From assembly GCA_030141605.1 (NCBI GenBank), contig JAQGDQ010000194.1, forward strand, positions 310,001 to 374,000: a DNA stretch of 64,000 nt, read 5' to 3'. This document shows, piece after piece, positions 1 to 64,000 of this stretch. Position 1 is the first letter of the stretch. Each line of letters begins with the position of its first letter. A program made the position numbers and the translations under genes. The notes under the pieces were generated by a model. The model was not told the origin of the DNA, ran no database searches, and saw only the letters and a list, made by a program, of their open reading frames with translations. Origin of the DNA: Tubiluchus corallicola (lineage: Eukaryota > Animalia > Priapulida).

Positions 1-333
1 TCAATTTGATACTAACTAGTAGCATTTGCGTCAACTGCAACCCTATAATACTATCCAACTCTATACTTTTGTCAATATTTTCATCAAACTGGCATCCTAG
101 ACATTTATTCCATATTACAGGCCTACTATTATTGTCGGGACCAAAATTTCCAGCTTTCTGTTATTCCAGCCTATACAATTTGGAATGTGAGCGTAATCAC
201 ACTAAAATACAAGCCAAACTAGCATTCCTTGACCTTAGAAAAATAGCTGAACTAACAGCCTGATTTTCTGGATATGATTTGCTACAAAAGAAGGCAAAAC
301 GGTTTTACTAGCTACTGCTTCATAAGCTCGAAC

Positions 334-576
334 CTGTATCACAGTTGAAAGTTGACTCAAACTTGTTTCTGTCTTGTGGATGTCCCAAAAATTTTTTCGT
401 GGTTTCTGGAATTACAAATCCCTGAGAATCAACGCACCATGCAGAGCTGCCATAATGTACCCCATCCATTTGCAATGGTGCATATTCACCAGAAAGCAAA
501 CATTTGGGTCGATAATGTAAACTACGTCCGAAATTATCATCCCGATGGTCACTATTTAATCGAGCAATCAGGCAGG
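334..576 (-). CDS. Exon: thyroglobulin type-1 domain (4-Cys form)
   Basis: ACLIAR...PKCLLSGEYAPLQ...WCVDSQGFVIPET...FNCDT; 243 nt; paralogue of exon 46596-46820. Confidence 0.88.
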
Positions 577-3280
577 CTAAAATACAAAATATAAGCATCA
601 TATAAAGGCAGATAATTGTTAGAATTTTTAGCAAGAAACTATGTTATTTCATTTTCCAGTAAAGTAACTGACTCACAAATGTGAAGAATGCCTGTGAAGA
701 TCATCTGTTAAATCATTCATACATGAAGTTATATGACATACAATGTTAAGCATACTGTCAAAGGCTGGGCAAACAGCTAAGTGCTGTACACTAATTCTAA
801 CGGGATGAGCGTAGAAAAGATCTATATACCAAAGGTCTGTGAAACATAGAATAAATTCTAGATGTTTCCAGTTCCAATTATATGACTGCATTCACAAAAA
901 TAATTGATTCTTTTTTATAAAGACTTTAGCCAAGCTTTAGAGGTTACACCACAAAAGTCATTATGGCAGTGGATGAGGATTCACCTAATTTTGCCACTAG
1001 GCACCGTACAGAAATAATGTACCCTTGCATAATGATTTTCCATAATGTACAGTTTGCATCGGTGCCCAGATGTCTTTGGCCCAAGTGATCCAGCAACCAA
1101 GTGCACCTAAACAGCAGCACCCAATTACATGCCCCTAAACGTGATAACAGTACAGATACAAGAACCCAGTTCATGCAAAGTACTTAAAAGATAAACCAAC
1201 TCTTGAAAAACAGTTGTTGCTTTTTAATATGAAATTAAAATTTTTGAAGTAACCACACATATAAACGCCCATAAAATGTCTTGCTAAAAAATGTAGAAGG
1301 AATTTAAATATTTCTTATCTCCAGCCAAAATGAACATCACTGCTGGCATATTTGAAAAAAAATGACGTAAGCTTGCCGGGCAGCATGAATGCCATGAAAG
1401 CAAACTGTGAGGGTAGTGTTACAAAATTTCTACAGTTCACTAAGAAGTTACATAATCCTCCTGCTGTGTTTAATGGTGTTTACATAAATTTAGTCATAGG
1501 ATCAATTATGCCCAAATTTAACGTGTTCAGATGCCATTAATCTGCAGGATTACACCATAAGATGAATAATTAATGTAAATTAATTGTGTAAAAAATTAAT
1601 TTACAGATTTCTGTAAATGTGCATGCCAACTTGAAAGCATATAGTAGGTACCAGACAAGGTAATTAGTTTGGAAAGATCACAATAAGTCGAAAAAACGTT
1701 GCTGAAGCACCTGGCAGAATAAGTGCTTATTTTGCAGGGTAACCGGTTGATGCCATGTTTTGCTCACGATAAGCACCAAACGTGAACTGATCGCATTTTA
1801 AATTGATTTTACTATATACACAAGGTGCTTACCACAATTTCATTGTTGAAACTTCCTAGCCTAGCACTCTCAAATATTAAAATACAAGCTCAATAGTAAA
1901 ATACTACCCAACAGCTTTGGCTTTAATTAATCAGATTATAAACGTTTTTGTCAAAAAATGTCATAATATTTTTTGACTTTTTCACACATTTGTCAAAATT
2001 CTTTTCCAGAGCTTTTAAACACCTGGCAGGACAGAATGTGCGATAATCAAAGTTGCTGACAGGTTATATTTAGTTGCCGCTTAATAGACTCACTTTGGGA
2101 CCGATGTGTTTTGACCCAATTAACCGATTGAACCCATTAACTGATGGGCATAGTATTACTGCTATAGAAGTGTGAACCATCAGCTTACTATCCACTGCAA
2201 AGGCTTTTAATCAATTTTAGAAACAAACTAATGCCTAAACTCCTTTGTGCAGTTAAAAATTAGAAAAAATATTTTAAAATATTAATTTATATAAGTGAAT
2301 TAACAATAAATTAAACGTATACTTTTCTAAATCACACAAGTCTGAACTGGACATGACTAAAACAGTTCTGATTCGTCTGCTCACTTACATTGCTCTATGA
2401 CATAGCCAGTAAATGTACTGTACCTGCATCTTTGACTATTAACTCATTAAGCCTGAAAGTGTGATTTGCAACTAGAGCATCAAAAGGAAACCGCTAGGCA
2501 AGTGATTAAATGTTTAGCTTTCAGAAATTCTTTGGGTAACGAGGTTAAATGCAATGGGCAAATGGGTAACTGATTAAAACCAAAATCACTAAACTAGCGA
2601 ACTAGCGCATGATAAACATACCTGTTTCCGAACAAAACGGTACTTACCATTATTGTTTCTACATATATAGTGCACAAAACAGAAGTAAAGATGACATAAA
2701 AGTAAGGAAGGCTCTTTGGGCACGTACAAATGTCTTATTTCAAGTATGTGAAGAAAAAATATTGAGACAATTAGGCGAAGTTATTTGAGTCAATTACCGA
2801 TAGTTTTTTATGTATATTTGAATAGAAGAGACCTATTCCAAGCGTTTTTGAGTCAATTAAGTGAATGAGTCTATTAAGCGGCAACTACTGTACTATGCAT
2901 GCACAACTAGTTACCATGTTTATACAGCAGCACCAACTCCACAACAATATAATAAATTATAAGAGCAATAATACCTGTTAATTTAGGCTTGGAACAAATG
3001 ACACCACATTTAGTAGATTTGCAACATTTTTCTGCTCCTGGACAATCGTTGTCAGTCGAACACGAAGCAGTTGGGCAATTCTTCCCTTTGCTATCAAACT
3101 CAAAAGAATCTGGGCAGGTGCCTATTTTAAGGGCTTCAAAGCATAAAAATAAAGTGTTAGTTCACTAAACAAAAGTAGTAAAACAAGTTTAACATATTTT
3201 GTCTTTGAAAAGAATTTATTGGTTACAAAATTCTTCTACGTAGTAATTCTTTTAAGCACGTACACACACACGCACGCACG

Positions 3281-3328
<48 letters not shown>

Positions 3329-6300
3329 TATACATATATACCAGGTTACTATACCTGATGTTCCCAATACAATACCTATGGAGACAATAACAGAGAAATC
3401 AATCTAAAATAATGTAAGTGCAAGTACAGGGTTAAATGGGGTGGTTGAGGTTGTCGAATCTTGCAAAGTTGCCACTTTTCTTCTTCTCTTCAAAAGAGAA
3501 GACTATACAGAGATAATCTAAACACTAGGAGTCATTATAGCTTTAGATATAGTACAAAAGCAATTAGTATGTCATTTTATATTCAACCTTTTCCTCCCTT
3601 ACAAAAATTTCATAAAAAATGCCATAAACATTGACAGCAAAATTTAGTAAACTAGAAAAACAAAAAGTACCAAAGCAGTCTTTGTTATCTGCAATTGTTA
3701 AATATTTGTCTCCAGTTCTTCTAGCTACACAACGTAAAGTACACTTGTTACGGTATTTAAGCCCATCACTTCCGCACACAAACTTCAATTTAGGGGAACA
3801 GTAACATCCTAAAAATAAAAAAACAGTTAGTTGCTTAATGAATTGTTAATAGTAACAATACTGGGGCAAGATTTATCATTACTTATGCAAAAACTTTCGA
3901 AGTTCATAAGAAAACACTTGAGCATTCTTTATTAAATGTTCTTACTATAAACTTGCAATAACAAAAAAGATTTCCATGTACGTTACAAACATTCCTTATT
4001 AAATTACATTTCGCAGCTATATTTGGGAAAACCCAAAAACAAAAGTTTAACGTGTGAACTGCAATTTTTTCCAATTTTAGATAACTGATTATTAATAACA
4101 ACAAATGACATCCATTTTTTCTGTTTTTCCAACATTTTGTCTATCACCACTCTTATAAATACAACATAACTACAGACAACGCAATAAAAATTGGAACCCT
4201 AAATACAGAATGAAAAAGTGTACAAAACTACATCTATCTGAAAGACAGGTTTATATCAAACATGTTTTCCAATTGATATAATCTGGCAATACCCAAACAC
4301 GAAAGTTTAACATGTGAACTACATATTTTTCCAATTTTAGATAAGTGATTAACAATAACAAGAAATGACATCAATTATCAATTAACTTTTGATTTCAACA
4401 CTTTTTTCTATCACCATTCTTTTAAATACAGTCAATTTTATAAAAAAATTGTAACCTTAAACACAGGATGAAAAAGTGTACAACAGTGAATCACTGAATC
4501 TACCCGAAAGGCAGGTTCATATTAAACATGTGTTTCCATTGATGTAATCTGGTAAAACATACCCAGTTGCAGGTAGAGCTACATAATAACTATCACTATA
4601 ATGTAAATTAGGTCCATTGAATTACTCCATAAATGGTTTAAACAGTTGCACATACACCCAAGAACATCTATTTTTCATAAATTTCAGGTTATTCATTTAG
4701 AAATAGAAGCAGTAGATAATTGGCAGCATCACCTAGTAATAATAAAACGAACGAATTGGATTAATTTAGACTATCACAGAACTAAGTTAGGTGCATACAG
4801 AAAGTTCCAATCTGACTAAAAAAAAAAGTACAAACTATTTTTAATCATTGTAAAAAGCAATGTTATTACATGTTTCTAAATACAAAATTAAAAAATTATG
4901 TACAATAAAGTTTAGTGAATCTTGAGTGAAGTGAAAAACTGCATTGTTAATAGTGAGAGAATAGTGTCGTCCCGTCAAGGTCTGAAGTTTCACTGAACTT
5001 CAGTTTTTGATCAAGAGACATGGACCAGGCTTATCTCGCATCTTTTTTCTGACGTTATTGTCATCTTCGTAATAACGGGGTTCTAGCCAAAAGTTTACGA
5101 AAAAAATTGGCAAAGGGCCCTTTTTCAATTCATGTATAAAAATAAAAATCAAAGTGTATTGAGACACCCTGTGCGTGTGTGTGCATGTCTGCGCATGCAG
5201 GCGAGCAAGCACGTGTGCGTGCATATGTGACTGTGACTAGGTGCGCGCGAGCGTGCTGAGTGGTACATGCATTATGTGGTACAAAGACAGCAATCTCATG
5301 AGTGTTTTTGACTGCCTTTCTGACATTCAAGAAATTGTTTCCATCAAATATGTTCGCTCAAGTTTTGCACACATTTTTAGTCAGCTGTGGCTTGAAACAG
5401 TATGTCTTGTCACTGAGCAAAAATAATACTGTGCAACCAAGAAATTTGTTAGCTGTTTTATTCATGAGTCTACCCATACATATAATACCAGTCAAACAGG
5501 TTCTATCTATATTATTAGACTGTCAATGGTTTTTATTTCCTCAATGACCTGAGTTCATTATTTTGACAGTAAATTACCTGCAGTCAAGGTCAGCCTCTAT
5601 TATCAACCTTTCTGTTATAGCCGGTAGCCCACAAAACTTGCTCATGATCTGATAAATATGTTGATTCTATTAATAGCTGAGGCACTAGTGTCACTTTTGC
5701 TTTCACCACCATGTCCTTGTTCGCCTTTGAATTTTAGTAAATATTTCTTTGCCTGTTCAAAACATTTCGTCTTTCTTCATATAGTCTATATCTGTTAGAC
5801 ATAGTGACACCAGTTTTCTTAATCAGCATGAATGCCAGTATGAGGGAGGGCCAAGTCTTCTAAGTCTTCTGCAGTTACAAACTTTTAGGCAAATGAAACT
5901 CCATTCTTGGTTAAACTTTGAGACAAAACTTACAATGGATTAGCCGATTTCCCGTTCTAGATCCTCAAATTTTTCTAAGCTATCTGTTTACTCGTCTTTT
6001 CCAAAATTTTTGTCCAAAGACTGAATCAATAAATATAAGCCATCTGGCTTTTTAAGATCAGCTGATGTCCATTTGCCAGATATTAATAGCCATAGGCCTA
6101 TCTTGCTGTTACTCTTCATTCAGAAATATTGGAAAGAGTTGTTTGCAATAAAAAATCTCATTTGGTGCAACTGACATAAAAAATAATAAGCAATTTGGTT
6201 TTATGAAAACAGCTCGACTAAATTGGCTCTGATGAACATTGTAGAGACTATAACAAAAGACAATGAATAAAATAAATTAGTAGTGGGGACAATTTATAAC

Positions 6301-9300
6301 CTCTCTACAGCACGTGATACTAAAAAAGTTTGTTGCAAAGCTACATTATTATGGGCTTAAGGGGATCATAAATTCATGGATGTCATGATACCTTCATGGG
6401 AGAACGCAAGAGGTTCGATACGATAATGTAATTTCAATGAAGCTTCAATAACCCTTGGGTTAACGCAATGTTCAATTTTATAGTCACCTGTATTTTTAAT
6501 ATACATAAATGATATAAAATATTCTATAAAGTATCCAAATGTCTATGAGCAAGAAGAATTAAAAAAGACTGCTAATTTAATATATATCGACTGTAAATTA
6601 CAAAGTTGCTATTTGATTCATAACAAATAACGAAAAACTAAATGTATTAACAAAAAACAAAAATGTATCGGTTTGAAGACTAAACACGTTGATATAAAAA
6701 AAACCCAACTGAAATAGTTTAGGAATTAAAGTTTTGGGGAATCACTCAAAATGAATTCCTGGAATGAAAGCCACACATATATATATGATCACAGGTAAAA
6801 TTTCAAAAATATATGGAATGTCATATATAAGAGTAAAAATGGCTTTAACAAATAACATATAATAACCCTGTACAATTGTTTAATATTACCATACATCACA
6901 TACTGATATACAACTAATACAAATAATCAATGAGTTATCCAAAGAAATATTCATAGTTCACCTGTAACACTAGAAAATGAAAACATCTTTGTTTAATGTG
7001 TTTAAACACTTACAGCATTTTAATTGTTAATGCTTTAATACAAATGAACACTTCTACACAAATATATGAAACTAAATATAATTTCTTTCCAATTTTCTTG
7101 AATAATCCAGTTCAACCTAATAATTGCCGTTCGAGGCTTTGGAATGGCATAAATGATGACCTAAAAACAATTCAGCCAGTACAAACATTTAAAAAAACAA
7201 ATAAAAGAATTATAAAGCAAGAACTTTGAAAAAATCAAATATTTTCTAATATGCTACACTTATGGTAGCAGTCATACCACATTCTAAATACAGAGTATGC
7301 ATAAAAGACATCACTGCATTTTTATAACTGGATGTAAACATCACATAACTTACTGTCTTTCTTCCTACTACTTCCCTTAACATAACCTTATTTATTCCGG
7401 GGGTCCTGCCACCCTGTATTTGAGCACATTTTGGAGACCTTGAATGAGATCTAAATTTTGGTACACAGACTTCCTCAAATGTGAAAAATTCTACCTCAAA
7501 AATATATTTCACCTACATTTACCTAGGTAATTGTCATTGTATTCTATTGTAGTAGTCATATATATTAAAACAAGTTGGTAATATACTGCAATGTGGATGG
7601 CCCATTTACTTAAGCTTATTTTATTTAGTGTCAAGATTATCTACCCTGGAAAGTGTGGGTATTCAAACAAAAGTGATTTCAGACTGTTAAGTTTGCAGGC
7701 CACTATTCATACAAAATTTAATAAGTTTGCATGCTTGATAACTTTTTCCACCAGACACAGCTAACAGGCAAAACCTCTTGGCCACACATGCATTTTACTA
7801 CATTTTAGATTATTTTGTGGTTGCTAGAAGTAATTTTTTCAGGCAAGTTCACTAGTTTAAAACTTATTATGTTACCTCAAACTTGTCATTCATAATTTCA
7901 TTACTACTGTGAAAAGGGGGGGCAGGCCCTTTAGGCCCACACTCTAAATGTAAAAGTGCAGTTACAGTTAGCTAAAAACGATCTATAAAACAGAAATCGA
8001 TAAGAAAATCGACACTATGTAAGTGATACACATAAACATAACTTCAGCATGCAAATTAGCTTACTATTCGGGGATTGCGCAAAACAAACAAGGGGTTGAT
8101 GCGTTTCTTGCTTTACTGCAAAAAAATTATTTAACCGTTTTTGTTCTTAAGAAATTCTGTGGATGCATGTGGGTCAGTGGACCGACAGTACACAAGAGGT
8201 TTTCTTTGTCCCACTGTTACAAACAGATTTTAATTCTTTTAAGCACTCATTATTAAAGTAAATAATTAATGTTAAAGTGCTGTGTGCGAATTTGCTAACA
8301 CCACTGAGAAGTTTGCAGTTCATTCACCTGCTGCAAGCCTGCAAGTCAATGCATAAAACATTGACTTAATTTTATCAGCTAATGACTTGCACAAAGAGAG
8401 AATAATTGATAGCCATTCAGCTGCTAGATTATCACTCAATCTCCTATCGCTTGTAAGGCTGATAATTATTTTAATGTCATCAAGTACATGAGAATGCATA
8501 CAATCAATTATTAATGAAAGTAATTGTGTCATAGATACAAATATAAAATAAAAGGTTGATGTTTACAACATAGGCTATCTAGTTAATCTAATTTGATTGC
8601 TTCTTAAAATCAATTTTAACAAAAATCAAGTTTACCAGTCAAGTAGCCTCCACAATAAGCCGTACACTCCTCTCTCACGTAGAAGTTATTTTCATTGCCA
8701 CCACAGCCACTGTAGGAGAATGACTTACATCTTTTAGCTTTTCTATCCCAGAACCATCTCCGGTGTTTTTCCTTACAATTACCCACATCTCTTGGAAGTT
8801 CGCATATATTACCTATCAAAAGTATATAAAAAAGCCTGATAGACTTTTTTATTAAATATGAATTAGGAGTTGATTAAAATTGGGCACGTTGGGAAGCAAA
8901 TGAAAAGAATGTTGAAAGCTGAAAGTTGAATCTTATAATTAACTTTTCTTAAATTAGCTTTTCTGCCCGTTTCTTTTCAAAATTCTGAAAGAACATTATG
9001 CAGAAAAAAATCTTCTAGTGGCACCTGGTTGAGGTCTTGGATGAAGATTTGTAGTTTTCAGGAAAAAAAAGGAACTGGGCTACACCTGTGGGATCATGTG
9101 GGTTTCTTTTAGTGTGGCCTCCACCAGAATGAGTGTCATGATTGTCATTGTTGCCGTCGTTGTCATCACCATTGGCAGCAACACCAGTGTAGTGTAGTAG
9201 GTATGGTGTAAACAATGTGATGTAGTGATATGGTGTGGTGTAGCTTGGTTAGTGTGGTGCCACCTAACATGGTGTGGGTAATGTAGTGATATGGTGTGGC

Positions 9301-12300
9301 GTGGCGTGGTGCCACCTAACATGGTGTGGGTGATGTAGTGTAGGGACATAGGGTGATGTGGTGCTGAACAGTGGGTGATCTGACATGTGTGGTGGGAGTG
9401 ACACGGTGTGGGAAGTGTGATATGGTGTGGTTTGGTGTGATGTGGTGTGGGTTGTCGTTGTAGGTTTATGAGCAACTGTTTGCAGGGTCTAGCTAGCTTT
9501 ACTATTATTAGAAGTGGGGGGAAATTTATGGTCTGAAATTAATGTTGCGAGTCCCAAAAAAAATAGTCCAAAATAGACCAAATTGTTATGAAAATTTATT
9601 TTATTTACATACGATACGGACTAATATAAAATTAAAATGTGTTTATGACAAAGACATAAACTTAGCTCCTTCGACCTGTAATGACTCATGTATGGGTAAA
9701 GATGAGCTTTATTACCTAAACTTTCAAACCCCCAAATTCGATGAAATTTGGAAAAGAAACGGCTAACATACAAGCGAATAATAAAAGTACAAAATAAATT
9801 CTGTTGTTTTCTGCATTTTCAGTTTTGAAAGCTTTTTGCAAACTAATTGATGAAAATTCTGCTTGGTTCTTGCACAACAGCTCAGTGTAGCAGCGACGTT
9901 GATCTGCCCTGCTGTGTATTAGCTCAGGCTATTCTTAGCATGCGAAGATTAAATTTTTGTTGCACTTGGGTTTGCATTCACAGAATGTAACAGCAACCAG
10001 CGCTAAACAATTGTGTTTCATTTGAGTAATCCCCACTCTGAAAAGCTTATCAGTAATTGAAATGCAATTTCTTATATTTGTGACTGAAAAGTGAAATAAT
10101 CTGAATGGCAGTACCCGGAGAATATAAAGTTAATTTCACTATAATTCGAATGCATTTATTTGTTATCTTATTATGTGAAAAAATGTTGGCATTTTATGAC
10201 TTTTTTAAAATTTGGAATAATTTCACAGTATGATCAGATTAGCAGTTACAGTTATTGAGAAAGCTGAACTGTAACCTGATAGATGCATGTAGTATAGTAA
10301 TTTCTGTACTTTTCACTTGCTAGCAATAAGTATGCTCTCAGATTTTGTCTTTCAAACAGTGCAAAATGCTTGCAAATCAGCAAATTCGGTACCTGGATTA
10401 ACCACCAAGTAAATAACTGTACACTATATCTACTCAGTTACTTACTGCCTTTTTTACCGGTGATACTAGCTGTCACTTCAACAGCCTGTCGCTCACAGGC
10501 GTGCTGATATAATTAGCAGCATGCAGCGCAGGGCAGACTCACCTGCAGCTAGCAATTACAAATTTTGTAATACCTTGGTATATTTGGACAGCTGTCAAAT
10601 TTACAAAGTTAGAGTATACTTTTTGCAAAATCTTGTGCAGAAAACACTGCTCTACAGTTCATGTTAAACTGTTTCATATACAAGCTACCACTTGAACACT
10701 AAAGGGCTTTGAAACGAAAATTCTGTAAAAATTTTAGAGTTTTCACATTAACGACTGTTAACTACTCAACTAAATAAAAAAATCAAAGCGTTTTATTTGC
10801 AGTACTAGAAAGAAAATTTAATTCTTTTTCCAAAAATATACAGTTTTGTACTAATATCTCATGCAGCAGGACATCATGAGCATTTTTGCTGCTGGATGTC
10901 AAAACTAAACAAATATTCGTTCTCGTGAAAGATTTAATATTCTGCACTATGAGCAGACAAAAACTGCAAGTGCTGATAGTGAAAAATCTTTGATGACTTG
11001 ATCTTTGTCTCAAGATCATAGTTTTGTCATTGCTGAAAACTCCATGCAAGATTGTCTAGGAAATCCATTTTATTGCAATCCCATTTTAACAATTCGCCTA
11101 TGTAACATGACCTGACTATAGCCACTTTTTATAAAATTCTGAATACTCATCTACGTTCAACCACCTACCCATATATGCAATAACAAAGCTTCAAGTCCAA
11201 TACTGTAAGAGGTGTTGAGTGACAAAACCATTTGCCCTAATTTTCACATTTTGGCTCCTAACTCAAACTTTCCTAGTTCCTATTTCCAAAAAATACTTAA
11301 TGCACATCTACCCCACATAAGCTAAATACCTGTGAAAAAAATTAATTTAACTCTGTCTCTGAGCAACAGAGGAAAACTGACCAAAAGACCCTTCAACCCA
11401 GTTTCCAGTTGTCTGCAACATTTTACACAATCATGACGAACAATATTTCGAACTTTTTTCTTTGCGACCTCTTGAATTCTAAGGCTACTGGAAGGGTGTA
11501 AAAGTGACACATCACTTTCTTCGTAATGACTTTTTCTTTTCTTGCTGTAAGTCTGAGATTTACTCCATTTTCTTCGTTGGAGTCTCTGTTATCTTATGAT
11601 CATGTTCTCTATAGATAATACAGTGCTTTGTTGTTTTCCTTTGTGCCCGCTCCTTTTGCCTGTACTCTTTGAGTCTCTCTGGACAGCTTTGAGTTTTTCC
11701 CTATAATGTCTTGCCATTTTTTTACTGGACAGTAGTATGTTGATTAAAAAACGTCACCGTATTGTCCTCATTTGAGCAGTACTTTTGCCACTGAGACTTA
11801 TGGAAAATGCCAGGCGGGCAACACAAACTGCAGTTTCATGTAGATCACAATACAATCCACAGCCCAATCTGGAGGTAATCATGTTTTGCGTGTGAAACTA
11901 TTCAAAGCTGCATCTTTACAGTCCACGCCTGGGAACTCCAAGAAAATATTCAATCCCAATGCAAGAACTAATTGCAAGATGACATTCTTTAAAGAAAGAC
12001 TGAGTCTACAAGGCAGCTTAAGAAGGTTCTATGTAGATTTTTTGCCAGCTACTACTGGGCAACAATGGGAAGAATAGGTTGTGCAGCACATTGTCTTGTT
12101 ATTCTATAGGTTGTGCTGTGCATTGTCATTTTCTATTCTATCTTTGATATAGAGCCAGAGGTGTTTCCAATTTAAGATAAAAGTTGGAAAAGTTAATGTT
12201 AAAGTTAAAGCAAAATTTAACATCCATAAAAATTAAACCTACATATTTTTATGCTTCTCAATATTCAGTTTTATTTTTGCATTTGACTTAACTTAGTGTA

Positions 12301-15300
12301 ATAGTTTTACTATTAGTTTAACACTGTTGGCAATTGCTAACACTGCAAATAAAAAAAATCATTCTTTCACTGAATAACATGACTTTTAATGTATTGCCAA
12401 GGTGTAATGTCTCAGTGGAGAAGCTCAAAAATGACACACAATATTTTTATATGTACGTTTAGAGGCTGTTTATATTTAGAGGCTGAAGCTGAGACAGTTG
12501 CTATGATATCAGCTGACTCACAAAGTAAATCAGCTAGCTCGGTTGAGGTTGACTTTTAGCTGAGCTGGCTTAAAGAAAAGTCAGCTAATGCTACGAATTT
12601 TCATTATCTAAATAAAGGATAAATTGTTAGTTAAATGCTAAATTAAGGAGACGAATTTTTTAATTAATTCATGTTGCTTATACACTGAAAAAAGCTTATG
12701 TACAAATTCAAATAATGCATTAGGGCCAATTTTTTGTTATTATAAAAAAGCAAGGGATTCAATGCAAATATAATTATAACAGCCAACTCTTGGCAAGACT
12801 TATCTTAATTACCGACGAATCAATACCAAAACACCAAATTATCCCATACATGTGAGTAACGCTGTTTGTATATTTAATTTTGAAGTCACCAGCTTTCTCT
12901 TTCAAAAATTTCCAAAATTTAGTATCTCTGACAGCACACACACAACCTGACCTCGAGCCCGCAATGCCTTTGCCATATTTCAACCTGTGAATTGCAGTGT
13001 CATGTGATTCACAAGAGCGAAAATCTTTGCAGCTGGCAAAAATGTCGGCTAGCTCAACTTCCATCACTGAGCAGCTGGTGGCAATAAAATTTCAGATGGA
13101 AATTAACTGGCTGGAGCTCAGCTGAATCAGTGCAGCGCTGGCTCTAGTAATATTATGACAAATAGTGACTTACTGGCAACTCCACAACTAGTGGTCAACT
13201 CTGTAACCAGGGTTTGGTTGCAGAAATGGCGGCTCTGGAGTGGACATTTTGTATTAAATTAGTTATTAGAACTTATTAAAACTAAGGGACTAGTAAAACT
13301 CAGTTCACTTTCTGATTAACAAGCTTGTCTTTAAGCAAAGCATCGATTCCTCAGATGTGTTAGTAAATCTAATAATAAACATTCTGACAGGCATAAACAG
13401 TGGTTTCGGAGTTGACATATTAAAAATACTTAAGGCGTATTAAGTGCACGAAAATGAATAAGCCAAAAAAGTATAACAACAACAAATTTTACTAACTCAA
13501 CAAAATAATTATTCAAAGAATAATTATCCAACAATTATTTAATCACTGTAAAATGCTTAAAGCGCTGATTATTTGTAAGACTGCACAATTTGCTTTCAGG
13601 TTGCAGAGTTGATATAGATAAAATTAAAACAAGTGACACAAAAAATTAGCTGAAATCAAGAAAACCAGCAACGAATTTCTGAAATCTGCCTTAAGATTGA
13701 TAATGTACAATGTCTTTGCTAAAAAACAGACTTGGAGCTAAAACACATCTTATAATTTTCGTTAGTGTAAATTGGGAAAGCTAAAAAGTGACAAGGTTAA
13801 TCCTGTGCAATTATAACATATACTGGTAATTTTTTCGAAAAATATTTAACCCAACGTGCTAAAAAGTTAAGTGCATGAATTGATTGGTTTATTGGTATTG
13901 GTATTTGTTTGCTTTTATTACATTTTTATAAGATGGTGGCATCAAAAAATATTGAGAGAATGACTAAAATACAGAAAATGATTAAGACAAGGAAACTGTC
14001 ATAAATACATGAACCCATGACCAGACTAGTGGAATACTGCATAGCATTCTAAGAATAATTAGTGAATGCTAAAGGTCATCAATACTCATGTAATTGCTTT
14101 GACTATTTTAAAAAAACAGTCGAAATATTGTATCAGAATGTGTTCATTGAACTTCAGCTAAATAACCAATGGTGACGCTGAGCTTTAAATTAAACATTTT
14201 CTGGGCTGTCATTCTCCCTGTTCTTTAATAATGTTTCTTTTTATCTAGATTCAAAAGTCATAGGGCATGTTACAAAGACACTTTATTAAAAAGCATATGC
14301 AATGTAGGATGTCTAGCACAGAAATTTAAAAGCTTATCACCAAAAATTTTTTAAAATAACAAAGTATTCTAATAAAATAATATTTACGTAGACAATTCTC
14401 GTTGCCTGCTTTTTTCAAACCTTGAACCTTTGTTGCTTCACATTCTAATTTGCAAAGGTTGTCGTACTGTTTTCCGTCAGTTCCACACACATGATCAGAT
14501 CTTCTCTCGCAGATACACACTTTTGAGTCATCAAACTGTACCATACGACGCACTAAACAAAATACACAAAGACAGATAAAAATTGGTACTTGGCACCTCT
14601 CACGGTACTCCTACTTACAGGTAGCTAACTGAACTGGTTGTATTGCTCACACTGTTTCAAATGTCAGGTCTCTAAAGAATGCTGCTAAAAATTCTTGGCC
14701 TACAATTAGATACCTATATTTTATCGAAGCATATAAACTTTTAATACCATGATTCTCACAAAAGAAGTAGTTACATTTAGATTCAAAACTCAAGATTGTT
14801 TATTTCAAAAAATTAGCTATACAGTCCACTAACATTTTACTATATAATTGATCCAGCAGTAGGTTTAACATCAATGAGTCAAATATGTACAAACTACCTT
14901 GTTGTGTAACAAAAATGCACTATGCTTACACCAATCTCTCTAACTTTATGTCATGGTGAGACATGTGTCATGAGTTACAAGTGACTGCTAGCAGTTGAAT
15001 GCCTACTAGTCTTAGAGTGAAAGCAAGTCCTAGATGACTATATATATATATATACATACACTAGTATATAGTACAGTACACTACAAATAGAGAGAGATAC
15101 GTATGTATATATAGCTTGTTTATGTATGTACATACAAGTTTATATATATACACACATAAACTGTAGATGTTATTCATTTAGTTCTTCCGTTTTAACATTT
15201 TTCTTTAACGGAAGACCGGACGATTGTTTAGACTCTTTTTAATTTGCTGTCCGAATCCAAAATATATTTTCTTGTTTATAAAAGTTGTTCCTTTTATAAA

Positions 15301-18300
15301 ACATATATTTATAAAACAAACTATAAAACAATTGTTTCTTATATTTCAATAATTAGCTTAGAAAGTTAATTAACGACAACTGAACACAGCTATTACTTAA
15401 GTCAGAAACTAACCCGCTTGTGCAGGCATCTTCCCTTGCGTGTCAAGCACATTTTCATACGTGTTATAGTACTGCTTAAATGCATGATGTCACGAAAAAT
15501 GGGCTTTACATCATATGACGTCATAACTCTAACTGTCTAACACAACAGTTTATGATGAAGGTTATCACGGAAACGCCTTCTATTTGGCGGTAGTAGATTC
15601 ACTGAGCCATGCGTAGGCTTGAAAGTTTAGCGAAATTTGAGTATCTGAAGTAATTATTATTTAATCTAAACTTTGATTTAAAATAAGCTATTGTAATTTT
15701 CAATATTTTAGAGCAATCTTTATTCTGAACTCGTGTTTACACAATCATCCCGTTTTCCTTTAAATAAACAAGTCAAGAATAAAATAATTCGTAAAAATCC
15801 TTAACCCTTTTGTGTCTTTAAACTCCTAACTAAAAAAACTTTCTTATAAACCCATAGATCTGCTATTTTTACGAAAAGGACATGAAAAATATTTAGATAG
15901 TTAACTATCCGCTTAATAGAACAGTGTAATTTTATCAAACGTGATACAAAGCTAAATATTTAAACTTACATACACAGTGCTTAAAATGTCATAAGATCAT
16001 TTGTAGCCATTTTAGAGCCACTTTCTGCACATTACACACATGAAATACTTGTGATTATCCTTTGCACCCTAATTGCATGGAGTCTTATGTACTAAACAAC
16101 AACTGAAGGGTGCAAAACAACAATTAGAATAATTTACGCAAAGTATGATAAAAAAGTACTTTTACTAGCATTAATAAAAATAAAATGACAGTTGATTTAC
16201 ATTAGTATTGTGCTCCTTGTCCTCACTATAATTAATTCTCTTTCTAGTCTTTCTATCGTGTTTTACTCTTTACTATGGTCACTAGTACCAATTATCGTGT
16301 TCATTATCATGTATTATTAATCTCTCTAATTAATATTGATTCTTATCTCTCGCTCGTGATCGTATAACACGTGACCTAAGGAGACACACGACTTATTTAA
16401 AGAGTGATTCGCTTCTATTACACTAATTGCTATAAGGTTATTTACAACCTGGCTCCTAGAGCTTAAGATAAAGTCTATAGGGCTATGATATCTTCCCACA
16501 AGACTGTTTCTATGACTCCACGTTGTGATTAGAGTCTATGTCTCTAAAGCTTACTAGCAAAAGTTCCCGCAATTGAACTCATAAATTAACTTAATGTACA
16601 CAGCAAATCTTCAGATTCGTTTACAGAATTTAATGTTGCTTAACTGAAACACCTATAAGCATACGCCAACTATTACTTTAAGTTAAAGTGAAATCCGTTT
16701 ATTGTTTTACAACAATTACTCTTAGTCAACTAATATTACAATGTTTGATCTTAATCGCCAAAGACGCTCACAATTAATAATTAGCTCCAAGAGACACTAA
16801 TCAGATTCACTTAACTATTTCCTTGCTTCGCACTTAAGGTGCTAATTACAATTTGAAGTATGCAATTACAATCAACTACACGTTACACTTAAGGTGTCTA
16901 TTACTGTGATTTACTACTATGCAGAGTTGCTCTCAAGTTACGATATGTTAAGATCACTTAACTTGGTGGAATGACCAATGACAACTGTTCAATTGGTCAA
17001 ATGCAATTCCGCTGCAAGACTCTATTCGCAGATCCAGTGCTCAAATCGTTGAGGACGCAGATGGTTGTCTACGCGGGGTCTAACGTGTCTTTGCTTCTCT
17101 CAGAACTCCTGTAGCCGCTCCAGACTTGATCTTCTCCTCTCTCTGACTGACTGAGGAACTTCCTCACGTTCGATTCACATCCGACTCGCAACGTGTTCCG
17201 CAAACGACTAGCCACGTGCTCTTCCAAAACACCATCTGATATACTCTAATGGAGTTTTCGTAATATTGCGCGCGAATGCTGCAACGCGTCGCAATAGTTC
17301 AAAGGTTATGTTCTAGGCTTGGTGGTTTATGACCATCCAGATGGCAGGTAACGTAGCTTCTTACATGAGAAAAACACCGCTACTTGCCTTGTCCTTCACA
17401 TCATCAACCCGAGAGCTTGTTCCTTGCGTCGTTTGGGTTATAAACTCTCGTTCAAGAAAAGAACCACTCTCTGCTTCTTCACAATTATAGTTCGGCAACT
17501 CCGCATAATATTACATGAGGCTTATTATCTAACCAGCAATGTTATAAAAATAAGCTTCGCTTCCTCTAAACTGAACACCTGTGACAAACTTTTACTCTCT
17601 AAATGAACACCTGTTCTATTCTTTGTAAACACAAACTCTGTGACGATAATTTCTTGCCTCGCATTAAATATGTGCCTTATCAGCTAAGTGAGTTCCCATA
17701 TTCTTTTAATAAATTTATCTAATCCAATTAGGAGGTCTCTTTATCAACATAATCTAATGAAGTTGATAACTCCATTAATTAATCACTTAATTCATGATTC
17801 CGAAATTTATTCATAACATTTCTAGTAACACACTCAAATGTGAAGCCCATGAAATCGTTTTTAAGCTGCAAAACTCTGCTAAACTGCTTGTTTTGCTCAT
17901 TTTTAGCCATATTTCTGGTTACGCAAAATTTACTCTAGATATTAAGTTATGTAAATAGCTGTTACTGCAAAATTTAGATTTGGAAATTTCTTGGTTTGCG
18001 TGTCTGACTGATCTGTGCCGTGCTTTCTGAAAAGCTGCTTGTAATTCTATTATGCTGTTTTTTGCCATTTTGCTTTTTATAATGCAAGTGCAACTACAAT
18101 CATTTGTTCGTCACACAAATCCTGTAGGAACATGCTGCTGATTTCAAGTTCAGAATCAGTATGAAAACATGAGCTTGTAATGTCTGAATCTTAAAAACAA
18201 ATTTTGATCAGAGACTTTCTATATAAAAATATTGTTTATTTTTTAAATCATTTAAGGAACAGCTCTTTTATACAAAGGAAACTCCTTCAGGACCCTAAGC

Positions 18301-20699
18301 GTTTGCTGCATTTTGGATGAGTTCATGAAACAGTAGGCAGTGATAACGTTATAATAGATAATTTGAACAGGTTTCTACTCTTCACACAATGTATTCTCAT
18401 GCAAAATTACATATGAAATGCATTTGCTTACTTTTGGCAAATTAAAAATCAATACTTGACAAAAATATTGAAAAAACATTTAGTAACTACAGTGTTTGTG
18501 CTGTAACACAGTACAGTATCACTTGTCAGAAGTTGGCTAATTTAGAAAATTCCAACTATCCAGATACAACACTTTGATACTCTTTGGCCACAAGTCTACT
18601 CTATTTTCAAGAAAAAATTCCTATTAAAAGGTGAAACACCTTAATTTCTCCTTGGTTGGTCGGTTGGTTTTTCCTGGAAGTATTCAATATTTAATAAAAA
18701 ACTGAAAAGTAATGCATAGTCACTGCAGTTAAAATACACAACAGCCACACAAATTCTTGCTGATGTTAGATTCTCTCCTCTGAAAAAGGATTTACAAGTT
18801 TAACATTTTCAGTTGTTAAGATAAGCTCTACGTATGCAATCAAAAACAAAAGGTTTCTGTTAAATTATAAAAAAAATTACATCTACTGCCGAATGTTTAT
18901 TTCAATGACTTACGCTAAAAGGATTCTTAACTGAATTTGACCATAAGAAAAATAAATTCCTGGTTAAATTTGGGATTTAACAAAACCCAACATGGTCTGC
19001 AAGGGCCTAACATAACCTGGCCTGAACTAAACCTTTTCTAGTTCACAACAGTACAACCTAACAAAACATAAGAAATGCAATTTAATCTAATACATTTTCA
19101 CAGATTACCGTGTTTGAGTTCAACTCTGCTGCTGTCTTTTCATTTACAGTACTACTAACTAGATTATTCCAGTTCCTACACCTTTTGCAATATCTACCAC
19201 GAGACGTTCAGGCAGTAACTTTAGATAAGGTTAACCTTGAATCATTTATACGGGTTTCATTCTAAAGTTATACATTTCACTGTCACATCTGTGAAGGTGA
19301 CCATTTGACGCTTGCAATTCCTATAAGCAAACATCATATGACACATCTAAGTTGTTAGGTTATTTTTATCTTTTTTAACATTTTCCAATATTTATGTGCT
19401 AGTCTGCATATCATATATGCGATAATCTAACATTAGTGCAACTGTGCTTATTTCATTAACTATGTGATGATCAGTGCTTAATTATAAATATTTGGTTGTC
19501 CTTCTGTGCTTTACTTAATGCTAGAAGTTTTGAAAAATTTGGTGTGTGCTGTTATAAAAGTAACAATGTACATGCGCCAAGTCATGTGAGTTATAATAAA
19601 TTATATTTTGGGTGGCCACTCTTTTAATTTAGTAGTTGCATGGTTTCGCTCACTTACAACGTCATGAATTGATGTAAACTATGCATTTTAATAAGAGCAA
19701 AATATTCTAATCAACAACTCGTGGACGTAAGTATCATACACCTCTTTCTATAAAAAAGAACAAATTATAGTATATAAATACTTCCACTGTTTAAATTTTG
19801 AAAAGCAATAACAAATTTCAAACCAGGCCAATATCTCTGCAACGAACTTCTGAAAAAGAGCACTTTTCACAAACACTTTGCATAAGTTGAACATAAGCTA
19901 TCTAACCAATAAACTTGACCAAAAACATGCTTACCAGGTTCGGTTCCTTTACAAAACGCTACACATTCCTCCTTCGTAAAAAACCTATTTTCATTGCCAC
20001 CGCAACCACCATACACGAACTTTTCACACTGTGCAGTTTCACTATTCCAGAACCAAGATGGGAAATATGCCAGACAAATACCACTTTTTGGTGGAAGTTG
20101 ACATACTTTTTTTGCTGGAAGTATATAACAAAACTGATGTACATAAAGTATGAACCAGGGGACAATAATATAAAGTTTAATATGTAACACTTAATAAGAA
20201 TGTTAGTTTCTCCCATGTCAAATTTCCTTATAGTATTTTTAACACTAGGAACATTCTGATTTTAAATTTTGAACCTCTCGCACATTCTGTGCTGCTTTTA
20301 TCATCAATTCTCTTTGTTTTTCTGCACGTGTCATTTAATCCGAATGTGATACCTTTGGGAATCTAGTTTTTTAAGTGTGCACAAAACATTGATTTCTTCT
20401 TCAGGAATCCAAGTTGTTTCAAATTAATGAGTTACAATATAGCAACATGTTTCCAAAATAGTTACAAATAGTTACTCTGAAATATGAAATGCAGGCTATT
20501 TTATTTCGTGCTGCAATTCAAATTCAAATAAAATCATAAAAAATTGTAATAATAGCCACATTCTAGGCTTTCACAAAAGGATATGACCCACACTTAAAGC
20601 GTTGTACTTTTGGGGACATGCAAACTCAAATAGCGTCCTTCGCAGCACAAACTCTGCATTGCACAAGCTTTGCATTTGCTAATAACTTGTCACGGCATG

Positions 20700-20778
<79 letters not shown>

Positions 20779-23700
20779 TTTACTTTATATTGTCAATTTG
20801 TATCCTCTCAAAAATATCCTAGAACTTTGATACTTTCATCCACGCAGAAAATTAAGTTGTTCAGGAATAATTAGAATAACAACAAATTAAAAAAAATTAG
20901 GTTGAAGTCCAAATGGCACGTGTAAAAGATTTGTTGTCTATAACAGAAATAATAATTACAAATTTCCATTTAAATCTGATCTATTTCAATGTAACCCAAC
21001 CTGATTAGAGATGGGCCTGAATATCCTGTTCCAAGCAGTAGCTAACTAAACTAACCAATTTCACCTAATCCAACTAAACAAAGTCAACATAATACTTAAT
21101 ACAATAAAACCCAAATCTGTATAAGTGAATCTAGACTACATAACTTAATCACATTTCATCTGATCTTAGTATAATTAATTTTAACAAGAAAGTTAAGTGA
21201 GCTTACCTCCTCCACAATAAGCTGAACATTCTTGCAATGTGGGAAAGTTATTTTTGTTGCCACCACATCCACCATATATGAATATTTCACACATTTTAGT
21301 TTTACCATTATAGAACCATCTAAAAATCCGTGCATAACAAAGACCACTATCAGATGGAAGATCGCATGCATAACCTATTAAAAATGTATAAAAGGTTGTT
21401 TAGCGCCTTTACAAAATTGGGTGACAAATAGCATTTCACAAAAAGTTTGCTTTTTCTACAACACAGTTCCAGAATTCTACAATATACATACACCATATAT
21501 ATATATATATATATCCACCAGGAACTACAACTCCAACAATAAAAAAAACTAAAACATCAATCAATGTAAATGAAGAAATTCATCCTGACTAGCCTAGACT
21601 GAACCTCGGTTACCTAACTTAATACGATCTAATCAATACTCATAATTATTTTTAACAAAAAGAACAAGTTTACCACCTGGCTGGCCTTTGCCACAAATAG
21701 CAGCACACTCATCCTTTGTACGGAAGTTATTTTTGTTGCCAAGACATCCACCATATATGAATTCTTCACAATGTTTAGCTTTGTTATTCCAGAACCATCT
21801 CGGCATATATGCCTGACAAGGACCTGATTCTGATGGAATATTGCATATATTGCCTACCAGAAATGTAAAATAAATAATTAATTGTTGGGCATTTTTGCAA
21901 AGCATGATTTCCAAGTAAACCAAATAGAGTTGAATATGTTTGGAAGCTGGAATGTTTTCAGGGTAAGAAGAAACACTCAATGAATTGGAATTAATGTTCT
22001 GCTTGTGAAATAACTAAAGACTGTCAAAATAATGTAAGCAGTAACGAGAATGATTGAATGAATTTGATTTAAATGTGATGTGTGAAAAATGAGTCTAAAA
22101 AGTAAAGACGAAATGTAAGCTCACTACTCACTGTGTGTGTAGTCATGTACTATATACTACATTACTGTATGTGGTAATATATGGCTACAGAATAACTGTT
22201 GTTAAGATAGCACGTTATGCTGTAACTACTATGTGAAATAAGTCTTTACTTAAGAAAGTTATGCCTAATGACGCCAAGAAAATCGTTAAATGAAGTCGCA
22301 CCTTCCGGGGGAATTAACGTAAAATCAGGCATATGATTCCAGAAGCAAAGTTTAATTACAATTTGCTCAAAATTAAATCAGGTATTTTATGAACTTTACT
22401 CCTAAATTTCTTCATTTTGTATTTATTAGAAAGCAAAAAATATAGATATTTATTAAAAACAATGGACCTGGGTCAGCATTACCAGAGGAAGCTTTTTTTG
22501 TTCCAACACACAAAATAAAATTTTCAGTGATGGGCCCAGTATTAAGTACTTGACACCGGCTCTTATGAATGCTATTGTAAAAATGAGATACTGTAATGCA
22601 TTTATGTCACGTTTAGCTGTTATATAAGTAAGTGCCAGGACTTCAAAACAAAACAAAATATTATTTAGAAAACCCAGCTTCCATACCCTAGCAGATGTGA
22701 ATTATTACCTCACTTCACAGTAAAGTTTTCCAGTTACCCATTTAAAGTTTTCTAAGCTGTTAATCCCCCTTTCTAAGTTGTTACCACGTTCTACATGAAT
22801 AAGTTTATGCAAATCTAGCATCAGCAGTTCAAAGCCAGAAAACACTAAAAAATATTTTGGTCAAATAATATTTACGTATACAATCGTCGTTGTCTGCTCT
22901 TTTTAAGTCTGGCCACCGCTTTGCTTCACATTCTAATTCACACAGATTATCAAACTGCCTTCCGTCACTTCCACATACAGGATCAAATTTTTCCTCACAG
23001 GTACACTTTTGTGCATAAACGCCACTTCTACCCATCATTGCAGACCGACCCTCTGAACAATAACAAAAAAAATCAGACAAAAATCAACTTCTTTTACAAG
23101 GATTTTGAATAATTCTTGAAAAAACTAATACTTTCAGACGAGCCCAGTATGATTTAATTATGCTCTTCGTTGCTCGCTGCCATGGCAACTTTCTAATTAA
23201 AGCAACAAAACTATGACCTAATTACGATTTTCAGCTCCAGAATGAAACATTAGAAGTAATCATCATACATATATCAGCATTGGCTAGAGTTGCAAGATGT
23301 AAATTACTACGTCTTGTAAATAAAAATAACAAAAATGTTATTAATAACTGCATATCAACCAAATTAAACAAACAAAAAGATCCATGAAAAACACATTTTT
23401 AACCCATATGATGATATTTACTTAAAATTAGGTAGAGCTTGCTACTCCTTTATTCTCGCACTTCTAAACAGCATTTAAACAGTGAGAACTATCCTTGGAC
23501 GGCTTTTGAGGTACACGTGAAACTCAGAGCGATAATAATTACCGCACATAAAATTAGTGCAATACTAATATTTTTGGGAATATTTAGAAAATACACGTCA
23601 GCTATTTCTTGTGTTTATCAAAATTAGAAAAGAACATTAAAATGCCTGCCTCTGATAATAATAATTAATAAATAACAAATATTTCACTTGTACCATATTG

Positions 23701-26700
23701 AATTTGTGTATTGTGAGGATATTCAAAAATTACAAAAACTTCAAGGCAAACTTTTTAGACATTGGTAAGGATTTGCTGACGAAAAGCAAACAGGAATAAC
23801 AGTTTTCATAAGATTAAGTACAGTATACCAAAGCAAAGTGTGTTAACTACAATCGTCACGTGAAATGTGGGCAATGCGAATTATACGTTCAGTACTGCAG
23901 TTGTTTAACGTGGGCTTACTTAATTATGCATTAGTCTGTGTATAGAGTGATTTACAGCATGATCTTGCTTGGAAACAAAAATGAACTAGGTAAGGTTCTA
24001 CTTGAGTGTTAAAACTGTTAGTATTACAATAGCATGGGCTGTTAGGCGTTGTCGAGTGTACACAAATGCGTTGTCCTGTGACCTTTTAACGGTCATCATC
24101 AATCGCTGGAACTGTGAAAAGGCAACACACAGATAACTTACCTGGAGTTACATCAAGTCGAACTTGGATTTCTACAGGGCAACACACAGATGTTCTTCCC
24201 ATTGTCTCATCGGGATGAAAGCATTCATAACCACTCGGACATTGAGTTTCGTTCACACAAGTACGAATTCCAAAAACAGAATCCTTGTCATGTATAGGTG
24301 AGCCTGTTCTGCAGGGATTAATTTGTTCTAAAAAACACAAAAAGGTTCCCCAAGAATGACATATGTTGCAACTAAGGTTAATATTAAGCAAATTCTTAAC
24401 ATTTTTTTAGAAATGCTAACAGAAATTTGCAGAAAAGGTCCTAAAAAGCATTTGGGTCAGTCAAAACTACGTAAACATTTCTAAATTTCTTGTTTTAGAA
24501 AAAGTACAGTCATTTTTTTTTAAAATGCACAACTGCTATTTGTAGCAGCTGCAAATTCATTTGGGGCATAGACACTTTGACAGTAGACATTTTAGTGTAT
24601 GAGCCATTAACAGATTTAACAGCCTCAAAATCAAGATGCTTGCAAAAGAAAGAGTAAATATTATTTTTTATTTTCTGTATGACCTGGCCACAGAATGAAA
24701 TCCATGATCTTCTAAGTTCAACAATCGCCAAATGGTCAGCAAAAAATTTGGGGGTTGTCACAAAAAGTTCACCAGCTGCGAAAATTTTTCTAAAAAGTTC
24801 AAAGTTTGCTGCCAAGGTCGCAAAACTTTCCACTTCGCCAATGCTTCACAAAACTATTGTAAAGTTATATAATTGACAAACATTTGCAAATTTGTTACAT
24901 ATTATGAGTGATGTTCGTCAACAATTCAAAACCAGCAAAAACTTACCAAACATTTTGTGACAACTTTAAAACTACTTTTTGATCATATAGCAACATTTCA
25001 ACCAACCTCGGTTGTCCGGCACGTTTTCTGTCAAAATTCCGTGAAACTGTCGTGCAAAAGTTTGCATTTTTGTGCACTGCCCTGGGACACTAAAACTGGC
25101 CATCACAACTACTTTATCAAATGTAAATATGTTCGTTTTCCTTTACATCACTAGACCGATTTGTCCAACAGAATGGTGAATAAAATGACGAGAAGTGCTT
25201 ATTTGCTTAAAAGTCGTGAAAATATGCACAATGTTTTGTATAGAGCCCATCTCAGTGCATTTGTTGATTTATGAACGAATGAGACGCATACGTAATGTTC
25301 GTATACATCACAGCAAAATGATGCCGACTACAAATATGATAAAAAACAATATGTAGTTACCTCCTAACACTGGGCCGACACAAATATTTTTTCCTTTGCA
25401 AGTATTTGGTCCAGGACAACAGATCTCACCCTTTCTTTCACAATAATATGGTTCGTGTTTGCATTCCATTAAAGAATCACATTCAAACGAAGGGAGATAA
25501 AGTGGACATTTTCCTTCTTCTGCAATAAAAATTATTTCCCTTTAATAAAACACAATAATACCTATTAGCCAATTTGAAAATGCAAAGTATGGCTGTGTTA
25601 TTTCGTCGCAGTAATGCAGCAAACACTAAGAGTTATTTTGGAGATTTTGGCTATAACTAACAAGTGATGATTTTATTTCGCAGCACAATACTTTAACTGT
25701 CTAAAGTGTCTATATCTTTTCATTTCCTTTTTGATATGTGTTCATATGATTTTTTGCAGATTTCCTTTCTTAACAATACAGCTTTTTGTACACTGCAAAC
25801 AATTATAATATACTTACTATAGGTTTATAGGCACTCTTTTAGAATTCAGGTCCCGCTCAATTTTCGCCGAGCAATCGTCGATTTTGATATGATTGCTTAG
25901 TGCAATATGATGATCTGCGCTGCACATATGATAAGATAGTTGATCACCCGAGTTTCATTTATGGCAGAATAAGTTTATGAAATAATACTAACAACTGTTT
26001 TTATAAAAAACAAAAAATTGACATCTGACTCAATTTTTGATGCACTGGATTGCATAAATGTTTTTTCAACCTGAATAAATAATTGAATTACTACAAGCAG
26101 TGTTAAGCATCTTTGTTTAGAGAAGTGTGTTTGTGCTGAAACGGCTAAGTAATAAGTAATTTTCATAATCACAATTATTATTATTATGCATTAGTGTATA
26201 AGTGCGCCACAGTTAGATTGTAATTCCCTCATTTTAATAAACGTTTCATTTCCGTATCTTTGAACTCTTTATACCTAATTTTTAACGTTATGTTTCCAGA
26301 CGACTTTTTCGATACTCGCGCGTTGTCTGGCACGCAGGTTGTTTACATTGAATTCTAGTTAAAAATTAAAACGCAAATTTTTCACGTTAAATTTTAGTCA
26401 AGGGTGGGCTAGATACAAATTAAAATAATTATATAGCAAGTTAATTTAGGTTAACTGAGATAACGGGAAACGTGTAAGCTTTTTTGAGTGGTTGCTCTGT
26501 TTCTAAATTTGGTAAAAACAATTAATCCTTTGTTGAAACAAACAGTAGACTAACTCAGCGAGCCAGCGAGTCCATTGAGCAATCAACTAATGTCAGCCTT
26601 TGCAAGAGAGCAGAGCTAAATGTTATTCAGCAACAGACCTATTAGTGTTAAATGCCACGAATACTTGCTTTTCATAGTTGATACAACTTGCATTTTTACC

Positions 26701-29700
26701 AAACCAGCCCTTTTGGGGCTAGGTTCTAGCAGAGCCGACAAATATTTCCAAAAGTAAACTCTGATTTTCTATAACATAATAATAATATAAAAACCACCGA
26801 AAAATGTCATTTTAGCCAACAATTTATTTATTCAGTGAAATGAACTAACGTTTCGACTGAATAAAGTCATGTTTGCATTTTACTGTTTCAGCGTTATCTC
26901 AATTATTAAATAAATAATAATGTGTACTTTCACAAAATTTTATAGCCAAAGTCACAAACGCACTAGACATAAATACACTGACTGCTTGTTGATGGTCAGA
27001 GGGCAATCGTGAGAGCAATGCAGATTGTCATATTGCGCTAAGCAATCATATTAAATCAGATTATCGCTCAGAGAAAATCGAGCAGTACCTGAATTCTAAA
27101 AGAGTGCCAATTTTTGTTCTGTTCCATGGTACTTCGACTGTTGATTAGGAATTTTTACTTTGCTGCCGCACCTAAGTACTCTAGATAATGATATAGCCAC
27201 ATCCTTCAAATGCACCCTATGTTACGAATCGTTCATGACGGGGTCGGAGAACAAAGGTCTCTATTGCAAAGTTCACAAGTTGTCCATGCTTGCCAGCCAA
27301 GTAAAAATTTGAAAAATATTTGTTAGCACTTTCAATCTTCAATAAATCCTTTTTTAATTATTGGATTGGTTTTATGTGCTTATCTTAAAATGTATGAAAA
27401 AGTGCTGCTACAACAAATTTGTCAAGAGTTATAAATTTATGTCATCATACACTTGCTGCAAAAACATTTTCTCAGCACAGCCAGAAACTTAAATTCTGAT
27501 ACACCCATGCAAAACACGAATTAAAGGTCAAAAACAGCATTCTTTATGAAGTTTCACTTTTACACAAAAGCAAAGAGAAAATGCTTTAAGACGTTCTTAA
27601 CTTTTCTTGGTGGTTTATGTAAGAGGAAATCGGTTACGAAATTCTGAAGAATGTCTGGAAGCTACTGGACCTTGTTTTGCACATGCAAGACCAATGCCTT
27701 AGTTGTGGCACAGCATTTGTTTATCAAATCATTCAAGTACCACATTACCTGACCTTCTCATTCTGCAGAAGTCAATGAATGTAGTAGTCGCTATGCTTTA
27801 ACTCGCTTAGCAGAACCTTACCATGAAATTTACCTTAGCAGAACACGAGAAGCAATCATACTGCAGTCAGTGTATTAGCTCAATAATTTTATTTTGATAG
27901 CAACAACATATGTTGATTGAAATGTTATGCGGATAGCTGTTAATTAATATGTGACATATGTCACATATTATTATTATTATATGTGAGTATATAATATAAT
28001 TTGTGTTAAGAAAACACTGTTTAGTCAGTTTCGCTGTATGGCAGCTCTAAAAGGAAACTCAGAGAAACTGGTGCTAAAACAATCAGGTAGTAATAATATG
28101 TCACATCAACGGTAAATTCACAAGCTCCATAACGTATGGTTTAGGGCTCTGCTGCCCTCCGTTAGGATTAGAGAAGTAACTGCACAGCACTCCGGCAACC
28201 TGTTCAAGCTTTGACAAAGTAATTGCTCGGAACTCCACATGGATTATGTAACCAGTTAGATATGTAATTCCAATTGCCAAAAAGATGAAAGACTTTGATG
28301 ATTGCAAATAACCGACAGCACTCAACTGTAGCCACTCATTTGGGTTAGGCTAACTAGTTTATTTTAACTAGTTTCTGTTTAGCTTAACATATCTTATATA
28401 ACATGTAAGGAATCAGTAGCCATCTTGATGAAGCATCCAAACATCCATTTTGCTTACAAGGACCCCATACCACAGACACATATATCAAGTGGTGCAAAAA
28501 TGTGCTGAAGTTTCAATAACGATATTATAGGATTAACACAATGGCTTAAAATTTCCTACACTGATGTTACAATCACTTAAGTGTAAACATCATCAATTTT
28601 ATGTCATTCTCTTTAATTTTTCCAAAGATACGGAAGTTTTAAAACAACATGGGCAGAAGAAAATTATTCCAATTACTCCGAGCTTACATTGTTTTATTTC
28701 CATCATAATTTTCTTTTCAACTTTTGCATACTGCTACACATTCAGTCATTCAACTTTTTCACTTGTTAAAATTGTTAAATCTTGTTCATTACTGTTCTAA
28801 ATTTCATTGGTTTCTGAAGCCTACATCTACGCATAATTTCTAAGCCTTTTTTTCACACCTGAGCTGATTTTATCAGTAATTTTTGTCACTTGTTTTTTGC
28901 CTTTCAACATGACACTACTGCAGAATTTGCTGTGAAATAAAATCTTAAAACTAAATTTTGCACCTCGCAATTGTTAAAATTTACAGCTATTTATCTATGT
29001 GTCTAACATTTTCACTGCAAACTAGGTGAAAGCAAGAGGTTTTTGCTCCCTGCACTCAACAATTTTTGCCTTTGTTTCCCCTAAATAAAAAATGATTCTG
29101 TGCAGGTATCGTGCACTTTTTTGGGGAACTGCACATATGATGATTTCTACGATAAAGTTTTGTTCTTGACAGCAAATTTTTCTCAGTATTTTACTTTCTG
29201 TGGTGAAGACCATGATGTAAAAACGTTGATTTCTTTATTGTTTTTCTGCAACATATCGAGTACTTTAAATATGTATACGTATCAAGGGCTTCAGACATAG
29301 CTATTTCATAATTGATGATTAGCATCGTTCCATTATTTTCAATATGCAAACGTTTTCTGGTTATTTGGTTATAACTTCAAGCTAATAGAATCGTAAACTT
29401 GTAATTATCACAACCAAAAGGTAATGAGCAATGAATTACATCAAGATGTGAAATTTCGACTTTGTTGGGCACTTGTTTCTAATGTTATTGTAGTCTAAAC
29501 TTTAGAACATTTGTTCTACTCCACCTGATATAAACAGAAGCCTCGTAACTGCTTATTTGTGATGTAGTAGTCACAATTAAAACAATTAAACTATGCAGTA
29601 GCAACATTAGTAAGACTATTATAATACTTTAGATTTTACTCTGAAAAAAATTCCTGGAATGGCAACAGGGCATCTAAAATTTTAATAGAGCAGTTGTCTT

Positions 29701-32700
29701 AACACTTTCCTTGGTTTCAGAAGATGTGTCAATGGCACCAATAATATTCAAGGAAAGTGGCATTCAGTTTTGAAATTTGATAAAAATAATGTAGAGCTTT
29801 TTAGTTTTCTATCAGATATAAAAGCTTGAGCAGAATTCAAGGGTAGGTAAAGTGCTTTGACTGTGGCAACCAAGGCCAAAAACCTACATAATGATCAAAA
29901 TTACTGGTATTATTTTAATAGAAGTAACTAAATAAACTTCACATAACTCAACTGTGGATTGAAATAGGAAAATATCTTAGCTGTATAGATCTATGAACAT
30001 GCATGAAAACACAGCAGTCAAAACTATGGGGAATTTAATCATTGATTCAACACACTCCAGAAGTAACTCAATTCATTCAGACTGCGGCGCTCGCATTCAG
30101 ATAGCTATTTGCTTAAAATCAACAATGGGCTCTCACCAATAAAATGGTCGGAAGTTGACGAATCTGACACAGAAACAGAAACTGACAAATGTAATATTGG
30201 TACCCTAACTGAAATCAAAGCAGAAGCCAAAAAATTCATAAACAAGGCCAAAGACAGAAAAAGACTTGAAATGGTAATAAAAATTTTGCACTGTTGGCAT
30301 CAAAATAGACCAGATCTCAGAAAATAATGTTAATAAACAGAAAACTAATCACAATAGAGAAAACAGTTAATCAAACAAACCAAGCAAATTAGCCACAAGT
30401 CCCATTGTGCAATTAGCGAGCCAGTTTCTCACAGCTCTCTATTGTAAAAATAGAGCATTGTAGCAAGCCAGACTATCCGTGTGGGCCTTTAAGATGCTAG
30501 GCAAGACTCGCACGCGTCTCAGGTACAACACGACTCTCTGCACGTGCAGACTTCGCGTATGCGCTCATCGTGTACCAATCCGGCTGCTGTCTGATCAGTC
30601 TTATGCGCAGATCTACTCCAGGCAGCAGAAAGCGGGGTTGACTAAAAAAGTCCACAAAAAGTTTGGTGACGTACTGGCACGTGGCTCCATCTCATAGCAG
30701 AACCGACCTTTCTCTCAGCGACTGGTTTTGAATCGGTTGGCCGATCTGCGGGTTGGCAGGATCCGGGTGCCAACCCGCCTGTCAGGTTCGAATTGCATCA
30801 GTATTTGCAGATAGACCCTGTAGCCGTAGTATCTGCTTGTTTCCCAACATCACCTTGCAATCTGAAAACAGGCAAATTTACCACAAGCGGAAGTGCGTTC
30901 TCTCCCACCCCGGAAACCGGCTCTCCATTGGCGGTCGACATGCGCATGTTCAAGACCAGTAGAGTGTCGTTGCAGTTGAGATACGAGATATTCGTCTGAA
31001 CTTCTCATAATAAGAAACTCGATGGGACTGGTCACATTCTCTGTATACATGTTGAAGGGTTTAAAATGCACATATTGTATTTCGGAAATGTCCACTTGGG
31101 CGGACATCTCGATAAACAAATCCAGCACGCTTTTTGTCGCTAGAGTTTCCATGGTCTCACAAAAAAGTGTCAAAAGTCTTCTTCTTCTCACTCTGTTTCT
31201 TCTTGTGATCCTTTTTCTACAGGCACCCGTCTGTTTTCTCTGTCCTCCTTAAGGCGGGCTATCCTAGTTTTGCTCCGTTTTCGCTTTTTCACACTCGACA
31301 CACTTTTGCTTATCTCCTGCGCCAGAGCATCTTTCAAATTTCTGGCAGCTCACTTGGTGGCAGTCTTGGCCGCATCTTTTGCGGCACACAGAGCCAGAAA
31401 TTCCAAGAGTCCAAATAGGCCACAAGCATATGCCAGCAATGCCACACCTCACTGACGTTTGCTGTCATATGTGTAACAGGGATCGCTGCTAGCCACCATC
31501 CTCGCACTTCCACACACCGCACCACACGGAGTATAGTCACATTTGCCTATTAGATACAGTGCTGGTCTAAAGTGAAGATTCAAGAGCATGTGTCCCCAGT
31601 GGAAATCCACTTTTCTGCCCACGTAGCCTTCTGGACCCTTCAGACGACTCCTGTTGACTTTGTGATAGTAGATGCGCCGAAATTTGTGCGTCACGGTGTC
31701 TCCATGCTCTCTCTCGATGGTGGCAGCGTGCAGGAGAGGTACCGAAGTGTGACCATGGGCAAACGTCCAATGCAATCCAGATATATGTACAGGGTCTGTC
31801 GACCTTGATCGACTTTGAAGGGATGGGAAGATTCGTGTTCGCCTCAAGTCGATTGGTTTGTGTGTGCAAAAACACAGTGTGGAAAGTTCTCCCTCGACTG
31901 ACCATTGAGAGTGTCTGCAGATAGGATGAAAACTCACGTCGAAAAATTTTCTGGGCAACTATTCGCGCAAGTAATGCATCAACTGTTTGGCGTCGCTGTA
32001 ATGTCCATTGGGTAGCTCTATGTGCTTGTAACCTTTGGAGAGTGCACAAAAATCACTTGCCATGGGTAGCCTGACAGATTGTCCGTGAGTCAAGAAGGCC
32101 ACGGAAGCGTTACTCTCGTAGTTGCAAATAGAGCAAGGATAGACTATTTCCGTTCTCAGTAATAGACCATCTTCTCAGTCTCCTTTCAGCAACAGTGAGG
32201 CAAGCAACTGCACTCGAAAGCTGCTGGGTCTGTTTTCTGGATGCTGGTTGGGCGAGGCATTAGAAGCCAGCAACACGTAAAAACTGGCGGGCATCACACC
32301 GTCACGAAATGTTCCACGCTTATCCAGCTGGCAGACTATTGGATAATCCAGCCATTTCGCGAAGAAACGCTTATGTTTTCCTTTACCCTTCGTTTTGAGA
32401 ACTATTTCCACCCGGTAAACATTCCGACTTTACGACTTTCAGCAATCCGTCTTTCAGAATATGCCATGCATCGGCTCGCCCCTGTGACGCGTTATGTGAT
32501 AGGTGAGTGGCCAGGCTGCAGAACTGTCTTCGGATGCCTGCTTGACGATGTTCTTCGGTTCAGTTGGGCAGGTAGGATTTTTCTAAATGATCCTTGACTT
32601 TGGAAATACGTACCAAATCTCCCACCTGCAATTTGTTGCTCGCACCTTTTTTCTCCCCCTTCACTTGCCGCACAATTTTCTCCACAAGAGCATTTCCTTT

Positions 32701-35700
32701 CACGAATTCACCTCGAGCGGAGCCGTGCCTATGTTCCGGTGCGAGGCGGCATCGTAACCGTGTACTAGATCTTGGAGAAAATCTATCCAGCTAGGCATCT
32801 TGGTCGCCTGTAGGTGGTTTTCTTGGTAAAAAATGCATGTTTTATTCTTTCAAGAGTTTTTGCACGTATTTTTAAATTATCTACCCTTGTCTGTGTATAA
32901 CTTGAGCTCTTCAGTCTCGAATGTAAAGCTCGTGCAATTTCCCTTCCGCCTTTATTCTTCAACGCTCTCGCCCAGGCATAGTAACTGAAACAATCCACCA
33001 CTGTTACCATGTGCTTGTAGCCGTCGTTGTATTTGGAGAGAGCGTCCATGATCACCAAACCGGCTTGAAATTGGTAATCAATTCCCCGCATCAAGGCCTG
33101 GCGAGTAGGGTATCCTCGGAGTCTGGCACCCCTGCGAAGCGCGTAAGCGGGCTGGGCACTCAACCATTCGTGCACTCGGCACGCGGAATGGCATCGAGCA
33201 CCCGCAGTTCCGAAGCAAGCCGAATGATGCAACTCGTAGTAAATCTTGACTAGAGTTCTGTCGTCTTCAACCACACAAATTCCCTCGCCAGAGGAGACGA
33301 TTGACGCTGTTGCTTTCGCATGGTTTGTTTATGAGAACATTCCGGAGTGGGCGCAGCTTCAGTACCAGATCATATGCAATGGTGTGCCAGCATGCCGGGG
33401 GTGGCTAGACCCAACTTGCAAATAATAATAATAATAATAATATGATGATGCAATAACCCCTCCAAATAATGGAACTAACCCTAACTCTAGCGCAACCCTC
33501 CAAATAATGAAACTTCACTAACCCCCTCCAAATAATGCTCAACCCAAATCCTAACCCTAGCTGCTAACCCTAAATCTAACCCTAGTCTACCCGTCCAAAT
33601 AATGGAACTCCCCTAACTCCCTCCAAGTAATCGTCAACCCTATCCCTAACCCTAAACCTAACCATAATTCTAACCCTAACTCACCCCTCCAAATAATGTA
33701 ACTTCCCTAACCCTCCAAATAATGGTCAACCCTAATCCTAGCTGTTAATCCTAATCCTAGCTCCAACCTTAGCTGCTAACCCTAACCCTAATTTACTGAT
33801 GAGATGAGAGGTATCTCTCGTGTTATTGCTGCTGTTGCCAGTTCTATCCGTCTTTGCTGTCTTACCCAGCTGAGTCATGGGTACACTTATTTCTTTCAGA
33901 TATTCGGAAAAGTCAGACCATTCTCGTGGTGGCGCCATCTTTTCGCTGGTTATGGCATAATTTATCAAATCCACTAGGTGTGACCTGTCACCACATGTCC
34001 CGCACGCACCAGACGACGCACTTCGTCTCAACGAGCGGGATAAGCCTTCAACAAGGAGAGCATTTTTTCGCCTCTGTTCTTGTACTTGACGGGTAATGCT
34101 TAGATTATGTGAGCGTCTTTGAGTCGGTAAAGTCATCTTCCCCCATGGCTGACAGATGTTTCAAGTCTTTGATCTCTTGCATCATTTCGCTTCTCAACTT
34201 ATTTTCCACACCGGGTGGTAAACTCTGTGCAGACAATTCTCCCTTTTTCTGCTGAATTTCTACCTGGCGTGTCTAGACTGGCACGTGCACGTTTCAGCCT
34301 TTTATACTCGGCCAACGGTACCAACACCATCTGAGAATACATTTTCTATTTTTTGTTTTTATTGCGAAAGGTTTTCATGGTTCTAGCCACAGATGCAGCA
34401 GCTGAAGTGGCACCAAATATACCTGCCAAAATGGGTATGATTGGAAATATTCCACCATTTTGCACCAGCACGCGTCTTCTGGCCTGCAATGTGGAGCCGA
34501 GTTGAGCTAATCTTCTGAGTACATTGTAATGACCTTTCAACACCTTTATCTGTTTTGGTTTCAACTTCACATTTCTGTTTAGTATTTTGAGAGCACATTC
34601 TACTAAAAAAATTCACCGCATCCCCAATGGCCCATTTTAACAAATCTCCCTTCTGATAGGAACTGGCATGAGCCAACGGTTTGTATCGTCTAATGCGACC
34701 CGTTTTCATTACTACTGTTAATGCCGGTGTGTTGTTGTTGTTGATGATGATGATGATGCCACTGATGGTTCAGTGGCTCACCCGTCATGTTTGCTTATCT
34801 CATTTTTGCGGAGGGAAGACCAGCTGCTGTGCTTCATGTGGCAATATGGTACTTCTCATGCGAATGCTGTCGTCAGTTTCCTGTCGCAAATCGAAAAGCA
34901 CGTAAGAAAATGGCACCGCCGAGGCACTCTCGAATGCATCCACAAAAGATTTGGATTTCCCGGATACATTTGCCTACCCAACATTTCCACCGGCATCTTG
35001 GCACTCGGATTTTAGAATAAAACGAAGTAGTGCGTATTTAGACTGCGAGTTCTCGATTCTTTACTCTGCTGAAAAAGCGTCTCTAGTATTTTGCGTGATG
35101 AAAACCACAAAACAGAGCTTGTGGTATGCAAGCTTTGTGAACATGTCCGTCATCCATTTTGAGGAGGCCAGTGCGGACATCATGTCGTCCTCCACCACTA
35201 AATCTCCTGCTCGTAATTCCACATTTATGTTGTTTCTGTACTCCACTTGTTGTAATTCTGCGTCGGATGGCGGACTTTGCGATATCCACAACACCGATAT
35301 CTGGGGTTTGGTATCGAACAACCCGCTCCAATAGAGGATAAGATTTTTCACAAAAGTGCTTTTCCTGGCACGAGTGGCTCCGGCCACCAACATGGTGCTA
35401 CCAAATTTCAGCCTGGCATTGAAAGTTTGCTCTGTCATAGCTAAGTTTTTATAGTACTACAATCCATCAACGTGTTTATGACAACAAAATGGAAGCATGC
35501 ATACCCGTACAAACATATTCTACTACAAACTGTGTGATGATTTGCTTGCACAAACATATTCTATCACAAAATGTATGCAGAAACATATTCTGCTGGCAAC
35601 TCAAACACATGATGAGAGCGTGAGTGGTCTATTTTTTAACGCTGATCTACCAACAGGTTGGTGGGTGCTAATCTGCTAGGTGACCATATATTGGGGTTTT

Positions 35701-38700
35701 TGGAGCCGGCGCCCAGATTTGCTTTGTGATGACACGTCTCTCTAGATTGAGAAAAGGAGTGAAGAAGCTATAGAAAATGATACAGTGGTTTTTCCTCTCT
35801 CTCTGCAGCAGTCAGTCAGTGCATTCATAGAGGACCAATTTCAGGTGAGTGTACATTTCGTTTTCTCATTCTAGTACTTACTTAAAATTTACTCTAATTA
35901 AGAAGAGCAGGAATTTTTTGACTACTTATTTTTAGCAAGCATCAGAGTTGGAGAAAAATGGCTCAAAATTCATGTGGATAAAAGAGAAGATGAGGGTGTA
36001 GCCGACTTGTTTTCAACACCTCCTACACCCCCCACAAACACACATTACGCCCACTGATCCTAAAAAACTGAAAAAATTGCATGATGTAAAAGTCTTTAAC
36101 GTTTCCTTTGCGGGATTTCAAACAACCCCAAAATCCACCTGTGCCCTCAAAACCACAGCAACAAAAACAATAACATACAACAATGACTGCAGGTGCCAGC
36201 AAGCGGAAGCAAACGTAAAAATCCACGTAAGATTGGCAGCAGCAGCAGCAATAGAGTGGTGCAGAAATACACCTTGTGAGAAAGTCAAGTCATTGCTCTT
36301 TGAAAACAAACACAAGAATATCGTCATAGTCAGCAAACTGATCACTACAGACAAGTGAATTGAACATAGTTCTTCCCACAGACTGCGCCAAAAATTTGAT
36401 AATTCGCAAAATAGAAACCGGCATATACCACAACTGCAGCTTCAAACCTCCTCACCTTTGGCGCCCAGTTCCCTACTACAAGCGATCCACTTACAAATAT
36501 CAGAGTAGACACATGGCGCCTGGTGGGAGGAAATGTTGGAGTATACGGAATTAGCATTCTACGACAAACCACCAGAAACAGGATCACCTATGTCAAGGGG
36601 CTCGAGATGTACAGTTTCGTCAAAAATCATCTATCCAAAGATCTACAAAGTGAACGAGTGCCATCAGCTATACAATGGCAGAGCGATCCGGGCAGCCGAA
36701 ATGATGGCCAACTATCTGCTAACTCTATGACTAGAACAGTCAACATCATCGCCACGGCTTCATTCGCACAACACTTTGCTATGTAGTTGCTGCAAGCTAG
36801 ATTAGGTGGAAAACACTACAGAAACAAAAGCTAGAATACACCATCCTCGAACTCACCAAATACGGCGGACTGACACTCACCACACCTGCAGTAGTTCGAA
36901 CCGTCACTAGCAAAGCTAAAATTTCCTGCAGCCTGAACCTTCCTACACTATATCAGGAGCTCATAAAGTTACCACAATGTTTTAATGAAATGTTTTACGA
37001 AGTAAAACTTTTTCCCAAATTAACTTGTAAACGTGATCAAATCATGCTAACTGTTTTTTACACTGCAAGTGTAATAATAATGGGGAACAGACTTGGAAGA
37101 TTTCCTGCATGTTTTTCTTAAATTTAATAATTTCGTATATGAGAAAAATATTGTTTGCTTGCCTGCTTAACAATTATCATGTGTAATTGAAGAATTATTT
37201 TGTATTAGATAAACGATTATAGATATGCATAGGCAAATGTGTAGAATTTTAATAATTATTTTGTATTTCATAAACGATTATAGACATGCAAAGCATTCCT
37301 AGATAGGACAAAACTTAATTAAATAGCACGTGTTGATGAATAAACAAGGAGGTCTATCGTACATGTTAACTGTTAAAAACAATTACACTAGATTATTATA
37401 CAATACTTCTGTACGTGCTATTAAACAAAAGTAAAGACTTTCACCTAATATGGTGATAAATATTAGAATATTTACCATATGCTGCCAACACCTGCATCAA
37501 CCGCACATTTACGTGAATGAAAGTCACGTGATGCTAATAGAATGCATCCTGTCAGTAGTGTAATTATGTATGAACTCGCTCTGATAAACAACCCTATTAT
37601 GACAAGATAGGGTTACAAATTAAGGTTAAAGTGAAATACTTCTGTTCGCGCTATTAATGGAAGTAAAAACTTTCACTTAATACAGAAACAAACATCCACT
37701 AACAGCAGGCTGCATAGGATTATGGATATCCATAAAATAAGACCAAAAATCCATAAAATAAAATTTGAAGAATCCATAAGATAAGAAATGCATAAAATAA
37801 AAAATATTTTTTTGTGATTTTTTGTGCAAAGTAACGAGTTGTAAGCATTGGCAACACTGAAAACAAACGTTAGAAGGAGAGAAAGAGAAAGAAAACAAAC
37901 CAACAAAAGCGCATTTCCGGATTTGCTATTTTACATTGTTTTTTCTCATTGTCTTTTTGTTATCAAGATGGTGAAGTTTCAACCAAAGCATGACCTGGAG
38001 TTCGGTCTGAAAATAACTGAGACCTAGCCACCAGAGACGTACTCTCTGTAGACTAATAAAATTAGAACTAAGCCTGCGTGTTTAAAAACACGTTTCAAGC
38101 ACTCCTGTTTTTACTTTTTAATTGATTTCCCGCTGGGCATCTCGTTCCAGATATAGTCTATTTCTTATTTTATTGATATCCATAAAATAAAATTTCAAAA
38201 ATCCATAAAATAAGCTATTTTATTTATTTTATACATATCAATAATCTTATGCACCCTGACTAACAGTGTTTAAGCTAAACCCAATTAAAGAAAACTTTCA
38301 TCTCAACAAGTTAGGGTTAAAGCAACCATGTATGCGCAAATCAACACCACATTTCGCAATAAGTTAGGGTTAGAGCTAGGGTTAATGGTAGAACAAACAC
38401 GCATGCACAAACCTACAACAGTTACACCACATTTCGCAACAAGTTAGAGTTAGTGCTATCATGCATGCACAACAAACCTATAACACTTATACCACATTTA
38501 TCACATGTTAACAGTCAAAGGTGGCATGGACTAGCGGGTAAGGGGGAGAACTCGCACGCAACCAATTAGTGGTTCGAAACCCACTTAAGGAAAACTTTCA
38601 TCTCATTAACTTAGGATTAGTGTTAGAAGCTAGGGGCCCACTCAGTATCGTAACATTGACACTACTAATATGTATAATGTATATACATATAATTAATAAA

Positions 38701-41700
38701 GAGTTATAATGATAATAACGATAATAATTAGCTAAATAAAAGCCAACCATGAAAAAGAATCAATTCTGTTAAAATTCCAATGTTGTGGCCAGACTTCAAA
38801 AATTTGAAAAAGGTGGGTTGGTCCACATGACATATCTGGCAGGTTCTATTGTTGGGCTCAAGCTCAATGGTAATCATTGATAACTGCACAAGCACAGAGA
38901 GCAGTGGCAGCTACATATATATATATCCAAGAAATCTTGTGTGTTCAGCACAACATGAAAATGTTTTAGAAGAAATGTTACCTATATATCACATGTAATA
39001 TAATGTGATATGTACATGACGTACCAAAATCTATAAAAACAGTTTGAATTTTTTGTTTATATGTGCCAAATTCGTAATGCTATTTAAAACAAAAACCTAC
39101 TAAAATATAGTTACTACTGTTTTTGTTAATTTAGTGTCTAGCAACCTGACAATGAAATCGCCATCTACACCAGCGAACCTCAAGCAGAGCAATCAGTGCC
39201 ATCTGTGCGTCTGTCTGCCAAATAAAAATGAATTCGTTGATCTTGAAAACCCACGTCTAGACACAAATCATAATCCTATCTACAGTAGAAAGTGCAATAT
39301 GGCCAAGAGTAGCCTTTTGACAGCCATCTTGAAATCTTAATTGGGGTGATAAATTATAACAATACTTTTGAGCAACAGATGTGTATTCCTGATATTGAAA
39401 ACCTAAATTTAGACAACAAAAATCACTGTCCTAAATAGCTAAGGTAAGAGCTTTACAAGCTAGAGGAAACTATGTTGTCGGCCGTCATAAATATGGCAGT
39501 CATATTGAAATTTTCAATTGGCAGCATATCCAAATTAATCTCGATGGGTTTCAGCACAATGCAAAATTTCGTGCTTTTAAAAAGAAGCAAGCAATTTTTC
39601 AGTAAACTGATCATATTTATATCCAGAGTTTGGCATAGGCTTTGGTCCAGGTAAAAAGCAAATTTCACGTGACTTACACACTAACACTAACATTTGGAGG
39701 GCTCACTAGTTGGAGAAACCTACGTTTACATATTGTTTTACCCCTTAGTTTCGGATATGTGATTATTGCCATTAACGTCTAAGTAGTGAAACTTTAGTCA
39801 GTGATTTTGCAATCTACCAGTACATGCCCTTTTGGAAAAACATTGGTACATTATATTACCTCAGGAAGTACCAACAACTGGTCTGACTCATTGATTACTA
39901 GGTTATTTCACCGTAAAAAAATTATTTTTCAGAACAAAACAAAATTCAAATGAATCTACTTTATCGAAGATAAACAGGAGTTACCTATCTTCATACATAG
40001 CAAAAGCTCAGGACAAAAGAGTTGTGTACATTCAACTTCTGCTGTCGTACAAACTTCACCTTTATTCTCGCAGATAGCATAAAAATCCTATTTTAAAATA
40101 AAAGAAGACATTTTAGCAAAAGTACATAAGATGCCTGCTGAAAAGCACTAATATACCATATAACCATAGTGCAGAGCTAAAAGATTTATTTTTGTTCAAA
40201 AATTACAATCTTCTGCAATAATATTGCAATTTGTTTAAAAAAAACTTCTGCATATAAAAGTATTAAACTGCAAATTATTAGAATCCAGGTCCTGATCGAT
40301 TTTCGGTAGGCGATCACCTGTTTCGATATAATTGCTTGGTGCTTATGACAAACCGCGCTATTTATACGATACGATGGTTGATTAGTCCCCGAGTTTCACA
40401 TCTGGTGGAAAAAGTTATCAAATAATATTATTAATAGAATATAAAAGTCCTATAAGTTTACCATTTGTTTTTATAAAAAACAAAAAATTGATATTTTACC
40501 CAATTTTTGATGCATTTATTATAAAACCTGATTTAACCTGAATAAATAATTAAAATATGGCAAGCAGTTTAGTAATTTTGTTTCGAGATGTGTGTTCGTG
40601 CTGAAATAACTAAGTAATAGTTTTTCATAATAACAATTATTATTGTTAATATAGTAGTCGTCTTCATTATCATCTGCATTATTATTATTAATGACTAAAC
40701 TGCATCACAGTCAGATTTTAATTCCCACAGCCGCCATGTTAACATTTTTTTTATTTACCTATCTTTGAAATTTTCAAACCTAATTTTCAATGTTATGCCT
40801 CCAGACAATTTTTCAAGCCTTGCGCGTTGTATGGCACAGCAGATTGTTTACGTTAAATTGTAGTTGGCGGATGCACTGATTATCAAGCTGAATAAACGGA
40901 TACCCTAATAGGGTCAACAAATATTTCCGAAAAAAAATTGTCATTTGCTATAAAAACCTCCGAAAAATACAGATATAAACATGAAGAAAATACTATAACC
41001 AGATACTTCTGTAATACTTTCAGCACTATAACTTTACCAAAAATTTTGTAAAATGTACCCTAGCGTATAATTTATGAGACAGTGTGTGCCTAAACGAATC
41101 ACACAATGATCATATAACTCACTGCACACACCATACATGATATCTTGCACCTTAACAGACATAGCAACCACGAGAAAAGCTCCTTATCTTTTTTGTTTTT
41201 AAGTAGCTGAATACACATAATTTTTTCTTTGTGCTGATGTTATACAAAAATTATTCATTTAAGTCTTGCAAACTTACTAGACTACTAAACGTATCCATAA
41301 TATACACAAGTAGTGGAGATTGTGGTATAATGTGTCCTTTAGGGACCCCATAGGAAGATGCACGACCCCCAGGGATTTTTTTAAGTTCTTTTCACCCCTC
41401 CAACTTGTTAAGTAAGAGTAATCCTAACACTAAAGCGCACTGAAATGGTAATTCTAATACCCGTAACCCTAAACCCTAACCCCAGTCTGTCAAGATGGAG
41501 TTTAACATTGAGTTAGTTAGTGTTATTATGGCACAAATACTGTAGGCAGATAATTGCACGCACACGTGTGAATTTAAAGACGTGACAATTATGTTTTGAG
41601 AAATGTAGTAGAGTGAAAGAAAAAAGTGTTTAACTACGGATCTTAATTAATAATTAATCAATTAGAAATGAATGAATCTGTTTGACTCGTTGGAACGTGA

Positions 41701-44700
41701 ATGCAAGTAAATTTCTTCGGCTCATTGAAATGTGAATATAAGTAATGTGGCTCTCAAAGTAATTGTCTCATCTTAATTATAGAAACACAAATGTCAAATT
41801 AGTATTTTTAATTTAACTCCTCGCCCGCTTGGGGTTTGCTGTAATACACAAAACAGATCGCTGCTAGCCACCATCCTCCCATTTTGGATGCACTGCACAA
41901 GGCATTATCACTTTTGCTTATTAGCTATCGGTAATGCTGCAGTTGATGTTGTTGTTGTTGCCGGCGGTGGTGGTGGTGCTGCCAATGATGGTTCAGTGGC
42001 TCACCTAGCACAATTTTGGGTAAGGAAGACCAGCTGCAGCTCTTCGTATGGAAATATAGCTATATATTGCTGTCGTCTGATTCCTGTTGTAAATCGAGAA
42101 ACACGTAATAAAGTTGCGATGGGGTGGAACACTCGAACACATCCATGAAAGATTTCGATTTACCAGGATACATTTGCTTGCCCAACACTTCTACCTGCAT
42201 CTTGTCGTGGAGATTTTGTGAATAGCACCAAGTTGTGGGAGTTTAGACTGTGAGTTCCCAATTCTTTACTTTGTTGAAAAAGATTTTGTGTTATAAAAAC
42301 CATGAAAAAGGGATTGTGGAGTGCAAGCTTTGTGAGCAGGTCCACCACCACTAAATCTCAGGCCCATATTTCCACATTTATGTCGTTGCTTCTTTTCTGT
42401 AATTTTTCTTCGTCAGCTGGCAGCAATTGCGATATCCGCAACACCCTTCGGTGATTGGTATCAAACAGCATGCTCCGACAGAGGACCAGATTTTTCACAA
42501 AAGTGTTTTTCCCGTCATGACTAGGTCCAGCCACCAATATGGTGCTACCAAATTTCAGTCTGGCATCAAAAGTTAGCTCTGTCATAATTAACCTGCTAAT
42601 CGATCAATTTTAAATTTTAATTAAATCATAACCTTGCAAACACACATTCCTTTGCAAATTGTTTTAGGGCTAGACTACCAATGTGTTTCTGGAATGCATG
42701 CGTGTACAAACATCTTCTACTTGTACATACATGTTTTTCTAGAAAATGCATGCGCAAACACATTCTGCTAGAAAATGCATGTACAAGCACGTTCTAATGG
42801 CAGCTCGAACACGTATAAACACGCACAACCACGTGATTCATGTCATGAGAGGATTGGCTGGTCCATTTTTAGCAGTGGTCTCTCATTGGTCAGTAATAAT
42901 CTGTTAGGTGTCCATTTTGGGGCGAGTGGGCACATTTGCTTTGCATACACCATTGATGACACGTCTCTCTGGATTGAGAAAATGAGTGAAGCCATGAAAA
43001 ATGATACAGTTGTTTTTCCTCTCTTGCAAGATTTCTCTGCATCAGTCAGCACATCCAAAGAGGAACAATTTCAGGTGAGAGTACATTTTTTTGTTTTGTA
43101 ATGATTTGTTTCACATTTGAGTAGTTACTAAAAACTTTCAGTAATTAAAGGGAGGAGCGCATTAAAAAAAAATTTGTCCATTTATTTACAGGTTCATCTT
43201 CGCTGACGTTTTAAATATGATACCATTAACGAGACACTCCCTAGAGGCAAGAGCATATTCTTAACAGTGATGGAATATGGCAGACTTGTCATTAAGCGGG
43301 AGAAAATACTGACATTTTTGAGCAATGGAAGCAGCTTTAGCAAACTAGAAGTATAGTTATCTGGTAGAATGAGTTTGCTGGACCTAGACTCGGTTCCACT
43401 CTTCATCACGGGCAACAACTCATTTCCCTTGAGTTTCAAAGCCATTTGTATGCTCTGCGAAATGCCAAAGCTTCACAAGATTACGCTAAAACTAAAACCT
43501 GCACACTTCTGGGTCAAAGAGAGAATAAAAGTCACACCGGGCATCATATTTCTGTCCGGACAAGTGTACGTGTTTCATCAGATATTGGGCGTCTATACCC
43601 GACATTGCCATTAGACGAGGCGTAGAAAGGTGGGTCAGAAGACCGTCATTCCAACCAAACCCGGCATCAACCTCCCATCTACGAAAAACTGATAACCTCG
43701 GGAGCGACTCCAGATACCACGTATGCTGGCTGTTGCCATGGCACAAACTGAGATTCCTCTGCATCGAGGCAGTCAAAGATGGCAAGATAATTGACGGACA
43801 ATACTCTATCCTCAATTGAGGAGTATGCATGAAATTGGAAGTGTGGACAAGAGGAAGACAGAGCCAAAAATTTGATAATTCACGAAACAGAAAGAGGATT
43901 ATATCACAAGTACACCTTGTGTAACAGCCTCACCCCAGGCACCGAGTTCCCCATTACAAGCGATCCACTTACAACTATCAGAGCAAACATACACGGCACC
44001 TGATGGGAGGAGGGAATGCTGGACTACGCATGGGACAGTTGGACAGTGTTTTACGTCAAACCACCAGTGACAGGATCACCTGTGTCAAGGGTGTGAAGAT
44101 GAACACTTTCGTCAAAAATCATCTGCCCAAAAATCGCATAATCATGCGCATGCGTCATGCAAACTGACCAAGCACCACCAGCCATATGAAGGAAGAGCAA
44201 TGGACGAGGCAGAGCGATCAGGGTAGCCAAAACGGTGGCCAATTATCTACGAATTCTACGATCCGAGCAGCCAACATCGTCGTCACGGCATTCGTGCAGA
44301 CCGTAGATCTGAATGTGCTGCAACCAGCTTGGGTGCACTCGGAGACCACAAATGGTCTGCTGAAGAAGAAGAAATATCTCTGATGATTTTTGCCTCCAGA
44401 TTTGTGGTGGTCAATGGTTTTTCGGAGAAACAAGAGCTAGAAAATTCTCTCCTCGAACTACTCAAACACCTGGGACTGACACTCGCTGCACCTGTGGTAG
44501 TTCGAACCATCACCACTAGAGCAAAAAAATTCCCTGCAGACGGAATCTACTTACACTGTATCGAGAACTCACAAAGTTACCACACTTTTTTCATGAAGTG
44601 TTTTATAAAGCAGAACTTTTTCCCAAATTAACTTGTAAACATGATCAAATCACGGTAACTGTTTTTCACACTGGAAGCTTAATGATGAATGGGGGAACAG

Positions 44701-47700
44701 ACTTGGAAGATTTCCTGCATGTTATTCTCAAGTTTAAAGATTTGGTACACGAGAAAAATAATGTTTGCTTGCTTACTTAACGACTGTTACCCACATTTTT
44801 TGTACTCGAACAATAAATATTATATAACTGCGATTTTTGACGTTTCAAGTCATTTATTAGATACTAATACAAAAACATTAAATCAATCAAAGTTAAAACA
44901 TCACATTTAATCAAAAAAGATCATTGAAGTTGTTTTCTGTGCAAATGTACAGTAGGGAATGTGCGGCTCGCTGGTGTACTTATACCACATTTAACACCAA
45001 CAAACCAAACATGTTCTCGGTATCCCAGTGGCTAAGGTGCAAGACTCGTACGCAACAGATTGTTCAAATCTAGCTTAAAGAAATTTTTTTATCTCAACAA
45101 ACTAGGGTTAGGGTTAGGGTTACTACTTTACAAGTTGGAGGGGTGAAAAGAAAAAAGAACTTAAAAAAATAAATAATTCCCCGGTGGGTACGCTAAACCA
45201 GGCAGTATTCTGCAATCCCAACTACTTACACACATTATGACAACAGCAACAGAAACAAAACTAATCTAAAATAACTGATGAAACAGATGGGGGGGGGGGT
45301 GATCACAGCAGTTATGATGGCAGCAATGGCAATAATAACAATAGAAATGGTTGTGATGTAGTAACAACCATACTATAATAACATTGCAGTACCTATAGCA
45401 GTAGCAACTTTTCATTTTATTAAAATATTCTTGCGCGCCAGCTGGAATACAAATTGCATGGCAGTTTTAACAAAATTAATATTGCAAAAGCTTTTCTGAT
45501 AATTAAAAAATTGATGAAAACTTAATTAACTGCGGGGAAGCCCAACTATTGCTGACATCACGAACTAACTTAATTTTGAACATCAAAAATATTCCACGAG
45601 CATGTAGCACGTGTTTGTGAAAGCGAAACTGAAGGTATGTTTTAAGATAAAAATCAAATTTACCGTATAAGCTGTCGAACGCGCATAGTTCGCCAAAATT
45701 AACACATCTGAACTGACAGGTACAGTATATGTTTTTGTACAATGCATTTCCGATATGTAGGCGCTAGTACCCGTCTAACTAGCGAACGGCAAAATGCATG
45801 TAACAGCGAAGAACTAGTAACACGAACGTATAATTGTGTTTGCGTTCTTTCACGTAAGTCATTTTTGAAAAAATAGTGCGTTCCCTTTCAATATTTTAAA
45901 GAATAGATATTTATGACCTTCAGTTTAAGACTGGCTCCGGTTCTTTAACAAGAGCTTCAACTGCTACCAGAAAAAATAGAAAATATTACAAAAAAATAAC
46001 AACTGTGATCTCCACAAAAAATACCTCACATGGAGAAGGTTTACATCTGCAAGTTGGACATCCAGTTGATCCATCAGCAACATAACCATGTCTACATTTG
46101 CGTTGACAATTTTTTGGATCAAAATCACAATTCAGTGTAGCTATGAACAAATTAAAATCATAAGCTCATAAAGCTGCAATTATTGTTATTAGTATTCGTT
46201 ACCTCATTTGTGAAACTTGCATAAATAGAAATGTTTTCTTGTTCAATGGCCTAGAATTAACAATGCTCTGTCAATCGAATCTTACGCATAATTAACAAAC
46301 CCAATTAATGACATTTGTAATGCGAGGCTGCAAATGACATACAGGATGTTTTACTGTACATAATGAACGATTTGACTTCTCTACAAATCAATTACCGATA
46401 CAGTTAATATTTTTTGTACAGATGAGTTCATATTGCAATTCTGCAACTAATGTTTTTTTGTACAGACGACTTCATACTTTGAAGGTCCTTGCAACAAATG
46501 TTTTTGGCATAATATATGAGGTATGGGCCTTAATGAAAAGTGCTTCATATACTGAACCATAAAATAATTATTGCTTCAGAAACTTTGGCCTGTACCTGTA
46601 TCACATTTAAGAGGAACACCACCTTGGTCACCTTCCATACCATATTCTTTCAGAGTTCCTGGAATTTGATATCCTAGTGCATCAACGCAAAAGATACTCA
46701 ACCAATGTTCATTTATGTGCACTTGACGTGAGTTGTATTCACCAGAATCCAAGCACCAAGGAAGGTTATGATATTCATTTTTATAAACCATTCCGTCATT
46801 TGCAAGATGAACATGACAAGCTAAAGTAAAACAGAAAGACTTGTGAAACTTCAACAAAGAGAGATTATTCGTTAACTGTAAATGTGGTCTCAAAATAAGC
46901 AATGATAATCTTTTACATTAATCATTAAGAAATCCAGAAATCTTCAAAGCGGGCAACATACTACAGTTATGAGAGCCATATTGCAACTCAACTTTTATAT
47001 TGTTTTATATGTCGTTCCAGTTCAAAAATAAAAAAGGTCGTTTTACAAATTTATATTTAATGGAAAACCGCAATCAGTATAATAACATTCATTTGACAAG
47101 TAGATCTATTTTATGTGAAGTTAAAATACAAAATTAATTACCACAAATCAGCCTAATTAATATCTTTATAATTTGCTTATTTTGACATTATTAATTTGCA
47201 GTTCTGAACTTTTAGTACTGAACACCAGATCCAGCTATAAATGAATCTAGTTCGGCAATTTGCTAATTTGCACAATATTCTATTAAATTAACAAAACTGA
47301 CATTGGTTAAGCTAAAGTGTGCTATAAGCGAAATTACCGTATATAAAGATCCAAAATAATACAAAAATGATGAATTTACTTAGATCATACGTCCCTAATA
47401 AAGCAAATTCACCATATATCAATGTACCTAAATCTAGCACTATCATAATGTGAAAACTACTTTTATCGTTACTAAAGTAAAGAAGCCCGTTAACATCTAC
47501 CAACCAACTGGTTTGCCCAGGTAAAAACAGATACACACGCGTGAACAATCGTGACCAACAAGATACTAAGGAAAATTTCATGCTGGCAAGATATTTAAAA
47601 TCAAATCTTGAAACTCATTTCCCTATCACAAAAGCAAAACAACAACAAAAAATAGTGCCTAAACTTTGTGTCAGAACATTAATATAAATAAATAGAAATA

Positions 47701-50700
47701 GAATTAGAAGATATTGCTGAAAGCAAATTTATTCAAAGAGTATCACAAAAGTGTCCTGCTACAACAAAGTGACAGAATGGCACACATTTCTAGTAAGGTC
47801 ACAATAACGTATATTCTTTAATTTACTCCGAAAAACGATGCCACAATGTAGCGCATCTAAAAATGCGACTGATAAAGAGAACAGGCACAATACAAGTTAT
47901 TGCCGATGTGAAACTGAATTCTATTGCTTTCGTCAAATTAGACAGATTAATTTTTCTTAAACAGTACACATTATTTCAGATTTTAAGCTGTGTTATGTCA
48001 GTGATGAGGTTTGTGCAAAAACAGTTTTAATAAATTTTGTTGAAACTATGCACTCTTTTATCGGCTTCCTTCTGAGTACTATTATCAGCTCCCTAGGCCT
48101 ATGCCATTCTGTTCACTTATACAATACTGAACGCCAATAAAAAATACGAACGATTTTAGTAACTCTTGAGTACGTTGAAATAGTGAAAGCACAAAGTGCC
48201 ATGTAGTCGACATGAGAGCACCATATTTTTGAAAACGGGGAAAAGGATTAACATGTTTCAAATTTTTAACCAAGAACAAACTAACTGACCGTCATATCAA
48301 CTTTTGATTCAATTGGATGAAATTATAATTTAAAATTAATTATTAAACAGCTCTAACAATGCTCATAATGAGTTGCTGCTGTATACTACAAGTTTTTTTA
48401 TTTTGAACCAATCTAACTGAACAATGACATTCTAACTAATCATTCTGCCCAATTAACATTTGGGTCAAAAAGTGTGGCGCCAGTGCGAGACTGAATCACC
48501 GCATTTTTTTTGGGACCCAAGCTGCCTAACATTCGTAAAGTTTCTATGGTAAAAGCACCTTACAAATGATGTTTTGGCGGACTCACTTGTGACACACTAA
48601 TAAATTAGGTCATTAACTTGTAAAATTTTCGTTTTTTTGAAATCACATGATCCTGATTGTCGCATAAGACATATTAGCCACACACACAACTAGTTTAATG
48701 AAATATAGCAAAGTGATTTATTTTATATAATAAAACATATTAACTTAATGCAGTGTTGTTTCTGTTTATAATTTAGCTTGATGTAGACATTATAGTCTTT
48801 ATGAAGCTATTGAATGTGCTCCCTGTGTTATCTAATTCATATTTAAACTGAGATCATTTTTGTATGAATGATTATAGATGGCGTGCATTGTGAAATAAAT
48901 GCTCTTATCTTGTCTTGTCTTGTCCTGTCCTGTTCTATCCTGTCCTGTCCTGTCTTATCTTATCTTATTTACGATTAACTGCAGGTGCAACACCGTTATC
49001 TGTACATCTGTACATAAAACAAAAGGTCTTAACCAACGGATCAGGTCACCTGGAAGGAATGGGGGCGAAAAACCTCCAAAATCTCGTTTTTGACCGTTTC
49101 GCAAAACTTATAACCCTTATTTCTAGAGAACAGGAATGTGCCGGCAGCTGTCTGGTAATAATTGGATAGCCTGTTTGATGGTGGGTGCTACAGGTTTAGA
49201 TTTAGAGATTTAGATTTAAAAAACTGCTCAAACAGCTTCCAGGAAAACTCAGATTTGTGCAACTGTTTAGGCATGTTGGGGAAAAATAAGCACAGAGGAC
49301 AGAGGACAGAAGGTATCGTCGAGAGAGGTCCACTCAACAAAACCGGAAGGGTGTATTTCAAAATTCTTTTCATCCTTCCAGTGCTGCATGCTATTTGGAA
49401 CAGCCATTGTCTTTCAGCGTTAGACATTTCGCGGTTGTTCCAAGAATTATCATCACCGATAATAATGTCATGTTAAAGACTGTACATGTAAGTTATATGT
49501 GACCCCGTTGTCATCTGGAAAGCAGTAAGCAGAACTATGTAGAATGTCCTTGCATTATTGATCCATGCGTCTGACAGGTTTTGCTATAGCACACAATTTC
49601 AACTTTGTGCAAAATGTTTTGCACTGTTTTGAAATGATGCTGCACTGTTGGCGTTAGTGTTTTACATATCGTCATCACCATCACCATTATGATCATCATG
49701 TGATATAGTGGGTTTGGTGTGGTGTGGTATGTTATGAATAGTGTGATGGGAGCAGCATGGCATGGGGTGTTGTTAAAAGCATGATGTCGGTGGTATGCTG
49801 TGGGTGTTTGGTGTAGTGTGGCCTGGGTTTTGTGGATGATTAGGTCTGAATAGTGCGGTTGGGCAGTATGATGTGGTGTGTGTGGTGTGGGTGCAATGTG
49901 TGGGATTTGTGGGTGGGTTGCGGTGTGGTGTGGCATATCTGGTATGGTGTGGCATGACGTGGTGCGGTGGTTGTGGGCATGGTATGAGTGGTGTGTGTGT
50001 TGCACGGCAGTATGGTCTGGGTGATGTCTTGTACATAGTAGTGTGGTGTAGTATGGCATGGTACAAGTGGTGTGGCATGGATGGTGAGGTTGGTGTGGCA
50101 TGGTACGAATGGTGTGCTAAGCATGGCGTAGTCGATGTGATGAGGATTTTGTGGGGTTTGGCTAGTAATTATTATTAATTGTGACAACATAATATAATTT
50201 TGCTGTATTAAGTTAGACATGCTGCTTCAATGCTTCACAAAATACAACTGACTCAGTTTAGCGAAAGTTAGAAGTTTAAGCATTCTCCCACAGATATCAG
50301 GAAAATGTAATAATTAAAACTGTGCATTACTACTAATCTTCTTTAGCAACTCAACTATACACCTGTTGCATTCCAGGTTTATATGCACGAGCTGAAAGAA
50401 AGCAACTGACCTCGGCATTTGTCAGAAAAATGCCTTACTTTTTCATTGCTGATTATGCAGGCTGGATAGATGAAAAAATGTACTCAAAAAATGTAACATC
50501 AGGTATTGCACTACAAGGAAATTTTGAAAAAAAATGGTCACAACTCAAACAGTACAAACGATTGCATTAATGAGGAAATATGCACAAGAAGGACTTGAGG
50601 TAAATATATGATACAGACTTACTTTCACCATAAACACTAGTAAAGTTCTGTGCAATGAATTCTCTGTTTCCAACATCACCTGGTAATAACTAAGAAATTG

Positions 50701-53700
50701 TTTTCCATCACTTTTCACATCACAATTTGCAGACACACATGGTGGTGGAATCAGAGATTGACACTGGTGAGATAGCGAAAAATCATCAAAGTACAATTCC
50801 AAACAGAAGGCCTCACACTTATTTAGTGTCAAAGTGACAATTTAACGCAATATTGTTACTTTATATTTTGTTGTAGGAAAGAAAACCCTATTGAAGATAC
50901 TTGAGCATTTCCAGTATGCACCTTGGTCTAATCAGTCTAATGGAATGGAACAAACCACTAAATTCATCAGTGCATGCTACATACTTGGCCTGCCTGAAAT
51001 GCAATTCTGAAACTGAAGTAGCTGTATGGGGACAGTATGGCACAGTAACAGATGTTACTAGGACCAGGTACAATTTTAAAGACGATCACCTCATACCTCC
51101 TGCCTGTGATGCCATTTTCATTTCAGCGCCACCATCCCGCTTGACAGAAATAATTATGGGCATCTAGGGCGTTAATACGTCCTCATTTAAATCTGCCTCA
51201 ATACTAATTCATTGTTCCTACAGCACATACAGTAAATGAAGTAGACCTACTGGATTACAGGAGGGGAGTCGCCACATACTATGTCAGTTTTGAAGAATAA
51301 TTTGTAATAAGCTTTACAGGCATTTCCTCATTTGTTAATTCAGCTTGAAAGTAACTTCAAATTTTTCTGTGTATTATAGAACCCAGCACGTGCACAGAGG
51401 GAGAGTTAGGGGGACTTGAACCTATGTCCTTTCTGATCTTCATATCAAAAGCGCCCCTTCAGTCAAAATAAAAAAGACATTTTGACAGCAGAAAATCTTT
51501 ATTCAAAAAATTCAAGTGCCACGAACCTACTGGCTTTATTTTGCAGGGCACCCAAAAGATATCAATGAAAGTAAATATTGGACAGATAAATATATCACTG
51601 TGAAAAAGACGTAGGTACTTTTTTTTCCACTTTTGCCCTCTTCCCGTGCATTGTTTTCCTCTTTTTTTCTAGTGTCAATCTGACTGAAGTGAGTCAATAT
51701 AGTTTACAGCGTGCAATGTTCTTAAATTATAGAGGTTTATCTATTTTGATAAATTGAGTAGACGTTGAAATGACTAAATTGAGTTCTACATCGTCTTGCA
51801 AGCGAAGAATAATCATCTTTACCTGTTGTAGTGTCTTGAGTGAATGTAAGCATGGAATATTAGTCGTAGCGAGAAAAAAAATTGTGTGAAGAATACAAAC
51901 TAGTATATGAGTCAAGTGGATGAAAGAAGCTTGGATAGAGCGATGGTAGCGAAGAAGTATGGGCTGATAGAGAGTATGCGGAAACATTACTGAGAAGACC
52001 ATATTATGGATTAAAATGGTGTATGCAAGTTAATGGCATAACTCGGATGCAAAGTCGAGAGGTGCATTTCTAGTTGTTCACAAAAAAAACGAAATTTTTT
52101 GATGCGAGACACCATAATAATTTATAGTTGTTCTTTAAAAATGGTATTGTGGATAGAGCTTTTGAATTTCAAGAATACATGCAAGTTTATGCATTTGCTA
52201 TAGAATTTTCTATATTGGCCTTGGTAAGACTGTGCTTCATGTGCAGCCGTATAAGTAGTTCAACAATTTTTGTATAAGAACGGTCTTATAAGTAAGATGT
52301 GGATTGTAGTTATAACATATTATTGTGGACATGTATGTATTTCTTTAGAACATTATAATTCCCCATAATGCTTGTTTTCCCAATCTATAATTTTTAGCTA
52401 TTTCAATTTAAATCGCGTTCGATTACAGTTACCAAGGTAAAATGAGTTGATTCCCCATCGAGGAGTCTTTTGACACAGTGACTACAAATTGTGTAGCTAG
52501 TAGATGTACAGTTTTTCATTGTGTAAATTTTTAAGCAAAATTTAGGGGAGCCGTGTAACTGTGAGCAAAGACAATTTGTAACAGATCTTTGGTCTAAACT
52601 TCCCAGGTAAAATACTGGGATCGTTAATTGTGATTTCGTGCAAGTGTTCCAAAATTGCGGATAATGTGATCAAAATTTTTGGTTGGTATGTTCTCTCTTC
52701 CCGCATGTAGGTCACATGATTGCACTTAGTAGGCGAGAAGGAACAAACGCATCGAAATTACTGCGAACAAATTATTAAAGCATTTTACTATGATGTTAAC
52801 CTTAGAATCATCTGCATAATACCGATTATTGTGATATAAGGTTATAGAGGTTACATATATTTTGTAATCAATAGGAAACGTGTAAATCTACTATTGGCAT
52901 CAGGGAAGATTTGTTTCGTGGCAATAAAGGCTTGACACTAAAATAAGCAGTAGTTCAGTAGTAACATTTCACGACACCGCGCATGTTGGGTACGTTGTCC
53001 AACCTGGTCCAAGAAGTGAATTTAGCTGTGAATGCGATGCCTGCAACAATCAGTAGTGTGTGGACGGGTCATGTGATCTATTGAGAGTTGTATTTAAGAA
53101 GGGCAGATCCAGAGGCAAGAGACATTCGCTGCTGACAAGGTTTGATACCATAAAGCCTGCTAACAAACTCTGCTAATATGAGAGTTGCTAAAAAAACTCT
53201 GTAATACAAGAGTTGCTAACAAGCTCTGTTATCTCAAGAGCTGCTAATTATATATAAGCCCTGAACCATAATAAAACAATAAAATAAATAATACAATGTT
53301 AAATTGTTAAATTATCAAAGTCAATAATCCTCCAATATCAGTTTGTCTGCTATTGACTTTGGGAACTAACACTGTGTTCAAGAACGTAGATTGCCTCCTA
53401 CATGCATACTGTGGACTTCAGGAAACTCACTTGTGCCGAAGTGTTTCTTAGGCTTAATAATCAGATGCATCCAAGCCATTGGTGCAAAGTACCATGATCT
53501 GCACATCTTTCTGTGACATGAACCCCTAGCCACGTTACAATACCAATACAGATACATTTCTGTATGTTAGGTTGTTTACTTTTCTCTTAAAATTTTTTAA
53601 TCAAAAGAATCAGACGAATAAGTTTAGATCTGCTTTCTTCTGAGTACATTTTAGTTTTATTATAGAAACTAAATACATCAAAACGACGTATGTGCCATTT

Positions 53701-56700
53701 TTCCTGCACTTATATTACCGAGCCATTTCTTCCTCTGTCGCTGTTACCCGCACCACTCAGTACACACTGTAAAGGCTTTTAACGAATTTTAGAAAAGGAG
53801 TAATTTCTAAATTCTCAAGTATGTGAAGTTATTTAAAAATATTAATTTATATAAGTGATTCAGTGAATTAATAATAAAATATAGAAGCATGCTTTTCTAA
53901 ATCACACAAGTCTGTTTATTTACAAAAATTTCTTCTTTTCTTCGTCATGCTCTGTAGGTTCAGCTAAGCATCCACTTACTACCCGACAATTTTAACATTG
54001 ACCTGAATAGTCGATTCAATTTCCACCCAACGTTTCAAATTTGTTGCTGCTCATACCTAATGATGCAGTTGGGCTTATCTCTTGCAAAGTGAGAATTGCG
54101 GTCTTAGTTTTATTCACACGAGTGAATCTAGCATTAGTGAAGCAGTTATGAATTGTGTGTTCTGTGACAATAAACCCAGTTCAGGACATAGCCAATAAAT
54201 GCAATACATTGAAAAGGATCCCCCGAATCCATCGCTTCATAGTCTCAATGTGCACTGCCTCTTTTTTGCTTTACTTAATTGTATCTTATAATATTAACAA
54301 CTTTTGCATGATTTTTCTTTATTACGCTAAAATGAACTTCATTGAAGGCGTTTCTAAGACCAATAGTGTTATAAACGAACTCTATGTACAAAACGCCATG
54401 TACAAAAGGTATTAAATCTGTAAATAGGGGCGACTTAGTTGACCATATGGTCTTTGGCCACCTTTCACCACGCAGTTATGCTTTCTTTTCAACACCAAGT
54501 AGGTACTAACAAATACCTATTAGTATGTAAATTGTGAAAATTACTGCTATGTCTATCACGTACTGTAAAACATAAAGGAGCTAAATAAGCAATCTTAATC
54601 TTAATCTCAATCTTCTTAGATGCTGGATTCTCATTTTGGCTTGCTAACTACTCAATTTCCAACTGCGCTGTTTGCATACCTCTCCCCATCTTTGAAAGTG
54701 CTTCTTAGATATTTACGCTTATGCTCTATGTTTTCAAAATTAACACAGCACTCTAATTTGTTCTGTGATGTTTACTCCTGTAAGTCATTTGCAGAAACTG
54801 CACATGCATCAGAGGTATAACAGCTATAGTTAACTAATTAAACATTCTATGAAAACCATTAACAGCTTAAAAAGCAAACCACTAGACAAGTGATTAAATG
54901 CTTAGCTTCTAGAAACTTTTCGATAACGAGGTTAATTGCAGCAGATGAAAGTGTAACAGAATCAAAGCAAAACTGCTATGCTAGCGTATTAGTGCAAGAC
55001 ACTTACAAACATGACATGAATTTTTCTATACATATACATTATAAAGCACAAAAGCGAACTAAGATGACATAAAAGTAATAAAAGCTCATTGATCATTCAA
55101 AAGTGTCTTATTTGAGCATGTGAAGCAAAATAAGGAGTCTAACATAATAACAATGATTTTGGCAGACTGCCTAATCAGCGTGCAAGTTATTTCACACACC
55201 CATGCCGAAATTAGTTAATGCAGGTACCTTCATGACAATTAGCTACAGCTGTGTCAAATACCGTTATGAAAAATGCACAATTTTTCATTAGTTAGCGGGA
55301 GAAATATTGGCCTGGTTCTAAATTTTTTATTGTCAATTGAAATTGTAAGTGAATTAGTGGAAATCTATAGTCTAGTTTTGTTTATAGTAAAAAATGCGCA
55401 ATGCTTACGTCTATGAATTGCTGATTAAACCATTTTGCAATCAAGAAAATATGCAGTTTAGTTTAGTTTATGGCTTTGCAAGTTAGATAAAAAACAACTT
55501 GATTAACTTTAAATAAGGGCACAAAATGAAATATTTTCTTTTCTGGTCAGTTTTTATAAACCTCAATGAGATCTTTACAGTCAAAATTAATTCAAATGTG
55601 ATCAAAACTTATATTATACATAAGTGTAATACTAGTCAATTTTATGCTATTTTTCTGGTTATAATCATGGTTAAAAGATGCCATTGGGACTTATGCAACT
55701 CGGGCAATTAAAATAAGGGTCGTCTATGGAAAGGAACAATAAAATTTATTCTATTTCCGTAGCCTAACAAATGGAAAATACAAACTCTGAATAAATCTTG
55801 CAGATGAACACATGATCAGTCAATATAGAAAAAATACATCTCAGGCAAGAATTGATGTTCGCATGTTCAAAGGCAAAAGAGACTTAACATTTTTGTAGCT
55901 CATTTATTGTAAAGCAAGATTAACTGGATTAGTTTCTTTATAACGTCTCTGTATTCTGCTTAAATTGAAAAGTCATTTTTGGCTACTTGTAGTGTTAATT
56001 TCGTGTTTTAATAGACGCCGCTTTGCAAATTTATGTTTATGAAAAGTGCAATCAGTTTATCTGCTGATTAGACGTCAATTATGACTGTCATGTTGTTTAG
56101 TTTAGTCTAGAGAGTTGCTGTCCAGAGTCAAATGTTGTCCCAAATGCCGCTGAGTGTGCTTATTAGAGGCAGTGCGATAGACCAATATATTTGACGTCAA
56201 TTGTTGGAGCTAGATGGATGAGTGCAAAAACTGTGTGTCTCTCGCGTGTAAAAACTGTGTTGCTGAGCCAAATGAACTTTCTTACTGCATGAATTTTTTC
56301 ATCATAAACGTAAACTTTCTGAGAGCAATGCATCATTCGCCTCACTTCCATGCCACTATACTTAAATAGTAATTGCCAGGCTGGCCAAATTGTAAGCAGA
56401 CACAATGAATGTGGTTTAATACTACATACAACAAAGTCACAATGCCAAAAGAAACTAAAAAATGCAATGATAAATTTCTTACCTCCCATTCTAGGCTTTG
56501 TACAGACTGAACCACATTTAGCAGAACTGCAACATCTATAGGCCCCAAGACAATCATCATCTCTAACACATGACACATTCATAGACGGACAGTGCAAGCC
56601 CTTCCCATCTACATCAGGACAGGCACCCTTTTTTGGTATGTCATTTTTTTCTTTAAAGACAAAAACAACAGTTAGTTCACTAGCAATAAGTCTAACACGC

Positions 56701-59700
56701 AAATAAATACAATAATATATTACACAATAAAATGAGAAAGCAATCTGTCCCTTAAACATAGTTTTACATTTTGTTCTGTAAACTGTAGGCCCGTTGTGAG
56801 GGCCCTAGCCAAGCAGAATTTTTGCCATTTTAAGAAACAAAAGGCAAATATTATGGACCAACAGATAATCAGCCATTTGGTACAAGACTTTTGGGTACAA
56901 GGCTTCGCTCGAAAGTAATGTGCAAATATTTGATTTTGTGAATTGGATAGAGGGTACTGATATGACGTAATTTAGCCACTAAGGTCACTAATCATACCAA
57001 CAAATGAAAGCCCACATAAAACTTTCTATTTGTCCCTGCTAATAGTGGCAAAGTGTCTATTTGTGAATATTTTGGAGTTATGAATCTCCAAAGTGCAAGA
57101 TCATTTCGCGACCTTTTATATCCGGTGGCAGCATGCCAAAATGCAAAATTTAGCAAAAGCAGAATTTTTGCCATCTTAAGAAATAAAAGACAAATTCAGT
57201 TCCACTTTATAACTTAGTAACTGTTCTCCTCTTAATAACTACAATATAATAAATGCATTTAATAATGTCACTTTTGATGAGCTTCTACAGCAATGTCAAA
57301 ATGAAAATGACATTAGTAACGGTTCTAGTACCAATAACAATTTGGACAAAGAATTAATAAGCACATCAGATTGACTTCAGTATGAATGACTTCACAACAA
57401 ATCTTTATCACAATAGCTGAATAAAGGGTAGTAGCCATTTTATCGGCGATTTGGCAAGCAATAGTAAAAAAATATTTCAAGGTAGTCAACCCAGACTTTG
57501 TAAAGTAATATTGTTTCATACAGAATTGATTTGATGAATGATGTTTTTGTAAAGACGCAAAGTAAAATTCAGACGTTTCGAACTTATTAGGTTGAGCCGC
57601 ATATTACAGGTACAAAAAATTTGTGGTGGACTAAAAAAAATTTGCAGCAATAATGTAAAGTAAAATGATCTAGGCTGCTGTTTATGACAAAGTCATAAAG
57701 TTAAGATTCTGCATTATCACTAAAACTAAAAAAAAATCTTTGCTGACTTCATCTTTCTCTGAAGATCATAATTTGCTATTGCTGAATTCTCCATGCTTGA
57801 TTACCTGGGAAATCTATTTCATTGCAACCCCACTTTAACACTTTAGCCAATGTCACGTGATCTGGCCATGCCCACTTTCCGAAATTTTTTTTAATAAATA
57901 TCTGCAATCGACAGTCTACCCACCCATACGTCCAAAACAAAAGCTTCTAGTACAATACAGTAAGTGGTGTTGAGTGACAATGTTGTAGAAATTTGCAATC
58001 ATTTTATTGTAAAACGTATACAATGTTCACAGACCATAAAATTGAACAAACAGTCATAAAGTTAGCATAATATTTTACAGTAGAAATTTTGCATCCTTTC
58101 TCAATGCTGTCTCTAGATCAACTGAAACTTGCATGCCTGACAGAATAAAGCTGTAATCACATGACCAGACCTACAAGTTCCTAATGGACGGTACATTACA
58201 TTCATGCATACATACCATAAATGGAAAGGCCACCTACATTCTACAGACTACTAGTCAAACCAAAATCAAAGTCTACTTGGCTTCTTTGATAGAATAAAAA
58301 TTAATGGTTTACAGAAAGCTGTGTTACAATGTTATAATTTTTCTCTATTTAAACTTGAATAAGAGAGTTAGATCCAGAATTAAAGCGTGAAATTAACAAC
58401 CTAATTACTCTGATTAATGACTACCTCTAAAAGCAAAAGGAAACAATATTTAGAAGCAAAAATCAATCTCTGACAAACTTTGTACAATTAGAGTAAAACA
58501 ACGACTGTAGATGGCAGCATAGACTAATTCAGTACTGTAGTGTAGTAGTCTAACAATTAAATGGATCACATAATACTACAATCGCGTACTCGGTACAATA
58601 AGCGACAAAAGTCATTCGCCCTAATTTTAACATTTTGAGTCCTACCAATATGACTTTTGAACCAGAGGTAAAAATTACCATAATTCTCTTTGTCTATTTA
58701 GGTTAGATGCTTGCCCTAAAAGTTTAGTGGTTCTAGCTCTTACACATATGGGGTTATTGGCCAAACCCCTTTTTAACACTTTTGCACACGTGACGTGACC
58801 TGGCCAAACCTATTTTTTGAAAAATACTTCATGCACATCTACACTCATTCACCTACCCATAAATGCATAAACAGTGTCCCCTAGTCCAATACTGTAAGAG
58901 TTTTCACACTAATTTTTAGATTTTGACTCCTAACTTTCCCAGACTGCAATTTCAGAAAGATACTTAATCCTTTCTGCCCCACAGGTCCAACTAACTGTAA
59001 AAGAAATTTTGAGTTTAACTGTTGAGTGACAAAGGAAAAACTGGCCGATGTCCAGTGTCCTTTACCCTTTGACCGGTCACTACACCAGTGTTAGAACTCC
59101 AAGCCCACTTTTCTAGAAATACTCAATGCATACACATCTACTTTTGCCTGGTTATCCATACATGCATAAATTAGTCCTAGTCCAAAGCTGTAAGAATTGA
59201 GGGACAAAGTCGTCCACTCTGGTTTTCACATTTTGGGTCTTGCTGCTTGACCTTTGACCCTGCAAGCTTCATGATTCTAGCTCTTATACATATGGAGTTG
59301 TTGACCAGACCCAATTTTAACACTTTTGCCCAGGCAACGCCCACTTTTCCAGTGCATATTTACTGCACATCTACAACCCCCCACACCTACCCTCACATAC
59401 ATAAACATTGACTCCCTGTCCAATACTGCCAGGGGAGTTGTGTGACAAAGCGATTTGCCCACATTTTTCACATTTTGGCGCCTACCTCGGGCTCGTAAAA
59501 AATCTCAGGTCTTCAAGACCCCTGGTGCACATTTACCTAATAGTAACTTAATTCCTGTGAAAAAAATGAATTAAACTCAAAACCCAAGTAGATTAGTAAT
59601 TGAAAAACAGACCAATGTCCAGCATCCTTGGCCCTTTAAACAGAGGTCACTGGTCAATGTCTGTCCCCCAGCCTTAAGTGTCTACCCACCAAGTTTGGTA

Positions 59701-60158
59701 ATAGAAGTTATAGAAGTCTTTGTTCTAGGTAACATCGTTTTGGAGTTATTCACTGTCTAGTGGAGAAATAAAGCAAGAAAGAAATGGTTGATTCCCAAAA
59801 AACTTCTGCAATAAGTATATATTTAACCATACACTAATAGTCAAAATACCCATTCTCACATATGGGTGAAGTTCAGTGGATGGATGAATGGATAAAATAA
59901 TGGCTGCCCGGCCAAATCAATGAATGGACAGGAAGGATGACACTGAAATTTTAGTTTATAATATTGTTAAATCTGCTGTTAGATATAAATAAAGTGGGTA
60001 GCCTTTTTGTAATAACGCAAACATGCAAAAAGCATCTGTAAATAACATTTACTTGTTTTAAGGCATAGTGCAAGCGCTGGACAAAATTCTTGTTTACAAT
60101 CAACTTCTGCTGTGAAACACACTTCTTCTTCACCATGACACGCTTTACGGGTTATCTC
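334..60158 (-). CDS. Large multi-exon gene (partial at both ends): multidomain protease inhibitor with WAP, thyroglobulin-1, antistasin, Lustrin-type Cys-rich, Kazal and Kunitz modules
   Basis: Sixteen GT-AG bounded Cys-rich exons splice in frame without stops. Thirteen are phase 1-1; the antistasin exon is 1-0 and the two Cys-rich exons are 0-1. Confidence 0.88.
2066..2892. mobile_element. Tc1/mariner-pogo-type MITE
   Basis: Perfect 22-bp inverted repeat TAGTTGCCGCTTAATAGACTCA (2071-2092 / 2866-2887); right end ...ACTGTA. Confidence 0.75.
2975..3133 (-). CDS. Exon: WAP domain
   Basis: KIGTCPDSFEFDSKGKNCPTASCSTDNDCPGAEKCCKSTKCGVICSKP; 159 nt; paralogue of exon 56483-56650. Confidence 0.92.
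3260..3325. repeat. (CA)n/(CACG)n microsatellite
   Basis: Direct reading. Confidence 0.95.
3671..3808 (-). CDS. Exon: Kazal domain
   Basis: CYCSPKLKFVCGSDGLKYRNKCTLRC...DC; 138 nt, phase 1-1. Confidence 0.9.
4020..4555. repeat. Tandem duplication, two ~265-bp units
   Basis: aaagtttaac.tgtgaact...ccaattttagataa...gaaaaagtgtacaa...taatctgg occurs from ~4030 and again from ~4290. Confidence 0.85.
5600..6150 (-). pseudogene. Copia-like gag remnant
   Basis: LKKPDGLYLLIQSLDKNFGKDE...EKFEDLER...FEQAKKYLLKF resembles invertebrate Copia gag; many stops. Confidence 0.45.
6780..7230 (+). pseudogene. LINE (CR1/L2-like) ORF2 3' remnant
   Basis: Decayed KISK..G...R and RLWN-type C-terminal motifs, ending in an A-rich stretch. 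Confidence 0.4.
8636..8812 (-). CDS. Exon: Kunitz/BPTI domain (P1 Lys)
   Basis: ICELPRDVGNCKEKHRRWFWD...[26 protein letters not shown]; 177 nt. Confidence 0.95.
9180..9460. repeat. Degenerate (GTGTG/GTGGT)n simple repeat
   Basis: Direct reading; produces spurious His/Thr/Pro-rich ORFs. Confidence 0.85.
10950..11420. repeat. Dispersed repeat with internal subrepeats (possibly Helitron/Helentron-derived)
   Basis: agatcata...tgctgaa...ctccatgc...ggaaatc...attgcaa and agtccaatactgtaag blocks shared with 57740-59650. Confidence 0.65.
14388..14552 (-). CDS. Exon: Kazal domain
   Basis: CICERRSDHVCGTDGKQYDNLCKLEC...NC; 165 nt; same donor context (C|gtaaatattatt) as the Kazal exon at 22876. Confidence 0.93.
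16160..17830. mobile_element. Possible solo LTR (~1.67 kb)
   Basis: Ends T(T)TTACTAG ... CTAGTAACA form a short inverted repeat with a CA terminus; non-coding with a GC-richer core; no TSD found. Confidence 0.35.
19935..20114 (-). CDS. Exon: Kunitz/BPTI domain (P1 Leu)
   Basis: VCQLPPKSGICLAYFPSWFWN...[26 protein letters not shown]; 180 nt. Confidence 0.95.
20702..20776. repeat. (TA)n microsatellite
   Basis: Direct reading. Confidence 0.97.
21207..21374 (-). CDS. Exon: Kunitz/BPTI domain (P1 Tyr)
   Basis: ACDLPSDSGLCYARIFRWFYNGKTKMCEIFIYGGCGGNKNNFPTLQECSAYC; 168 nt, donor G|gtaag. This frame is absent from the ORF track. Confidence 0.95.
21674..21853 (-). CDS. Exon: Kunitz/BPTI domain (P1 Gln)
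   Basis: ICNIPSESGPCQAYMPRWFWN...[26 protein letters not shown]; 180 nt. Confidence 0.95.
22876..23052 (-). CDS. Exon: Kazal domain
   Basis: CTCEEKFDPVCGSDGRQFDNLCELEC...DC; 177 nt, phase 1-1. Confidence 0.93.
24142..24327 (-). CDS. Exon: Lustrin/WR1-type cysteine-rich repeat
   Basis: NPCRTGSP...TCVNETQCPSGYECFH...VCCP pattern; 186 nt, phase 1-1, donor CCAG|gtaagt. Confidence 0.85.
25361..25519 (-). CDS. Exon: divergent WAP domain
   Basis: EGKCPLYLPSFECDSLMECKHEPYYCERKGEICCPGPNTCKGKNICVGP; 8 Cys including CC; tgcag| acceptor and G|gtaac donor; 159 nt. Confidence 0.85.
25830..27108. mobile_element. Non-autonomous DNA transposon with ~90-bp TIRs
   Basis: GGCACTCTTTTAGAATTCAGGT at the left and ACCTGAATTCTAAAAGAGTGCC at the right, similarity extending through atatgattgcttag.gcaatatga; TSD unclear. 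Confidence 0.85.
30400..31152 (-). pseudogene. Polinton major capsid protein (double jelly-roll), N-terminal part, frameshifted
   Basis: Motifs KSVLDLF...QVDI...PIEF....DEYL, GVDLRIRLIR and LYLRRVRVLPSILKAH match recalled Polinton MCP motifs (KSELDLF, GPIEF, GVDxRIxL, LxVRKVxVxPxxxxAH). Confidence 0.85.
31180..31540 (-). pseudogene. Small basic core-protein-like ORF remnant (Q-x-G-x-G motif)
   Basis: Disrupted KRQ*GxGIAGI motif followed by an amphipathic stretch and a basic KKRKRSKTR tail; lies between the minor and major capsid genes. Confidence 0.5.
31550..32294 (-). pseudogene. Polinton minor capsid (penton) protein
   Basis: N-terminal FYVLLASNAS...PENRPSSFRVQL...L.G and C-terminal VPLL...YYHKV...VDFHWGHMLLNLHFR; frameshifted. 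Confidence 0.85.
32294..33274 (-). pseudogene. Retroviral-like (RVE) integrase with C-terminal chromodomain
   Basis: KIYY...EWLSAQPAY...QFQAGL...NDGYKHMVTVVDCFSYYAWARALKNK; LQVGDLVRISK; EIVLKTKGKGKHKRFFAKWLDYP...SWI. The first catalytic Asp is replaced by Gly (QAG) and the core is partly deleted. Confidence 0.92.
33421..33815. repeat. CCCTAA-rich minisatellite with a recurring CCCTCCAAATAATG unit, resembling the element's own terminal region inverted
   Basis: About 7 copies of ccctccaaataat interspersed with (ccctaa)-like units. 33770-33810 resembles the reverse complement of 38595-38635. Confidence 0.75.
33830..34342 (-). pseudogene. Conserved Polinton protein of unknown function
   Basis: Starts MYSQMVLVP and contains SHLVDLINYA...PPREWSDFSEYLKEISVP..LG, a motif set I recall from Maverick ORFs lying between the ATPase and integrase genes. 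Confidence 0.65.
34346..34709 (-). pseudogene. Adenovirus pX-like basic core protein precursor
   Basis: LKPKQIKVLK...LRRLA...RRRVLVQNGGIFPIIPILAGIFGATSAAASVA; one frameshift. Confidence 0.7.
34800..35438 (-). pseudogene. FtsK/HerA-type (A32-like) genome-packaging ATPase, copy A
   Basis: Degenerate Walker A VAGATRARKST, Walker B LVVEDDMM, FITQN and a C-terminal PFSYVLFDLRQETDDSIRMRS. Confidence 0.9.
35610..36010 (+). pseudogene. Orphan Polinton gene with putative intron 35845-35935 (copy A, internally deleted)
   Basis: DDTSL*IEK...NDTVVFPL...QFQ|gtgagt...ttttag|...FMWIKEKMRV; homologous to the copy B gene. Confidence 0.5.
36360..36730 (+). pseudogene. Conserved Polinton accessory protein (FKPP / HGxxWxxG / YVKG motifs; possibly a DEDD-type nuclease fold)
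   Basis: Reconstructed across frameshifts: YHNCSFKPPHLW...HGAWWEE.MLEY...ITYVKGLEMYSFV...ANYLLTL*. Several differences from copy B are synonymous in these frames. Confidence 0.6.
36727..37170 (+). pseudogene. TATA-binding-protein (TBP)-like gene, copy A
   Basis: VNIIATASF...; VRTVTSKAKISCSLNLPTLY...FYEVKLFPKLTCKRDQIMLTVFYTASVIING versus TBP repeat 2 (YEPELFPGL...LLIFVSGKxVxTG). One stop, frameshifts and a deletion in repeat 1. Confidence 0.8.
37706..38258. mobile_element. hAT-type MITE nested in Polinton A
   Basis: TIRs CAGGCTGCATAGGATTATGGATAT / ATATCAATAATCTTATGCACCCTG; perfect 8-bp TSD ACTAACAG at 37698-37705 and 38259-38266. Confidence 0.9.
38520..38585 (+). ncRNA. tRNA-like Pol III unit near the right end of Polinton A
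   Basis: A-box-like TGGACTAGCGG and B-box GGTTCGAAACCC at tRNA-like spacing; no 3' acceptor stem; homologous to ~45019-45075. Confidence 0.45.
39985..40087 (-). CDS. Exon: 5-Cys module completing the PCE- domain after antistasin
   Basis: aatag|GAT...ATA G|gtaac; DFYAICENKGEVCTTAEVECTQLFCPELLLCMKI. Its 0-1 phase exactly bridges the antistasin exon and the next WAP exon. Confidence 0.85.
40278..40970. mobile_element. Partial second copy of the 25830-27108 element
   Basis: Collinear blocks ttagaat.caggtcc, gtttttataaaaaacaaaaaattga and gcgcgttgt.tggcac. Confidence 0.8.
42000..42585 (-). pseudogene. Packaging ATPase, copy B
   Basis: MTELTFDARLKFGSTILVAGPSHDGKNT...FITQNLFQQSKE...SLNSHNLVLF; deletion around Walker B. 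Confidence 0.9.
42840..43614 (+). pseudogene. Orphan Polinton gene with putative intron 43075-43191 (copy B)
   Basis: CAG|gtgaga...tttacag|; splicing joins the frame of ORF 42775 to that of ORF 43369, with two internal stops. Confidence 0.55.
43860..44260 (+). pseudogene. Conserved Polinton accessory protein, copy B
   Basis: AKNLII...GLYHK...HGT*WEEGMLDY...ITCVKGVKMNTFV...ANYL; collinear with 36385-36730. Confidence 0.6.
44258..44780 (+). pseudogene. TBP-like gene, copy B (both TBP repeats visible)
   Basis: Repeat 1: ANIVVTAF..VDLNVL...ISLMIFASRFVVVNG. Repeat 2: FYKAELFPKLTCKHDQITVTVFHTGSLMMNGG. The start codon reads ACG and the ORF is frameshifted. Confidence 0.82.
46025..46140 (-). CDS. 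Exon: antistasin-like domain
   Basis: TLNCDFDPKNCQRKCRHGYVADGSTGCPTCRCKPSPCE fits the C-C-C-xxG-D-GC-xxC-xC pattern; acceptor catag|, donor GAG|gtat (phase 0). Confidence 0.88.
46596..46820 (-). CDS. Exon: thyroglobulin type-1 domain (4-Cys form)
   Basis: ACHVH...PWCLDSGEYNSRQ...FCVDALGYQIPGT...LKCDT; 225 nt, phase 1-1. Confidence 0.88.
48905..48968. repeat. (TGTCY)n pentanucleotide repeat
   Basis: Direct reading. Confidence 0.9.
49700..50160. repeat. Degenerate (GTGTG/GTGGT)n simple repeat
   Basis: Same type as 9180-9460. Confidence 0.85.
53825..55130. repeat. Diverged, interrupted copy of the internal sequence of the 2066-2892 MITE
   Basis: Shared blocks aaatattaatttatataagtga, cttttctaaatcacacaagtctg, caagtgattaaatg and aagatgacataaaagtaa. 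Confidence 0.7.
56483..56650 (-). CDS. Exon: WAP (four-disulfide core) domain
   Basis: KKGACPDVDGKGLHCPSMNVSCVRDDDCLGAYRCCSSAKCGSVCTKP; 8-Cys WAP pattern; 168 nt, phase 1-1, donor G|gtaag. Confidence 0.92.
57740..59700. repeat. Cluster of the same dispersed repeat family with tandem subrepeats
   Basis: Recurrent catctac...cacctaccca and gtccaatactgtaag...ttttcacattttgg units. Confidence 0.65.
60053..60158 (-). CDS. Exon: 5-Cys module (second part of the post-antistasin Cys-rich domain)
   Basis: aacag|GAG...ACA A|gtaaat, phase 0-1. EITRKACHGEEEVCFTAEVDCKQEFCPALALCLKT; paralogous to exon 39985-40087. This frame is absent from the ORF track. Confidence 0.8.
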
Positions 60159-61589
60159 CTGTTATATAAAAAACAACATTAACACTGACAATAACTAATA
60201 TTTTTCTTTAAACGACAATAACGAAAACCTTTTGCATAAAAAAAACCTTTCATAGACAAGCAATAAAATGACGTAAATAGCTAGATTTGCAAATATTTTT
60301 AGTGACTTGTGGCTTTAGTTTTATTGATGCGCAACTTTGTGTTGGTCAGTGTGATGGTCCAGCCATGCTTCCCCATCATTGCAATCATTTTTATTTTCAA
60401 AGTGTGCAAACACTTTACAGCACCATCACACTATTAAAATTATTGCTGAAACTTTTTATCATAACTCTTTATAACTTTTGTCTAGCATCAATTATTTAAC
60501 ATAATGTTATGTTACCATGTCAGTGCTGTCGCCTGTTGTTGATTTCGTTATAATCTAAGTTGTTAACAGGTTTTAATTTTGTTGAATTCAAAAGTGAAGA
60601 CCATTTAGCCAATCAGGTGCTTACATATAGGTAACCTAGTTTCTGGACTGGAAAGATGGCCAAGTAGGTAACATGTGGATTAGAAAAATGGCTGTTAGTA
60701 GCCTTTTAGTTCTGTGAACTGTTAATAATCTTTATGCCAAAACCTGAAGTTTCCTGGTGTTCATGCCAAATCTGTTTATAATATGGATTGATGACATGGA
60801 TCTACACTAAGCTGGAGAATGTTTTATGCACACTAACTATTAGTGAGCCAAGTATTATATGCTTTATTACTGGATCAACATGAGACTTCAACCTGCTGTT
60901 GTTAGAAGCAACCTTTTTACATACTGATTGTAAGGACAATCTGTTCTTTGGATGTTTGGCTAACACCTTGTGCTTCAATCAATTCTGTCAAACTGCCAGA
61001 CAGAGACAATCGACTTTACATGCAGAACGAAGTGTTGTGGATCTTCTGTGTTTCCACCTTACCTACCAAGCAACAATTCCTTACTAAGAGGAAGGGGAGT
61101 GCAAGAGACCACACCGGAAGATCCAGGAGCTCCCAACGCAGAAACTGCATCACTACAGAACACTGGGGGCAGTACTATATTGCTGCTTCGTATAATGTAT
61201 TATTTGTTTATTACTTTGATATCTTCAATAACAATCACTGAAATATTAATTTCATAATTAAACGTTAATTTCTATTTCAAGCTTCAGTATAACCAAACTC
61301 GCTATAATTTCAAGCTTCAGTATAACTAGTTTTAGGAGAGTGCGCCAGTACCTTAATTAGCTCACTAACATGCCACAAACACTTCGTGATCAGATAGAGA
61401 CATATGAATGACCTGTTTAAACCATCCTGACAAGGTAAATTATAACACAAGGTCTTCACAGTCTAATGACACATTTTTTCAAACAAAATCACAGCAAAGA
61501 TTCATTTGGCGGCTCATTATAAATTCTTTTTATTTTTGGGTGACGTACTTGCGATGGAAGTCTCATAAACAGGTCTTGACATTTTGATA

Positions 61590-62830
61590 GTTGGAACATT
61601 TTGGATTTTTGAAGAATTACAGGTACATGTTGTTAAAATTTGAAGTAATTCAGCAGCTTAAGCAACAACCCAGTGATAGCTATCACGTAGGTTTGCCTTG
61701 GAAGTCAGGCATTAAGCAACAGCTGAGGAATCATCGAAAGTTATGTGAAAAATGGTTAAATAATCTCCTCCTTTGAGCTTTGCAGAGTATAACTTCGAAA
61801 TTCAAAATTTGGTGAGGAATGGATATGCTGACCTGGCCCCATCTGCCAATTCTGGTTCAGTCATTTCTTATCTGCTTCATCAATGTGTAGAGCAACAAAC
61901 TTCTATTACAAGTAGGCTTCGCAATGTTCATAATGCTTCGCCTCACACACCTGGCACCTTGTTTTTCAATGTGTTGAGAAAGATATATGTCTTCTGCCAG
62001 TGATGTTGGAAGCAGTTCCGTATTGGTGAAGTTGTCTCGTTCAAGACATTTGGAACGGTAGGAGGGGATGAGACGAATGTCTTTTTCTGGAAGAAATTGT
62101 TAGATTGTTATGTATAATTACTGATTTGAAAGTGCAGAAGCTATGACGGCACATAACTGGCTGGAATTTTCAGACACACTGTTTAGGCAAAAATGCATCT
62201 TTGTTGATGCATCTAGTGAGGCATATTTACGTTTGCAATGAAGGGAACAAGAATTCAATGTTAATCTTGTTGAATTGCAAAGCTGGGAACTGTGACGGAA
62301 CAGCCCATCATTTCTTGGCAGACCAGACATAGAGTGGTTCACATCAGATACAGACATACAATAGAGGAGATTCAACTGTGTTCGCTGTCCATGTGTGTAG
62401 CCACAACGAGAAGTTTTGCATGGATCTTTAGACGGCAATTAATTTATTTTGGTACCTTTTTCCTGGAGGAAGTGTCAGCTGCAAAAACACATGTCCTTAA
62501 TCAAGTTCAAGCATTCCATTTTGCACAGGAACGTACTGTACTTCACCATGGCCAAACTACATCGAGGTCTTCCCCTTCCATTAACTATAAATCTTTTCTT
62601 GATGACAAAGAACTCATTCATATGGGTGGTGCACTTCAAGAAGCTTCTGTATCATGGAAGGACAAACAACCAGGTTTGCTGAAAGGTACGGTGTCATTGA
62701 CTATTCTGTGCAATATTACCATGACAAATGTAATCTTGCAGGAACGTCTATAATTATGACGTCTCTAAGAAAAGACGAGTTGTGGATTTTGAGGGCCGAA
62801 CAGTCTATATCCCCTGTAGGGCCTCCACAC
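61590..62830 (+). pseudogene. BEL/Pao LTR retrotransposon pol remnant
   Basis: YHVGLPWK...L.N...CEKWL, YLLHQCV....TSRLRNVHNAS (Pao YLPHH.V...TTKLR.VFDAS), FVDAS, FLDDKELIHMGG.LQ, YHD....G...LR...WIL. Confidence 0.85.
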
Positions 62831-63284
62831 TATACCACACATTGAAATATTGACTGAATATTTGATATGGAGATAGATCCTATTATTGCAAACCAAATTT
62901 GGAATATGTTGTCCACAACAAAATCTGACCAGGTGTATTCTCCTTTATGCAGTCCAGATTTGTGTACCATTTCAATATACCAATAGAAATTGACAGGTGA
63001 AAACTACCCAAGAATTTTGTGCAGTATAGTGACAGATTTGTGATTTCTCCATGACTGAAAACGTGTGATTATATTTCACATTTTCGATCATTTTTTCTAT
63101 ATTGTGATTATATTTGTCATTTCTTAATTAATATTGTGTATTTTAGTTTCCAATCTATAAAATTACCACTATTCCAGTTATTCCCCATAGTGATTATTAT
63201 TTAAATTTGATCACATTCAGAAATATTTGTTTTTTTGTGAATGAAAATTTAATCTTGAAAAATCCAGCTCATTGAAGTGAAGCA

Positions 63285-64000
63285 ATGAGTCGGGATTATC
63301 GCAAAGGCGATAAATTAAAGCTCAATTAGCAGCAGTTATAGCAGAGTCCTTTGCATTCAAGGCAGAAAGGCACCATAAAATTGAAGCACCTTAACGAGAA
63401 GCTAAGCTTAAAGACAAATGTGAACATTGAACGTAAAGCGGAACAAGCTAAATTTAAAGCTGACGAAGATACAAAATTTACAGCAGAAATTAAAGCCGAC
63501 GTAAAAATGGCAGAACTCTGTGTTTTTGAGGAAGGGGATGGAGAGAATACTTTAGCCCCCCCCCTGCTTTAGATGCAAATACAATAAATTTGCACACCAT
63601 AAATGAGAATGTGAAAAATGTAGAATCTCTGACTAAAGAAATTCAGACGACGAACCAATGTCCATCAGTATGGCAGAAAAGTGCCGTATGCTGCACAGCG
63701 GTGGTGCAGGCCCACAGGGATTGAATCCTATATTTATGAGAGACGAGTATAGTCAACTATTTGCCTTAATATGCCGCACCCGTATATCCAGGGTTATCTA
63801 GTATACCCATAAAACACGTATCTAATACTGTACCAACCAGCGGTCAGAATTGCCGGCGGATAACTGCTTCAATACCACATGAAACAGAACTGGCCAGAGC
63901 AGAAGGCACGAATGTGTTTCAAACAGGAATTTCATGTTTAAATATAGGCGCATCAAATTTCATGCCGTATCAATCGCCCATACAACCAATGTGGCAAAAC
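63285..64000 (+). pseudogene. Possible BEL/Pao gag N-terminal remnant
   Basis: Coiled-coil-like A/E/K-rich stretch plus LNIGASNFMP (LNPxAxxFxP-like); weak. Confidence 0.3.

Follow-up and report, generated by a model that had tools for sequence, protein, structure and literature searches.

Two broken TBP-family genes in Polinton-type remnants of the priapulid Tubiluchus corallicola

The TBP-like genes and their Polinton-type surroundings

The window analysed here, a stretch of 64,000 nucleotides from contig JAQGDQ010000194.1, contains two degraded copies, A and B, of a Polinton-type element. In both copies a TBP-like gene occupies the same position: it follows a shared upstream ORF and stands back to back with a packaging ATPase. 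The features are listed below with their matches to L143, an IMG/VR contig that is the sole Polinton among five loci with the ATPase motif.

30563..31164, minus strand: truncated remnant of the major capsid (hexon) gene; matches L143:9198-10616 by tblastn (E 0.003 and 0.007) and by phmmer (E 0.0018); name deduced from the position and size of the L143 gene
31566..32348, minus strand: minor capsid (penton) remnant; L143:8044-8862, tblastn E 4e-5; name likewise from position and size in L143
32340..33325, minus strand: rve integrase remnant; L143 integrase, tblastn E 3e-20; NCBIfam IS481-type, E 0.0019
34349..34710, minus strand: small basic core-protein-like gene with a QxGG-hydrophobic end, which we take to be pX-like; L143:6282-6635, E 2e-4
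34827..35438, minus strand: packaging ATPase remnant, copy A; L143 ATPase, tblastn E 2e-13
35938..36027, plus strand: possible cysteine protease remnant, weak; L143 protease, tblastn E 0.12, phmmer E 0.048, insignificant alone
36380..36731, plus strand: broken upstream ORF, copy A; from sequence and alignment to copy B
36727..37170, plus strand: TBP-like pseudogene, copy A; 81% DNA identity to copy B over 356 nt; Pfam and tblastn matches
41386..41414, no strand: left arm (29 nt) of an inverted repeat around copy B; arms 97% complementary, a candidate only as terminal repeat
42072..42585, minus strand: packaging ATPase remnant, copy B; L143 ATPase, tblastn E 1e-13
43856..44260, plus strand: broken upstream ORF, copy B; 70-76% DNA identity to its copy A counterpart
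44258..44780, plus strand: TBP-like pseudogene, copy B, in three frame pieces; Pfam, PDB-sequence and tblastn matches
45124..45152, no strand: right arm of the inverted repeat, pairing with 41386..41414

The neighbours of copy A match five genes of the intact L143 in order, which bears out the Polinton/adintovirus setting proposed in a preliminary description of this DNA. ATPase, core protein, integrase, penton and hexon are shared with identical order and orientation. Polinton hallmarks are present: an rve integrase, an A32/FtsK-like packaging ATPase in both copies, and major and minor capsid remnants in copy A. In L143 the integrase carries the Pfam domains rve and Chromo, and the ATPase belongs to the families Pox_A32 and Adeno_IVa2; the penton has no Pfam match in either the window remnant or the L143 gene. 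Both capsid names depend on gene order and size, as the capsid remnants match no Pfam family. None of the 137 window ORF pieces scanned against Pfam matched a Polinton family above the cut-off, a PHROGs scan gave nothing useful, and those upstream ORF pieces of copy B that were scanned had no notable match in Pfam, PHROG or NCBIfam. The two elements differ ahead of the ATPase: there L143 carries a PolB-sized gene of 1164 aa, and it lacks a TBP, whereas in the window a divergent plus-strand cassette ending in the TBP-like gene occupies this position. The TBP profile found nothing among the 186 ORFs of the five ATPase-motif loci. The 1164-aa gene has no match in the window, which holds no pPolB; since both copies are truncated, pPolB was likely lost from them. 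No target-site duplication is seen in the alignment of the copy B flanks, and CCCTAA-rich DNA resembling the inverted-repeat pair also occurs inside copy A.

The DNA of copy B is supported by two assembled contigs. One, from run X1 (possibly the source data), spans 40483-44694 with no differing letters and one gap. The other, from a different study (X3), spans 43309-44456, including the first break in the reading frame, and is identical. Contig depth is higher over the element than over its flanks; depth is not copy number and was given no weight. A deep X3 contig also spans the junction of the upstream ORF with the TBP-like stretch, and was given no weight as its short side covers 36 letters. 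No RNA data set was listed as containing the stretch, which carries no information about expression.

Assignment to the TBP family

Copy B is 523 nt long, or about 172-174 codons. Its reading frame is broken near 44370-44380 and again near 44527, and it has no start codon where copy A has one, at 36727. In copy A this start codon overlaps the stop codon of the upstream ORF, about 78 nt are deleted in the first lobe, and there are further breaks. The preliminary description had placed the genes correctly and its TBP-type motifs are in the sequence. Its ORF of about 170 codons holds for the length of copy B and not for an intact frame, and the LMIFAS motif that it assigned to both copies is present in B and lies within the deletion in A. 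Both copies are dead, inert pseudogenes and nothing is made at the locus. Between A and B, dN/dS is 0.74 (p 0.19, 124 codons), giving no signal of selection; on this divergence the pair may go back to a single old duplication and would then be one witness rather than two.

Despite these breaks, sequence comparison confirms that copies A and B are broken TBP-family genes. The C-terminal piece of copy B (44520-44777) matches Pfam PF00352 with 25.0 bits against a cut-off of 22.9 (E 1.8e-5), and the piece of copy A at 36801-37118 scores 17 bits (E 0.0055), below the cut-off. The N-terminal and middle pieces of copy B have no Pfam match when scanned singly. In a PDB sequence search with copy B, the best four matches are archaeal TBPs. 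We also built an independent profile from 22 archaeal and viral TBPs; among 2116 six-frame segments of the window, the TBP-like pieces take the top three ranks (E 0.00066, 0.029 and 0.068). With X inserted at the breaks so that each copy reads as one chain, B reaches 21.8 bits, covering profile positions 52-172, and A reaches 11.0 bits. The maxima among shuffled sequences are 7.9 for B (804 of 1000 shuffles scored) and 5.3 for A (801 of 1000 scored).

The family has one open relative, P0003, a protein of 145 aa on a public contig that is 49-57% identical to the longer window pieces. It is the sole real match to a profile of these pieces among 1.84e9 representatives (E 6e-29), and by tblastn it finds copy A with E 4e-24 and copy B with E 5e-21 and 1e-14. 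P0003 matches Pfam TBP with 56.9 bits (E 1.9e-15) in two stretches, corresponding to both TBP repeats, so that the proposed family membership passes the Pfam check with the open relative as well as with the B piece. All 18 of its PDB sequence matches are TBP entries, it aligns colinearly to yeast TBP 106-223, and a profile-profile comparison gives a probability of 96.6% (E 5e-10, 120 columns). The structure predicted for P0003 has a pLDDT of 93, from an alignment of 52 ordinary TBPs that leans the model to the TBP fold; the family alone (five sequences) gives a pLDDT of 38, which is unusable. With this model, the 38 Foldseek matches listed (of 41) at E<=0.001 are all TBPs or TBP-containing entries, 19-26% identical, and giant-virus TBPs are the best matches in a viral structure library. 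The fold check suggested beforehand thus returns TBP entries, with a model that leans on its TBP alignment. Together with the two Pfam stretches and the yeast colinearity, these matches support a two-repeat saddle. P0003 and the window copies share the TBP-defining motifs at an overall identity of about 50%, which points to past constraint.

Two other candidates were set aside: a second profile match (P0004) is a repeat-rich bacterial protein, and another (L001) lies out of frame inside a bacterial gene. A protein homologue search restricted to near lengths returned nothing for the A piece, and P0003 alone when P0003 or an alignment (A3) served as query. In scans of IMG/VR, neither the TBP pieces and P0003 nor the ATPase, hexon and integrase had a close relative, and a search of phage records gave none.

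P0003 is only 24% identical to human TBP (1cdw_A) and 21-26% identical to eukaryotic TBP chains, which speaks strongly against a recent host retrocopy, the origin against which the preliminary description had asked for a check. In a tree of 30 rows, 27 of them TBPs picked from about 130 loci with partial sequences and near-copies excluded, B, A and P0003 form a group with 100/100 support on a very long, separate stem. As no animal TBP or TRF is among the rows, the tree cannot place the origin of the gene. A chance match, or a recent host copy inside the element, is highly improbable: the individual pieces do score weakly, but the Pfam, PDB, shuffle and profile-profile results, and the low identity to eukaryotic chains, contradict it.

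Residues predicted to contact DNA and partners

TFIIA, TAF1, Mot1 and Brf1 grip the basic helix-2 face of TBP. In our alignment none of the five basic residues of this face (K133, R137, K138, R141 and K145, yeast numbering) is kept, a loss with which the protein would probably escape these host factors. The roles of the four Phe, the two Asn, the Pro and the acidic TFIIB-contacting residues of TBP were taken from the available part of a published study (PMC12529657). Copy B and P0003 retain F116, L189, F190, P191 and F207, and from these residues binding to the DNA minor groove is predicted. The fourth Phe, F99, is unrecognisable: copy B is about 8-9 residues short here, the stretch is deleted in A, and P0003 starts after the site. 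Copy B thus has three of the four Phe of canonical TBP. The repeat-1 Asn (N69 equivalent) is present in A and B, and the repeat-2 Asn (N159) is Thr in A, B and P0003, leaving the canonical Asn pair incomplete. This residue map agrees with the preliminary account of copy B. With N159, T124 and T215 all substituted, the preferred DNA sequence is probably other than TATAAA. Of the acidic stirrup residues E186 and E188, P0003 has both and A and B have one each; their retention in P0003 makes contact with TFIIB plausible.

The promoters in the window were searched for a corresponding motif. TATAAAA occurs 15 nt upstream of the ATPase start in copy A and is absent in B. A canonical TATA box lies farther from the ATG, and the copy A motif is too near to be one. 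Across the window there are 13 matches to TATAAAA, compared with a chance mean of 7.6, and 4 of 100 shuffles reach 13; TATA-like boxes upstream of the packaging and capsid genes are not above chance here. The earlier suggestion that the gene served to redirect host Pol II/III, or as a decoy, is not shown by this locus, in which no promoter motif exceeds chance.

Possible roles and comparison with known systems

We suggest, with a probability of roughly 0.5, that in the active element the gene encoded a viral promoter factor private to the Polinton. The TBP-like product would bend AT-rich viral DNA as a promoter-binding factor and would recruit host TFIIB and RNA polymerase II. By analogy with herpesvirus and giant-virus TBPs, its most likely targets would be the genes for packaging and capsid proteins, which lie on the opposite strand. 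A more specific version is possible, though we hold it tentatively: an animal Polinton lineage may have run its own late-gene programme through a bare, rewired TBP, one recognising a box other than TATA, retaining the TFIIB handle and freed of TFIID and its regulators.

A decoy or repressor, binding TFIIB or TATA-like DNA without initiation and damping host genes or early genes of the element, is less likely. The first lobe is degenerate, with F99 absent and a short first stirrup, the basic helix-2 face is lost (net charge +5, compared with +14 in a eukaryote-like viral TBP), and P0003 retains the acidic TFIIB residues, all as a decoy might. Yet the protein retains three Phe, the Pro and both sheets, features shared with viral TBPs that act as transcriptional activators (passages of PMC12529657). 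Reuse of the fold for DNA bending or for packaging or replication, for example at terminal repeats, with no part in transcription, seems somewhat less probable still. The changed base-reading residues and partner surfaces and the missing promoter motif would fit such reuse, but the YE-ELFP stirrup of P0003 keeps acidic residues that, in the same portion of that study, bind TFIIB in TBP. We also doubt, slightly more strongly, that the gene was passenger cargo, an old captured host TBP or TRF copy without lasting use. The comparison of A with B gives no selection signal, a single open relative was found, and the tree holds no animal TBP or TRF2. Against this, the fold residues persist in a protein with 24% identity to human TBP, P0003, about 50% identical to the window copies, has an open frame of 145 codons, and the three sequences group together on their long stem.

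Compared with cellular and archaeal TBPs (PF00352; PDB 1ytb, 1cdw and 1mp9), the family shares the two-repeat saddle, the equivalents of F116, F190, P191, F207 and N69, and the YE-ELFP stirrup. It differs in its 19-26% identity, in having no N-terminal extension and no recognisable F99, and in the substitution of N159, T124, T215, K120, K211 and the basic helix-2 residues. The best matches in the viral structure library are TBPs of nucleocytoplasmic large DNA viruses (such as Moumouvirus M1PH61, Heterosigma virus and the abalone asfa-like B263R), but the top ones are only 14-20% identical. These large viruses encode their own RNA polymerase; Polintons do not.

A TBP in a virus of Polinton type is already in print as a label, without any test, and the novelty of the gene had been overrated. 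Starrett et al. 2021 (PMC8502044, Fig. 5 legend; bioRxiv 10.1101/697771) label a TBP in MELD viruses with an adintovirus-like PolB. As here, a TBP-like gene lies in a Polinton/adintovirus-type genome; in the published text, however, the TBP is confined to a figure legend, within a section about non-animal datasets, whereas the present gene is broken and lies in an animal genome. The available part of their supplement has no match to TBP. No functional study of a TBP from a Polinton turned up in our literature search, whose coverage included few subscription papers. The locus is a further lineage of TBP-bearing Polintons and a weak exemplar; it widens the range of the trait, and a pseudogene pair cannot settle function.

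A model for a private late-promoter factor is KSHV ORF24, a herpesvirus TBP mimic (PMC12529657). In the available part of that study, ORF24 is likewise a viral protein with the TBP fold, whose base-facing residues are altered and more polar; unlike the present family, it has extra domains and partners and lacks the acidic TFIIB residues. The gene described here encodes no more than a core of about 170 residues, P0003 keeps those acidic residues, and the likeness is at the level of the fold. If Polintons encode their own TBP, this would offer a direct, testable answer to how the transcription of their capsid genes is timed and driven, and would carry viral mimicry of TBP beyond large viruses to elements of 15-20 kb. 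If true, a rewired Polinton TBP would be the smallest known viral route to hijacking Pol II initiation, and one that differs from the herpesvirus route, which drops the contact with TFIIB.

Two decayed TBP-like genes

Both copies of the element carry a TBP-like stretch preceded by the same open reading frame (ORF).

Paired features of copies A and B
36380–36731: ORF preceding the TBP-like gene, copy A
36727–37170, plus strand: TBP-like stretch, copy A
43856–44260: ORF preceding the TBP-like gene, copy B
44258–44780, plus strand: TBP-like stretch, copy B

All TBP motifs quoted in the preliminary description are present in these stretches, the LMIFAS motif in B only. The intronless ORF of ~170 codons that it proposed is not, as neither copy forms an open frame. 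Copy B is split into three frame pieces by breaks near 44370–44380 and near 44527; where A has its start codon, B has none. The first lobe of copy A has lost ~78 nt, and this copy contains further breaks. The two are 81% identical in DNA over 356 nt. A contig from sequencing run X1, possibly the source of the window, spans 40483–44694 with no differing letter and one gap, and a contig from a second study (X3) spans 43309–44456 with zero differences. Because these contigs agree with the window across the first break of B, at least that break exists in the DNA.

On the Pfam TBP family (PF00352, cut-off 22.9 bits), the last piece of B scores 25.0 bits, above the cut-off, and the main piece of A scores 17 bits, below it; among eight pieces of A and B, four match TBP and four have no match. 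In a PDB sequence search with a B piece, the top four of seven matches are archaeal TBPs (best E 0.0038), and the TBP family is found on 29 of 30 matches in an Atlas search. When an independent profile, built from 22 archaeal and viral TBPs, was run against the window in 2116 six-frame segments, the three top-ranked segments were all A/B pieces. With the breaks read as X, this profile gives 21.8 bits for B (shuffled maximum 7.9) and 11.0 bits for A (shuffled maximum 5.3). We conclude that A and B are real TBP-family pseudogenes.

A profile of the window pieces, searched against 1.84 billion representatives, returned two matches. One is P0003 (E 6e-29), an open 145-residue relative that forms a single-member cluster and comes from a public contig of 1855 bases; the other was rejected as a spurious repeat protein. 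P0003 shares 57, 49, 49 and 34% identity with the four window pieces, matches Pfam TBP in two stretches (E 1.9e-15), and retrieves TBP entries in all 18 matches of a PDB sequence search. Its sequence, which may be partial, starts downstream of the first strand and helix. Predicted from an alignment including 52 ordinary TBPs, on which the model leans, its fold reaches a pLDDT of 93; on five sequences only, the pLDDT is 38. In a Foldseek search with the alignment-dependent model, each of the 38 matches listed at E ≤ 0.001 is an entry for TBP or one that contains it (19–26% identity), and giant-virus TBPs are the leading matches in a viral structure library. The second-ranked ESM Atlas match near P0003 is a cluster of 169-residue TBP-domain proteins. 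Its 110 members carry eukaryotic labels, Chordata for the most part, and could include Polinton TBPs catalogued as host genes.

In a tree of archaeal and viral TBPs, constructed without animal TBP or TRF, B, A and P0003 cluster together with 100/100 support, and a very long stem separates them from the 27 archaeal/viral TBPs. That the genes are a chance match or a recent retrocopy is highly improbable. Animal TBP cores are nearly invariant and P0003 is 24% identical to human TBP, which excludes the recent host retrocopy raised as an objection in the preliminary description. In the 124 codons aligned without gaps, A and B show differences at 26 first, 20 second and 26 third positions. The dN/dS ratio is 0.74 and the excess of silent changes is not significant (p 0.19); thus, most of the difference is compatible with neutral decay. 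The two copies may reflect one old duplication.

The surrounding Polinton remnant

Pfam alone left the broken window pieces without a Polinton name. A motif scan of IMG/VR identified an intact element, L143, whose Pfam content includes an A32/IVa2 ATPase, an rve and chromo integrase and a C5/C48 protease. Its genes match copy A in identical order on one strand.

Window genes matched to L143
Copy A, ATPase: L143 ATPase, E 2e-13
Copy A, small core protein: E 2e-4
Copy A, integrase: L143 integrase, E 3e-20
Copy A, penton (putative name): 273-aa gene, E 4e-5
Copy A, hexon (putative name): 473-aa gene, E 0.003
Copy B, ATPase (kept): L143 ATPase, E 1e-13

The head of the plus-strand cassette weakly matches the L143 protease (E 0.05–0.12), and the 1164-aa PolB-sized gene of L143 has no match anywhere in the window. 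The five genes matched in copy A bear out the earlier assignment to a Polinton/adintovirus-type element, and the element around the TBP-like genes is a real Polinton remnant. Copy B is flanked by a 29-nt inverted repeat, at most a candidate for the terminal repeat of the element. In A and B alike, the TBP-like gene is the last of a plus-strand cassette that stands back to back with the ATPase. A family search for the ORF preceding it found none. In copy A, the stop of this ORF overlaps the start of the TBP-like gene, suggesting that the two are coupled; the product of the ORF is a candidate partner of the TBP-like protein.

Within copy A, between two Polinton genes, lies a telomere-like, CCCTAA-rich tandem (33481–33740; 95-nt unit, 2.8 copies). 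Both copies carry similar DNA at their ends (38344–38630, 41440–41496 and 45100–45122), and the tandem may be a separate dispersed repeat. The minus strand (323–56804) carries exon-like pieces that encode thyroglobulin-1, WAP, Kunitz (two), lustrin-Cys and antistasin domains. They probably belong to at least one large multi-domain protease-inhibitor gene, and their domains point to an invertebrate host. These host exons flank the Polinton remnants on both sides, and the remnants probably either lie within an intron or separate two copies of the inhibitor gene.

Retained residues and possible function

The determinants of TBP named in PMC12529657 comprise four Phe, two Asn, a Pro and two acidic TFIIB residues. 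Yeast numbers 106–223 were taken from an alignment of P0003 with yeast TBP. F116, L189, F190, P191 and F207 are kept in B and P0003. At the positions that we take to be N69 and F99, placed on the window copies by alignment, the Asn is kept in A and B and the Phe is unrecognisable, B being shorter there by ~8–9 residues. Thr stands in place of N159 in A, B and P0003. The preliminary reading, that three of four intercalating Phe (F116, F190 and F207) and the repeat-1 Asn are retained and the repeat-2 Asn lost, holds for B. T124 is replaced by Asn and T215 by Asn or Gly, and neither K120 nor K211 is retained. Both acidic stirrup residues are present in P0003, and one each in A and B. All five basic helix-2 residues are changed; the net charge is +5, compared with +14 in a eukaryote-like viral TBP.

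A bare TBP core of this kind would bind and bend an AT-rich box other than the canonical one, might retain the ability to recruit TFIIB and Pol II, and would evade host factors that bind helix 2. Judged from sequence, the product would be a promoter factor private to the element, with the packaging and capsid genes as its most likely targets; we assign this role a probability of about 0.5. It counts against this model that no promoter motif rises above chance in the window. TATAAAA occurs 15 nt upstream of the ATPase start in copy A and is absent in B; the window contains 13 TATAAAA-type matches against 7.6 expected, a count reached by 4 of 100 shuffles. A decoy or repressor is a less probable role, a DNA-bending protein acting outside transcription is somewhat more doubtful, and unused cargo is slightly less likely still.

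Comparison with known viral TBPs

Giant viruses have annotated TBPs in the viral structure library. Seven viral contigs of 40–166 kb (L003, L004, L008, L010–L012 and L018) carry related archaeal-type TBPs, of which the five included in the tree group on a single supported branch. On another viral contig (L013, 1326–3404), a eukaryote-like TBP directly adjoins a major capsid gene, presumably of the large-DNA-virus type judging from its motifs. Unlike the window elements, the near-complete L143 Polinton (1–12321) has no TBP; its minus strand holds a weak PC4/p15 coactivator-like gene (11376–11897; Pfam E 0.0034, below the cut-off).

A literature search found no functional study of a Polinton TBP, and a text search of a 2026 preprint on Polinton-like viruses gave no mention of TBP or TATA. 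The functional question is worth pursuing, in intact elements. TBP mimics are described as established in herpesviruses (PMC12529657), and the legend of Fig. 5 in Starrett et al. (PMC8502044; the preprint, 10.1101/697771, agrees) labels TBP for viruses with an adintovirus-like PolB. The window genes are a further divergent lineage of this trait already labelled in print.
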